The position numbers and the translations under genes were made by a program. The notes under the pieces are model-generated. The model saw only the letters and a list, made by a program, of their open reading frames with translations, did no database searches and had not been told where the DNA came from. This document shows, in pieces, positions 1 through 32,000 of a stretch of 32,000 nucleotides of DNA. Numbering within the stretch: the stretch's first letter is position 1; every line of letters starts with the position of its first letter. Source of the stretch: Geotalea uraniireducens Rf4 (GTDB lineage: Bacteria; Desulfobacterota; Desulfuromonadia; Geobacterales; Geobacteraceae); contig NC_009483.1 of NCBI RefSeq assembly GCF_000016745.1, positions 1,350,001 to 1,382,000 of the forward strand, given 5' to 3'.

Positions 1-960
1 AGCCGGGAGAGCAGGGAGCTCGTCGCCCGCTTCGTCCGGTCGGGCTATTTCGACGTTACGGAGTACGTAAGCAGTGACCGGCGGGTGCGGGAACTGGTGG
101 ACCGTGGGAATGTGAAGGCTGTGCTCCGGATGAACAGCGGGTTTGCACGGACTCTTGCTGCGGAAAGGTCTGCGCCGGTGCAATTGGTCCTCGACGGCAC
201 CGATTCCAATACCGCTGCCATCGTTCTCAGCCATGCGGGGCGGATAGCCGCCCGTTATACAGAGGACCTCCAGGCGGAGCAGGTGGCCGGAATGATTGGC
301 CGGCAGCCGCGTCTCGGCGGGGTGCGGCTCGAGAGCCGTGCCTGGTTCAACGACAACCTGGAGAGCCGCAACTTCTACGTGCCGGCGGTGATCACCAACA
401 TCGTCTTCATCATCACCATGCTCCTTTCGAGCATGGCGGTGGTGCGGGAGAAGGAGATCGGCACCATGGAGCAGATCATCGTTACCCCGATCACGAAGAG
501 CGAGTTCATTCTCGGCAAGACGATCCCCTTTGTCCTGATCGGCTTCATCGACGTGGGACTTATTTCCGCTGTGGCCGCCTTCTGGTTCCAGGTCCCGATG
601 CGGGGGAGCATCCCGCTCCTGTTCGGCGCCACGGCATTATTCCTCATGAGCTCCCTCGGCATCGGCCTGCTCATCTCGACGGTGAGCCGCACCCAGCAGC
701 AGGCGATGATGAGCGCCTTCTTCGTCATCTTTCCAGCCATGCTCCTGTCCGGTTTTGCCTTTCCCATCGAAAACATGCCGCCGGCGGTCCAGTGGCTCAC
801 CTACCTGAATCCGATCCGTTATTTCCTCGTCATCATCCGTGGGATTTTTCTCAAAGGGGTTGGTGTTGATATCCTTTGGCCGCAATTATCGGCCCTTGCC
901 ATTCTTGGAAGCATTATCCTCTTCTTTGCCGTGCAGCGTTTCCACAAGACCTTAAGCTAA
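1..960 (+). CDS. ABC-2 type transporter permease (YbhR/YbhS-like), 5'-truncated by the window edge
   Basis: Frame 1 is open from nt 1 to the TAA at 958-960, so the true start lies upstream; the ORF-track start at 85 is only the first in-window start codon. The translation has multiple hydrophobic TM segments and the ABC-2-type motif EKEIGTMEQIIVTPI. Confidence 0.85.
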   Translation, partial: SRESRELVARFVRSGYFDVTEYVSSDRRVRELVDRGNVKAVLRMNSGFARTLAAERSAPVQLVLDGTDSNTAAIVLSHAGRIAARYTEDLQAEQVAGMIGRQPRLGGVRLESRAWFNDNLESRNFYVPAVITNIVFIITMLLSSMAVVREKEIGTMEQIIVTPITKSEFILGKTIPFVLIGFIDVGLISAVAAFWFQVPMRGSIPLLFGATALFLMSSLGIGLLISTVSRTQQQAMMSAFFVIFPAMLLSGFAFPIENMPPAVQWLTYLNPIRYFLVIIRGIFLKGVGVDILWPQLSALAILGSIILFFAVQRFHKTLS

Positions 961-1084
961 CCGTCACGCCTGTCAACGCACTCTCCATGTCATCTTTTTC
1001 CGTTCGTAACGGAATATGTCCGCTTCAAAATAGATAGCGCTGTTAAATCAAAATGTTAGCATTGATTTTGTTTGTTCGTGTTGT

Positions 1085-1112
1085 TTGCGAATAATTTGCA
1101 GTATGCTACAAT
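1085..1112 (+). promoter_or_regulatory. Candidate sigma-70 promoter for the sigma-54 activator gene
   Basis: TTGCGA (1085-1090), 16-nt spacer, TACAAT (1107-1112), preceded by TGc (extended -10 like). It lies about 45 nt upstream of the ATG at 1156. Motif match only. Confidence 0.35.
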
Positions 1113-1155
1113 GGTTTAATAAAAATAGCCTAATGTTTTGTGACGGAGAAAACCT

Positions 1156-2622
1156 ATGCCGCGGCTAAGTCCAAGAATCATTGCTACCGTTCCTGCAACG
1201 CTCGACACGCCATCTTCAAAAATCGAGATGGTAATTACCGACCTCGGCCTGAACGGCGCTTATCTCAGGGCGCACTCTCCCTTCCCCGGCAAGAAACTGG
1301 GCGTGGATACCCCGGTTTTGCTGCAATATAACCTCTTCGGGAAAGGACTTTTTGAGCATCGTGGAAATATAATAAGGAAGGATAACGCCGGTTATGCCGT
1401 GAATTTTCCCGGGCTCGATTTTGCCACAAAACGCAAGCTTTGGGAGTTTATCGTCGACAATCTGTCCGATGTGCACGAGTGCCCATTTTGCGGCGAGAGT
1501 TACATCACGATGCCGACCACATGCAAAAGATGCGGCTGGGAACTCAATTTCAACCCTCCGGAGTATTTCAACTACTATGAAAAGAACTGCACGATCAAGA
1601 AATTGCATGAAAGACTGTCCGGCCTGGATATAGAGCAGTTACAGAAAATCGTCAATTTTATCGACATCGATATTGCAAAGGTTATGGGGAGTGAGGAAAT
1701 TCAGGAATTTGTCGGCACAGGCAACGCCATGCTGGAAGTGTTCGCCAATATCAGGAAGGTGGCTCCTACCGACCTCACCGTCTTGGTCCTGGGAGAAAGC
1801 GGCACCGGCAAGGAACTGACAGCCCAGGCAATTCACGATCGGAGTACTCGCAAGGACAAACCCTTCGTAGCGATAAACTGTGCTGCAATTCCGGACAATC
1901 TCCTCGAAGCGGAACTTTTCGGCTATGAAAAGGGGGCGTTTACCGGGGCGCACATCAGCAAAAAGGGGAAATTTGAATTTGCGGACAACGGGACCATTTT
2001 CCTGGATGAGATCGGCGATATGCCTCCCAATCTCCAGGCGAAACTGTTGCGGTTTCTCCAGGACAAGATTGTGGAGAGGATCGGCACCGTCGGCGGGAAG
2101 AAGGTCAATGTGCGGCTTATTGCCGCCACCAACCGTGATCTTGATGCCGCGATTGCCGAGGGGAAGTTCCGAAGTGACCTTTATTACAGGTTGGATGAGT
2201 TTACCATTAATCTTCCCCCGGTCCGGGAACGGGGGGAAGATACGGTAATCCTTGCCAAGTACTTCCTGAACAAGTTTTCCAGGGAAGTCGGCTTGACGAA
2301 GACCTTTACCAAAGATGCTGCCGACGCTATCCGCAATTACGACTGGCCGGGGAATGTCAGGGAGATAATCAACAAGGTGAGAAGGGCGATAGTTATGGCC
2401 GGCGGCAAAACCGTCACTCCCGTGGATTTGCTTCTGGACGTGGCAAAGATGGATGTTGGAGCGGAAAATAATCAGCTGAGCGATGCGTTGGCCCAAATTG
2501 AAAGGGCGAAGATCAAAGAAGTTCTCAAAGGCTGCAGCCATAACCTTTCCAATGCTGCCAGGATGCTGGGGATAAGCCGTCCCACCCTGTACCGTCGCAT
2601 GAAGATTTATGGCATCGATTAG
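1156..2622 (+). CDS. Sigma-54-dependent transcriptional activator (bEBP) with an N-terminal PilZ-like domain and a CxxC...CxxC zinc ribbon; no receiver domain
   Basis: AAA+ sigma-54 interaction domain: Walker A GESGTGKE, the GAFTGA loop (EKGAFTGA), IFLDEIGDM, RLIAATNRDL. C-terminal Fis-type HTH: NAARMLGISRPTLYRRMKIYGI. The N-terminus has RLSPR (RxxxR) followed 22 aa later by DLGLNG (DxSxxG with S to G), a PilZ signature. Zinc ribbon: CPFCGESYITMPTTCKRCG. Confidence 0.9.
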   Translation: MPRLSPRIIATVPATLDTPSSKIEMVITDLGLNGAYLRAHSPFPGKKLGVDTPVLLQYNLFGKGLFEHRGNIIRKDNAGYAVNFPGLDFATKRKLWEFIVDNLSDVHECPFCGESYITMPTTCKRCGWELNFNPPEYFNYYEKNCTIKKLHERLSGLDIEQLQKIVNFIDIDIAKVMGSEEIQEFVGTGNAMLEVFANIRKVAPTDLTVLVLGESGTGKELTAQAIHDRSTRKDKPFVAINCAAIPDNLLEAELFGYEKGAFTGAHISKKGKFEFADNGTIFLDEIGDMPPNLQAKLLRFLQDKIVERIGTVGGKKVNVRLIAATNRDLDAAIAEGKFRSDLYYRLDEFTINLPPVRERGEDTVILAKYFLNKFSREVGLTKTFTKDAADAIRNYDWPGNVREIINKVRRAIVMAGGKTVTPVDLLLDVAKMDVGAENNQLSDALAQIERAKIKEVLKGCSHNLSNAARMLGISRPTLYRRMKIYGID

Positions 2623-2629
2623 GCGTCAT

Positions 2630-2671
2630 GGGAAGAGTGAACTGTATCAGACTTTTACAGTCACTCTTCCC
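2630..2671 (+). terminator. Strong hairpin immediately after the activator stop codon (terminator-like, no clear T tract; may also hold an activator binding site)
   Basis: GGGAAGAGTGA(A)CTGTA, loop, TACAGTCACTCTTCCC: a 16-bp stem with one bulged A, starting 8 nt after the stop at 2620-2622. Confidence 0.4.
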
Positions 2672-2852
2672 TGAAAATTACAATAACCCATTGAAAACAC
2701 AAAGTAACCTCCCTGTTCCCTCCCAATTCGACCGGCTGTAAATTACACTTTTTTAACAATTTTTACAAAATATTTGCCGCATCGTCGGGCTAATGATGGG
2801 TAAAAAAAATAAATTTCAACAATATCGCTATGTTACGAATGGTTGCGGTAAG

Positions 2853-2867
2853 TGGCACAGCAATTGC
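2853..2867 (+). promoter_or_regulatory. Sigma-54 (RpoN) -24/-12 promoter
   Basis: TGGCAC (2853-2858), agcaa, TTGC (2864-2867) is an exact match to the TGGCAC-N5-TTGC core. It lies about 60 nt upstream of the ATG at 2927 and about 230 nt downstream of a sigma-54 activator gene. Confidence 0.8.
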
Positions 2868-2926
2868 CTTATAAGGGTAGAGCATGGCATTGTGCCTTGC
2901 CAAAATCTTTGTAAGGAGGAATTGTT

Positions 2927-3958
2927 ATGAAAACGAGAGAAAAGAGAATAATTGTTTCATTGGCCCTTGCCCTTGCTTTAGGACTCGGAACTCAAGCCTT
3001 CGCGCTGGATGAGGTCGAGGTAACTGGTAACGATCTTGTCGGCGCAGTGGACGGGGGGACCTCCGCCAATGACGATGCCACCGCCGTCGGGCAGAATTCA
3101 CTGAACGATAATACTGTCATCGGAGAAATTGAGGTAGACAAGTCGACCGAGACTGCCACCCAGAACGGCAGCGAGAACGAGGCGGAAGATGGGAGCGCGG
3201 CGGCCAACAACAGCTCTATTGCTGTCGGCGAGATTGAATTGGACAAGTCGACCAATGACAGCAACAACAACAACTCCAACCAGGACAACAGCTTAGGTAA
3301 AACGCAGGTTGCAGTGGAAGTGGAAGACAGTTTCAACGACAGTTCCGACAACTCCAACCAGGACAATATCACAGATTCATTTAACGACAAGGCCGAAGCT
3401 GAAGGTGACGGCATATCGCTGGTCGATTCCGAAGAAGTGATCGTTACCAAAGATTCCTTCAACGGCAATATAGGTGAGGTTGAGGGCGGAAGCGTTGCAG
3501 CGACGAATGGTGGGACCGCTACCATGACCGACAGCTACAACGAAGACGAGAGCATCAATGCAACAGCCGACAGAGGTGGCATTGCGGTCAATTCTGACGA
3601 GGAAGTCGAAATAGAAGTCGCCGAAGATTCTTTCAACAACAAAGCGGAAGAGGGGAGCGTAGCGATTTACGGCGATAATGAAGACGATATCGAAATCGCA
3701 TCCCACAACACCATCAACAGCGACAATGAAACCACTACAGTCACGGTGGGTAATGTAGTCATCGAAGTTGCTTCAAGCGTTCTGGCTGGTGAGGTTACCG
3801 CCAACACGTTAGTCGCTACTCCTACTCTCGACTTAATTACCGGCGAAAACGAAATAGACGGCGCCTCTGTGAACACGGCCGGTATCTCGGTGATATCGCA
3901 GAACAGCGGTATTCAGTCCCAGGTGCAGCAGGCTGTAACGGTTCAGTATAACCAATAG
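2927..3958 (+). CDS. Secreted, highly acidic low-complexity repeat protein (343 aa) with a C-terminal QNSG-motif domain; family unknown
   Basis: RBS AAGGAGG about 7 nt upstream. Sec signal peptide MKTREKRIIVSLALALALGLGTQAFA. The body is D/E/N/S-rich with GEIE(V/L)DKST x2 and DSFN/DSYN x5, and has no Cys or Trp. C-terminus: ...ITGENEIDGASVNTAGISVISQNSGIQSQVQQAVTVQYNQ. Confidence 0.8.
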   Translation: MKTREKRIIVSLALALALGLGTQAFALDEVEVTGNDLVGAVDGGTSANDDATAVGQNSLNDNTVIGEIEVDKSTETATQNGSENEAEDGSAAANNSSIAVGEIELDKSTNDSNNNNSNQDNSLGKTQVAVEVEDSFNDSSDNSNQDNITDSFNDKAEAEGDGISLVDSEEVIVTKDSFNGNIGEVEGGSVAATNGGTATMTDSYNEDESINATADRGGIAVNSDEEVEIEVAEDSFNNKAEEGSVAIYGDNEDDIEIASHNTINSDNETTTVTVGNVVIEVASSVLAGEVTANTLVATPTLDLITGENEIDGASVNTAGISVISQNSGIQSQVQQAVTVQYNQ

Positions 3959-3975
3959 TCAGCTGTCAGTATTTG

Positions 3976-4015
3976 CCCGGTGGCGCGCAATAAGGCCGTC
4001 ACCGGGAGCATTTTT
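3976..4015 (+). terminator. Possible intercistronic attenuator/partial terminator after the first secreted-protein gene
   Basis: CCCGGTG (3976-3982) pairs with CACCGGG (4000-4006), followed by agcaTTTTT (4011-4015). Modest stem with a large loop. Confidence 0.3.
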
Positions 4016-4066
4016 AACCGAAGCCTGAAAATCCTGGAGCAACACATAATAACAGGAGGCAGGGAA

Positions 4067-4471
4067 ATGCGAAGATCAACTAAATCTCTGATTGCCGCAC
4101 TGGTTTTTTCCGGCAGCGCTTTTCTGGCGCAGGGTTCTTCGGCAAATGAGATCGATCTGGCTTCGGCCGGGCAGATGGATGCATTAAACGAGTCCGGATT
4201 GGGGCAAGCGGTATCTAACGAGAACCTGGGAACGCTAACCGGTCGCGAGGATGTGAATATCAACCAATTGGACATGCAGATAAGCACCTCGGACCAGAAA
4301 GCCCAAGCGAACGGTAACAGCCTTAGTAACTATGGCACAATCGCCAACGGCGCCAACACCCTCGGCGGGAATGCCTTTTCTCAATCCACCGGGATAGTTA
4401 CCGTGATTCAGAACTCGGGCAATCAGGTCCTCATTCAGAACGATATGATCCTGAATTTAACGGTAAAATAA
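4067..4471 (+). CDS. Small secreted protein (134 aa) with a C-terminal QNSG-motif domain; family unknown
   Basis: AGGAGG at 4054-4059, 7 nt before the ATG at 4067; the ORF-track start at 3980 lacks these signals. Signal peptide MRRSTKSLIAALVFSGSAFLAQGSSA. C-terminus: GANTLGGNAFSQSTGIVTVIQNSGNQVLIQNDMILNLTVK. Confidence 0.75.
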   Translation: MRRSTKSLIAALVFSGSAFLAQGSSANEIDLASAGQMDALNESGLGQAVSNENLGTLTGREDVNINQLDMQISTSDQKAQANGNSLSNYGTIANGANTLGGNAFSQSTGIVTVIQNSGNQVLIQNDMILNLTVK

Positions 4472-4472
4472 G

Positions 4473-5183
4473 ATGGATGCCATGAAATGGTTTCTGATAA
4501 AACTTAGTAAACTTCTTGTTTTTTCAGCTTTTCTGTCAGCGACGTCGCCGGCTCAGGCGGGTACCGTAATTGTGCCCGGTGTGTCCGGCGGCGGTTTTAT
4601 GGTTAAGGTGACGAGCTTGAAGGAAGCGCGCTTCCGTTCCACGATTCTCCAGCAATACGATTTCAGTTGCGGCTCCGCGGCGCTGGCCACCCTGTTGACC
4701 TACCACTATGAGGACAAAGTCAGTGAACAGGATGTATTCAAGTTCATGTTCGACACGGGAGACCAGGAGAAGATTCGCAAAAACGGCTTTTCGCTGCTTG
4801 ATATGAAGAATTACCTTGAGGCCAACGGCTACAGGGCTGCCGGCTACCAAATTACCCTTGACAAGCTGGCGGAGATTGGCGTGCCTGCCATTGTTCTGAT
4901 CAACATCAAGGGCTATAAGCATTTTGTGGTGGTCAAGGGGATTTCGGCGAAAATGGTGTTGTTGTCAGACCCGGCTGCGGGTGCCAGAACCATTCCGCGT
5001 GCCGAGTTCGAGTCTATGTGGAATGGGCTCATATTTATAATATTAAACAAAAAGAACGTAGCAAAAAACCACTTCAACCGCGACCAGGAATGGCACGTCA
5101 AAGAAAAGGCTCCTTTGGGATTGGCTTTAAATGCCAGAGAGCTGGCCAATGTGACCTTGATGCTGCCGGGGGTATTACGATGA
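4473..5183 (+). CDS. Periplasmic C39-family (bacteriocin-processing type) cysteine peptidase-like protein, standalone with its own signal peptide
   Basis: The start ATG is 1 nt after the upstream stop. Signal peptide ...LVFSAFLSATSPAQA. C39 signature order Q...C...H...D: LQQYDFSCGSAALATLLTYHY (Cys), GYKHFVVVKG (His), VLLSDPAAG (Asp). There is no ABC transporter domain. Confidence 0.85.
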   Translation: MDAMKWFLIKLSKLLVFSAFLSATSPAQAGTVIVPGVSGGGFMVKVTSLKEARFRSTILQQYDFSCGSAALATLLTYHYEDKVSEQDVFKFMFDTGDQEKIRKNGFSLLDMKNYLEANGYRAAGYQITLDKLAEIGVPAIVLINIKGYKHFVVVKGISAKMVLLSDPAAGARTIPRAEFESMWNGLIFIILNKKNVAKNHFNRDQEWHVKEKAPLGLALNARELANVTLMLPGVLR

Positions 5184-5695
5184 AAACAGCAATGAATAAA
5201 CATGTGTTGAGAGCCGTCCTGTTAATGGCAACAGTTATGGCGGCAAGTCATTCGGCTTATGCGGATTCAGTTGCATGCGGCGATTGCAGTTTCGTCACGG
5301 ACCTGGAGCTGGAAAATATTCGCGGGGGATTTGTTTCCGGCGACGGGCTGGAGATTACCTTCGGCATCGAAAAGACAGTTTTTGTCAACGGCGTGCTGCA
5401 GGCAATCAACACCTTGAATATGCAGAAGTGGGGCTCAGAGCAGAGTCAGACTTTGTCTGACCAGGTTCTTTCCAATATGGCGATCTTGCGTCAGAACGGC
5501 GACAACAACAGTATTGTGCCGAATTTAGTCGCCAACTCGCAAGGAGGGTTTTTTACGTATATCCAGAACAGCGTGGATAACACGGTCATTAAAAACGTAA
5601 CCCAGATCAATGCCACCGTAAATGCCCTCAATATGTTCCGCGATATGAACCTGAAGTCAATGATGAATCAACAGTTGCTCAATGCGATGAAGTAA
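5180..5695 (+). CDS. Small secreted protein (171 aa) with a double-glycine-leader-like propeptide and a degenerate QNS motif; family unknown
   Basis: The ATG at 5180 overlaps the peptidase stop (ATGA). Signal peptide MKTAMNKHVLRAVLLMATVMAASHSAYA, then DSVACGDCSFVTDLELENIRGG/FVSGDG. Later motif: GGFFTYIQNSVDNTVIKNVTQINATV. The ORF-track start at 5018 lies inside the peptidase gene and was rejected. Confidence 0.75.
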   Translation: MKTAMNKHVLRAVLLMATVMAASHSAYADSVACGDCSFVTDLELENIRGGFVSGDGLEITFGIEKTVFVNGVLQAINTLNMQKWGSEQSQTLSDQVLSNMAILRQNGDNNSIVPNLVANSQGGFFTYIQNSVDNTVIKNVTQINATVNALNMFRDMNLKSMMNQQLLNAMK

Positions 5696-5716
5696 TCGTA
5701 ACGACAGTAGGCGGGT

Positions 5717-5762
5717 AAAAAAATCCGTCAGTTCCCAAAACAGGGATCTGACGGATTTTTTT
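5717..5762. terminator. Bidirectional Rho-independent terminator between convergent genes
   Basis: AAAAAAA-ATCCGTCAGtTCCC, loop aaaaca, GGGAtCTGACGGAT-TTTTTTT: a 13-bp stem with one mismatch, an A-run on one side and a T-run on the other. Confidence 0.8.
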
Positions 5763-5785
5763 GTGAAGTTCGACAGGCTCATGAT

Positions 5786-6997
5786 CTATTTGCCGCCCAG
5801 CAGGAAACTGGTCGGTATCCGCACCGTCAATTGCACATTGGGGGAGGTTGGCGTAAGCCCCGCCCCGAGAGAAAAGTTGATGGCTGTTTTGTCGGTCAGC
5901 TTGTAAGAACAGCCAAGCAGGAGGCTACCTACCTGGGTGATGGTCGAACCGGCTATTTCATGTCCGTTCTGTTTCGCTTTGCCGAGGATGATATGGTCGT
6001 AGCCGATGCTGAAAGAGGCTTTTTCGTTGAGCGCTACGCCGATACCGAAGTTGAAGCCGATGGTGTCGCCCGGGTCCAGTTTACCCTGACCGGAGATTTC
6101 GCGATCCATATTCCACATATAGCTAAGCGTGCCGAAAAAGACTGCCGGATCTGAGGCCCAAATTGCGGTTATGCCGGGCTGGATGGCCCAGAAGCCCGAT
6201 CCGGTGGGGAGTTCGGTCTGCAACGGCACCCCTGACGGACTTGTGACAGTAGAGTCGGTAGAGACTTCAAACGGGTTTTTGCCGGTAATGGACTTGGCGC
6301 GCAGGCTGGCAATGAAAAAAGGCCCATTGCCGCCTGGTTGATTAAGCTGGAATCGAGGGCCGAATTCCACATCGCCGATGTTGTTCCCCTCGGCGTTGAA
6401 AACGGTTGGTGGGATCGTTTTGCCACTCGGATCTTTTGTCGGTTCAAACGATGTGGAATCTGCACGGTATACGTACGGGACCCTGACCTCGAATTCCAGA
6501 CGGTTGGTGATGCCGTAGCGTGCTGCGAGAGAGGCTACATAGGTGTTGCTGTTGACATTCCTGACATCGATGAGTCCGATGGTAAACGAAGGAATGATGG
6601 TGTAGCCGCTCAAGGCCACCCGGTTGGATGACGAGTTCACAAACTGGAAAGACGGTTCCAGTACAAGCGTTCCCTTTGGCGTCAATACTCCCGGCTGTTC
6701 GAAGATCGTGGCGATGTCAGGTGGCTTGCCTTCCTTGGGTTTCTCCGGCGGCTGGCCGACCGATTGGGGAGGGGGCGGTTCTTTCTTTGGATCGGATTTC
6801 TGTTGTGTCGGCGAGCTTTCATTCGGATCGGTCTTGTTCTGGTCAGACTTGTTCTGGCTCAGAGTATGAGTTTCTTCGGCACTGTGAGTTTTGTTCGTGC
6901 CGGGAGCAGAAGTTTCTTCACCGAAGGCCGGCGCGCTTGCCAACAACGCACATGCCAGGCAGACGCAGGCGACAATCTTCGATCGATGTGAAGTCAT
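5786..6997 (-). CDS. Outer-membrane beta-barrel protein (403 aa) with a long Pro/Lys/Gln/Ser-rich N-terminal linker; family not assigned (loosely reminiscent of MetA-pathway/transporter-type barrels)
   Basis: An internal ATG (6997-6995) is preceded by a GGGGGG RBS and gives the signal peptide MTSHRSKIVACVCLACALLASAPAFG. About 90 aa of low-complexity linker follow (…KSDPKKEPPPPQSVGQPPEKPKEGKPPD), then about 300 aa of alternating hydrophobic beta-strand pattern. The C-terminal residue is not aromatic. Confidence 0.7.
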   Translation of the reverse strand: MTSHRSKIVACVCLACALLASAPAFGEETSAPGTNKTHSAEETHTLSQNKSDQNKTDPNESSPTQQKSDPKKEPPPPQSVGQPPEKPKEGKPPDIATIFEQPGVLTPKGTLVLEPSFQFVNSSSNRVALSGYTIIPSFTIGLIDVRNVNSNTYVASLAARYGITNRLEFEVRVPYVYRADSTSFEPTKDPSGKTIPPTVFNAEGNNIGDVEFGPRFQLNQPGGNGPFFIASLRAKSITGKNPFEVSTDSTVTSPSGVPLQTELPTGSGFWAIQPGITAIWASDPAVFFGTLSYMWNMDREISGQGKLDPGDTIGFNFGIGVALNEKASFSIGYDHIILGKAKQNGHEIAGSTITQVGSLLLGCSYKLTDKTAINFSLGAGLTPTSPNVQLTVRIPTSFLLGGK

Positions 6998-7047
6998 GTT
7001 CCCCCCTTGACGGCATAACACATTAGCTGCATTCAATGACTGTAACA

Positions 7048-7075
7048 AATTTATCCAATTGCATCCCATTGTCAA
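7048..7075 (-). promoter_or_regulatory. Candidate sigma-70 promoter for the outer-membrane barrel gene
   Basis: On the minus strand: TTGACA (7075-7070), 16-nt spacer, TAAATT (7053-7048), about 50 nt upstream of the ATG at 6997. Motif match only. Confidence 0.35.
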
Positions 7076-7088
7076 TGGATACCGGCGC

Positions 7089-7116
7089 TTGACATGAATA
7101 AATATGTATTTATTAT
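7089..7116 (+). promoter_or_regulatory. Candidate sigma-70 promoter for the SpvB/RHS locus
   Basis: Consensus TTGACA (7089-7094), 16-nt spacer, TATTAT (7111-7116), about 85 nt upstream of the ATG at 7200. Confidence 0.5.
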
Positions 7117-7199
7117 ATACGTCTAATAAGTGGTAGCCCAATAGTTATTCTTTGATCCGGTTTTGTCTCTCAAATTTGTTATTCGATGGGGGGAATGAA

Positions 7200-7541
7200 A
7201 TGGATATGAATCGATTCCGTGAAAAAAAGCTGTTTTGGTTAATCGTATGCTATGGGCTAATTTCCCTGATTTTTAGCGTCAATTGCTTCGCCGACGAGGC
7301 TGACGTCGGCTTTAACAGTTACCCCGAGCTCCCGGATTTGTCCTCTGACAGAGCAGTGCCGGACCTTTTCACCGGTACGATGAACTATGCGATCCCGATT
7401 AAGGCGCCGCCGGGCCGTAATGGGATGAGCCCTAACATAGCTCTAACCTACCGGAGCAGTAACGGCAACGGCCCGATCGGCATGGGGTGGGAAATTGAGA
7501 TGGGTGCAATTCAGCGCTCCACGCGCGGCGGTGTCGACTAA
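7200..7541 (+). CDS. Signal peptide plus the N-terminal part of an SpvB/TcaC-type (Tc toxin B-subunit N-terminal) domain; out of frame with the downstream RHS body
   Basis: GGGGGGA RBS, then ATG at 7200. Signal peptide MDMNRFREKKLFWLIVCYGLISLIFSVNCFA. SpvB-N signature: TGTMNYAIPIKAPPGRNGMSPNIALTYRSSNGNGPIGMGWEIEMGAIQRSTRGG. Stops at the TAA 7539-7541 in frame 3, while the RHS body is in frame 1 (open from 7447). Confidence 0.7.
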   Translation: MDMNRFREKKLFWLIVCYGLISLIFSVNCFADEADVGFNSYPELPDLSSDRAVPDLFTGTMNYAIPIKAPPGRNGMSPNIALTYRSSNGNGPIGMGWEIEMGAIQRSTRGGVD

Positions 7542-10500
7542 ACAGTCGTCTATTTCAAGCGGATGGCCGGATCAGACTTGGACCGGTCCGACCATATCTT
7601 CCACAGTATATGGTAACCCTGTAGCCAATCAATGTTTAGCCGGCGATTTCGAGGGTGACGGAAGGACCGACATAGTCTGCTATCCCGGCAACGGTGGGAC
7701 TTGGAATATGGCTCTATCCGGATTAGCAACAGAAACTGGGTGGTCTTCCATTATGTCCTGGTCCGGACCGACGCTTAATACAGGCTCTCCTACTGTCAGT
7801 GCCGGCTATGACTGTCTGACCGGCGATTTCGATGGTGACGGAAAAACCGATCTGACCTGCTGGGGCGGAAGCAGTACTTGGTATATGGCGTTATCTTCAA
7901 CAAGAACCGGCGCCGGATGGCAGACCCAGAACTGGGCTGGCCCAACGTTAACATTTTCGAACGTAGCTATTCTTGTGCCCGACAAATGTATAACCGGCGA
8001 TTTCAATGGCGACGGAAAGACAGCCCTGGCCTGCTTCGACAGCGGTGCATGGACATTGGCCTTATCCACTGGAAGAAGCTGGGAAGTTCCGAGCTGGAAT
8101 GGGGGCCCGGCAATTAGTCCAAATCTATCCATCAGAGATCAATGTATTTGGGGCGATTTCAACGGTGATGGGGTAACCGACGCGGCCTGCTATACCGGGG
8201 CATCGCCTTATAACTGGAATATGACACTGTCAATCTCAAACGCATGGATGCATCAGGATTTGGAAGGTCCAATACTGCAGAACTCCCATGTCGGCTATCA
8301 GTGTCTGACCGGCGACTTCAACGGCGACGGGAAAACCGACTTTGCCTGCCTCGATAACTATGGTTCCGGCAGCGGTGGAACCTGGAATGTGGCATTATCA
8401 TATGGAACCGGCTGGTATCAAAAGTATTTGCAGTGGGAGGGTCCGGCACCAAAACCAGATGTCCCCGTCGGCAGGCAGTGCACGGTCGGCGATTTCGACG
8501 GTAACGGGAAAACAGACGTGGCGTGCTATTCAGGCATCGGCGGAGCTTGGAATGTGGCTCTGTCATACGACGATCATTACTGGACAACCGACTTACTCAC
8601 CTCGATTTACAACGGTCTCGGCTCAAAAACCGACATCGAATACTGGCCTTCAACAGCTAGTGATCCGAATATTCAGCTTCCATGGCTGGACCATCATAAT
8701 CCCCGCCTTCCCTTTCCTGTCCATACAGTCCACTCCGTAACGACGTGCGACAACTACACAAGTTCAAGCTGTGTCGGCAATTCATCCGTGACAAACTACA
8801 GTTTTGCCGGCGGGTTCTATCAAATCTACGAACACGACTTTCGAGGGTTCAATTATGCGAAGGTCACCGGCCCTGCGGGGCCGGACGGTGAACAGAAAAT
8901 AGTCGAGACATGGTTCCACCAGGGAGACGACTTGGCTGTTGATGCGAATGATCCTGGCGCGCTATATGATGACACGAAGGGGAAACCGTACCGTACCCGC
9001 GTCTCAGGAATTGCGAATGGACAGGCGCTCGCAACGTACTCTGAGGTGGAGACAACCTATACTACCGTGGCTGATGCCTATCATGTAGCCCCAGGCCAGA
9101 TAGACATATACTGCTGCGCAGATGGCGTCTCAGGTGCATGTAAGGGCAGCACCAATGCCCGACATACGCAGACTTCTTACACCTATGATCAATACGGCAA
9201 CGTGAAGCGTGAAAACCAATACGGCGACGTAAGCGACCCAACCGATGACCGCACTGTTCTCAGAGGTTACGTCCAAAATCAAGACGCCTGGATCGTGGGC
9301 CTTCTCTCCAGTGAAACCGTTTATCAAGGCATTGGTCTGCAAACTCCGGTTTCCTCCACAAATTATGACTATGACGGGGCTACCGATTGCTCGACTTATT
9401 CGCCGACCACGTCACCGGTGAAGGGCAACCTCACCCGTGCCGTCCGTTGGTATAATGGGGGGACGAACACGGAGACCTGGACAAGATATGACGGTTACGG
9501 CAACCCAGTTTGCAGCAAGGATGCAAATGACAATATCACCAGAGTAAGCTACGACAACACTTTTACTTTCCCCAAAATAAGCACCAATCCCTTGGAACAG
9601 CCGACAACCACCCAGTATTACGGCGTGGATGGTGTACCTGCGGATTATGGACTCTATGGCCAGATAAAGAGCATCACTGACCCTAACAACGCTGTGACTT
9701 CTTATGAATATGATCGTTTCGGCAGAAGAACCAAAGCAAACAGGCCGAACTTCGAATGGACGGAGTGGAGGTATAATAGTTTCGGTACGGTCGGCTATCA
9801 GCATGTGCGGGTCAATACCTCCGCCGGCTTCTGGTCTGAGGATTATTTTGACGGTCTGGGGCGGACGTTCAAGGAAAGGAAGAGTGGGCCGGATGCGAAG
9901 ACCATTGTTGCCGACACCCGGTATGACAGACGCGGAGCCGTAGCGCAGGCGTCGCTCCCCTATTTCGAAGGAACTGAGACACCCAGGTACAAGTTGTTCA
10001 CCTACGATCCGATGGGCCGCGTAACACAGGCGACCAGCCCTGACCCGAACATTCGGATATTGTCCTGCTTTGATGAAGGGGTTATGGTGACCATCGACCC
10101 CAACAACCACCGCAAGCGGGAGAGCAGGGACGTTTACGGCCGCCTCGTGAAGGTGGAGGAATACACCGGGACCTATGCCGCCTGTTCGACGGAGGCAGGG
10201 ACCCCGTATGCAACTACCAGCTACAGTTACGACGTGCTGGGGAACCTCCGTTTCGTGACCGACACCAAGGGGAACCAGACCGAGATGCGCTACGACACCC
10301 TCGGTCGTAAATACTACATGAAAGACCCTGACATGGGTGCGTGGAGCTATGGCTACGCCGCAAACGGCAACCTGACTGCCCAAACAGATGCCGATAGCCA
10401 GACCATCCGGTTCACCTACGACCCGTTGAACAGGATCACCCTTAAGGACTACCCCAGCGGCACAGACGTCGTCTATACCTATGACGAATCATTTTCCTCA

Positions 10501-12261
10501 AACCCCCTGGGTCGCCTCACCACCATGACCGACGAGTCGGGAAACACTAAATATTTCTACGACTCGTTAGGGAGGATTACAAAAACAGTTAAGACAGTGG
10601 ATGGGAAAAGCTATACGATCGAAGTTGGGTACACAAAGTTCGACAGGATCTGGTACATTAATTACCCGGACACTGAGCAAGTCCTCTACGAATATGACAC
10701 GGGCGGAAACATCTACAAGGTGGGTAACTACGCCACTTTTACCAATTACAACGCCCTCGGTCAGCCGGGCTCCCTCAACTTCGGCAACGGCGTGAGCACC
10801 ATTTATCAGTACTATCCCCTCAACAACCGCCTTTACTCAATCACCACCAACAGCCCGACCCAGGGCCTCATCAACCTTTCCTATGGCTACGACAATCAGG
10901 GAAACATCACCAGCATCACCGATCACCTCAACGCGTCCATCCCGCACAACTTCACTGGCAGAAGCTTCACCCTCTATCCAGGCAAGGCTCACGCCTACGG
11001 CATCACCGGCACAGGTTTCCAGTACGGCCCCAGCGGGAACATGACCAACAACGGTCAGTACAGCATCCTCTACACCTACGACAACATGCCCCGTTCCATA
11101 GGGGGGGCGGTAAGCTACGTCTACGACGGCAACGGAAGCAGGGTGAAGAAGATCACCCCTGCAACCACAAGGACTTACTTGGATAAGTTCTATGAGTGCG
11201 TTGGAGATGTCTGCGGCAAATACATATTTGCCGGTAATACCAGGATTGTGCTGAAGAGTTCCTTGGGGACCTATTACTACCACCAGGACCACCTGGGGAG
11301 CACCGTTGCAGCGACCGACACGGGCGGCAACAAGGCGGAAAACATCGCCTATTATCCCTTCGGTGAAAGCAGGTCGGATACCGGCAGCACTGGGGTGATC
11401 CACAAATACACCTCGCAGGAGCTGGACTATGAGACAGGGCTCTACAACTACAACGCACGGCTGTATTATCCGGAGATCGGGAGGTTTATTACTGCGGATA
11501 CGATTGTGCCTGATTATGCGAATCCGCAGAGTCTGAACAGGTACGCTTATGTTCAAAATAATCCTATGAATTATGTGGATCCAACTGGTCATGAAGATAT
11601 TTATATTCTTAGAGATGTTTTTGAATTGTCGAATATACAAACAGGTCCTTCACTAGCTGATACCTTTATCGAAGATTTGCCAGGGGATGCCAACGGATTA
11701 TATTTGCCATATCCGTATTTAGGTGAAGTCAATACGGGGACACCTTTCCTCAATTCAGCTGTAAATGGGGTTATCTCAGACTTCTCAACAGCCGCTTATT
11801 ATGGAAATATTACTTATAGTATTCTCGGCTTAAATAATGTCAATCTACAAGATCTGAGCAGGGCCAATGACTACCTAACCGCTGGGTCTCTAGCACTCAT
11901 GCTATTTCCTCCTACAGCTCCTTTTGGTGCGGCCGCGCTCACAACAACTGGTTTAGTTGGCGTAAGTTTAGGCGTTACGGAGGGTATTATAACAAGTAGT
12001 GCCAATAAAATATTATCAAGTGCGGCTGAGTTCAGCATAGGGATGGGAGCAGGAAGATTGGCAAGGAGAGTAGCTGGCCTAACTGCTGTTAAATTCAATT
12101 TTAAGGCGAGCAGATACTATTCAGAGGCAACAGGTAGATTCGTAAGAACTAGTACAGGTCTAAACAGCTCCCAATTAAAAGAAGGAGCAGGGGCAATTTC
12201 TTCAATACCGTTCAAGCTGTCTCCCAATAATGACCCTTCTCAAGCAGGAGGTAGGCAATAG
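7495..12261 (+). CDS. Fused TcB/TcC-like RHS (YD-repeat) polymorphic toxin: six FG-GAP/VCBS-type repeats, a TcdB-middle-like region, YD repeats, an RHS core and a variable C-terminal toxin domain
   Basis: Six repeats of about 48 aa ending C-x-x-GDF-[DNE]-G-[DN]-G-x-T-[DA]-x-x-C. TcdB-mid-like segments: LTSIYNGLGSKTDIEYWPST, YEHDFRGFNYAKV, ETWFHQGD. More than 12 YD repeats (YTYDQYGNV, YEYDRFGRR, YSYDVLGNL, YGYDNQGNI ...). RHS core: YYYHQDHLGSTVAATD...YYPFGE...YNARLYYPEIGRFITADT...NRYAYVQNNPMNYVDPTGHE. The true start is uncertain; the 7495 TTG is only the ORF-track start. Confidence 0.9.
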   Translation: MRWVQFSAPRAAVSTKQSSISSGWPDQTWTGPTISSTVYGNPVANQCLAGDFEGDGRTDIVCYPGNGGTWNMALSGLATETGWSSIMSWSGPTLNTGSPTVSAGYDCLTGDFDGDGKTDLTCWGGSSTWYMALSSTRTGAGWQTQNWAGPTLTFSNVAILVPDKCITGDFNGDGKTALACFDSGAWTLALSTGRSWEVPSWNGGPAISPNLSIRDQCIWGDFNGDGVTDAACYTGASPYNWNMTLSISNAWMHQDLEGPILQNSHVGYQCLTGDFNGDGKTDFACLDNYGSGSGGTWNVALSYGTGWYQKYLQWEGPAPKPDVPVGRQCTVGDFDGNGKTDVACYSGIGGAWNVALSYDDHYWTTDLLTSIYNGLGSKTDIEYWPSTASDPNIQLPWLDHHNPRLPFPVHTVHSVTTCDNYTSSSCVGNSSVTNYSFAGGFYQIYEHDFRGFNYAKVTGPAGPDGEQKIVETWFHQGDDLAVDANDPGALYDDTKGKPYRTRVSGIANGQALATYSEVETTYTTVADAYHVAPGQIDIYCCADGVSGACKGSTNARHTQTSYTYDQYGNVKRENQYGDVSDPTDDRTVLRGYVQNQDAWIVGLLSSETVYQGIGLQTPVSSTNYDYDGATDCSTYSPTTSPVKGNLTRAVRWYNGGTNTETWTRYDGYGNPVCSKDANDNITRVSYDNTFTFPKISTNPLEQPTTTQYYGVDGVPADYGLYGQIKSITDPNNAVTSYEYDRFGRRTKANRPNFEWTEWRYNSFGTVGYQHVRVNTSAGFWSEDYFDGLGRTFKERKSGPDAKTIVADTRYDRRGAVAQASLPYFEGTETPRYKLFTYDPMGRVTQATSPDPNIRILSCFDEGVMVTIDPNNHRKRESRDVYGRLVKVEEYTGTYAACSTEAGTPYATTSYSYDVLGNLRFVTDTKGNQTEMRYDTLGRKYYMKDPDMGAWSYGYAANGNLTAQTDADSQTIRFTYDPLNRITLKDYPSGTDVVYTYDESFSSNPLGRLTTMTDESGNTKYFYDSLGRITKTVKTVDGKSYTIEVGYTKFDRIWYINYPDTEQVLYEYDTGGNIYKVGNYATFTNYNALGQPGSLNFGNGVSTIYQYYPLNNRLYSITTNSPTQGLINLSYGYDNQGNITSITDHLNASIPHNFTGRSFTLYPGKAHAYGITGTGFQYGPSGNMTNNGQYSILYTYDNMPRSIGGAVSYVYDGNGSRVKKITPATTRTYLDKFYECVGDVCGKYIFAGNTRIVLKSSLGTYYYHQDHLGSTVAATDTGGNKAENIAYYPFGESRSDTGSTGVIHKYTSQELDYETGLYNYNARLYYPEIGRFITADTIVPDYANPQSLNRYAYVQNNPMNYVDPTGHEDIYILRDVFELSNIQTGPSLADTFIEDLPGDANGLYLPYPYLGEVNTGTPFLNSAVNGVISDFSTAAYYGNITYSILGLNNVNLQDLSRANDYLTAGSLALMLFPPTAPFGAAALTTTGLVGVSLGVTEGIITSSANKILSSAAEFSIGMGAGRLARRVAGLTAVKFNFKASRYYSEATGRFVRTSTGLNSSQLKEGAGAISSIPFKLSPNNDPSQAGGRQ

Positions 12262-12313
12262 TGATGCAATATGGATTTCGGAGCACCAATGATAAATAAT
12301 TGAGGAGTTGCAT

Positions 12314-12511
12314 ATGTTAGATCAAATTATAAAACTAATACTTACTGCTATGATTGGGATAGGTACATTAGCATGGGGAGTTCATGGTATTGCTAATAAG
12401 AAAAAGATCAAAGACCGAGCCGATTACATTTTGTCAGTGGGGCAGGTATTGGGTGGTATCGTGATTATTATAGCTGTAATAATATATTCAATATTCAAAT
12501 TAAAACCCTGA
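12314..12511 (+). CDS. Small 2-TM membrane protein (65 aa); candidate cognate immunity protein for the RHS C-terminal toxin
   Basis: GAGGAG RBS (12302-12307), then ATG at 12314, 50 nt after the RHS stop. Two hydrophobic helices, IIKLILTAMIGIGTLAWGVHGI and VGQVLGGIVIIIAVIIYSIF, separated by KKKIKDRAD. AT-rich like the toxin-encoding end of the RHS gene. Confidence 0.6.
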   Translation: MLDQIIKLILTAMIGIGTLAWGVHGIANKKKIKDRADYILSVGQVLGGIVIIIAVIIYSIFKLKP

Positions 12512-12527
12512 TTACTTGGAGAGATAA

Positions 12528-13202
12528 ATGAAAAAGTATCTAGTTTTCATTGTGATGGCTGCGGTTTTATGCACACTTTCAGATATCGCCATGGCGGACA
12601 GTATCAAAGGTAGATTGGGCGTAACAGGACGGCTCGGGTTCATGGTTCCTTCCGGCAGCGAATTTACAAAAGTATCCCAATACACCATTATCCCTTCATT
12701 TTCTGTAGCTGTGCCCGAGACTGGTAAAGGAAAAGCTGACACGGCCTTTGCCGGAGGTGGCGGCTTTATTTACGGCATCACCGACAACTTTGCTCTTGAG
12801 GCTGATGTTACCCATACCCCCAATATTAACTATGTTTTTTTAGGACAAAAATCAGTAAGAATCACTACTACTAACGTTTCTCTAGGCTTCCAATACCGCT
12901 TCATTCCTGAGAGCAGGCTTGTACCTTACCTGGGGGCCGGAGTGGATTTCATTATCAGCGATGGCAAATACCAAGGCAGGGATGAATTGGATATTGAAAC
13001 CCTTGTCGGCGACCATGTGAATGCCGGCGTTGATTTCTTCGTCACGAAACACATTGCCCTGAATGCCGATATCAGAGGTGTTCTGGCTCCCAAGGCAGAA
13101 GTCAACAACCGAAACTTATCGCTTCCGGAGAATTTGAAAACAGGCGAATACGATCCGATCAGCTTTGTCGCCCTTTTCGGCGTGAGGTTCTTTTTATACT
13201 GA
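12528..13202 (+). CDS. Small outer-membrane beta-barrel protein (OmpW/OmpA-beta-barrel-like, 224 aa)
   Basis: GGAGAG RBS. Signal peptide MKKYLVFIVMAAVLCTLSDIAMA. Alternating beta-strand pattern (GGGGFIYGITDNFALEADV, VSLGFQYRF, YLGAGVDFIISD, NAGVDFFVTKHIALNADIRGV). C-terminal aromatic signature GVRFFLY. Confidence 0.8.
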   Translation: MKKYLVFIVMAAVLCTLSDIAMADSIKGRLGVTGRLGFMVPSGSEFTKVSQYTIIPSFSVAVPETGKGKADTAFAGGGGFIYGITDNFALEADVTHTPNINYVFLGQKSVRITTTNVSLGFQYRFIPESRLVPYLGAGVDFIISDGKYQGRDELDIETLVGDHVNAGVDFFVTKHIALNADIRGVLAPKAEVNNRNLSLPENLKTGEYDPISFVALFGVRFFLY

Positions 13203-13280
13203 GGAGTGCCGCAAAAGGCAGATCTGTGTAATTTGACAATAACGCAATACTTTAAATGCATTGCATGAGAGGGCCAGCAT

Positions 13281-13388
13281 ATGTCAATCAAACCAAAGTT
13301 CAAGGCATTAGTGACGTTGCTTATAATCGTTGTCAGTGTAATGTCTGCATCCGTGGCTTACGCAGCGGTGGCAACGTACAGCTATTGA
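13281..13388 (+). CDS. Orphaned signal-peptide segment of the downstream giant surface protein (35 codons, ends at an in-frame TGA created by an apparent 1-nt frameshift)
   Basis: GAGAGGG RBS, ATG at 13281, translation MSIKPKFKALVTLLIIVVSVMSASVAYAAVATYSY, stop TGA at 13386-13388. Deleting one T of TATT (13383-13386) joins it in frame to the 13402..18813 ORF and completes a YD repeat. Confidence 0.7.
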   Translation: MSIKPKFKALVTLLIIVVSVMSASVAYAAVATYSY

Positions 13389-13401
13389 CGAACTGAACCG
13401 T

Positions 13402-16400
13402 TTGACACGGGTGGACTATGACGATGGGACATATATTGCTTACACTTATGACGAGATTGGGAATCGGCTAAATACTACTACAAATGCTCCCAGCGATACT
13501 ACCCCGCCGACGGGGACAGTCGCAATAAACGGCGGATCGCCTGTCACCACTTCAACTGCCGTAACACTTTCGCTTAGCTGCAGCGATGCTAACGGCTGCG
13601 CTCAAATGCAATTCAGTAACGATAACGCAACTTGGTCGACGGTGGAAGCTTTTACGTCCACAAAGGCCTGGACATTGATCACAGGAGAAGGCGCAAAGAC
13701 AGTCTATGTAAAATTCAAGGATACTGTCGGGAACTGGTCAACCGCAGTCGGTGATGCCATCGTGTTTGACACAACAGCCCCAACAACCACCGCTTCGCCT
13801 ACAGGGGGGACATACACTACATCTTTATCGGTGACCCTGATGTGCAACGACGGGACAGGAGGCGGTTGCGACAAAATCTACTATACGACCGACGGCACAA
13901 TACCCACGACGTCATCGAGCGTTTATTCAGCCCCAATACCCATGTCAGAGCCTACAACATTGAAATTTCTCGCGATAGACCTCGCCGGCTACAGCGAAGC
14001 GGTGAAGACGCAGACCTACACAATCGACACTATGCGGCCGACCGGTTCAGTATCAATTAACGGAGGTGCAAATTATACCAACGCTTCAACCGTAACATTA
14101 ACCCTTTCCTGCACTGACAATTCAGGTTGTGACTATATGGAAATCTCGAACTATAACACTGTCTGGCAGGGACCATATGCGACAACCAAGGTATGGACTC
14201 TTCTTCCATCAGGAGACGGCGCCAAGACAGTCTACGTCAACTTCAGGGATACGGCGGGCAACTGGATGTCAACTTCCGTCAGTGCCACCATTGTGCTCGA
14301 TACAACGGTCCCGGTGACCACCGTTTCGCCGACAGAGGGGACGTATAACGCCACCAAGTTGGTGACCCTGACATGCGGTGACGGGACGGGAGCAGGGTGC
14401 GACAAAATCTACTATACAACGGACGGTACAACGCCAACCACTGCATCGAGCGTTTATGCAGGAGCAATAACCGTAGCAGCAACCACGACACTGAAGTACT
14501 TCGCCACCGACGCTGCCGGCAACAGCGAAGCAGTGAAAAGTAAAGCATACATCATAGACACGACGCTGCCGGTAACTACTGTTTCACCGGCAGGAGGGGC
14601 GTACAATACCAGCCAGACGATATCCCTGACCTGCAGCGACGGCGCAGGAACAGGTTGTGATAAGATCTATTACACAACCAATGGTACAACCCCAACCACG
14701 TCGTCGAGCGTCTATTCAACCCCAATATCCGTGTCAACGACTACGACATTGAAGTTCTTTGCAACAGACCTTGCCGGTAACACTGAGGTTGTGAAAAACC
14801 AGACTTACACTATCGATATAACACCGCCGACCGGCACCGTAACGATCAATGCTGGAGCAAACTATACCAACACCGCGGCCGCAACGTTGACCCTTTCCTG
14901 CAACGACAGTGTTGGTTGCGACCAGATGCAGTTCAGCAACGACAACGCGAGCTGGTCGTCGCCTGAAACGCATATGACAACCAAGGTGTGGACCTTGGTC
15001 CTAGGAGATGGCACCAAGACCGTCTACGCCAAATTCAAGGACATGGCGGGCAACTGGTCAACCGCCGTCAGCGACACAATCGTATTTGATGCAACTGCAC
15101 CGGTGACCACCGCTTCGCCGGCGGGAGGGGTGTATAACGCCGCCAAGTCGGTAACTATGACATGCGGTGACGGGACGGGAGCAGGGTGCGACAAAATCTA
15201 CTATACAACCGACGGTACGACACCAACCACTGCATCGAGCGTTTATTCAGGAGCAATAACCGTAGCTGCAACCGCGACACTGAAGTACTTCGCGACCGAC
15301 CTTGTCGGAAACAGCGAAACGGTTAAGTCCCAGACTTACACCATCGACACTACGCCTCCGGTGACTGCCGCTTCACCTGGTAGCGGCGCATACAATACCA
15401 GCCAGACAGTGACCCTGGCCTGTAATGACGGTGTTGGTTCAGGTTGCGACAAAATTTACTACACAACTAACGGAGCCACCCCAACCACGTCATCGAGTGT
15501 CTATTCAACCCCGGTAACCGTGTCCGCGACCACGACGTTGAAGTTTTTTGCAACAGACCTCGTCGGCAACAACGAAACAGTGAAGACCCAGACCTATACC
15601 ATCGACACAACGCCGCCGACCGGCACCATCACAGTCAATAGTGGGGCAGCTTATGTCACAGCAGCAAACGTGACGCTGGCCCTTTCCTGCACCGACAGTG
15701 TTGGTTGCAGCCAGATGCAGTTCAGTAACGACAATTCCAACTGGTCGTCGCCTGAGTCATACGCGACGACCAAGGCGTGGACCCTGGCCACCGGAGACGG
15801 AAACAAAACGGTGTACGTCAAGTTCAAGGATACGGCGGGCAACTGGTCAACAGTTTACAGCGATACTATTTTGCTTGACGCAACAGCACCGGTAACAACC
15901 GCTTCACCTGCCGGAGGGTTCTACAATACCAGCAAGACTGTGACCCTGACGAGTAACGACGGTGCCGGGTTGGGCGTTGACAAGATTTACTATACCATCG
16001 ACGGCACCACCCCCACCACATCGTCGAGCGTCTATGCAGACCCGATTAACATTACGGCCACAACCACCTTGAAGTTTTTTGCCACCGACCTGGCCGGCCA
16101 CACAGAGACGGTGAAAACCAAGACCTACACCATTGACGTCATTGCGCCAACCGTAACCATTACTTCTCCTGCACTTGGCACAACCAACGACAATTCTCCC
16201 CTTCTGACCTATACTACAAATGACGGAACGTGGGTGTCTAATGTTGTAGTCAAGGTGGATGGCGTTATCGTAAGCAAGGTTTCCGGTTACAGTCTGGCTC
16301 CATTGGCTGATGGCATCCATACCGTACGGGTAGAAGCAACTGATTTGGCTGGCAATACCGGCTTTGCCGAAGTAGTCTTTACGGTTGCCCTTGCCTTTAC

Positions 16401-18813
16401 TGGAAAAGAAGATTTTGAAACGGGTGACCTGACCCTTTTACCATGGGTTACTACGGGCAATGGGCAATGGTTTGTGCAAGACTCTGATGCGCATGGCGAT
16501 TCTTATGCGGCACAAGCTCCGTCTATTGGTTTAGGCCAGAGTGCGGCCATGGAAGTATCAATGGATTGCACCACCGGCAATATAGACTTCTGGTATTCGG
16601 TCAATTCTTTATTTGATAATCTGACCTTCTATATTGACGGCGTTCAGCAGTTACAGAAATCCGGTTTCATCTCCTGGACCCAGGCGTCTTACGAAGTTAC
16701 GGCCGGAAGGCACACCTTTAAGTGGGTTTACTCCAACGGTATGATAGTGCCCGTTGGTATTTACACTGCCATGGTGGACGATATAGTTTTTCCCATCGGC
16801 GCCGGCGACACGACGCCGCCTAGTGGCACCATAACGATAAACAGCGGAGCGGCCTACACAAAAACGACAGACGTGACGTTGGCGCTTTCCTGTACTGACA
16901 ATTCCGGGGCATGTAGCCAGATGCAGTTCAGCACCGACAACGTGAGCTGGTCGACCCCTGAGGCATACAGTGCAACTAAGGCATGGACATTAACCGCCGG
17001 AGACAGCACCAAGAACGTGTACGTCAAATTCAAGGACGCGGCAGGCAACTGGTCAACAGCATACAGCGATGCCATTGGCCTTGACGCAACAGCACCGGCA
17101 ACCACCGCTTCACCGGCCGGCGGGACCTATACAGCCATCCAGACGGTGACCCTGTCATGCAGTGACGGGCCCGGCGCAGGTTGCGACAAGGTCTACTATA
17201 CAACCGACGGCTCCACCCCTACCACGTCATCGAGCGTCTATTCATGGGCCATAACCGTAGCGTCAACTCAAACTTTAAAATATTTCGCGACCGACCTTGC
17301 CGGTAACAGCGAAACGGTGAAGTCCCAAAGTTATACCTTTGATACAACCCCGCCGACCGGCACCATAACGATCAACACCGGGGCAGCCTATACCAAAACG
17401 ACAGCCGTGACGCTGACCCTTTCCTGCACCGACAATGCCGGGGCCTGTAACCAGATGCAGTTCAGCAACGACAACGCAAGCTGGTCGACACCCGAGGCGT
17501 ATGCGACGACCAAGGTTTGGACCTTTGCCACCGTCGACGGCATCAAGACCATATATGTCAAATTCAGAGATGAGTCAGGCAACTGGTCAACCGTGTCCAT
17601 CGATACTATAGTGCTTGACGCAACCAACCCGGTGACCACCACTGCCCCGGCAGGAGGAGCATATAATACTAGCCAAGCGGTTACCCTGACTTGCAGTGAC
17701 GGGACCGGCACAGGGTGCGATAAAATCTATTACACGACAGACGGCGCAACACCCACGACTTCATCGAGTGTCTATTCAGGGGCATTAACTGTAGCTGCGA
17801 CTACGACAGTGAAGTATTTTGCAACCGATCTCGCCGGCAACAGCGAGGCGGTGAAGAGTCAGGCATATACCATCACCGCCAGCGACACGACTCCGCCGAG
17901 CGGCACCATAACGATAAACAGCGGAGCGGCATACACCAAAACGACAACTACAACGTTGTCTCTTTCCTGCACCGACAATGCCGGGGCCTGTAACCAGATG
18001 CAGTTCAGCAACGACAACGCAAGCTGGTCGGCGCCCGAGGCATACGCGACGACCAAGGCGTGGACATCGGCCACGGGAGACGGAACGAAGACCGTCTATG
18101 CCAAGTTCAAGGACGCAGCGGGCAACTGGTCGAGTGTCGTAAGTGATACGATTGTTCTTGATTCCACCACTCCAGTAGTAGCCATCACATCTCCGACAAC
18201 CGGTACGACAACCGACAATACGCCGCTTTTGACTTATACGGCAAGTGACGGAACAGTGGTGGTAAAGGTTGACGGGAGTATCGTCAATAAGGTTTCCGGC
18301 ACCAGCCTCGATACATTGGCTAACGGTTCACATAACGTACGGGTCGAAGCGACGGATGCGGCAGGCAATATCGCCTTTGCCGAGGTAACCTTTACTGTCA
18401 GCGCTTCTGTAACCGGCACCGAGGATTTCGAGACCGGCAATCTGAGCAATTTCCCTTGGATCACCTCCGGCAATGGTTTATGGGCTGTGAAGAGCACCAA
18501 AGCGCACGGTGGAGCTTATTCTGCACAAGCTCCGTCAATTACAGTCGGCCAAAGTGCGGCCATGGAAGTAACCATGGACTGCACCGCGGGCAACATCAGC
18601 TTCTGGTATGCGGTTAATTCTCTGTTTGATAATCTGAAATTTTATATTGACGGCGTTCTGAAATTGCAGAAATCCGGTTCCGTTTCCTGGACCCTAGCGT
18701 CTTACGGGGTTACAACCGGAAGACACACCTTCAAGTGGGTTTACTCATACAGTATGACAGGATCGGCTGCATCTACCGCCTGGGTGGATGATATAACCTT
18801 CCCAATTCCGTGA
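13402..18813 (+). CDS. Giant modular cell-surface protein (at least 1803 aa): two N-terminal YD repeats, then 7 'A' beta-sandwich modules, 8 chitobiase/hexosaminidase-C-like (CHB_HEX_C-type) modules, and 2 Ig-like plus 2 jelly-roll-like C-terminal blocks
   Basis: Frame 1 is open from 13342. YD repeats: (Y)DELNRLTRVDYDDGTYIAYTYDEIGNRL. A module: PPTGT(V/I)(T/A)IN.GA.YT......L.LSC.D..GC.QMQFSNDN..WS.....T.K.WTL..GDG.KTVY.KFKD.AGNWS. B module: ...GCDKIYYTTDGTTPTTSSSVYS..I.V..TTTLK(Y/F)FATDLAGNSE.VK.Q.YTID. Each half ends in ...TFKWVYS......VDDI.FPI. Confidence 0.85.
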   Translation: MTRVDYDDGTYIAYTYDEIGNRLNTTTNAPSDTTPPTGTVAINGGSPVTTSTAVTLSLSCSDANGCAQMQFSNDNATWSTVEAFTSTKAWTLITGEGAKTVYVKFKDTVGNWSTAVGDAIVFDTTAPTTTASPTGGTYTTSLSVTLMCNDGTGGGCDKIYYTTDGTIPTTSSSVYSAPIPMSEPTTLKFLAIDLAGYSEAVKTQTYTIDTMRPTGSVSINGGANYTNASTVTLTLSCTDNSGCDYMEISNYNTVWQGPYATTKVWTLLPSGDGAKTVYVNFRDTAGNWMSTSVSATIVLDTTVPVTTVSPTEGTYNATKLVTLTCGDGTGAGCDKIYYTTDGTTPTTASSVYAGAITVAATTTLKYFATDAAGNSEAVKSKAYIIDTTLPVTTVSPAGGAYNTSQTISLTCSDGAGTGCDKIYYTTNGTTPTTSSSVYSTPISVSTTTTLKFFATDLAGNTEVVKNQTYTIDITPPTGTVTINAGANYTNTAAATLTLSCNDSVGCDQMQFSNDNASWSSPETHMTTKVWTLVLGDGTKTVYAKFKDMAGNWSTAVSDTIVFDATAPVTTASPAGGVYNAAKSVTMTCGDGTGAGCDKIYYTTDGTTPTTASSVYSGAITVAATATLKYFATDLVGNSETVKSQTYTIDTTPPVTAASPGSGAYNTSQTVTLACNDGVGSGCDKIYYTTNGATPTTSSSVYSTPVTVSATTTLKFFATDLVGNNETVKTQTYTIDTTPPTGTITVNSGAAYVTAANVTLALSCTDSVGCSQMQFSNDNSNWSSPESYATTKAWTLATGDGNKTVYVKFKDTAGNWSTVYSDTILLDATAPVTTASPAGGFYNTSKTVTLTSNDGAGLGVDKIYYTIDGTTPTTSSSVYADPINITATTTLKFFATDLAGHTETVKTKTYTIDVIAPTVTITSPALGTTNDNSPLLTYTTNDGTWVSNVVVKVDGVIVSKVSGYSLAPLADGIHTVRVEATDLAGNTGFAEVVFTVALAFTGKEDFETGDLTLLPWVTTGNGQWFVQDSDAHGDSYAAQAPSIGLGQSAAMEVSMDCTTGNIDFWYSVNSLFDNLTFYIDGVQQLQKSGFISWTQASYEVTAGRHTFKWVYSNGMIVPVGIYTAMVDDIVFPIGAGDTTPPSGTITINSGAAYTKTTDVTLALSCTDNSGACSQMQFSTDNVSWSTPEAYSATKAWTLTAGDSTKNVYVKFKDAAGNWSTAYSDAIGLDATAPATTASPAGGTYTAIQTVTLSCSDGPGAGCDKVYYTTDGSTPTTSSSVYSWAITVASTQTLKYFATDLAGNSETVKSQSYTFDTTPPTGTITINTGAAYTKTTAVTLTLSCTDNAGACNQMQFSNDNASWSTPEAYATTKVWTFATVDGIKTIYVKFRDESGNWSTVSIDTIVLDATNPVTTTAPAGGAYNTSQAVTLTCSDGTGTGCDKIYYTTDGATPTTSSSVYSGALTVAATTTVKYFATDLAGNSEAVKSQAYTITASDTTPPSGTITINSGAAYTKTTTTTLSLSCTDNAGACNQMQFSNDNASWSAPEAYATTKAWTSATGDGTKTVYAKFKDAAGNWSSVVSDTIVLDSTTPVVAITSPTTGTTTDNTPLLTYTASDGTVVVKVDGSIVNKVSGTSLDTLANGSHNVRVEATDAAGNIAFAEVTFTVSASVTGTEDFETGNLSNFPWITSGNGLWAVKSTKAHGGAYSAQAPSITVGQSAAMEVTMDCTAGNISFWYAVNSLFDNLKFYIDGVLKLQKSGSVSWTLASYGVTTGRHTFKWVYSYSMTGSAASTAWVDDITFPIP

Positions 18814-18836
18814 AGTTAACGCCGGGTAAAATCAAG

Positions 18837-18870
18837 AAGAATAGGGCGGGGAATCCACCGTCCTATTCTT
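18837..18870 (+). terminator. Hairpin after the giant surface-protein gene (possible terminator, weak T tract)
   Basis: AAGAATAGGgCGG (18837-18849), loop ggaatcca, CCGtCCTATTCTT (18858-18870): a 13-bp stem including one G:T(U) pair, 24 nt after the stop codon. Confidence 0.45.
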
Positions 18871-19250
18871 GATTCAAACACCGGCGGTATTCCCACCATC
18901 ACTACTTCATGTTGTACAACACACCTACATTCCCTCGGAAGAGGGGGAGACGATTGGGCATGGTTAGATTTTCGCACTTTGGCCTGTCACCACAGGCCAT
19001 AGCCGTTTCCTTCTCCCATTTGAGAGACCATGCATAATTGCCCTTCGGCGGCAATCTTGGCCTTCTCCTCCATATACCTGTTCGCTCAGTGTTTGGCGAG
19101 GCCCCCCTCTCGTTCGACCTTGCCGGAAGCCCGGCTCATTTCCTCAAATGTAGTATCCATGTGGCGAGAAGCACCGGCTAACAATGAGAAAAATAGGGCC
19201 GCCACGGGGGCAGAGGAAAAAGCGGCGACTGTACTTTTTTGTAGTTGCGT

Positions 19251-19278
19251 TTGTAAATGTTAATTTGTCGGATATAAT
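19251..19278 (+). promoter_or_regulatory. Candidate sigma-70 promoter for the second giant surface-protein gene
   Basis: TTGTAA (19251-19256), 16-nt spacer, consensus TATAAT (19273-19278), about 65 nt upstream of the ATG at 19345. Motif match only. Confidence 0.35.
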
Positions 19279-19344
19279 ATTTATCGTCGCAGGAGCAGGG
19301 GTGATTTTCGTTTCTTGGAGCTGAAAGAAGTGTAGGAGGTTAAG

Positions 19345-22300
19345 ATGCACGGTTTGGTTGCTCATAAAAATCTATTTTTTGTGCTGCTTTTCATCACGAT
19401 TCTTTTGAGTGTGAACGAGGTTTATGCGCTTACCATAGACTCCGTAAAACGCACAAGTCCAGCCGAGCCAACCACCAACGCGGCGAGCGTCGACTACACG
19501 GTCATCTTCAGCGAAGCAGTCACTGGCCTTACGGCGAGCAACTTCACCGTGCCGGTGACCGGCATAAGCGGTGCAGGGGTGACCTCGGTCACCGGCTCTG
19601 GGACCACTTGGACGGCTACCGTAGGAACCGGGAGCGGCGACGGTACGCTCGGCTTCACCATGGAGAACTCCACAGGGGTCACGGACACGGTGGGCAACGC
19701 CGTGGCCAACCTTCCATTCGACGGAGAGATTTACACCATCGACAAAACCGTGCCGACGGTGACCATTGGCTCGACGGCAGCGAATCCGACCAGTGTCTCT
19801 CCCCTCCCGGTCACTGTTACCTTCAGCGAGGCGGTGACCGGCTTTACGGCTGAAGATATCGTCGTCGGCAACGGCACGGCTGGAGCCTTTGCTGGTAGCG
19901 GCGCCACCTATACCTTTAACGTAACCCCCACAGCCAACGGTCCGGTGACTGTCGATATCGCCGCCGGGGCCGCCTTGGATGCGGCCGGCAACGGCAACAG
20001 CGCGGCAGTGCAGTTCAGCCGCAATTATGACAATTCTGCGCCGACGGTGACCATCGGCTCGACCGCAGCCGATCCGACCAGGGTCTCTCCCATCCCCGTG
20101 ACGGTCACCTTCAGCGAGGCAGTGACCGGGTTTGCGGCTGAAGATATCGTCGTCGGCAACGGCACTGCCGGAGCCTTTGCTGGTAGCGGCGCCACCTATA
20201 CCTTTAACGTAACCCCCACGGCCAACGGTCCGGTGACCGTCGATATCGCCGCCGGGGCCGCCTTGGATGCGGCCGGCAACGGCAACAGCGCGGCAGTGCA
20301 GTTCAGCCGCAATTATGACAATACGACGCCGACGGTGACCATCGGCTCGATGGCAGCCGATCCGACCAATGTCTCTCCCATCCCCGTGACGGTCACCTTC
20401 AGCGAGGCGGTGACCGGGTTTGCGGCTGAAGATATCGTCGTCGGCAACGGCACTGCCGGAGCCTTTGCTGGTAGCGGCGCTACCTATACCTTTAACGTAA
20501 CCCCCACGGCCACCGGTCCGGTGACCGTCGATATCGCCTCCGGGGCCGCCCAGGATGCTGCCGGCAACGGCAACAGCGCCGCTTCCCAGTTGAGCCGCAA
20601 TTATGACAATACTGTGCCGACGGTGACCATCGGCTCGACGGCAGCCAATCCGACCAACGTCTCTCCCATCACCGTGACTGTCACCTTCAGCGAGGCGGTG
20701 ACCGGGTTTGCGGCAGGAGATATAACCGTCGGCAACGGCACGGTGACGTCCGGCTCCTTCACCGGAAGCGGTGCCACGTACACCTTTAGCGTCATCCCCA
20801 CCGCCAACGGAGCGATGACTGTCGCTATCGCCGCCGGTGTCGCCCAAGATGCGGCCGGCAACGGCAACAGCGCGGCAGTGCAGTTCAGCCGCAATTATGA
20901 CAATACTGTGCCGACGGTGACCATCGGCTCGACGGCAGCCAATCCGACCAGGGTCTCTCCCATCCCCGTGACGGTCACCTTCAGCGAGGCGGTGATCGGG
21001 TTTGCGGCAGGAGATATAACCGTCGGCAACGGCACGGTGACGTCCGGCTCCTTTGCCGGGAGCGGTGCCACGTACACCTTTAGCGTCACCCCCACCGCCA
21101 ACGGAGCGGTGACCGTCGATGTCGCCGTTGGTGTCGCCCAGGATGCGGCCGGCAACGGTAACAGCGCCTCCTCCCGGTTCAGCCGGATTTACGACAATAC
21201 CGCGCCGACCATGGACGCCGCCGCATCATACGTAAACTCGACCCATGTGGATGTGACCTTCAGCGAGGGGGTTATTGGCGCAGATGTTGCCGCAAACTAC
21301 ACCGCACCCGGTCTGACCATAACTGCGGCAGTATCACAGGGGGGCGCCACGTATCGTCTAACCACCAGTCTCCAGGGAATAGGAACCACCTATAACATAA
21401 CCGCCAACAACATCTCCGACCCGGCGGGCAACGCCCTGAGCAGCAGCGACAAGACCGCAACCTTCACCAGGACTTCAGCCTCGAACTCCGCTCCGACCAC
21501 ACCGACCCTCAACGCGCCGCCAAACGGGACTTTCAATGTTAATGAAGTCAACACGCTCACTCCCACCCTTGCAGTCAATAACTCAACCGATGTTGACCTG
21601 GACCCACTGAGCTACACCTTTGTGGTAGACACGGTCAACACCTTTGACAGCCCCAATAAAAAGACATCAACCCTTGTCCCCTCCGGGGCCGGCACAACGA
21701 GTTGGACCATTCCATCATCGTCTCCGCTTGTTGACAACACCACCTGGTACTGGCGCGTCACGGCTACCGACGGCAACAAGGGTTCCTCCCCCTCACAGAC
21801 GGGCAGCTTCTTCGTCAACACCGTCAACGACGCGCCTGCCGGCCTTGCCGTCAGCTCACCCACCAACGACCCCAAAACAGAGGTAACGGACCTGCAGCCT
21901 CTCCTCACCGTCACCAACGCGACGGATCTGGATAACGACACTCTCACCTACGAATTTGAGGTAGCCACGGACGGCAGCTTTACAAACGTCGTGGCAAAGG
22001 CGGTCACTGGTGTTGCGCAGGGCACGGCCGGGACTACTACCTGGAAAGTATCGCCCGCGCTTAACGACAACACCCAGTACCACTGGAGGAGCAGGGCAAA
22101 AGACCAGCACGGGTTGCCCGACAGCAGTTATAGTGGCTGGGTGACCGCCACATTCTTCACCAATACGAGCAACGACGCGCCGTCTGCCCCGACGGTCAAC
22201 GCACCGCTGAACAATAATGAAATATCCACCACGCTCACCCCCACGCTCACGATCAACAATTCCACGGATCCGGACCGGGACCCTCTGACCTATACCTTCG

Positions 22301-25053
22301 AGATCGACACGGACAATAAATTCAACAGTCCCAACAAACAGACCTCCCCCGTGATAGCCGAAGACGCGGGGACAACGACGACGAGCTGGACGCCGGCAAC
22401 ATTGAGTGACAACACCATCTGGTACTGGCGGGTCAAGGTGACAGATATTCACAATGCCGAGGCATGGATGTCAACCGGACCCGATAAGAATTACAGTACC
22501 TTCTTCATCAATCAATTCAATGAGGCACCGACCGTGCCGGTGGTAACAAGTCCTGCCGAAAACGGCGAAGTGGATTCACTCAACCCGATACTTACCGTCA
22601 ATGCCACGGACATCGACCAAGACCCCCTCACCTATGATTTCGAGGTATATAGTGACATCAGTCTCAATTCCTCGGCGCGGGTAGCCCGCGCCACAGATCA
22701 GGGGCCAAACTGGACGGTTGTCGCCAATCCACCACTTGTCGATAACACCCGCTATTACTGGATAGTCAGTGCGAAAGACGTACATGGCGTATATAGCGGC
22801 TGGATGGCGGCGAGCTCGTTCATCGTCAAGAACAAGGGGGACAACAACCTGCCGCCGAGCATCGAAATAACCTCTCCCGGTGCAGCAGAACCGGTGACCA
22901 ACGCCAAAACCTTTACCATCGGCTGGAACGCCGCCGACCCGGACAGTCCGGCCTTTATCACTCTCTATTATGGCAACGACACCAGCGGAAACGACCTCAA
23001 ACAGATAGTCTCCGGCATAAGCAAGGATGACACCGTTAAAAGCTTCAATTGGGACACCTCGCTCCTTAGCGATGGGCCTTATTATGTTTATGGCAAAATT
23101 GAAGACGGGAAATCAACCATATATGCGCACAGCGCCGGACCGCTGGTCATAGACCGGACACCGCCGAATGTACCGGTTGTGTCCGGGCCGACATTGACTA
23201 ATAGCCCGACTCCGACCTGGAGCTGGAGCTCGGGAGGCGGGGGCGGCAATGGGACCTACCGTTACAAGTTGGGGAACAACGATCTTACAACAGGCGCGAC
23301 TGAGACCGCAGGCTTGACCTTTGTGCCAGGGGCGGCGCTGGGCGAGGGGAATCACACCCTATACGTGCAGGAACGCGACCTGGCGGGGAATTGGTCTGAC
23401 AACGGCAGCTTCGCCATAGAAGTGGATACCGTGGCTCCAACGGCTACCCTGAGCGGCGCACCGACAGGGGAGACTCAGGCGACCAGCGCCACTCTGACCG
23501 TCGGCGGGGATGGTGTCGTAGCATACAAATTTCAACACAGATACAACCAGGGCATAGTCGCAGACTATGCTGACGAAACGCCTGTCTCAGTACCAATCAG
23601 CCGTTCTACCCTTGGTGAAGGGGGGCACACCATAGCCGTCATCGGCAGGGACAGCGCCGGCAACTGGCAGGCCAGCGAAACGACGACAAGCTGGATCGTT
23701 GATACGATTCCGCCGATGGCCGTCATCAAAGACGCTCCGCCTGATCCGAACAATAGAACAAACGTCAACCTTACCGTCGGCGGGGACGGTGTCGTCGCCT
23801 ATCGTTACAAGCTCGACGACGGCGCTTATTCCGCCGAAACACCCATCGCTACCATGATCAACCTTGCCTCTCTTGCCGAGGGGACGCACACTGTGGCCGT
23901 CATCGGCAGGGACAGCGCCGGCAACTGGCAAGCAGAAGCAAACGCCAAGATCATCGGCTGGATGGCGGATCTGACTGTTCCGGCATTAAGCGTCTCCACC
24001 CTTCCTGACGGCTCATTCACCAGCAAGGCGGAGCTGAACATTACGGGGAGCGTCACCGACGCCAATCTCGTGAGGAGTCTTGTCCTCAACTTCACAGCCG
24101 ACGGCGTTGTCGGCTCAGACAATTTAACGGTCGATGCGAATGACGCGTTCAATTATCTATTGACCTTGTCTGCCGGTGTGAACGTCATAACCATCACCGC
24201 CACCGACATGGCAGGGAACCAAATGATTGATACGAGGACGATAACCTATGATTCGAGTGGGCCCCAAATCACCATTTCCGCTCCGGCGGACAACATCAAG
24301 ACCGGCAAGCCGACCGTCGACGTCAAGGTCGGCACGGATGAGCCCGCCATCGTCGAGATCGTCGTTTACGACGGGTCGCAAACGGAACTCTCCAGAAAGT
24401 CTTCATCGGTACCGGACAAGAGCTTTGCCGCAACCTTGGATCTCGTTTACAACATCAACACTCTTGTGGTGACGGCCACGGACGCAACCGGGAACAAAAG
24501 TTCGGACAAGAGGACCGTGATTTACGACAACCAGAAACCGACACTTGCCATAACCGACCCGGCCCAGGACATCAGGACCGACCTGAGTATCATGACCTTA
24601 AAGGGTGTCGTCTCCGATACCTTGGGTGCCGTTACCGTGACCGTAGCCCAATTAACCCAAGACGGGAACGCTGAAGTTCTCAACCCGCCTCCCACGCTTA
24701 CCGACAGCGAAACCGGGCAGACCTTCGAACAATCGATAACCTTTACGGGAAACAGGGTCTATCGCTTCGTCGTAACGGCAACGGACGAAGTGGGGAACGA
24801 AACCAGCGTCCAGCGAAATATCGTTTATGCCAAGCCGTCCAGAGGCGATTTAAACGGTGACCGCAATGTGGATATTCTGGATGCTTTGACAGCGCTGCAG
24901 ATTTCAACGGGTTTAGTGGCACAAACAGATATCGCCCTGATTAATGGTGACGTCGCCCCGTTGGTAAACGGCAAATCCGTTCCCGACGGGAGGATAGATG
25001 TGGGCGATGCGGTGATAATCCTGAAAGTGGTGGTAAATCTGATCACTTTGTAG
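19345..25053 (+). CDS. Giant repetitive cell-surface protein/adhesin (1902 aa): signal peptide, 6-7 bacterial Ig-like repeats, 4 FN3/Ig-like modules, further Ig-like domains, C-terminal dockerin-type module
   Basis: AGGAGG RBS (19334-19339). Signal peptide ...LFFVLLFITILLSVNEVYA. Repeats: PTVTIGSTAA.PT.VSPIPVTVTFSEAVTGFAAEDIVVGNGTAGAFAGSGATYTFNVTPTANGPVTVDIAAGAA.DAAGNGNSAA. Four modules of about 113 aa carry D.D.DPL(T/S)Y.F and W(Y/H)WR(V/S). Dockerin-like Ca-binding loops: GDLNGDRNVDILDALTALQ and INGDVAP...PDGRIDVGDAVIIL. Confidence 0.9.
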   Translation: MHGLVAHKNLFFVLLFITILLSVNEVYALTIDSVKRTSPAEPTTNAASVDYTVIFSEAVTGLTASNFTVPVTGISGAGVTSVTGSGTTWTATVGTGSGDGTLGFTMENSTGVTDTVGNAVANLPFDGEIYTIDKTVPTVTIGSTAANPTSVSPLPVTVTFSEAVTGFTAEDIVVGNGTAGAFAGSGATYTFNVTPTANGPVTVDIAAGAALDAAGNGNSAAVQFSRNYDNSAPTVTIGSTAADPTRVSPIPVTVTFSEAVTGFAAEDIVVGNGTAGAFAGSGATYTFNVTPTANGPVTVDIAAGAALDAAGNGNSAAVQFSRNYDNTTPTVTIGSMAADPTNVSPIPVTVTFSEAVTGFAAEDIVVGNGTAGAFAGSGATYTFNVTPTATGPVTVDIASGAAQDAAGNGNSAASQLSRNYDNTVPTVTIGSTAANPTNVSPITVTVTFSEAVTGFAAGDITVGNGTVTSGSFTGSGATYTFSVIPTANGAMTVAIAAGVAQDAAGNGNSAAVQFSRNYDNTVPTVTIGSTAANPTRVSPIPVTVTFSEAVIGFAAGDITVGNGTVTSGSFAGSGATYTFSVTPTANGAVTVDVAVGVAQDAAGNGNSASSRFSRIYDNTAPTMDAAASYVNSTHVDVTFSEGVIGADVAANYTAPGLTITAAVSQGGATYRLTTSLQGIGTTYNITANNISDPAGNALSSSDKTATFTRTSASNSAPTTPTLNAPPNGTFNVNEVNTLTPTLAVNNSTDVDLDPLSYTFVVDTVNTFDSPNKKTSTLVPSGAGTTSWTIPSSSPLVDNTTWYWRVTATDGNKGSSPSQTGSFFVNTVNDAPAGLAVSSPTNDPKTEVTDLQPLLTVTNATDLDNDTLTYEFEVATDGSFTNVVAKAVTGVAQGTAGTTTWKVSPALNDNTQYHWRSRAKDQHGLPDSSYSGWVTATFFTNTSNDAPSAPTVNAPLNNNEISTTLTPTLTINNSTDPDRDPLTYTFEIDTDNKFNSPNKQTSPVIAEDAGTTTTSWTPATLSDNTIWYWRVKVTDIHNAEAWMSTGPDKNYSTFFINQFNEAPTVPVVTSPAENGEVDSLNPILTVNATDIDQDPLTYDFEVYSDISLNSSARVARATDQGPNWTVVANPPLVDNTRYYWIVSAKDVHGVYSGWMAASSFIVKNKGDNNLPPSIEITSPGAAEPVTNAKTFTIGWNAADPDSPAFITLYYGNDTSGNDLKQIVSGISKDDTVKSFNWDTSLLSDGPYYVYGKIEDGKSTIYAHSAGPLVIDRTPPNVPVVSGPTLTNSPTPTWSWSSGGGGGNGTYRYKLGNNDLTTGATETAGLTFVPGAALGEGNHTLYVQERDLAGNWSDNGSFAIEVDTVAPTATLSGAPTGETQATSATLTVGGDGVVAYKFQHRYNQGIVADYADETPVSVPISRSTLGEGGHTIAVIGRDSAGNWQASETTTSWIVDTIPPMAVIKDAPPDPNNRTNVNLTVGGDGVVAYRYKLDDGAYSAETPIATMINLASLAEGTHTVAVIGRDSAGNWQAEANAKIIGWMADLTVPALSVSTLPDGSFTSKAELNITGSVTDANLVRSLVLNFTADGVVGSDNLTVDANDAFNYLLTLSAGVNVITITATDMAGNQMIDTRTITYDSSGPQITISAPADNIKTGKPTVDVKVGTDEPAIVEIVVYDGSQTELSRKSSSVPDKSFAATLDLVYNINTLVVTATDATGNKSSDKRTVIYDNQKPTLAITDPAQDIRTDLSIMTLKGVVSDTLGAVTVTVAQLTQDGNAEVLNPPPTLTDSETGQTFEQSITFTGNRVYRFVVTATDEVGNETSVQRNIVYAKPSRGDLNGDRNVDILDALTALQISTGLVAQTDIALINGDVAPLVNGKSVPDGRIDVGDAVIILKVVVNLITL
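19753..21204 (+). repeat. Coding tandem repeat array: 3 x 288 bp then 2 x 294 bp, highly similar at the DNA level
   Basis: The anchor CCGACGGTGACCAT recurs at 19753, 20041, 20329, 20617 and 20911 (a degenerate CCGACC at 21205). Units at 20041 and 20329 differ at only scattered positions by eye. Confidence 0.9.
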
Positions 25054-25161
25054 AGCCTAACCCCGATGAACGGGATAAGTCCCTTCACGAAAAATTCTTC
25101 GCAAAAAACATGCAAATAATTTTTCTAAGTGACTAACGGAAAATGCAGAGGGTGGAGCGAA

Positions 25162-26469
25162 ATGAAAAAACGTATACTGTTCAGGCTGATTTTGTCCCTG
25201 TGGGTAATGAGCGTTTTTGGCTGCGGATTCGGCGGTTTCAGCGACAGCAGCAACAGCGGAACGTCGTCCGGCGATTCGGATTCCGCTAACGACACAAAAG
25301 TAAGCGGGGTGGTTTCCAAGGGCCTATTCAAAAACGGGACCGTGCGTTTCTATGCAGTCAACTTTGACGGCAGCGAAACATTGTTGAAGACGACATCTAT
25401 CGGGGCATTCGGAAATTATTCGGCAAGGCTCAGCTCGCAGAAAACGATCACAAGCGGCTCCTACAACGGGGTGGTGCTGATAAAGGCAACCGGTTCCTAT
25501 ATCGATGAGGCAACCGGTGCCGAATTGACCATCGATGACAGCCATCCGCTGCGGGCGATCATCGCAAATCCGTCGGGAACGTTGAATGCATCGGTGACGG
25601 CTCTTACGGAACTTGCAACGAGGAAGGCGCTCGCGGTTCAGCGTACGGGCAATCAGCTTGCCGCCACAGATGTAACCAATGCAAATGCCCTGGTTTCTGA
25701 AATGTTCAAGGTTGACATCATTGCCACTAAACCGGTGGAACCCGACCTTTCTGATTACGGGTTCGGCAGAGCGTCAACTACCCAGGCGCAGAAAGACTAT
25801 ACCCTGGCGCTGGCGGCCATCTCTCAGATGGCCAGGAACAATGCCGGAACTTTGGCCAGCACATTGAACGTCCTTGCCGACGATATTGCAGACGGGGCTA
25901 TTACTGCCGAAAACGCCACCACTCTCCAGACGGCCTTGATAACTTTTTTGGCCTCGGATAGAAACGTTACCGGCGTCAAGAGCATCAACTCGACAAATCT
26001 TGCCAACGCGGGCGGTAGCTTAAAAATCGTCAGGCTCGGGACTGCCGAGAAATTGGGCGCCGGCAATATTATCGGCGGGGTTACGGTAACGTTGAAACTG
26101 CCGCCGGGGGTGACGCTAAGAGCTGACTTGTCCGCCCCTGAAATAGCAGAAAAAGAACCACTTAGCGGGGTTGTGAAAGGGTCGGGAGTTATCGCGGCAG
26201 GGGTATACGTAAAAGCGAGCTACATCGCGTCATCCGGGGCGCTTCCTGGCATGGTGACCCTCTCTCTGGCGGGCGCCCACGGGTTTGCGGTGGGTGAGTT
26301 TGCAACAATAATGTGTGATGTTCCGGCAGGGATGTCTCTTAATTCGACCAATTTCAGCATCTACAAAAACCTTAACGATCCCAACGATCCTAAAAACTTC
26401 AAGGCGGTTGACGGAAACGGAGCGGCCTTCCCGGCGGATATCATTACTGTCGAGGTATTGCCGGATTGA
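25162..26469 (+). CDS. Lipoprotein (435 aa) of unknown family; the C-terminal ~150 aa may be a cohesin-like beta-sandwich
   Basis: ATG at 25162 after GAGGGTGGAG. MKKRILFRLILSLWVMSVFGC has a lipobox-like VFGC followed by a Ser/Gly/Asp linker. C-terminus: IIGGVTVTLKLPPGVTL...VVKGSGVIAAGVYVKASY...GMVTLSLAGAHGFAVGEFATIMCDVPAG...NFKAVDGNGAAFPADIITVEV. Confidence 0.75.
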   Translation: MKKRILFRLILSLWVMSVFGCGFGGFSDSSNSGTSSGDSDSANDTKVSGVVSKGLFKNGTVRFYAVNFDGSETLLKTTSIGAFGNYSARLSSQKTITSGSYNGVVLIKATGSYIDEATGAELTIDDSHPLRAIIANPSGTLNASVTALTELATRKALAVQRTGNQLAATDVTNANALVSEMFKVDIIATKPVEPDLSDYGFGRASTTQAQKDYTLALAAISQMARNNAGTLASTLNVLADDIADGAITAENATTLQTALITFLASDRNVTGVKSINSTNLANAGGSLKIVRLGTAEKLGAGNIIGGVTVTLKLPPGVTLRADLSAPEIAEKEPLSGVVKGSGVIAAGVYVKASYIASSGALPGMVTLSLAGAHGFAVGEFATIMCDVPAGMSLNSTNFSIYKNLNDPNDPKNFKAVDGNGAAFPADIITVEVLPD

Positions 26470-26529
26470 CGCAGCACTGTCCGGTTAGGAAATTGCATCT
26501 TAGCGTCCGGGTTTGAAACTACTGCCTTT

Positions 26530-26634
26530 CACCCTCCCCCAGCCCCTCCCATCGAAGGGAGGGGGGCCTAAAATCCCCTCTCCCCTGGTGGACCCAAATT
26601 GCGGGCCTAAAGGAGAGGGCCAGGGTGAGGGGGA
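26530..26634. repeat. GC-rich REP-like palindromic intergenic element
   Basis: CCCCTCCC-atcgaa-GGGAGGGG (26543-26564) is a perfect 8-bp hairpin. It is followed by CCCCTCTCCCCTGG...GGAGAGGGCCAGGGTGAGGGGG, which has imperfect dyad symmetry. This resembles the ccctctcc/ggagaggg intergenic repeats common in proteobacteria. Confidence 0.5.
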
Positions 26635-26731
26635 AATGTGCAGATTGCAAGAATCTAACTGAACACTGCTGGGATTGACATGAATTTTAAACCTGAAAAA
26701 AGCAGTTATTGTTTCGGTGGTTAAATATAGG

Positions 26732-27100
26732 TTATTTGTTGCCCATCGTAGACAATGTGATCCTCTGGAAAATGCCCTGGCCCGCCGAGTTGCCGGTATT
26801 TACAGCCCCTCTGTCAGATTCGTCCCATAGTTTTATCCTTGACGCCGCCGTTTCCAGCTTCCCGGAAAAAACCGCTCCCCATGGAAATGGTGTTTCAAGC
26901 CCATGGCCGACTATCTTTCCCAACTCATCGTCCCTGACTTTTACCTCCGACATGAGGGGGTCGCGCCAGGGCTGTTCCTCATCTTCAGATGTGGACTGGC
27001 TCAACCACCCTCTTGTCGAAGTTACAACCGGTTCCTCTGCTTTTCCCCACGCAGGGATCAGGCATACGAGGAGCCAGACTATGGCGGTGACTTTTTTCAT
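26732..27100 (-). CDS. Hypothetical secreted protein (122 aa)
   Basis: An internal ATG (27100-27098) gives the signal peptide MKKVTAIVWLLVCLIPAWGKA. No recognisable family. The overlapping plus-strand ORF lacks any export or RBS signal. Confidence 0.5.
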   Translation of the reverse strand: MKKVTAIVWLLVCLIPAWGKAEEPVVTSTRGWLSQSTSEDEEQPWRDPLMSEVKVRDDELGKIVGHGLETPFPWGAVFSGKLETAASRIKLWDESDRGAVNTGNSAGQGIFQRITLSTMGNK

Positions 27101-27478
27101 CTTCCCAATGGCTCCTTTATTGGTAAATGATGTTGAGCGAAAACGGTAAACGAAAGCAAATACTGTCATCTAACGATCAAATATGATGAGACATGATTGG
27201 ATGCTATTAATCTAATAGCAAAGTGCGTACCAACTTGCAACTATCTGATTTTGCACGGTTTGTCTGGGGGGGTTCTCAACACATGTAAAGAATGCGTACA
27301 GGTGAAAAAAGTTTCCGCGGCGACTTTATCCGGAGAAATGCGATATAAATCAGTGGGTTATGCGTCTGGTGAAGGGGGGAGACGTGCTGTAAAAAAAATA
27401 TTACAATTGATCTGTTGAGTTACAGATGAGTACAGAGAATTCAATTGTCTCATATGGATGCGGCCTTTCGCAAGAGCC

Positions 27479-27787
27479 TCAGCTTTTCTGCAAATTGCTC
27501 ATGATTTCATCCACTTCATCGGCCCCTTTTTCGTAAAGCTTTTCCTCGTCGGGGGCAAGGTGGTAGAGGAGTTTCAGAAACTCTCCGGCATGGACCCGCT
27601 CTTCGTCGGCAACATCCTTCAGCACTGCCCGGGCGAACGGGTTGTCAACCGATTCGGCAAGCTGCATGTACATCTGCACTGCTTCGTACTCTGCCGCTAC
27701 AAGAAAACGAACGGCGCGTATCAGTTCTTCGTGGGTCAATTTGCGATCATTGGCGAGGCCGGAAAATGGTGATCCGAAGTCAGGCAT
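27479..27787 (-). CDS. Small ferritin-like/rubrerythrin-family two-helix protein (102 aa), EncFtn-like half-ferritin motif
   Basis: RBS GGAGGA 6 nt upstream on the minus strand. Motifs: AAEYEAVQMY (E-x6-Y) and ADEERVHAGEF (E-x2-H), matching the di-iron half-site arrangement of encapsulated-ferritin-type proteins. No encapsulin shell gene or C-terminal LGIGSL-type targeting peptide is seen. Confidence 0.7.
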   Translation of the reverse strand: MPDFGSPFSGLANDRKLTHEELIRAVRFLVAAEYEAVQMYMQLAESVDNPFARAVLKDVADEERVHAGEFLKLLYHLAPDEEKLYEKGADEVDEIMSNLQKS

Positions 27788-27941
27788 GATATGATCCTCC
27801 TATGACGGGTATTGGTAAGAGAAGTATAGTCAAGGCGGATGAAACATCAAGCAGATGCAGCAACATTTTGTCGTTGTCGGACATAACGATAATCCGCGAT
27901 GGGGTTGAATTTTTCTCAATTTGTCATTCAGGTTGCCGTCC

Positions 27942-27970
27942 TTGACATGCCATCTCATTTTCTGTATAAA
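27942..27970 (+). promoter_or_regulatory. Candidate sigma-70 promoter for yggT-divIVA-yggU
   Basis: Consensus TTGACA (27942-27947), 17-nt spacer, TATAAA (27965-27970), about 35 nt upstream of the ATG at 28005. Confidence 0.5.
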
Positions 27971-28004
27971 AATCAGGTTGCTTTATCAAGGCAAAAAGGG
28001 GCGC

Positions 28005-28325
28005 ATGATGTTCATCCTTGCCAATTTTCTCAATGCAGTAGCCTATGTTCTGGAATTCGTCCTCAATATCTACATGTACATCATAATTGCCCGGGCAATA
28101 CTCTCCTGGGTCAATCCCGATCCATACAATCCGATTGTCAACTTTCTCTACCGGGCAACCGATCCTGTTCTTTATCGGGTCCGGCGCATGCTTCCCGATA
28201 TGGGCGGGTTGGATCTTTCGCCGCTGATCGTACTTCTGATCATTTTTTTCCTGCAGAAATTCCTCGTCAACTCGATTTTTGAACTGGTGAGCAGAATGAA
28301 ATTCGGTTTGGGAGTCATGCCGTGA
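28005..28325 (+). CDS. yggT: YggT (Ycf19) family integral membrane protein
   Basis: The ATG at 28005 follows AAAAGGGG. MMFILANFLNAVAYVLEFVLNIYMYIIIARAILSWVNPDPYNPIVNFLYRATDPVLYRVRRMLP is the characteristic YggT motif (ARAILSW....NP....L...T.P.L.P.R...P). Confidence 0.85.
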   Translation: MMFILANFLNAVAYVLEFVLNIYMYIIIARAILSWVNPDPYNPIVNFLYRATDPVLYRVRRMLPDMGGLDLSPLIVLLIIFFLQKFLVNSIFELVSRMKFGLGVMP

Positions 28326-28771
28326 AAATTACACCACTCGATATCCAGCAGCAGCAGTTCAAGGGTAAAATGATAGGCGGCTTGGATTCGGAGGATGTGG
28401 ATGCCTTCCTCCAGGTGGTGGCCCAGGAAATGGAAACGCTGATCCGTGAAAATACCGAACTCAAGGAGCAGCAAAGCCGGAACGCGGCAGCCATCGCCGC
28501 CATGGAAGGGCAGGAGTCAAAGTTGCGCGACGCAGTGCTGGCTGCACAGCAAATTTCCGAAGATATGAAGGCCAATGCCCGGAAAGAGGCGACCCTGCTG
28601 ATTTCGGAAGCTGAATTAAAGGGCGAAAGAATCCTTGCCGATGCCGAAAAAAAGCTGGTCGAGTTGAATAACCAGATACAGGAGTTGCGCAGGGAGAAGC
28701 TCCAGTTTGAAACCGCGTTGAAATCCCTTCTGGATACCCACTATAAAATGCTTTCCCTAAATGAAGAATGA
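28322..28771 (+). CDS. DivIVA domain-containing coiled-coil protein
   Basis: The GTG start overlaps the yggT stop (GTGA). N-terminal DivIVA signature: MKITPLDIQQQQFKGKMIGGLDSEDVDAFLQVVAQEMETLIRENTELKEQ. The remainder is a coiled coil. Confidence 0.85.
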   Translation: MKITPLDIQQQQFKGKMIGGLDSEDVDAFLQVVAQEMETLIRENTELKEQQSRNAAAIAAMEGQESKLRDAVLAAQQISEDMKANARKEATLLISEAELKGERILADAEKKLVELNNQIQELRREKLQFETALKSLLDTHYKMLSLNEE

Positions 28772-29069
28772 GAGCGATACAGGCGGCCTGAAGATAACCG
28801 AGACCGCCGACGGTGTTATTTTCACGGTTCATGTCCAGCCGCGTGCCTCGCGCAACGAAATTTGCGGCGTTCAGGGAGATGAGCTGAAGCTGCGCCTGAC
28901 AGCGCCACCGGTGGAAGACGCCGCCAACAAGCTCTGTGTCGAGCTCCTGGCCAAGGCGCTGAAGGTTGCCAAGTCGCGGGTAACCATAACAGCCGGCGCC
29001 AAATCAAGGCACAAGACCGTCAAGGTGGAAGGCATCACCACGGAGCCGGTGTTATCACTGCTCAAATGA
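28761..29069 (+). CDS. yggU: DUF167 (YggU) family protein
   Basis: FTVHVQPRASRNEICGVQGDELKLRLTAPPVEDAANKLCVELLAKALKVAKSRVTITAGAKSRHKTVKVEGI matches the YggU/DUF167 pattern (V.P.A......G.....LK....APP..G.AN..L...LA..L.V....V.I..G..SR.K.v.i.G). Overlaps the divIVA end by 11 nt. Confidence 0.8.
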   Translation: MKNESDTGGLKITETADGVIFTVHVQPRASRNEICGVQGDELKLRLTAPPVEDAANKLCVELLAKALKVAKSRVTITAGAKSRHKTVKVEGITTEPVLSLLK

Positions 29070-29174
29070 CATGTGAGGAGATTTGCAGATGAAAGCCAAG
29101 GATATAAGGGATCATCTACCGCTCGCGATTGCTCTTCGCCATGACTAAAAGTCTGACGTCTTAGCGAATCGGTC

Positions 29175-29204
29175 TTGACAAAATGGCTGTCGAATACATA
29201 TATT
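29175..29204 (+). promoter_or_regulatory. Candidate sigma-70 promoter for the fmdB-family gene
   Basis: TTGACA (29175-29180), 18-nt spacer, TATATT (29199-29204), about 40 nt upstream of the ATG at 29244. Motif match only. Confidence 0.4.
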
Positions 29205-29243
29205 AATTAGAAGAAGAACGTATAAACAGGAGGTTGATTAAAA

Positions 29244-29492
29244 ATGCCACTCTACGAATACCAATGCAACAGTTGCGGCGATCAGTTTGAATTGCGCCAG
29301 AAATTTTCCGATGCCCCGGCCAGCGAATGCCCGAAATGCGGCGGGGAGGTAACGAAACTCATATCCCAGGCCGGGTTCTCCCTCAAAGGCGGGGGATGGT
29401 ATAACGACGGTTACGGCAGCAAAAAGAGTTCCGATGCGCCGGCCTGCCCTTCGGGCGGCAGTTGCGCCGGATGCCCTTCGGCCTCGGCGTAG
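29244..29492 (+). CDS. FmdB-family zinc-ribbon protein (CxxC_CxxC_SSSS putative regulatory protein)
   Basis: AGGAGG RBS. MPLYEYQCNSCGDQFELRQKFSDAPASECPKCGGEVTKLIS is the canonical FmdB N-terminus. Confidence 0.85.
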   Translation: MPLYEYQCNSCGDQFELRQKFSDAPASECPKCGGEVTKLISQAGFSLKGGGWYNDGYGSKKSSDAPACPSGGSCAGCPSASA

Positions 29493-29504
29493 AACGACTC
29501 AAAG

Positions 29505-29531
29505 AATCCTCCTTTCGGGGGATTTTTTTTT
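29505..29531 (+). terminator. Rho-independent terminator after the fmdB-family gene
   Basis: AATCCTCC (29505-29512), loop tttc, GGGGGATT (29517-29524) with one G:U pair, running into a T9 tract (29523-29531). Confidence 0.75.
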
Positions 29532-29586
29532 GCCCGTAATCTGCCGGAAATCGCTTTACAAATCCCGTCGCGTTACTTTATTATCT

Positions 29587-29755
29587 CTAGGAGCCTGTCG
29601 GACTTAGGAATGAATCTACTGCGAGAATGGCAAATCGGTCCATATTCCCGTAAATTTTCGACGAATAGGTCCACTATTAGCTCTCAAATTTCCGGAAATC
29701 TGTCCTCGATTTTCCATCCTCTCGCTACGATTCCCTAAGTCCGACAGACTCCTAG
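29587..29755. repeat. 169-bp element bounded by ~25-bp imperfect terminal inverted repeats (MITE-like or long structured RNA), just upstream of folD
   Basis: Left arm CTAGGAGCCTGTCGGACTTAGGAAT (29587-29611). Right arm ATTCCCTAAGTCCGACAGACTCCTAG (29730-29755), whose reverse complement is CTAGGAGTCTGTCGGACTTAGGGAAT. Weaker complementarity continues inward (GCGAGAATGG / CCATCCTCTCGC). Confidence 0.5.
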
Positions 29756-29784
29756 TTTGAAAATGTTAAAAGGAGTTTATATTT

Positions 29785-30627
29785 ATGGCTAAAATTATTG
29801 ACGGCAAGGCGATTGCGGCGAAGATCCGCGGAGAGATAACGGCCGAGGTGGCGAAACTGGCGAGCAAGGGGGTAACGCCGGGACTGGCGGTTGTTCTGGT
29901 GGGTGAAGACCCGGCCAGCAAGGTCTATGTGAGCATGAAGGAGAAGGCATGCAAGGATGTGGGTATCTTCTCCGATGAATACAAGCTCCCGGTTGATACA
30001 AGCGAAGCAGATCTGCTGCTCCTGATCCACAAACTCAATAGCGACCCGAAGATTCACGGCATCCTCATCCAGCTCCCCCTGCCGAAGCAGATCGATACCG
30101 AGAAGGTTCTCGAAGCGATCTCGCCGGAAAAGGATGCGGACGGCTTCCACCCTTACAATGTGGGGCGCCTGGTCATCGGCAAGCCGCTCTTCCAGCCCTG
30201 CACCCCTTACGGCGTCATGGTCATGCTCAAAGAAGCCGGCGTGGAACTGGCCGGCAAAGAGGTGGTGGTCGTCGGCCGCTCCAACATCGTCGGCAAGCCT
30301 GTCGCCTTCATGTGTCTCCAGCAGAACGCGACCGTGACCCTTTGCCACTCAAAGACCCGGGACCTGGCCGCCAAGGTGGGCATGGCCGATGTGGTCATTG
30401 CCGCAGTCGGCCAGCCGGAGATGATCAAGGGGGCGTGGATCAAGGAAGGGGCCGTGGTCATCGACGTCGGTGTCAACCGGGTCGGCGAGAAGAAGCTGGT
30501 GGGGGATGTGGAATTCGATGCCGCCGCAGAGCGCGCCTCGGCCATAACCCCGGTGCCGGGCGGAGTCGGCCCCATGACCATCACCATGCTCCTTTACAAC
30601 ACCCTGGAAGCGGCTAAAAGGCGGTAG
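29785..30627 (+). CDS. folD: Bifunctional methylenetetrahydrofolate dehydrogenase (NADP+)/methenyltetrahydrofolate cyclohydrolase
   Basis: The full-length translation shows typical FolD sequence: [15 protein letters not shown]..., [98 protein letters not shown]. Confidence 0.95.
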
Positions 30628-30893
30628 ATGGTCGGCGGTCGGCAGTCGGTGGTTTGTCTTCCATCGACCATCGACCATCGACCGCCGACCGGTTTTCAAT
30701 ATCTGCAACCATCGAAAAGGGCGGTAGCTGGTCGATGGTCGGCAGTCGGTGGTTTGTCTGCCATCGACCGCCGACCGCCGACCGGTTTTTCAATATCTGC
30801 AACCATCGAAAAGGGCGGTAGCTGGTCGGTAGTCGGCAGTCGGTGGTTTGTTTGCCATCGACCATCGACTGCCGACCGCCGACCGATTTAAAC
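30614..30893 (+). repeat. Tandem array of about 3 units (100 and 94 bp periods), each a long GC-rich hairpin built from GTCGGNN/CNNCGAC heptamers; the first two are followed by a T tract (terminator-like)
   Basis: GCGGTAG recurs at 30621, 30721 and 30815. Each unit is GGTCGGCGGTCGGCAGTCGGTGG-tttgtct-CCATCGACC...CGACCGCCGACC. Units 1 and 2 continue with GGTTTT(T)CAATATCTGCAACCATCGAAAAGGGCGGTAG. The first copy of AAAAGGCGGTAG is the folD 3' end including its stop codon. Confidence 0.85.
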
Positions 30894-30894
30894 C

Positions 30895-31542
30895 ATGATC
30901 GTCAGCAAGCAAAAACCCATAGATGAAATCCTTGCCGCACTGGCCGGGGACGGGAAAATCTTTCTCATCGGCTGTGCAAAATGTGCCACGGTCTGCAAGG
31001 CGGGCGGCGAGGAAGAGGTCTGGCAGATGCAGGAAGTCCTGACCTCCGCCGGCAAAGAAGTGACCGGCTCGGTGGTTATCGACGAGGCCTGCCACATGCT
31101 CCGCTCCGGCCGCGACCTGCGCGCCAAAAAGGAAATGGTCGAAGAGGCCGATGCGCTCCTGGTGCTGGCCTGTGGCGCGGGGATCCAGTCGATCTCCGCC
31201 GGGACGCCGAAAAAGACCGTTGCCGGCCTTGACACCCTCTTTCTCGGCAATATCCGCCGGTTCGGCCAGTTCGAGCAGAAATGTTCCCTCTGCGGCGAAT
31301 GCATTCTGACCGAGACCGGCTGTATCTGTCCGGTGACGGTATGTCCCAAGGGTCTCCTCAATGGCCCGTGCGGGGGGATGGACTCTGGTCACTGCGAGAC
31401 CGACCCGGAAAAGGAGTGCGTCTGGTTTCAGATTTATGAACGCCTTCAGGCCCAGGGAACCGTGGAAAAACTGAAGAAAACGGTGCCGCAGAAAGACTTT
31501 TCGAAGATGCTCAAGCCGGGTAAATTGGGGATCGGAAAATAA
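30895..31542 (+). CDS. metV: Methylenetetrahydrofolate reductase C-terminal-domain protein (Cys-rich, MetV-like small subunit)
   Basis: Cys clusters GCAKCATVCKAGG and CSLCGECILTETGCICPVTVCPKGLLNGPCGGMDSGHCE...ECVWFQIYERL match the MTHFR_C pattern. The gene sits directly upstream of metF. Confidence 0.8.
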   Translation: MIVSKQKPIDEILAALAGDGKIFLIGCAKCATVCKAGGEEEVWQMQEVLTSAGKEVTGSVVIDEACHMLRSGRDLRAKKEMVEEADALLVLACGAGIQSISAGTPKKTVAGLDTLFLGNIRRFGQFEQKCSLCGECILTETGCICPVTVCPKGLLNGPCGGMDSGHCETDPEKECVWFQIYERLQAQGTVEKLKKTVPQKDFSKMLKPGKLGIGK

Positions 31543-31550
31543 CGGATACT

Positions 31551-32000
31551 ATGACTTCCACATTGCAATCAAAACTCGCATCCGGCCGCTTCGTCCTGAC
31601 AGCCGAGGTCTGCCCCCCCAAGGGGAGCGACTGCGCGGATTTTCTGGAAAAATCCCGGAAACTATCCGGTTTGGTGGACGCCATCAATGTCACCGACAAC
31701 CAGGGCGCGACCATGCGCATCTCCCCCCTTGCGGCCGCTGCACTGCTGGTACGGGAAGGGATAGAGCCGATCTTCCAGATCACCTGCCGCGACAGAAACC
31801 GCCTGGCCCTGCAAAGCGACCTCCTCGGCGCTGCTGCCCTGGGTATAGAGAATGTACTGGCCCTTACCGGCGATCACATCTCATTTGGCGATCACTGTGC
31901 CGGCAAACCGGTCTTCGACCTGGATTCTGTTCAGCTGCTGCAAGCCATCAAAGGGCTGGGGGCGGGGCAGGATCTGGCCGGGAAGTCGGTCACCGGAGCA
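31551..32000 (+). CDS. metF: Methylenetetrahydrofolate reductase, 3'-truncated by the window edge
   Basis: Absent from the ORF track because it has no stop in the window. ATG at 31551, open to nt 32000. MTSTLQSKLASGRFVLTAEVCPPKGSD...VDAINVTDNQGATMRISPLAAAALLVREGIEPIFQITCRDRNRLALQSDLLGAAALGIENVLALTGDH is typical of MetF. Confidence 0.85.
   Translation, partial: MTSTLQSKLASGRFVLTAEVCPPKGSDCADFLEKSRKLSGLVDAINVTDNQGATMRISPLAAAALLVREGIEPIFQITCRDRNRLALQSDLLGAAALGIENVLALTGDHISFGDHCAGKPVFDLDSVQLLQAIKGLGAGQDLAGKSVTGA

Follow-up and report, generated by a model that had tools for sequence, protein, structure and literature searches.

What does Geotalea uraniireducens Rf4 export from a small operon of secreted proteins that lies downstream of a sigma-54 activator? 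An initial annotation of the window (the whole 32,000-nucleotide stretch that was analysed, NC_009483.1:1350001-1382000, to which all positions refer) proposed an undescribed secreted fibre or matrix system, analogous to the Fap functional amyloid of Pseudomonas. Fap was the right comparator, and the proposed general function, a secreted fibre or matrix system controlled by a sigma-54 activator of the c-di-GMP type, is retained; however, the relationship is one of homology, not of analogy. We consider it probable (about 0.72) that the locus encodes a divergent outer-membrane secretion and assembly machinery of the FapD/FapE/FapF type, and that it falls within a large clade that is sister to the canonical Pseudomonas fapABCDEF operon. 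The system is undescribed only in part. The peptidase WP_041245786.1 and the barrel WP_011938083.1 are FapD and FapF HMM hits in Supplementary data 1 of the review by Rouse et al. 2018 (PMC6173800), which classes the Geotalea pair as "FapD/FapF-only" and whose text mentions five further phyla with co-localised fapD/fapF homologues. The three exported proteins (cargo A, B and E), however, are still 'hypothetical' in the databases and matched no Pfam or NCBIfam model, and our literature search found no paper on this Fap-like clade.

The four co-directional genes are tightly packed on the forward strand (2927-3958, 4067-4471, 4473-5183 and 5180-5695) and encode cargo A (343 aa, ABQ25357.1), cargo B (134 aa, ABQ25358.1), a peptidase of 236 aa and cargo E (171 aa, ABQ25360.1). 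Cargo B and the peptidase are joined by TAA-G-ATG, with a 1-nt gap at 4472, and the stop of the peptidase gene overlaps the start of the cargo E gene in an ATGA at 5180-5183; the RefSeq start of the peptidase is 9 nt later, at 4482. Each cargo protein carries a Sec signal peptide, and signal peptides at the locus were assigned by eye and from alignments of homologues. The convergent gene on the reverse strand (5786-6997) encodes an outer-membrane beta-barrel of 403 aa. It shares with the operon a bidirectional intrinsic terminator (5718-5763; A7, 16-bp stem, T7) that was read directly in the sequence, and whose hairpin is stable at -30.4 kcal/mol (z = -5.7; 0 of 200 shuffles were equally stable). 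Gene packing, terminator and convergent barrel are all as the initial annotation had described them.

The peptidase is a standalone periplasmic C39 cysteine peptidase (Pfam Peptidase_C39, E 1.4e-23), in which Q60, C66, H150 and D166, and with them the catalytic Cys and His, are invariant (alignment A2). Its match to NCBIfam C39_FapD (E 4.3e-49) reaches 167 bits, under the 330-bit equivalog cutoff, and identifies it at the sequence level as a clear FapD homologue. The barrel is likewise a clear FapF homologue. It matches NCBIfam FapF with E 9.8e-45 and 153 bits (cutoff 700) across model positions 103-420 only, and its residues 94-396 match the FapF structure PDB 5O67 with E 3.5e-32, covering both plug and barrel. 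The two differ after the signal peptide, where the Geotalea protein has the disordered P/K/Q/S-rich region of about 90 aa already noted, whereas FapF has a coiled coil.

The full cassette consists of a variable A, a small B, the C39 peptidase, E and the barrel. The initial annotation had proposed conservation of the gene neighbourhood as a check, and B, C39, E and barrel do occur together at 66 of the 83 loci examined (a genome scan supplied 80 loci, each from a different species). The cassette is found in Alpha-, Beta- and Gammaproteobacteria, Desulfobacterota and Nitrospira, and in MAGs labelled Vicinamibacterales and Chloroflexota. These data also bear on the suggestion that the barrel is an unrelated channel of the COG4313/Phenol_MetA_deg type, which takes up hydrophobic compounds and lies beside a small secreted-protein operon. 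Phenol_MetA_deg is indeed the only significant Pfam match of the barrel (E 7e-9), and the convergent gene has, as reported earlier, a sigma-70-like site of its own (TTGACA-16-TAAATT, 7048-7075, reverse strand; 10/12 in a consensus scan), a candidate for its promoter. However, the matches to FapF and its structure are far stronger, and a FapF-like barrel adjoins the cassette at 69 of the 83 loci, in either orientation and across classes and phyla. An uptake channel is therefore hardly credible, and the earlier statement that the barrel is linked to the operon by adjacency only does not hold.

The cargo proteins had not been recognised as members of the Fap family. Models of FapB, FapC and FapE did not match cargo A, B or E even at E<=10, and the canonical Fap repeat HMM detected none of the three; nevertheless, comparison of profiles with profiles gives a different picture for cargo E. 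Its family matches canonical FapE with a probability of 94.5% in hhalign (83% when the signal peptides are trimmed), and the signal-trimmed score of 45 compares with 12.8 +/- 2.3 for column shuffles. Both families share the block ELxxxRG[GR][FY]V..G..[IV]SFGI, and cargo E carries the FapE-type GL.ITFGIE block. On this evidence cargo E is a remote homologue of FapE.

Residues 39-50 of cargo E form a double-glycine leader-like motif, V-T-D-L-E-L-E-N-I-R-G-G|F. The pattern L-x-x-[ML]-R-G-G is present in 67 of 80 E-type and 32 of 81 B-type proteins, where about 6 and about 3, respectively, would be expected by chance. It follows the Sec signal in E and in most B proteins from outside the Geobacteraceae (about 40% by the strict pattern), and this placement suggests that it is the site at which the C39 peptidase cleaves. 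At the aligned position canonical FapE reads E-[LM]-x-x-L-R-G-R (21 of 21 proteins). The B proteins of the Geobacteraceae have G-R, not G-G, at the proposed cleavage site. The catalytic Cys of FapD is needed for secretion, and FapE is the only Fap protein from which N-terminal peptides are missing (PMC5557850).

The same motif could be taken as the mark of a bacteriocin- or microcin-like system, in which the C39 peptidase would process B and E, as precursors with double-glycine leaders, into antimicrobial or signalling proteins that are then released. The motif in cargo E has the textbook form E-L-x-x-I-x-G-G, and the peptidase, with its C39 domain and intact catalytic site, weakly matches the peptidase domains of bacteriocin ABC transporters in NCBIfam. 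However, it is a standalone enzyme with a Sec signal and without fusion to an ABC exporter, Sec signal peptides precede the leader-like motif in the cargo, and the conserved cassette includes neither an immunity gene nor an ABC/HlyD pair. The machinery has FapD and FapF as its nearest relatives, and the cassette is linked to biofilm regulators of the VpsR and PilZ types. We consider the bacteriocin explanation very improbable.

The QNSG motif that was noticed in the three secreted proteins is real, and represents one copy of a conserved Q/N-rich unit of about 40 aa at the C-terminus of each of A, B and E; the unit is absent from all other ORFs of the 32 kb window. It occupies residues 303-342 in cargo A (32 bits with the unit HMM) and about 106-148 in cargo E, which also contains internal unit-like segments. 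In profile-to-profile comparisons the B and E families match with 97-98% probability, and the A and B families with 93-95% across the C-terminal 66 columns. In the HMM alignment the unit and the FapB repeats R2 and R3 are in register. Its profile scores 19.9 against the canonical Fap repeat profile, compared to 8.3 +/- 1.8 (maximum 13.1) for 150 column shuffles, although the hhalign probability is only 55% for this short and compositionally biased segment. FapB and FapC are defined by three imperfect repeats, whereas the Geotalea cargo proteins contain a single unit each. In alphaproteobacterial A proteins the unit forms long tandem arrays; L054 has 9 units, and P0215, a protein of 1500 aa, has 17 matched stretches. 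Such arrays are what a stacking repeat would give.

Cargo B, which has the leader-like segment ENLGTLTGR, contains the invariant block TVIQNSGNQVLIQN within its unit (alignment A1). A homologue search returned 49 relatives, and every hit with a named source was from the Geobacteraceae; among 1.84 billion representatives, a profile search yielded 1265 clusters with E<=1e-3. For cargo B, AF2 predicts a monomer that lacks order over most of its length but has a beta-hairpin at 110-125, exactly on the conserved unit; pLDDT was low in both AF2 models (59 and 37). Cargo A is as hyper-acidic as first described, with 65 D+E versus 7 K+R in the mature protein and a low-complexity region that includes five degenerate DS[FY]N motifs. 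The net charge is about -58, which does not favour a role in the core of an amyloid. At other loci the first cassette gene varies in length (about 200-1700 aa), and its products differ widely among taxa, being acidic, Gly-rich or Ser/Asn-rich.

The near-invariance of TVIQNSGNQVLIQN is also compatible with a signal for recognition or secretion, as opposed to the core of a fibre. An alternative explanation is that the machinery is Fap-like and its product is not amyloid: the C-terminal unit would mainly direct proteins to the barrel or the peptidase, and A, B and E would be exoproteins, either soluble or attached to the surface; cargo A, for instance, might bind cations or minerals as an acidic protein of a metal-reducing bacterium. 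The invariance of the block throughout the B family and the location of the unit at the extreme C-terminus of the cargo both resemble a sorting signal, the low-complexity, acidic nature of cargo A and the diversity of A-type passengers agree with it, and Rouse et al. 2017 also speculated on a FapF targeting sequence. However, long tandem arrays are unexpected for a terminal signal, and the register shared with the FapB amyloid repeat and the internal unit-like segments of cargo E also speak against it. We regard this explanation as unlikely, but worth keeping in mind.

Upstream of the operon lies the activator described in the initial annotation (ABQ25356.1, 488 aa, 1156-2622, forward strand). 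From the N-terminus it has a PilZ domain (Pfam, 25.9 bits, cutoff 22.5), a Cys4 zinc-ribbon-like segment, an AAA+ sigma-54 interaction domain (Sigma54_activat, E 8e-71) and a Fis-type HTH (HTH_8). By direct reading, the RxxxR motif of PilZ is R3-R7, and the DxSxxG position reads D29-L-G-L-N-G34. The reported sigma-54 (-24/-12) promoter TGGCACAGCAATTGC (2853-2867, forward strand) matches TGGCAC-N5-TTGC exactly, as no other site in the window does. It precedes the ATG at 2927 by 60 nt, an AGGAGG ribosome-binding site lies in the interval, and the promoter is kept in the aligned intergenic region of G. daltonii. About 200 nt upstream of it, TGTATCAGACTTTTACAG (2643-2660, forward strand), an imperfect TGTA-N9-TACA palindrome, is among the few blocks conserved with that region and may be the activator-binding site. 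Among related loci, 25 of 70 have a sigma-54 site (<=1 mismatch) in the search region, which began 400 nt ahead of the first A/B ORF and extended to the C39 start. Sites are about 4-fold denser there than elsewhere (0.205 versus 0.051 per kb), and many precede the first cargo gene by 30-135 nt. An orthologue of the activator occupies the equivalent position in G. daltonii and in a Desulfopila MAG. A bEBP lies inside the fetched flanks at 37 of the 83 loci; in other taxa the adjoining bEBP carries a VpsR N-domain instead of PilZ (8 of 10 scanned bEBPs, including that of the canonical Aeromonas fap locus).

If the locus is a Fap-type machinery, the activator, conserved together with its promoter, would switch on transcription from 2853, probably under c-di-GMP control, as would the VpsR-type bEBPs elsewhere. 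Sec would carry A, B, E and the peptidase across the inner membrane. In the periplasm the peptidase would cleave cargo E after E-L-x-x-I-R-G-G, between G50 and F51, and probably cargo B at the equivalent L-x-x-L-T-G-R; this cleavage would be needed to open or prime secretion, a step proposed because of the motif and the published FapD and FapE data. Unfolded cargo would then leave through the FapF-like barrel. Outside the cell, we infer, the FapB-like units (a single copy in each Geotalea protein, up to 17 or more in Alphaproteobacteria) stack into a cross-beta or beta-solenoid fibre of the biofilm matrix, with B and E as nucleator and anchor, and A as its variable displayed subunit, which is hyper-acidic in Geotalea.

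A large sister branch of the Pseudomonas Fap system has probably been overlooked, and its exported proteins fall outside current Fap models. The double-glycine site of cargo E may reveal where the Fap protease cuts.

What the data best support at this locus is a divergent Fap-type system for secretion and assembly. Its genes (public protein records ABQ25356-ABQ25361) are laid out as the initial annotation described them, with the activator, the promoter, the packed genes, the terminator, the barrel and the acidic first protein all present. An activator gene with a PilZ/AAA+/HTH product (1156-2622, plus strand) is followed by the sole exact TGGCAC-N5-TTGC sigma-54 promoter in the window (2853-2867, plus strand), and the ATG at 2927 comes 60 nt later. 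Four close-packed genes on the same strand, with one 1-nt gap and one ATGA overlap, encode the secreted cargo proteins A (2927-3958; 343 aa) and B (4067-4471; 134 aa), the C39 peptidase (4473-5183) and a third secreted cargo protein, E or E171 (5180-5695; 171 aa). Mature A is hyper-acidic, with 65 D+E against 7 K+R; the public annotation places the peptidase start three codons downstream of the ORF start used here. A terminator acting on both strands (about 5718-5763; -30.4 kcal/mol, z = -5.7) lies between the operon and the convergent gene for a 403-aa barrel (5786-6997, minus strand), which has a sigma-70-like site upstream. The order of subunits, peptidase, E and barrel is similar to that of the canonical, Pseudomonas-type fapABCDEF. 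The window ORFs include no further small gene inside the operon, hence no candidate for the FapA chaperone; in lacking FapA the Geotalea locus resembles the commonest canonical Fap variant (PMC3792158).

The initial annotation proposed that the system may be analogous to Fap, but the machinery proves to be homologous. The peptidase, a standalone protein of 236 aa with an N-terminal hydrophobic signal, matches the NCBIfam FapD model (E 4.3e-49, 167 bits; equivalog cutoff 330), the second-best model being Acinetobacter FilB, and an alignment of 17 relatives shows no variation at its catalytic Gln, Cys (C66), His (H150) and Asp. It is 100% identical to the G. uraniireducens protein on record and 63% identical to a C39 protein of G. 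metallireducens, whose close relative G. grbiciae carries the cassette. The barrel matches NCBIfam FapF (E 9.8e-45, 153 bits; equivalog cutoff 700) and, over residues 94-396, which span plug and barrel, the sequence of the FapF crystal structure 5O67 (E 3.5e-32), one of the Pseudomonas Fap reference structures (FapF 5O65, 5O67 and 5O68; FapC fibrils 9NQD and 9U4U). Because its FapF score lies under the equivalog cutoff, the barrel is a family-level homologue and not an equivalog. The FapF model is matched from position 103 onward only, so that the coiled-coil portion of FapF is unmatched; judged by model coverage and composition, the first ~90 mature residues are P/K/Q/S-rich low-complexity sequence and not the N-terminal periplasmic coiled coil of FapF. 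The Geotalea barrel differs from FapF in this respect and in being encoded on the opposite strand. Peptidase and barrel also group apart from canonical Fap by identity, with medians of 46% (C39) and 40% (barrel) inside the Geotalea-type clade, against 24-38% to canonical FapD and 21-33% to canonical FapF. The canonical comparison set comprised one Aeromonas caviae fap operon and 80 Pseudomonas-like metagenomic loci.

The Acinetobacter Fil system (filA-F; FilB NF050078, FilC NF050079) likewise has a C39 peptidase and a FapF-like barrel beside a secreted fibre subunit, FilA. We nevertheless reject a pilus of the Fil type: FilB scores 120 bits with the Geotalea peptidase, against 167 for FapD, and FilC 37 bits with the barrel, against 153 for FapF. 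The cargo profiles match zero Fil ORFs, and these profiles and the unit HMMs detect neither the shared unit discussed below nor the FapE block in FilA, FilE or FilF. In the A. baumannii comparison locus L007 (CP040048.1, 4404-6404), FilA consists of a signal peptide and then a leader-like MDDAALSAATGQ, resembling the B-type L-x-x-x-T-G-R, and FilB is divided into two ORFs (5565-6002 and 6012-6404).

The system had been proposed as undescribed, which is true of its cargo and not of its machinery. Supplementary data 1 of Rouse et al. 2018 (PMC6173800) lists NC_009483.1 1354482-1355183 as a FapD hit and 1355786-1356997 as a FapF hit, the latter coordinates being exactly those of the barrel gene, and Fig. 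S1 and the text of the same paper report fapD/fapF homologues that lie together in five more phyla. Since 'Fap systems' needed at least four fap genes in that study, pair-only loci were left out (PMC6173800). A second 'FapF' HMM match in the genome, outside the window (2354421-2355326; WP_083764854.1), appears in the same table with no FapD listed beside it. What was catalogued in 2018 is the gene pair only, without the cargo families, the unit, the FapE relation, the double-glycine motif or the linkage to sigma-54, VpsR and PilZ; our literature search turned up no earlier account of the cargo families or of how they relate to FapE and FapB, nor of the variation in unit number, the double-glycine motif or the link to these regulators.

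A, B and E have zero Pfam or NCBIfam matches, FapB, FapC and FapE models included, even at E<=10; as a control, these three NCBIfam models do pick up divergent Aeromonas Fap proteins. Searches of PDB sequences with B and with Aeromonas FapE returned nothing. A word-indexed homologue search with E gave only 7 matches, which was too sparse, and the E family was therefore assembled from the ORFs of the fetched loci. The cargo HMMs scored weakly against a handful of Fap sequences, in part because of signal peptides, and relatedness was judged by profile-to-profile comparison with column-shuffle controls and signal-peptide trimming. By this measure the B and E families match each other at 97-98% probability and the C-terminus of A matches B at 93-95%; on profile evidence, B and E are mutual paralogues. 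Between the E family and canonical FapE the probability is 94.5%, or 83% without signal peptides, the latter with a score of 45 against 12.8 +/- 2.3 in 60 column shuffles. E is a remote homologue of FapE, below the equivalog level. The initial annotation did not recognise the three secreted proteins as Fap or curlin members, and neither do the Pfam and NCBIfam models; for E, profile-to-profile comparison does show the relation to Fap. The relationship also sets the Geotalea-type B apart from its canonical counterpart, as it is a FapE paralogue and not a three-repeat FapB.

Like curli (CsgA/B, CsgG/E/F), the locus combines Q/N/G-rich secreted subunits, a strand-turn-strand repeat and biofilm-type regulation. 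We reject an assignment to curli, as the locus has zero Pfam/NCBIfam matches to CsgG, CsgE, CsgF or curlin repeats and a different export machinery. The AlphaFold2 (AF2) model of B, from an alignment of 101 sequences, is largely disordered and of low confidence (pLDDT 59), with a short helix across the leader-like motif and a beta-hairpin at 110-125 that corresponds to the conserved unit; that of E, from an alignment of 8 sequences, has a pLDDT of 37, too low for a reading of the fold.

The block common to E and FapE is (D/E)-E-L-x-x-[LMI]-R-G-[GR]-[FY]-V-...-G-x-x-[IV]-S-F-G-I. A FapE-like protein with this ELxxxRG[GR]-FGI block, together with a standalone periplasmic C39 protein and a barrel of the FapF family, is what the locus shares with canonical Fap. 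Past its Sec signal E171 reads V-T-D-L-E-L-E-N-I-R-G-G, with F following, and the segment that spans the candidate C39 site is SFVTDLELENIRGG-FVSGD. The double-glycine leader consensus of C39-domain bacteriocin ABC exporters is L-S-x-x-E-L-x-x-I-x-G-G, which E171 fits exactly (V at -12, E at -8, L at -7, I at -4, G at -2 and G at -1). One could therefore read the locus as a bacteriocin or type I secretion (T1SS) system, with which it shares the protease family and the consensus-type GG motif in E. However, in those systems the C39 domain is fused to an ABC exporter and acts on a leader at the N-terminus, whereas the Geotalea peptidase is periplasmic and unfused, and the Geotalea-type motif comes after a Sec signal, with export via an outer-membrane barrel; a standalone 236-aa peptidase with a signal peptide, and a GG motif behind a Sec signal, led us to reject this explanation.

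Counted as [LIVMF]-x-x-[LIVMFA]-[RSKT]-G-[GR], the motif is present in 67/80 E-type proteins, where shuffled sequences lead one to expect about 6, and 65 of these end in G-G. It occurs in 32/81 B-type proteins (about 3 expected), the Geobacteraceae form being L-x-x-L-[ST]-G-R. All 21 canonical FapE sequences carry it, as E-[LM]-x-x-L-R-G-R at the aligned position (ELAELRGR-YV in Pseudomonas), and FapB and FapC have none. In contrast to the G-R of FapE, E and most B proteins outside the Geobacteraceae have a true G-G (B motif 32/81 overall). The catalytic Cys of FapD is required for secretion, FapE is the sole Fap protein from which no N-terminal peptides were recovered, and the FapD target 'remains unclear' (PMC5557850, 2017). 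Taken together with these data, the GG motif in FapE-like proteins suggests that the sister clade shows the likely FapD site more clearly, and that L-x-x-[ML]-R-G-G of E is likely the C39 cleavage site.

The C-termini of A, B and E share a Q/N-rich unit of ~40 residues, present in exactly one copy in each (consensus ..N.I..gAFsnAsGi.tViQNsGNNVlIQNaTiVNv); in the family of the 134-aa protein B the block TVIQNSGNQVLIQN is invariant. As in canonical Fap, the cargo is Q/N-rich and the unit is in register with the FapB repeat: the unit HMM aligns with FapB repeats R2 and R3, e.g., 'ATIGGNAFSNGNGILGVNQGAGANNQMANVTRVSI'. The profile of the unit matches that of the canonical FapB/C repeat with a score of 19.9 and a probability of 55%, against 8.3 +/- 1.8 (maximum 13.1) in 150 column shuffles, which argues for homology less firmly than the evidence for the machinery and E. 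FapB and FapC have three imperfect repeats, whereas the Geotalea cargo proteins have one unit apiece and zero matches to the FapB or FapC models. The canonical Fap repeat HMM does not pick up the Geotalea-type cargo proteins, and surveys based on such HMMs therefore missed them.

According to the main rival explanation, the unit serves chiefly as a tag for secretion or recognition, and the system does not make fibres. An invariant motif and a hyper-acidic passenger favour this reading, but the tandem arrays in which the unit occurs elsewhere argue against it. The alphaproteobacterial A-type protein is a tandem array of units, of which the unit HMM finds 9, 5 and 4 in the comparison loci L054, L018 and L016, respectively. 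A search of a representative library with the B profile returned 1265 clusters at 50% identity (E<=1e-3), including a protein of 1500 aa with 17 matched stretches. The Geotalea-type clade carries from one to at least 17 units per protein, in contrast to the 'almost universal' three of canonical Fap (PMC12822426). The passenger regions of A-type proteins are hyper-acidic in Geotalea, Gly-rich in Cupriavidus and long unit arrays in Alphaproteobacteria. The giant proteins of L009 (Indioceanicola; 658-5496, 1612 aa) and L054 (Limimonas MAG; 1248-6302, 1684 aa) consist of many repeats of ~65-70 residues, each holding the unit (..SFNG.AGI.TVQQNNG..N..).

Conservation of the gene neighbourhood had been named as a test of the proposed system, and the cassette does recur in other genomes. 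We assembled 80 loci from one-genome-per-species GTDB contigs together with Geobacteraceae, Cupriavidus and Vibrio loci, and typed the genes of the 83 non-redundant loci by iterative profile searches of all ORFs. Of at least 598 candidate C39 matches in the genome scan, the best 80 were examined by gene neighbourhood, and 80/80 were of this type. An E-type gene follows the peptidase in 83/83 loci, a B-type gene precedes it in 79/83, and one or two A-type genes lie upstream in 67/83; B, C39, E and barrel occur jointly in 66/83, many of the others being cut by contig ends. The barrel, which had been linked to the operon by adjacency only, is in fact a regular companion of the cassette, with a FapF-like barrel on either strand in 69/83 loci; given this and the FapF match (E 9.8e-45), an unrelated uptake barrel fits poorly. 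Among the best 80 of at least 598 matches, the taxa include Alpha-, Beta- and Gammaproteobacteria, Desulfobacterota, Nitrospira and MAGs labelled Vicinamibacterales and Chloroflexota, so that the clade, in contrast to canonical Fap, occurs outside Pseudomonadota too.

Synteny in Geotalea reaches past the cassette, as G. daltonii has the same ABC-2 operon upstream of its PilZ activator; in the window, 85-960 (plus strand) is the 3' end of a permease gene of the ABC-2 transporter type. The cassette lies in a cell-surface 'island' with, further along the plus strand, a small OmpW-like barrel (12528-13202) and two giant proteins of Ig-like/CHB_HEX_C/Big_12 type (13402-18813 and 19345-25053), and giant Ig-like proteins adjoin cassettes in G. 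daltonii and Geomesophilobacter too. An Rhs/Tc-type toxin gene (7152-12261, plus strand) looks split into two ORFs that lie in different frames and overlap by 47 nt, the first (7152-7541) with an SpvB N-terminal domain and the second (7495-12261) with FG-GAP, TcdB_toxin_midN and RHS repeats. The split could reflect a frameshift, a pseudogene or a sequencing error.

The window operon has an exact -24 GG / -12 GC promoter and an adjoining enhancer-binding activator, both kept in related loci, and is predicted to depend on RpoN. Aligned intergenic regions show that the promoter and two upstream blocks are kept between G. uraniireducens and G. daltonii. Sigma-54 sites with at most one mismatch were found in 25/70 search regions of related loci (running from 400 nt ahead of the first A/B ORF to the C39 start), many of them 30-135 nt before the first cargo gene, at ~4x the density in the remaining locus sequence. 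A sigma-54 activator lies inside the fetched flanks of 37/83 loci. Among ten scanned activators a VpsR-type N-domain occurs in eight, one of them the neighbour of the canonical Aeromonas fap operon, and a ninth, from Desulfopila, has the PilZ plus zinc-ribbon architecture of the window activator. The activator at the Aeromonas locus hints that both Fap clades may have inherited sigma-54/VpsR-type control from a common ancestor. In the PilZ domain of the window activator RxxxR is intact and DxSxxG is replaced by DLGLNG, which makes c-di-GMP binding plausible, not assured. The recurrence of VpsR- and PilZ-type sigma-54 activators points to conserved c-di-GMP/RpoN control of this class of matrix components.

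The canonical fapBCDEF of Aeromonas caviae (L006, NZ_AP026896.1; 1625-4108) has its VpsR-type activator in divergent orientation, with an IS-type transposase ORF (2966-4108) between activator and fapB. Directly past the stop codon of the window activator is a perfect 11-nt inverted repeat (GGGAAGAGTGA / TCACTCTTCCC; 2630-2671, plus strand; 20-nt loop), which surrounds a conserved TGTATCAGACTTTTACAG block and whose arms are not conserved in G. daltonii; it may be a terminator or a protein-binding site.

In a divergent Fap-type system of this kind, the c-di-GMP-type activator would drive transcription from the sigma-54 promoter, and cargo and peptidase would be exported by Sec. The FapE-like proteins would then be processed by the C39 peptidase, the FapF-like barrel would provide the route of export, and the FapB-like unit would stack outside the cell. 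A more far-reaching proposal, which we put forward tentatively and consider rather unlikely, is that of a modular fibre-display system spread over several phyla. In this proposal one C-terminal unit would act as a universal 'stacking tag' that lets varied passengers leave via the FapF-like barrel; the passengers would polymerise together, each subunit adding one rung, on a nucleus of the FapE-like B and E, and C39 cleavage at L-x-x-[ML]-R-G-G would be the gating step. If this were the case, E-L-x-x-L-R-G-R of FapE would be identified as the substrate site of canonical FapD.

A December 2025 survey of 1602 Fap clusters found three imperfect repeats to be almost universal and described the system as evolutionarily 'fixed' (PMC12822426), a picture of Fap evolution that the display proposal, if true, would overturn. 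The clade described here slips past HMMs of the kind used in Fap surveys. For the FapD substrate, open since 2017 (PMC5557850), the double-glycine motif aligned with ELxxLRGR of FapE gives a precise site that can be mutated. Should the clade make fibres, functional amyloids of the Fap type would be more widespread and more plastic than thought, and their reach would include anaerobes of environmental importance (Geobacter, for example) and nitrifiers (Nitrospira), as well as methanotrophs and denitrifiers.

Follow-up and report, generated by a model that had tools for sequence, protein, structure and literature searches.

A putative double-glycine-type leader beside a predicted periplasmic C39 peptidase in a Fap-like gene cluster of Geotalea uraniireducens

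Composition of the Fap-like cluster

The 32-kb stretch of Geotalea uraniireducens DNA analysed here (the window) holds a region distantly related to the Fap amyloid-secretion operon of Pseudomonas. The cluster comprises a sigma-54 promoter, a repetitive 343-aa protein, a 134-aa protein, a C39 peptidase, a 171-aa FapE-like protein and a FapF-like channel. The promoter consensus TGGCACAGCAATTGC (2853..2867, + strand) is located ca. 60 nt upstream of the 343-aa gene and represents the single exact match to TGGCAC-N5-TTGC across the window. A sigma-54-dependent transcriptional activator with an N-terminal PilZ domain is encoded at 1156..2622 (+; Pfam Sigma54_activat 8e-71, PilZ 1e-5, and HTH_8) and is likely the regulator of the cluster; in orthologous clusters this PilZ-type activator is replaced by one of the VpsR type. 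The 343-aa protein (2927..3958, +) is acidic, repetitive and rich in N, D, S and T, and is considered a candidate major fibre subunit. Its C-terminal motif GISVISQNSG..VQQ is common to the 134-aa and 171-aa proteins. Judging from its sequence, the 134-aa protein (4067..4471, +) carries one FapB-like C-terminal repeat, as its C-terminus GIVTVIQNSGNQVLIQNDMILNLTVK resembles, by eye, the Pseudomonas FapB repeat GVIQVNQSAGVGNRVANTLGITIK; it is a candidate minor or nucleator subunit. The gene of the 171-aa protein (5180..5695, +) overlaps the stop codon of the peptidase gene (ATGA). Further downstream, the FapF-like outer-membrane beta-barrel channel (5786..6997, − strand) matches the FapF structure 5O67 in the PDB (E 4e-32) and the FapF model of NCBIfam (1e-44), the latter alignment being limited to profile positions 103-420.

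Searches of Pfam and NCBIfam with the 343-, 134- and 171-aa proteins, the long FapE-like relatives and the orthologous large and small proteins returned no family; the Pfam set was one without the newer FapBC model, so that the Pseudomonas FapB/C controls were blank in Pfam as well. The FapA, FapB, FapC and FapE models of NCBIfam gave no match in the cluster, the 343- and 134-aa proteins included, and no match between the FapE model NF058559 and the 171-aa protein was found at E ≤ 0.1. Sec signals were read by eye for the peptidase and for the 343-, 134- and 171-aa proteins, based on a K/R-containing n-region, a hydrophobic core and an AxA-type site. On this reading, the Sec-type N-termini that had been ascribed to the peptidase and its putative substrates from the letters alone appear to be present.

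C39 domains ordinarily cut double-glycine leaders in the cytoplasm, coupled to ABC export. The peptidase of the cluster (236 aa, 4473..5183, +) departs from this classical context, in which the domain forms the N-terminus of a cytoplasmic ABC exporter: it is a stand-alone protein with a predicted Sec-type signal peptide, and its ABC matches in NCBIfam are confined to the peptidase domain. Residues 57-193 match PF03412 with 83.6 bits, well above the curated Pfam cut-off of 22. The best NCBIfam match is FapD (4e-49), for which the score of 166.8 bits falls below the equivalog cut-off of 330, as compared to 426.9 bits for a Pseudomonas control. The protein is 100% identical to a Geotalea uraniireducens protein, and its best match in the PDB is the double-glycine protease LahT150 (6MPZ, 2e-10), whose Cys, His and Asp motifs line up with those of the window protein. 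The catalytic set consists of Gln60, Cys66 (4668-4670), His150 (4920-4922) and Asp166 (4968-4970), all four of which are kept in 85 of 85 orthologous peptidases.

The leader-like motif of the 171-aa protein and its conservation

The 171-aa protein opens with a 28-residue predicted Sec signal peptide, MKTAMNKHVLRAVLLMATVMAASHSAYA/DS (5180..5263, +; read from sequence), followed by a leader-like propeptide, DSVACGDCSFVTDLELENIRGG (5264..5329, +), and a predicted mature domain of 121 aa beginning with FVSGDGLEITFGIEK (5330..5692, +), which is the conserved C-terminal module of the FapE-like family. The predicted scissile bond lies after G50 (nt 5329). The sequence-only reading had placed a double glycine at 5324-5329 and counted I at −4, L at −7, E at −8 and V at −12. 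This is borne out by the codons GGG GGA for residues 49-50 and by the positions of I47, L44, E and V39, with C36 at −15 in addition; L44, I47, R48, G49 and G50 are covered by the peptide DSVACGDCSFVTDLELENIRGGFVSGDG. As in classical leaders, GG (or Gly-Ala/Ser) occupies −2/−1, here as G49-G50, and −4, −7, −12 and −15 are hydrophobic, the family-wide residues being V/M/L/I, L, V/L and W/L/A, respectively. These positions are established determinants in classical C39 substrates, reportedly from the work of Havarstein (1995) and from studies of the ComA peptidase domain. Conversely, precursors with a classical leader are Sec-independent and start directly with it, whereas the one described here is preceded by the 28-residue signal peptide. 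The propeptide also holds the CxxC pair that had been pointed out in it; the two Cys are kept in the Geobacteraceae group only, and −15 is W, L or A elsewhere.

The proposal that the double glycine is conserved was examined by alignment. The full motif is invariant in 8/8 close homologues, and L(−7)...RGG was found in 157/157 diverse representatives with an alignment spanning the site, a count that is partly circular because the set was ranked by a motif-containing profile. A set of 80 species-level loci was retrieved via the peptidase alone and is not circular for the motif count. In these loci the ORF directly downstream of the peptidase gene is FapE-like, with the consensus L(−7)xx[MLVI](−4)R-G-G followed by F/Y. 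RGG is present in 76 of the 80 (the remaining four read RGA, RAG, RGT and RAS), position −7 is L/M in 78/79, −4 is M/L/V/I in 58/79 and +1 is F/Y in 73/79; −12 is V/L/I/A/M, and both −12 and −15 are hydrophobic. The channel gene adjoins the peptidase gene in most of the 80 loci, and nearly all share the order seen in the window, i.e. peptidase gene, then fapE-type gene, with the channel adjacent. Control six-frame ORFs totalling 324,736 aa gave a single match to the pattern L..[LIVM]RGG[FY], and within the window the 171-aa site is the only one. The motif is thus far above chance.

The FapE-like family as a whole amounts to 1406 representative clusters at E ≤ 1e-3. The distance from the motif to the C-terminus is constant (117-124 aa) in proteins of 155 to 905 aa, while 33 to 776 aa separate the motif from the N-terminus. 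The upstream part is variable in length and content and the ca. 120 aa downstream are conserved, so that the motif marks a boundary. The notion of a short propeptide directly after the signal peptide, suggested by the window, does not hold family-wide.

Candidate substrates and alternative readings

A second motif of this kind is encoded ahead of the peptidase gene. In the 134-aa protein it reads GLGQAVSNENLGTLTGR/ED (also VSNENLGTLTGR/ED; 4196..4246, +), positions −12, −7, −4, −2 and −1 being V, L, L, G and R, respectively. The sequence-only reading had stated that this protein lacks an equivalent GG, which is literally correct, but the very stretch quoted is the homologous motif, with G-R at −2/−1. 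The FapE-leader profile scores at least 6 bits in 28 of 63 small proteins versus 4 of 1572 control ORFs; the window motif itself is a weak match (0.4 bit). A refined profile was built on the orthologous small proteins, of which 48 were retained; the 134-aa copy of the window reaches 6.3 bits against it, the lowest score among the 48. In this refined set, −7 is L in 46/48, −3 is R in 39/48 and −2 is G in 43/48, and −1 is G in 27/48, R in 8, K in 4 and Q or E in some. The better conservation of Gly at −2 relative to −1 matches the expectation from C39 specificity. Downstream of the motif, the small proteins are unrelated in sequence to the FapE-like family. The occurrence of the motif in a second family, across the peptidase gene and ahead of different downstream sequence, counts in favour of a leader. 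Going by sequence, the 134-aa protein is probably a second C39 substrate, albeit a weaker or differently handled one. It should be noted that R, K, Q or E at −1 in many small proteins, and R in Pseudomonas FapE, are odd for the P1 residue of a C39 site. The peptidases carry a conserved C-terminal tail of their own (APLGxALxxxxLAxxTLxLPGxxDF), and 11% of these tails score at least 3 bits with the leader profile versus 0.5% of controls, most tails falling below 0. On this weak enrichment, any role of the tail as a leader mimic is speculation.

Two further readings of the 171-aa motif were weighed. In the first, the motif serves for docking and stays uncut: the peptidase or the FapF-like channel would recognise the leader-like helix so as to escort or target the subunits, and the bond actually cut would be at another place or in a different protein. 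C39-like domains that bind without cleaving are known from type 1 secretion (cited in PMC5557850), Pseudomonas FapE has R at −1 and the small proteins vary there, and FapF was considered as a substrate too by Rouse et al. (PMC5557850). Against this, all 85 peptidases retain the catalytic Gln, Cys, His and Asp, the Cys of FapD is functionally needed (PMC5557850), the N-terminal region of the FapF-like channel in the window contains no GG, and the stretch of variable length upstream of the motif suits a prodomain that is removed. We regard docking as unlikely.

Alternatively, LxxxRGGF could be the first structural element of the C-terminal domain, e.g. a helix and Gly-Gly turn before a beta-hairpin, serving folding or fibre assembly and unrelated to the peptidase. 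Conservation indeed runs on unbroken past the double glycine (GGFvtxDGLxISFGIER), and the FapE-like family has an invariant R at −3 and F/Y at +1 (F in the window), neither of which belongs to the classical leader rule; the invariant Arg and Phe could mark part of a mature fold. An AlphaFold2 model of the 171-aa protein, calculated from a 46-sequence alignment and of low confidence (pLDDT 63, pTM 0.36; too weak for a fold search), places a helix at 4-22, a short helix at 41-47 before RGG, a loop, and strands from 58 onwards. This reading is at odds with the recurrence of the motif in the small-protein family ahead of unrelated sequence, with the fit of four hydrophobic positions plus GG to the C39 leader rule, and with a gene that always adjoins the peptidase gene, overlapping it in the window. 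It appears quite improbable.

That the 343-aa protein is likewise a double-glycine substrate, cut after G44 (VGAVDGG/TSA), is very improbable: its GG is found at 3053-3058 as described, 18 aa past the signal peptide and with V at −4 and −7, but alignment gave NG in the Geobacteraceae orthologue and NG or RG in close orthologues, L at −7, R at −3 and an aromatic residue at +1 are missing, and all 53 of 53 orthologous large proteins score at most 0.1 bit against both leader profiles. The pattern of hydrophobic −4/−7 plus GG occurs at chance frequency (0.5 per 1000 aa in controls, 16 times in the six-frame ORFs of the window, among them a second time in the 343-aa protein itself). This candidate leader was rejected as fortuitous; unlike the FapE-like and small proteins, the large proteins of orthologous loci do not carry the motif.

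Proposed processing and comparison with known systems

Judging from their sequences, the 343-, 134- and 171-aa proteins and the peptidase would be Sec-exported, with removal of their signal peptides. The periplasmic FapD-like peptidase would bind the double-glycine-type leader of the 171-aa protein, in which R-G-G comes after a putative amphipathic helix, short and hydrophobic at −4, −7, −12 and −15. Cleavage after Gly50 would yield a 22-residue propeptide and the mature 121-aa protein starting with Phe51, and the 134-aa motif ending in G-R may be the same kind of site in a second substrate. By analogy to Pseudomonas, processing may license the passage of subunits via the FapF-like outer-membrane channel. 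We consider it probable that the leader of the 171-aa protein is read and cut by the neighbouring periplasmic C39 peptidase as part of a Fap-like fibre-secretion cluster; we infer the cleavage, its position and its role. Strong comparative support for the leader reading comes from the conserved motif, from a gene that strictly adjoins that of the peptidase, and from catalytic residues that are intact in all 85 peptidases; published findings on FapD are consistent with it (PMC5557850). The two-step periplasmic maturation originally suggested for both proteins is thereby supported for the 171-aa protein and not supported for the 343-aa protein, whose GG is at chance level and not conserved. The precise conserved site and the second candidate substrate appear to be new. 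Periplasmic C39 processing itself is not, having been proposed already for Fap and for the Nap island of Neisseria.

In Pseudomonas, FapD is periplasmic and its catalytic Cys is needed for FapC secretion (PMC5557850). Periplasmic C39 processing of FapE is a published, unproven model (Rouse 2017; PMC5557850), and the substrate of FapD was still unassigned in 2018 and 2025 (PMC6173800, PMC12459412). N-terminal FapE peptides are absent from mass spectrometry (PMC5557850, PMC6173800, PMC12459412); the published gap spans ca. 70 residues as compared to ca. 40 predicted here, and trypsin cuts RGR regardless. A peptide search with FapE of strain UK4 (6 fragments) gave a Pseudomonas locus for one fragment, with fapE frameshifted in that assembly. 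Among 80 Pseudomonas-type FapE sequences from metagenome contigs, LRGR is invariant with R at −1 in 80/80, which explains why no canonical site has been reported. Comparison of the 171-aa family with Pseudomonas FapE by hhalign gave 93% probability (E 3e-7) over residues 19-64, i.e. the leader and ISFGI.

We are evenly divided on a broader proposal, namely that periplasmic C39 peptidases of the FapD type universally recognise and cut a double-glycine-type leader situated behind a Sec signal or a prodomain of up to ca. 750 aa, that each system has two such substrates (FapE-like and small FapB-like), and that cleavage licenses FapF-type export. FapD-type systems occur across the Alpha-, Beta-, Gamma- and Deltaproteobacteria as well as in Nitrospira and Acidobacteria. 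If the proposal is correct, Pseudomonas FapD would, by homology, cut FapE after the invariant L-R-G-R at residue 40, a site that would have escaped recognition as it is not GG and is masked by trypsin. The question of which protein FapD cuts, and where, dates from 2017, and the conserved motif gives a residue-level prediction for both systems. The window cluster falls within a sister group of Fap that is far larger (the 1406 representative clusters of the FapE-like protein) and has kept a textbook double-glycine leader at the site. If the proposal holds, C39 biology would reach beyond ABC-coupled leader removal in the cytoplasm to a two-step route, first Sec and then the periplasm, that feeds an outer-membrane channel, and a possible target for blocking matrix-fibre export would emerge.

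The cluster resembles Fap in its stand-alone, predicted-Sec C39 peptidase directly before a fapE-type gene, the FapF-type barrel alongside, a sigma-54 activator nearby, probable homology between the 171-aa family and FapE over their N-terminal 45 residues, and a C-terminal N/Q-rich motif similar, by eye, to FapB/C repeats. It differs in scores far under the NCBIfam cut-offs (FapD 166.8 vs 330 bits, FapF 153 vs 700 bits), RGG instead of RGR, a FapE-like protein of 171 rather than ca. 247 aa, the absence of FapA, and a channel gene on the opposite strand without the periplasmic coiled coil. Moreover, the motif is found in FapE alone in Pseudomonas, whereas a second protein carries it in the window. 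Secondary matches connect the cluster to the putative Fil pilus system of Acinetobacter (FilB 9e-35 for the peptidase, FilC 2e-9 for the barrel), albeit far below cut-offs (120 vs 475 and 37 vs 630 bits); a literature search on this system found nothing. With ComC, class II bacteriocin and lanthipeptide leaders (PCAT/AMS systems such as ComA, LahT and PCAT1), the 171-aa leader shares GG at −2/−1, hydrophobic residues at −4, −7, −12 and −15 and a predicted helix before GG, and the peptidases share their catalytic residues, in line with LahT150 as best structural match. Unlike in PCAT/AMS systems, the window peptidase has no ABC transporter fused to it and bears a predicted Sec signal. Unlike classical leaders, the motif is not N-terminal, following a signal peptide or, in relatives, a prodomain of up to ca. 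750 aa, features invariant R at −3 and F/Y at +1, and precedes a 120-aa domain bound for an outer-membrane channel. The Neisseria nap island encodes the C39 peptidase NapP, the FapF-homologue NapF and Nap peptides with a GG motif (PMC11798529), for which a model from 2025 has cleavage in the periplasm before export (PMC11798529). By its description, this island shares with the window a stand-alone C39 peptidase, a FapF-type channel and GG-bearing substrates; it differs in that no FapE-like gene is described there (PMC11798529) and in that Nap substrates are small, cationic, microcin-like autolysis peptides rather than fibre subunits.

The leader-like motif of the FapE-like family

The GG codons of the FapE-like 171-aa protein (5180–5695, + strand) lie at 5324–5329 and encode residues 49–50, as located in the sequence-only reading, whose core observation of a double-glycine-type leader proves real and important: the motif is conserved across the family. 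TDxELxxI/MxGG is invariant in eight close homologues. Searching 1.84 billion representatives with a profile retrieved 1406 relatives at E ≤ 1e-3 (761 at E ≤ 1e-10), and all 157 top representatives aligned across the motif show L at −7, V/M/I/L at −4, R at −3 and two glycines followed by F/Y, with hydrophobic residues at −12 (V/L) and −15 (L/W/C) as well. The homologue alignment thus bears out GG and the −4 and −7 positions, with −12 hydrophobic too. As these representatives were ranked with a profile that contains the motif, an independent set was built by a genome scan seeded with peptidase sequences only, which yielded 80 species-level loci spanning Alpha-, Beta-, Gamma- and Deltaproteobacteria, Nitrospira and Acidobacteria, plus a single bin that carries a Chloroflexota label. 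The ORF immediately 3′ of the peptidase is FapE-like in these loci, and a FapF-like barrel is close by in most. RGG (−3 to −1) is found in 76 loci, the remaining four reading RGA, RAG, RGT and RAS; −7 is L/M in 78/79 and +1 is F/Y in 73/79. The strict motif turned up a single time in 324,736 aa of ORFs taken from these loci as controls, and a single time in the window. The CxxC pair pointed out in the propeptide is a local feature: both cysteines are kept in the Geobacteraceae group only, and elsewhere −15 is W, L or A.

The motif stays 117–124 residues from the C-terminus over a protein size range of 155–905 aa, whereas 33 to 776 residues precede it. Therefore, the conserved unit of the family is the motif plus a C-terminal domain of about 120 aa. 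In the Geotalea type some 22 aa separate the motif from the signal peptide, and in others a long, poorly conserved extension does so. A “short propeptide” fits this window but not the family. Many relatives, among them P0149, P0152, P0081, P0039, L013:8705-9997 and L034:1471-4062, carry 300–780 extra residues between signal peptide and RGG, with no match in Pfam or NCBIfam; the L013 extension is an obvious coiled coil rich in Q/E/R. If the motif is cut, such long relatives would free a large periplasmic fragment.

The other secreted proteins

The 134-aa protein (4067–4471, +), encoded directly upstream of the peptidase, had been read as lacking GG. This is incomplete, as the stretch quoted is a homologous motif, GLGQAVSNENLGTLTGR followed by ED. 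At 6 bits or more, the unrefined FapE-leader profile matched 28/63 orthologous small proteins vs 4/1572 control ORFs. A profile refined on the 63 retained 48, in which −12 is V/L/I, −7 is L (46/48), −3 is R (39/48), −2 is G (43/48) and −1 is G in 27, R in 8, K in 4 and Q in 3. The window copy matches weakly: it scores 0.4 bit with the FapE-leader profile, and its 6.3 bits with the refined profile rank last among the 48. Because the small proteins keep the motif though their downstream sequence is unlike that of FapE-like proteins, the motif is conserved in two contexts, both flanking the peptidase gene.

The GG assigned to the 343-aa protein is located correctly (3053–3058, residues 43–44), but the leader reading is wrong. 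Controls show hydrophobic −4 and −7 followed by GG at a rate of 0.5 per 1000 aa; the six-frame ORFs of the window contain this pattern 16 times, including a second time in the 343-aa protein itself. A Geobacteraceae orthologue has NG in place of GG, and none of 53 orthologous large proteins exceeded 0.1 bit with either leader profile. This candidate was rejected as a chance-frequency pattern not conserved in orthologues.

A C-terminal motif, G-[IF]-x-x-x-I-Q-N-S-G/x-x-x-V-x-I-Q/K-N (3880–3955, 4390–4468, 5550–5620), is common to the three secreted proteins and stands at the extreme C-terminus of the 343-aa and 134-aa ones. It is similar to a repeat of Pseudomonas FapB, GVIQVNQSAGVGNRVANTLGITIK, and may serve as the amyloid-type repeat or as a signal for targeting to the channel.

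Cluster, peptidase and surroundings

Gene order was taken from the ORF listing and family scans. A sigma-54 activator (1156–2622, +), uniting an N-terminal PilZ domain (c-di-GMP-binding type) with a sigma-54 AAA+ module, precedes an exact sigma-54 promoter, TGGCACAGCAATTGC (2853–2867, +), the sole exact match in the window. The first structural gene, that of the acidic, repetitive 343-aa protein (2927–3958, +), lies 60 nt downstream of this promoter. The arrangement hints that a matrix fibre is under c-di-GMP-linked control. The 134-aa gene is followed by the 236-aa C39 peptidase (4473–5183, +), whose stop overlaps the start of the 171-aa gene (ATGA), and by an outer-membrane barrel on the opposite strand (5786–6997, −).

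The peptidase, 100% identical to one Geotalea uraniireducens protein, has FapD as top NCBIfam match (4e-49) and the barrel has FapF (1e-44), both far under the curated cut-offs; by these curated models the cluster is not a fap member. The barrel also matched the solved FapF structure 5O67 (E 4e-32). As controls, a Pseudomonas synxantha locus passed the thresholds of the FapA, B, C, D and F models (fapE is frameshifted in that assembly), and that of the FapE model was passed by a full-length FapE of Pseudomonas type taken from a metagenome contig. From the best matches under the cut-offs and the 5O67 match, the cluster is therefore classed as distantly related to the Pseudomonas fap operon.

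Gln60, Cys66, His150 and Asp166 are invariant in 85/85 peptidases and align with the motifs of the double-glycine protease LahT150 (6MPZ, E 2e-10); a Sec-type N-terminus is visible by eye in all 85. Beyond the C39 domain, the C-terminal 48 aa (5037–5180) are conserved in the 85 loci as FN..[DE]W.....APLG.A[LV]....LA..TL.LPG..DF, with a loosely leader-like hydrophobic register lacking GG. The leader profile reached 3 bits or more in 11% of these tails vs 0.5% of controls, weak evidence that the tail might be a pseudo-substrate.

Downstream, a large RHS-repeat, TcdB-midN, FG-GAP protein (7495–12261) is preceded and overlapped in another frame by a 129-aa ORF with signal peptide (7152–7541); 7152–12261 has the appearance of a single toxin-type gene whose frame changes near 7495–7541. 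Two giant surface-protein genes (13402–18813 and 19345–25053; 1803 and 1902 aa) come after an OmpW-type small barrel (12528–13202); their products are made of CHB_HEX_C/Fn3-associated and Big_12 Ig-like domains. Taken with the Fap-like cluster, these genes look like a cell-surface or biofilm neighbourhood.

Proposed processing and comparison with known Fap systems

Beyond the motif, conservation, synteny, catalytic residues and homology to FapD, FapF and, probably, FapE that the sequences show, a processing route can be proposed. Following Sec export and signal-peptide removal, the peptidase would bind the leader helix (an AF2 model of the 171-aa protein places a helix at 41–47, weakly, pLDDT 63) and cut after G50, giving a 121-aa protein beginning at F51. 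The 134-aa protein could undergo a like event after R60, perhaps less efficiently, and processing would license export through the barrel. Cleavage at the 171-aa RGG site is considered probable. Gly at −2 is more strongly conserved than the −1 residue, which fits the C39 specificity known from ComA peptidase-domain studies. Against cleavage, R(−3) and F(+1) are invariant and non-classical, and P1 is R/K in some lineages. The main rival readings are a docking element, bound without being cut, which appears unlikely, and a purely structural motif, which appears slightly less likely again.

The MS peptides of Rouse et al. led to the P. synxantha fap locus and to 80 metagenomic FapE genes of Pseudomonas type (L087–L166). 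All 80 carry, after the signal peptide, E[LIV]KDxE[LM]xxLRGR followed by [YF]VMPGRIISFGIV, invariant from LRGR onwards. Profile–profile comparison relates this stretch to the window family (93% probability, E 3e-7) and places window G50 opposite FapE R40: the same element reads G-R in Pseudomonas FapE, with Arg at −1, and G-G here. No leader motif was found in Pseudomonas FapA, FapB or FapC. In the complete P. synxantha genome CP027757 (L006:5646-6387), fapE occupies two overlapping frames (5646–6056 and 5989–6387), annotated as a 128-aa fragment, by either frameshift mutation or assembly error; it is intact (247 aa) in metagenome contig L087.

[quoted passage not shown] A 2018 review had the FapD substrate still awaiting determination. 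A 2025 Neisseria paper (PMC11798529) puts forward a model in which NapP, a C39 peptidase that stands alone, cleaves peptides bearing a GG motif while they are in the periplasm, and a FapF homologue then exports them. With both proposals published, the two-step maturation put forward by the sequence-only reading (Sec, then periplasmic C39) is not a new idea; the literature searched does not describe a leader motif conserved among FapE-type proteins, nor a second family of substrates. The motif turns the FapD question, what is cut and where, into a residue-level prediction.

The window system is Fap-like secretion with a periplasmic C39 peptidase. In orthologous clusters, Pseudomonas fap among them, the sigma-54 activator is of the VpsR type, whereas here it combines PilZ with the sigma-54 module. 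The barrel of the window matches the FapF profile at positions 103–420 only and begins with about 95 P/K/E/Q/S-rich low-complexity residues, where Pseudomonas FapF has a periplasmic coiled coil required for secretion.

Follow-up and report, generated by a model that had tools for sequence, protein, structure and literature searches.

Three secreted proteins of Geotalea uraniireducens share a C-terminal module and are encoded beside homologues of FapD and FapF

Our study describes a gene cluster within a stretch of 32,000 nucleotides of the Geotalea uraniireducens Rf4 genome (NC_009483.1:1350001-1382000; hereafter the window), in which the genes of three secreted proteins, A, B and D, and of a C39 cysteine peptidase follow one another in the order A-B-C39-D, with the gene of an outer-membrane beta-barrel divergent to them (Table 1). 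The start of D overlaps the stop codon of the peptidase gene, and the four genes would form one operon driven by sigma54. The sequence TGGCAC-N5-TTGC has a single exact match in the whole 32 kb window, which is the putative sigma54 promoter in front of A. The gene 5' of this site encodes an activator with Sigma54_activat (E 8e-71), PilZ (E 1.3e-5) and HTH_8 (E 6e-13) matches in Pfam, and this protein is likely to be the regulator of the operon; a PilZ- or VpsR-type sigma54 activator also flanks related clusters (loci L001, L003, L087-L090 and L173). The combination of a perfect sigma54 promoter with a PilZ activator agrees with a matrix or biofilm function. Between A and B, a predicted hairpin folds with -26.3 kcal/mol (z -2.36), and 3 of 200 shuffled sequences fold equally well; this weak signal may possibly mark a partial terminator that raises the ratio of A to the downstream products.

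Table 1. Genes, sites and protein segments of the locus, in window coordinates
Feature	Coordinates	Strand	Description
Sigma54-dependent activator	1156..2622	+	N-terminal PilZ, Cys-rich zinc-ribbon-like stretch, AAA+, Fis-type HTH
Putative sigma54 promoter	2853..2867	+	-24/-12 consensus TGGCACagcaaTTGC, 60 nt 5' of the A start codon
Gene A	2927..3958	+	343 aa; signal peptide, acidic low-complexity body, conserved C-terminal region
A, C-terminal about 70 residues	3740..3955	+	Homologous to B; hhalign 97.3%, E 1.8e-11, 71 columns
A, module proper	3839-3946	+	36 residues, TGENEIDGASVNTAGISVISQNSGIQSQVQQAVTVQ; module HMM E 2.8e-8
Hairpin between A and B	3974..4016	+	GC-rich, then U-run; RNA fold
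Gene B	4067..4471	+	134 aa, secreted; proposed minimal subunit, most conserved
B, leader-like motif	4211-4246	+	VSNENLGTLTGR; degenerate double-glycine type
B, module	4346-4459	+	NGANTLGGNAFSQSTGIVTVIQNSGNQVLIQNDMILNL; module HMM E 9.4e-16
C39 cysteine peptidase	4473..5183	+	236 aa; stand-alone, periplasmic, own signal peptide; FapD homologue
Gene D	5180..5695	+	171 aa, secreted, FapE-like
D, double-glycine-type leader	5294-5329	+	VTDLELENIRGG; directly behind the Sec signal
D, module	5504-5614	+	Module HMM E 2.2e-7
Outer-membrane beta-barrel	5786..6997	-	FapF homologue; Pro/Lys/Glu-rich N-terminal linker

An earlier note on this DNA had drawn attention to similar stretches near the ends of the three proteins, GISVISQNSGIQSQVQQAVTV (3881-3945) in A, GIVTVIQNSGNQVLIQN (4391-4441) in B and FFTYIQNSVDNTVIKN (5549-5596) in D, and all three are indeed read in the frame of open reading frames that begin with a signal peptide. 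Compared as single sequences by Smith-Waterman alignment, the C-termini support the likeness unevenly: the observed score is reached by 36 of 2000 composition-matched shuffles for A and B and by 13 of 2000 for B and D, which is weak significance, and by 1854 of 2000 for A and D, which is none. Over their full lengths, the score of B and D is reached by 1 of 1000 shuffles. An iterated HMM of the module, a 38-residue, Q/N/G/S-rich model with the consensus TGxNxIxxxAFSxxxGIxTVIQNSGNQVLIQNxxIxNV, recovers each of the three proteins from 15,856 sequences (E-values in Table 1). Profile-to-profile comparison by hhalign aligns A with B and, after removal of the signal peptides, D with the B family (96.8%, P 2e-10, 31 columns), while the direct comparison of A with D is not significant; A and D are thus joined through B. 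End-to-end homology of B and D was rejected as a candidate, as an alignment of 121 columns fell to the 31-column module without the signal peptides. These comparisons confirm that the shared C-terminal module is real and that the three proteins carry homologous copies of it. The proteins had been called otherwise dissimilar, with A and B alignable over about 40 residues; the common module stands, but the stretch that A and B share is longer, at about 70 residues. A chance or compositional likeness of low-complexity Q/N/S/G-rich sequences would fit the weak single-sequence scores and the failure of A to match D even between profiles, but it would not yield E-values of 1e-7 to 1e-16 among 15,856 sequences, hhalign probabilities above 96% for both A-B and D-B, or conserved positions and a gene order that recur over hundreds of clusters. 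Because of these profile and synteny results we regard that reading as refuted, and accord it practically no probability.

The module belongs to a large family. A search with B gives 1303 representatives at E<=1e-3, each a cluster at 50% identity. In 79 independent metagenome loci, 58 of 61 cases have the C39 peptidase gene next to B; the corresponding figures are 35 of 35 for D, 24 of 24 for the barrel and 29 of 43 for an A-type gene. The same cluster is present in Geotalea daltonii and other genomes. The family, for which an HMM search had been suggested, exists, and its association with a C39-like peptidase is near-obligate. Neither Pfam nor NCBIfam has a model that matches any of the three proteins at E<=1, and the literature searched contained no account of Geob_1786-1790 or of the module family. 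When A and D served as queries in word-indexed homologue searches, 6 and 7 proteins came up, respectively, all of them close relatives, and further A and D sequences were for this reason drawn from the genes that neighbour B homologues.

The two proteins encoded first differ sharply in their constraint. The homologues of A in the same gene position are hypervariable in length, from 136 to 869 aa, against a near-invariant B, in which TVIQNSGNQVLIQN is unchanged across 49 close clusters and 14 consecutive residues are invariant among proteins that are 40-55% identical elsewhere. The body of A is acidic, as had been noted (D+E 24%, K+R 3%, pI about 4.05), and Tandem Repeats Finder detects no DNA repeats in its gene. 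The suggestion that A is a decorated subunit and B a minimal one is supported by these lengths, with which the breadth of the family and the C39 synteny agree; we propose that A is a variable, decorated fibre subunit and B a minimal core or nucleator. Mature B would measure about 74 residues and is acidic, Q/N/G/S-rich and predicted to be disordered. Its AlphaFold2 model is of low confidence (pLDDT 60) and mostly disordered; in it the module forms one beta-hairpin (residues 110-116 and 119-125) and the leader-like motif a short helix. The likeness of the module to a curlin strand-turn-strand unit had been offered as one of pattern only, and such it is, with no Curlin_rpt match at E<=1 in A, B or D. 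A PDB sequence search with B alone gave no match; SoxR, which came up with the B-family profile, was set aside as a chance match (E 0.47).

The peptidase and the barrel identify the kind of system in which these proteins are encoded. The peptidase matches Pfam Peptidase_C39 (E 1.4e-23), and its best NCBIfam match is FapD (E 4.3e-49, 166.8 bits, against an equivalog cut-off of 330 bits); it has no ABC transporter domain, and alignment with Pseudomonas FapD shows Cys66, His150 and Asp166 to be invariant. The barrel matches NCBIfam FapF (E 1.4e-44, 152.6 bits; cut-off 700 bits), the FapF structure PDB 5O67 over 303 residues (94-396; E 3.5e-32) and Pfam Phenol_MetA_deg (E 1e-8), and no coiled coil was seen by eye in the window copy. 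By these scores the two proteins are homologues, not equivalogs, of FapD and FapF, and we propose that the barrel may serve as the secretion channel for A, B and D. The earlier note had missed both relationships, and likewise the resemblance of D to FapE.

D appears to be a FapE-like protein. It occupies the position of fapE, between the peptidase and barrel genes, and its family matches Pseudomonas FapE by hhalign (85.9%, E 5e-6; 80.4%, P 1.3e-5 without signal peptides) over 25-46 N-terminal columns, with a collinear but weak C-terminal match (P 0.067); the NCBIfam FapE model does not match D at E<=1. Since the peptidase is FapD-like, the barrel FapF-like and D FapE-like, the whole locus can be read as a Fap-type system. 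The N-terminal region of D contains the motif ELDxxRGG, which agrees as a pattern, with no model score attached, with the class II bacteriocin leader consensus LSXXELXXIXGG that is listed with C39 proteases (PMC1538908). In 44 members of the D family L-7, G-2 and G-1 are present in 100%, R-3 in 98% and E-8 in 68%, with V/L at -12, S/T at -11 and M/L/I at -4, and Pseudomonas FapE carries the same type of motif, ELAELRGR. FapE has already been suspected as the substrate of FapD (PMC5557850, PMC6173800), and mass spectrometric evidence for removal of the FapE leader is indirect (PMC5557850); the leader of D is a candidate for cleavage by the C39 peptidase. The leader-like motif of the B family is less regular (L-7 98%, G-2 91%, R/G at -1 80%), and its similarity to the D leader is not significant once the signal peptide is removed (hhalign, P 0.65). 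A double-glycine leader in A was considered and rejected, as its conserved N-terminus resembles NDLVGAxxGGTxANDGSxAV, not ELxxxRGG, and the GG is not conserved.

The maturation of class II bacteriocins and peptide pheromones is characterised by a C39 peptidase together with a leader of the LSxxELxxIxGG type. The leaders of the D family and of FapE hardly depart from this consensus, the peptidase encoded beside D has its catalytic triad intact, and the small size of mature B would suit a scheme in which B, and perhaps D, are precursors trimmed by the peptidase and freed through the barrel as diffusible peptides, with no fibre. We consider this very improbable. The leader of D, by inspection, follows a Sec signal and is not N-terminal, all components carry such signals, and the peptidase, a periplasmic protein, has no ABC transporter attached to it; it and the barrel are matched best by FapD and FapF, respectively, and not by bacteriocin exporters, and the compared clusters contain no conserved immunity or ABC-exporter gene. 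The cargo is also of matrix type, with a mature B that is acidic, Q/N/G/S-rich and predicted to be disordered and with long A proteins and tandem arrays unlike a peptide toxin, and not a small cationic peptide.

The tandem arrays bear on what the module does. Some proteins contain 5-17 tandem internal modules, and the examples checked are encoded in the same type of cluster: in two sister loci a protein with 8 or 10 modules occupies the slot of A or the slot beside the barrel (P0114 in L173, P0069 in L172), and in L091 a 15-module protein follows a FapF-like gene. An AlphaFold2 model of the 8-module P0114, built on an alignment of two sequences, shows periodically recurring strands but is unusable as a structure (pLDDT 39). 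The presence of 8-10 modules in the A slot of sister loci favours a structural stacking repeat over an export tag alone. The module could still be a C-terminal targeting or docking signal that is read by the FapF-like channel, the C39 peptidase or D, with A, B and D acting separately and not polymerising; its place at the very C-terminal end of A and B and close to that of D, the hypervariable bodies of A, which are what passenger domains would look like, and the 14 invariant residues of B, a conservation beyond what stacking alone should demand, are all in keeping with such an address. A tag would not be reiterated internally, however, and the Q/N-rich alternating pattern with its predicted hairpin is typical of cross-beta repeats, so that we hold this reading to be unlikely, although addressing and polymerisation are not mutually exclusive. 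Of the polymerisation, nucleation or export-recognition roles first imagined for the module, then, a module common to co-secreted proteins is borne out, and polymerisation and export are separated only indirectly, by the tandem arrays.

Our data suggest a model in which A, B and D are exported by Sec, are probably the cargo of a divergent secretion and assembly system of the Fap type, and would stack through their shared module into a surface fibre or matrix. Transcription would start from the sigma54 promoter under the control of the PilZ-domain activator, and the three proteins would pass through the Sec system into the periplasm, where the FapD-like peptidase is expected to reside, with the FapF-like channel in the outer membrane. 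Cutting or holding of the D leader, ELDxxRGG, by the peptidase may license export, and outside the cell the predicted strand-turn-strand module would let the three proteins stack on one another. The nearly invariant B could then provide the minimal core or nucleator and A the decorated bulk, with a body of 0 to >700 residues that is acidic or N/T/S-rich and of low complexity. A surface polymer of this kind in Geobacteraceae could, speculatively, matter for biofilm formation and for attachment to electrodes or minerals. More tentatively, and with rather less confidence than in the model itself, the locus may be the first example of a large sister lineage of Fap that lacks annotation and comprises 1300 or more clusters at 50% identity, found in the Desulfobacterota (Geobacteraceae) and in Betaproteobacteria such as Achromobacter and Crenobacter. 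Its fibres would be made of subunits with one C-terminal hairpin each or, in some lineages, 5-17 tandem hairpins, and C39 cleavage of a double-glycine leader behind the Sec signal would gate secretion. As Pseudomonas FapE carries the same motif, this reading, if true, would also identify the FapD substrate and its cleavage site.

The proposed assembly shares with curli the use of secreted, disordered, Q/N/G/S-rich strand-turn-strand units that would stack, a minor conserved nucleator beside a major subunit, and a repeat number that varies between lineages; the tandem-module proteins parallel the multi-repeat subunits CsgA and FapC. It differs from curli in the lack of a Curlin_rpt match, in its secretion channel family and in the presence of a peptidase, and no CsgG, CsgE or CsgF homologue was found among the window ORFs scanned against Pfam. 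In the Fil system of Acinetobacter a stand-alone C39 peptidase, FilB, is likewise paired with a FapF-related outer-membrane protein, FilC. The NCBIfam matches to these models (FilB, E 9e-35, 120 bits, cut-off 475; FilC, E 3e-9, 36.8 bits, cut-off 630) are not as strong as the FapD and FapF matches and fall far short of cut-off, and there are no Fil-family models among the NCBIfam matches to A, B and D.

With Fap itself the locus has in common a stand-alone periplasmic C39 peptidase in which Cys, His and Asp are conserved, a FapF-type barrel, an apparently FapE-like gene between the two whose product is a suspected peptidase substrate, Sec signal peptides on all components, and Q/N-rich secreted subunits of which one is short and conserved and one long and variable, as are FapB and FapC. 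There is no FapA here, and fapA is absent from many fap operons. The two systems differ in that the gene of the long subunit lies 5' of that of the short one, that the barrel gene is divergent and its product, by eye, without a coiled coil, that sigma54 control with a PilZ- or VpsR-type activator would operate here, and that the scores of the peptidase and of the barrel fall far short of the equivalog cut-offs in NCBIfam. The subunits are also distinct: the FapB, FapC and FapE models do not recognise A, B and D, with no match of the NCBIfam FapB and FapC models to A and B at E<=1, and Pfam and NCBIfam scans of 45 diverse B-family members gave, apart from noise, just two weak matches, both to the FapB model (best E 0.004). 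Over five iterated rounds the module HMM converged on 363 targets and never recruited Pseudomonas FapB, FapC or FapE (best E 0.16 for FapB/FapC), for which reason homology to the canonical Fap repeat is not claimed as demonstrated; comparison of B with FapB by hhalign, using a repeat profile of Pseudomonas fluorescens-group sequences (P about 1e-3), leaves such homology no more than suggestive.

Fap is commonly seen as an amyloid system of narrow distribution that is 'fixed', each subunit having exactly three repeats. Canonical Fap subunits have three repeats almost invariably (PMC12822426), which are imperfect and follow the motif GNxGxNxxAGxxNQQxN, in contrast to the single C-terminal module of A, B and D with its motif GIxTVIQNSGNQVLIQN. 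The clear double-glycine leader of the FapE-like protein suggests concretely what the essential FapD may cut, a question open in the Fap literature searched. In published surveys, other phyla reportedly have co-localised homologues of fapD and fapF, and we found no description of their cargo in the literature searched. The A-B-D locus would supply such cargo, a defined and highly conserved module family outside the Pfam and NCBIfam models, and it suggests that the FapD/FapE/FapF core can serve subunits of another architecture, which contain from one to many modules and whose decorated bodies are hypervariable.

The Q/N/G/S-rich module at the C-termini of the secreted proteins A, B and D is real and conserved. 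The three peptide stretches in which the earlier note recognized it are present, in frame within signal-peptide ORFs (signal peptides of A, B, D and the C39 peptidase were called by inspection). When single sequences are compared the likeness is borderline by the shuffle test that the earlier note set as a refutation, with the observed score of the C-termini reached by 36 of 2000 composition-matched shuffles for A and B and by 13 of 2000 for B and D (1 of 1000 for full-length B and D); for A and D, the pairwise similarity of the C-termini (score reached by 1854 of 2000 such shuffles) and the direct hhalign comparison are both not significant. Family profiles pass that test clearly: a module HMM of 38 positions (consensus TGSNSISGNAFSNASGIATVIQNSGNQVLIQNSTIVNV), iterated to convergence over 15,856 sequences, matches B, A and D of the window with E-values of 9.4e-16, 2.8e-8 and 2.2e-7, respectively. 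The alignment of A with B was recovered with hhalign between the A C-terminus and the broad B family (97.3%, E 1.8e-11, 71 columns); it spans about 70 residues rather than the 40 first estimated, and takes in the terminal module and an upstream motif, V.I..V.....S.L.G.V..N. D aligns with B over 121 columns with signal peptides left in (97.5%), and just the 31-column module stays significant without them (96.8%, P 2e-10; hhalign). Searches of A, B and D against Pfam and NCBIfam gave no match at E<=1.

A profile of B searched against 1.84 billion representative proteins returned 1303 matches at E<=1e-3 (517 at E<=1e-10), the majority being secreted proteins of 110-150 aa; named members include Achromobacter and Crenobacter, and annotations read hypothetical protein or, in UniRef, 'Adhesin'. 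The 49 close clusters are all of Geobacteraceae type (e.g. Geotalea daltonii Geob_1787, Geomesophilobacter), and the window B shares 73% identity with a protein from a Geobacteraceae MAG and 57% with the one from Geotalea daltonii. The contig of the window itself recurs as locus L092. Within B residues 109-125, a run of 14 residues, TVIQNSGNQVLIQN, shows no variation among 21 B proteins whose identity elsewhere is just 40-55%; in A and D, unlike here, the module changes freely from protein to protein. The A bodies are hypervariable (136-869 aa) and acidic or of N/T/S/G-rich low complexity (24% D+E and pI ~4 in the window). The shortest A-type protein (L090:6526-6936, 136 aa) comprises a signal peptide, a short linker and the module, and thus the low-complexity body is dispensable in some lineages.

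The order A-B-C39-D-FapF-like is found around 7 of 7 B homologues, usually with a sigma54 activator. We also sampled 79 independent metagenome loci, fetched by module pattern and counted where the flank sufficed: the C39 gene lies directly downstream of B in 58 of 61, D-type and FapF-type genes lie near B in 35 of 35 and 24 of 24, and an A-type gene lies upstream in 29 of 43. Two metagenome loci (L113 and L117) have another order, A-B-D-A-C39-FapF-like, with two A-type paralogues. The family that the earlier note proposed to seek beside C39-like peptidases therefore exists, with that neighbor essentially always in place. A likeness of the module arising by chance or low complexity is refuted by these profile and synteny results, and its probability is negligible.

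Features of the cluster and its surroundings
Feature	Position	Strand	Description
ABC-2 type transporter permease	85-960	+	start of window
sigma54 activator	1156-2622	+	N-terminal PilZ domain (Pfam); upstream of operon
sigma54 -24/-12 consensus	2853-2867	+	TGGCACagcaaTTGC; perfect TGGCAC-N5-TTGC, 60 nt 5' of A start codon
gene A	2927-3958	+	signal-peptide ORF, 343 aa
hairpin	3974-4016	+	GC-rich, then U-run; A-B intergenic; -26.3 kcal/mol, z -2.4
gene B	4067-4471	+	signal-peptide ORF, 134 aa
conserved stretch of B	4391-4441	+	B residues 109-125
C39 peptidase gene	4473-5183	+	236 aa; start abuts B stop codon
gene D	5180-5695	+	signal-peptide ORF, 171 aa; start overlapped by C39 gene stop
outer-membrane barrel	5786-6997	-	FapF homologue
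ORF	7152-7541	+	SpvB N-terminal domain; overlaps next ORF in different frame
ORF	7495-12261	+	1588 aa; TcdB_toxin_midN, FG-GAP, RHS repeats
giant surface protein	13402-18813	+	1803 aa
giant surface protein	19345-25053	+	1902 aa

A-B-C39-D form a tight gene unit with RBS-like sequences 5' of A and B, and the sigma54 consensus ahead of A is the sole exact match within the 32 kb window. The PilZ domain of the activator hints at control by c-di-GMP; the protein also has a CxxC...CxxC zinc-ribbon-like stretch where a receiver domain would be, and sister loci have VpsR-type sigma54 activators instead. The A-B hairpin may act as a partial terminator and so fix the proportions of the subunits by raising the A:B ratio, a weak suggestion. 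Beyond the barrel, two overlapping ORFs look like a split or frameshifted Tc-toxin/RHS-like gene, followed by two giant proteins rich in domains of the Ig-like, CHB_HEX_C_1 and Fn3_assoc types. Giant Ig-domain proteins likewise flank homologous clusters in L001, L087 and L088, and the region may therefore be a conserved cell-surface island. The same ABC-2/ABC transporter block lies ahead of the Geotalea daltonii cluster (L001), and thus synteny reaches past the Fap-like genes.

The strand-turn-strand unit suggested earlier finds a counterpart, at low confidence, in the AlphaFold2 model of B (45-sequence alignment, pLDDT 60), which shows disorder over most of the protein and a single hairpin, formed by IVTVIQN-SG-NQVLIQN (strands 110-116 and 119-125). 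The profile-search matches also include long proteins with 5-17 tandem modules (P0069, P0114, P0200, P0080, P0130). All three that were located lie in clusters of the same kind: P0114 (L173:500-2551, 8 modules) in the A slot ahead of the B and C39 genes, P0069 (L172:675-3362, 10 modules) between D-like and FapF-like genes, and P0200 (L091:8001-11852, 15 modules) after a FapF-like gene and lacking a C39 gene within 8 kb on its upstream side. The model of P0114 was too poor for use (pLDDT 39). The extreme conservation of the module in B would suit a mere address tag, an unlikely reading given the tandem arrays; by analogy, the reiterated internal module has the look of a stacking repeat as in CsgA and FapC, unlike an address tag. 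We lean towards the module being the polymerization unit, and the earlier inference of a role in polymerization, nucleation or export was largely right.

Pfam identifies the 236-aa protein as a C39 peptidase (E 1.4e-23), and its top NCBIfam match is FapD (E 4.3e-49, under the equivalog cut-off), with a weaker match to Acinetobacter FilB; it has its own signal peptide, and Cys66, His150 and Asp166 are invariant relative to Pseudomonas FapD. The barrel has FapF as top NCBIfam match (E 1.4e-44) and aligns with the solved FapF structure 5O67 over ~300 residues (E 3.5e-32). A leader motif, absent from the earlier note, directly follows the Sec signal in the D family (n=44), with V/L at -12, S/T at -11, E at -8 (68%), L at -7 (100%), M/L/I at -4, R at -3 (98%) and G at -2 and -1 (100%), then F or Y; it reads VTDLELENIRGG before F in the window and LSDPELAELRGG before F in one sister copy. 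By sequence, this is the double-glycine leader consensus of C39 proteases, LSXXELXXIXGG (PMC1538908), and Pseudomonas FapE has L..DxE[ML]AELRGR before [YF] at the corresponding place. The B leader is degenerate (L-7 98%, G-2 91%, R/G at -1 80%), resembles that of D in pattern only and is modeled by AlphaFold2 as a short helix; the A-family N-termini lack the motif. The Fap literature leaves the substrate of FapD undetermined, describes Fap proteins as without canonical C39 sequences and reports the FapE N-terminus as missing in vivo (PMC5557850, PMC6173800), which makes the leader motif a concrete candidate cleavage site. Leader and C39 peptidase together could also denote a bacteriocin-like peptide, which is very improbable because Sec signals are present and an ABC exporter is missing, and because the cargo composition and the affinity to FapD and FapF speak against it.

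We propose a model in which transcription from the sigma54 promoter is switched on by the PilZ activator, presumably in response to c-di-GMP, and Sec would carry A, B, the peptidase and D into the periplasm. Judging from the motif and the FapE data, the peptidase would bind, and probably cut, the leader of D and perhaps that of B; the FapF-like barrel would, by homology, export the unfolded subunits, and their C-terminal hairpins may stack into an extracellular fiber with B as conserved core or nucleator, A as a long acidic or polar brush and D as a FapE-like adaptor.

FapD and FapF are parts of larger families (PMC3792158), and five further phyla have co-localized fapD and fapF homologues (PMC6173800); no description of the cargo of such non-canonical systems was found in the literature searched. 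Reference Pseudomonas fap operons were fetched via the FapF sequence of the PDB alignment, with FapA-FapF confirmed by NCBIfam. D holds the fapE position, and past the signal peptide its family aligns with FapE (hhalign 80-86%, P 5e-6 to 1e-5; vsxxELdxxRGGFxxxxgLxisFGIe against lkDsEmAeLRGRyVMPGRIISFGIV), with a second, collinear weak match where the module lies (NTVIKNVTQINATV versus SNFVNNMTQLNVAL, P 0.067). B matches FapB at just P ~1e-3 (hhalign; xIxGNAFSNASGIvTVIQNSGNQ against AIQGNSFSNGNGILGVNQSAGAN) and another FapB repeat at P 0.011. Below threshold, the module HMM retrieves weaker A-/D-type ORFs of related loci and then FapB as the first other gene family; all three FapB repeats align in register, yet with an E-value of just 0.16. 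Three repeats in FapB and FapC are almost invariable in canonical operons (PMC12822426); since our test for this repeat signature was negative, the locus, strictly speaking, falls outside the canonical Fap family. The machinery is homologous to Fap in its FapD and FapF components and probably in FapE, and homology of the module to the Fap repeat is no more than suggested. A, B and D are very probably served by a Fap-type secretion system, and we would class the locus as a Fap-like system that is divergent, has gone unannotated and uses a subunit family of its own.
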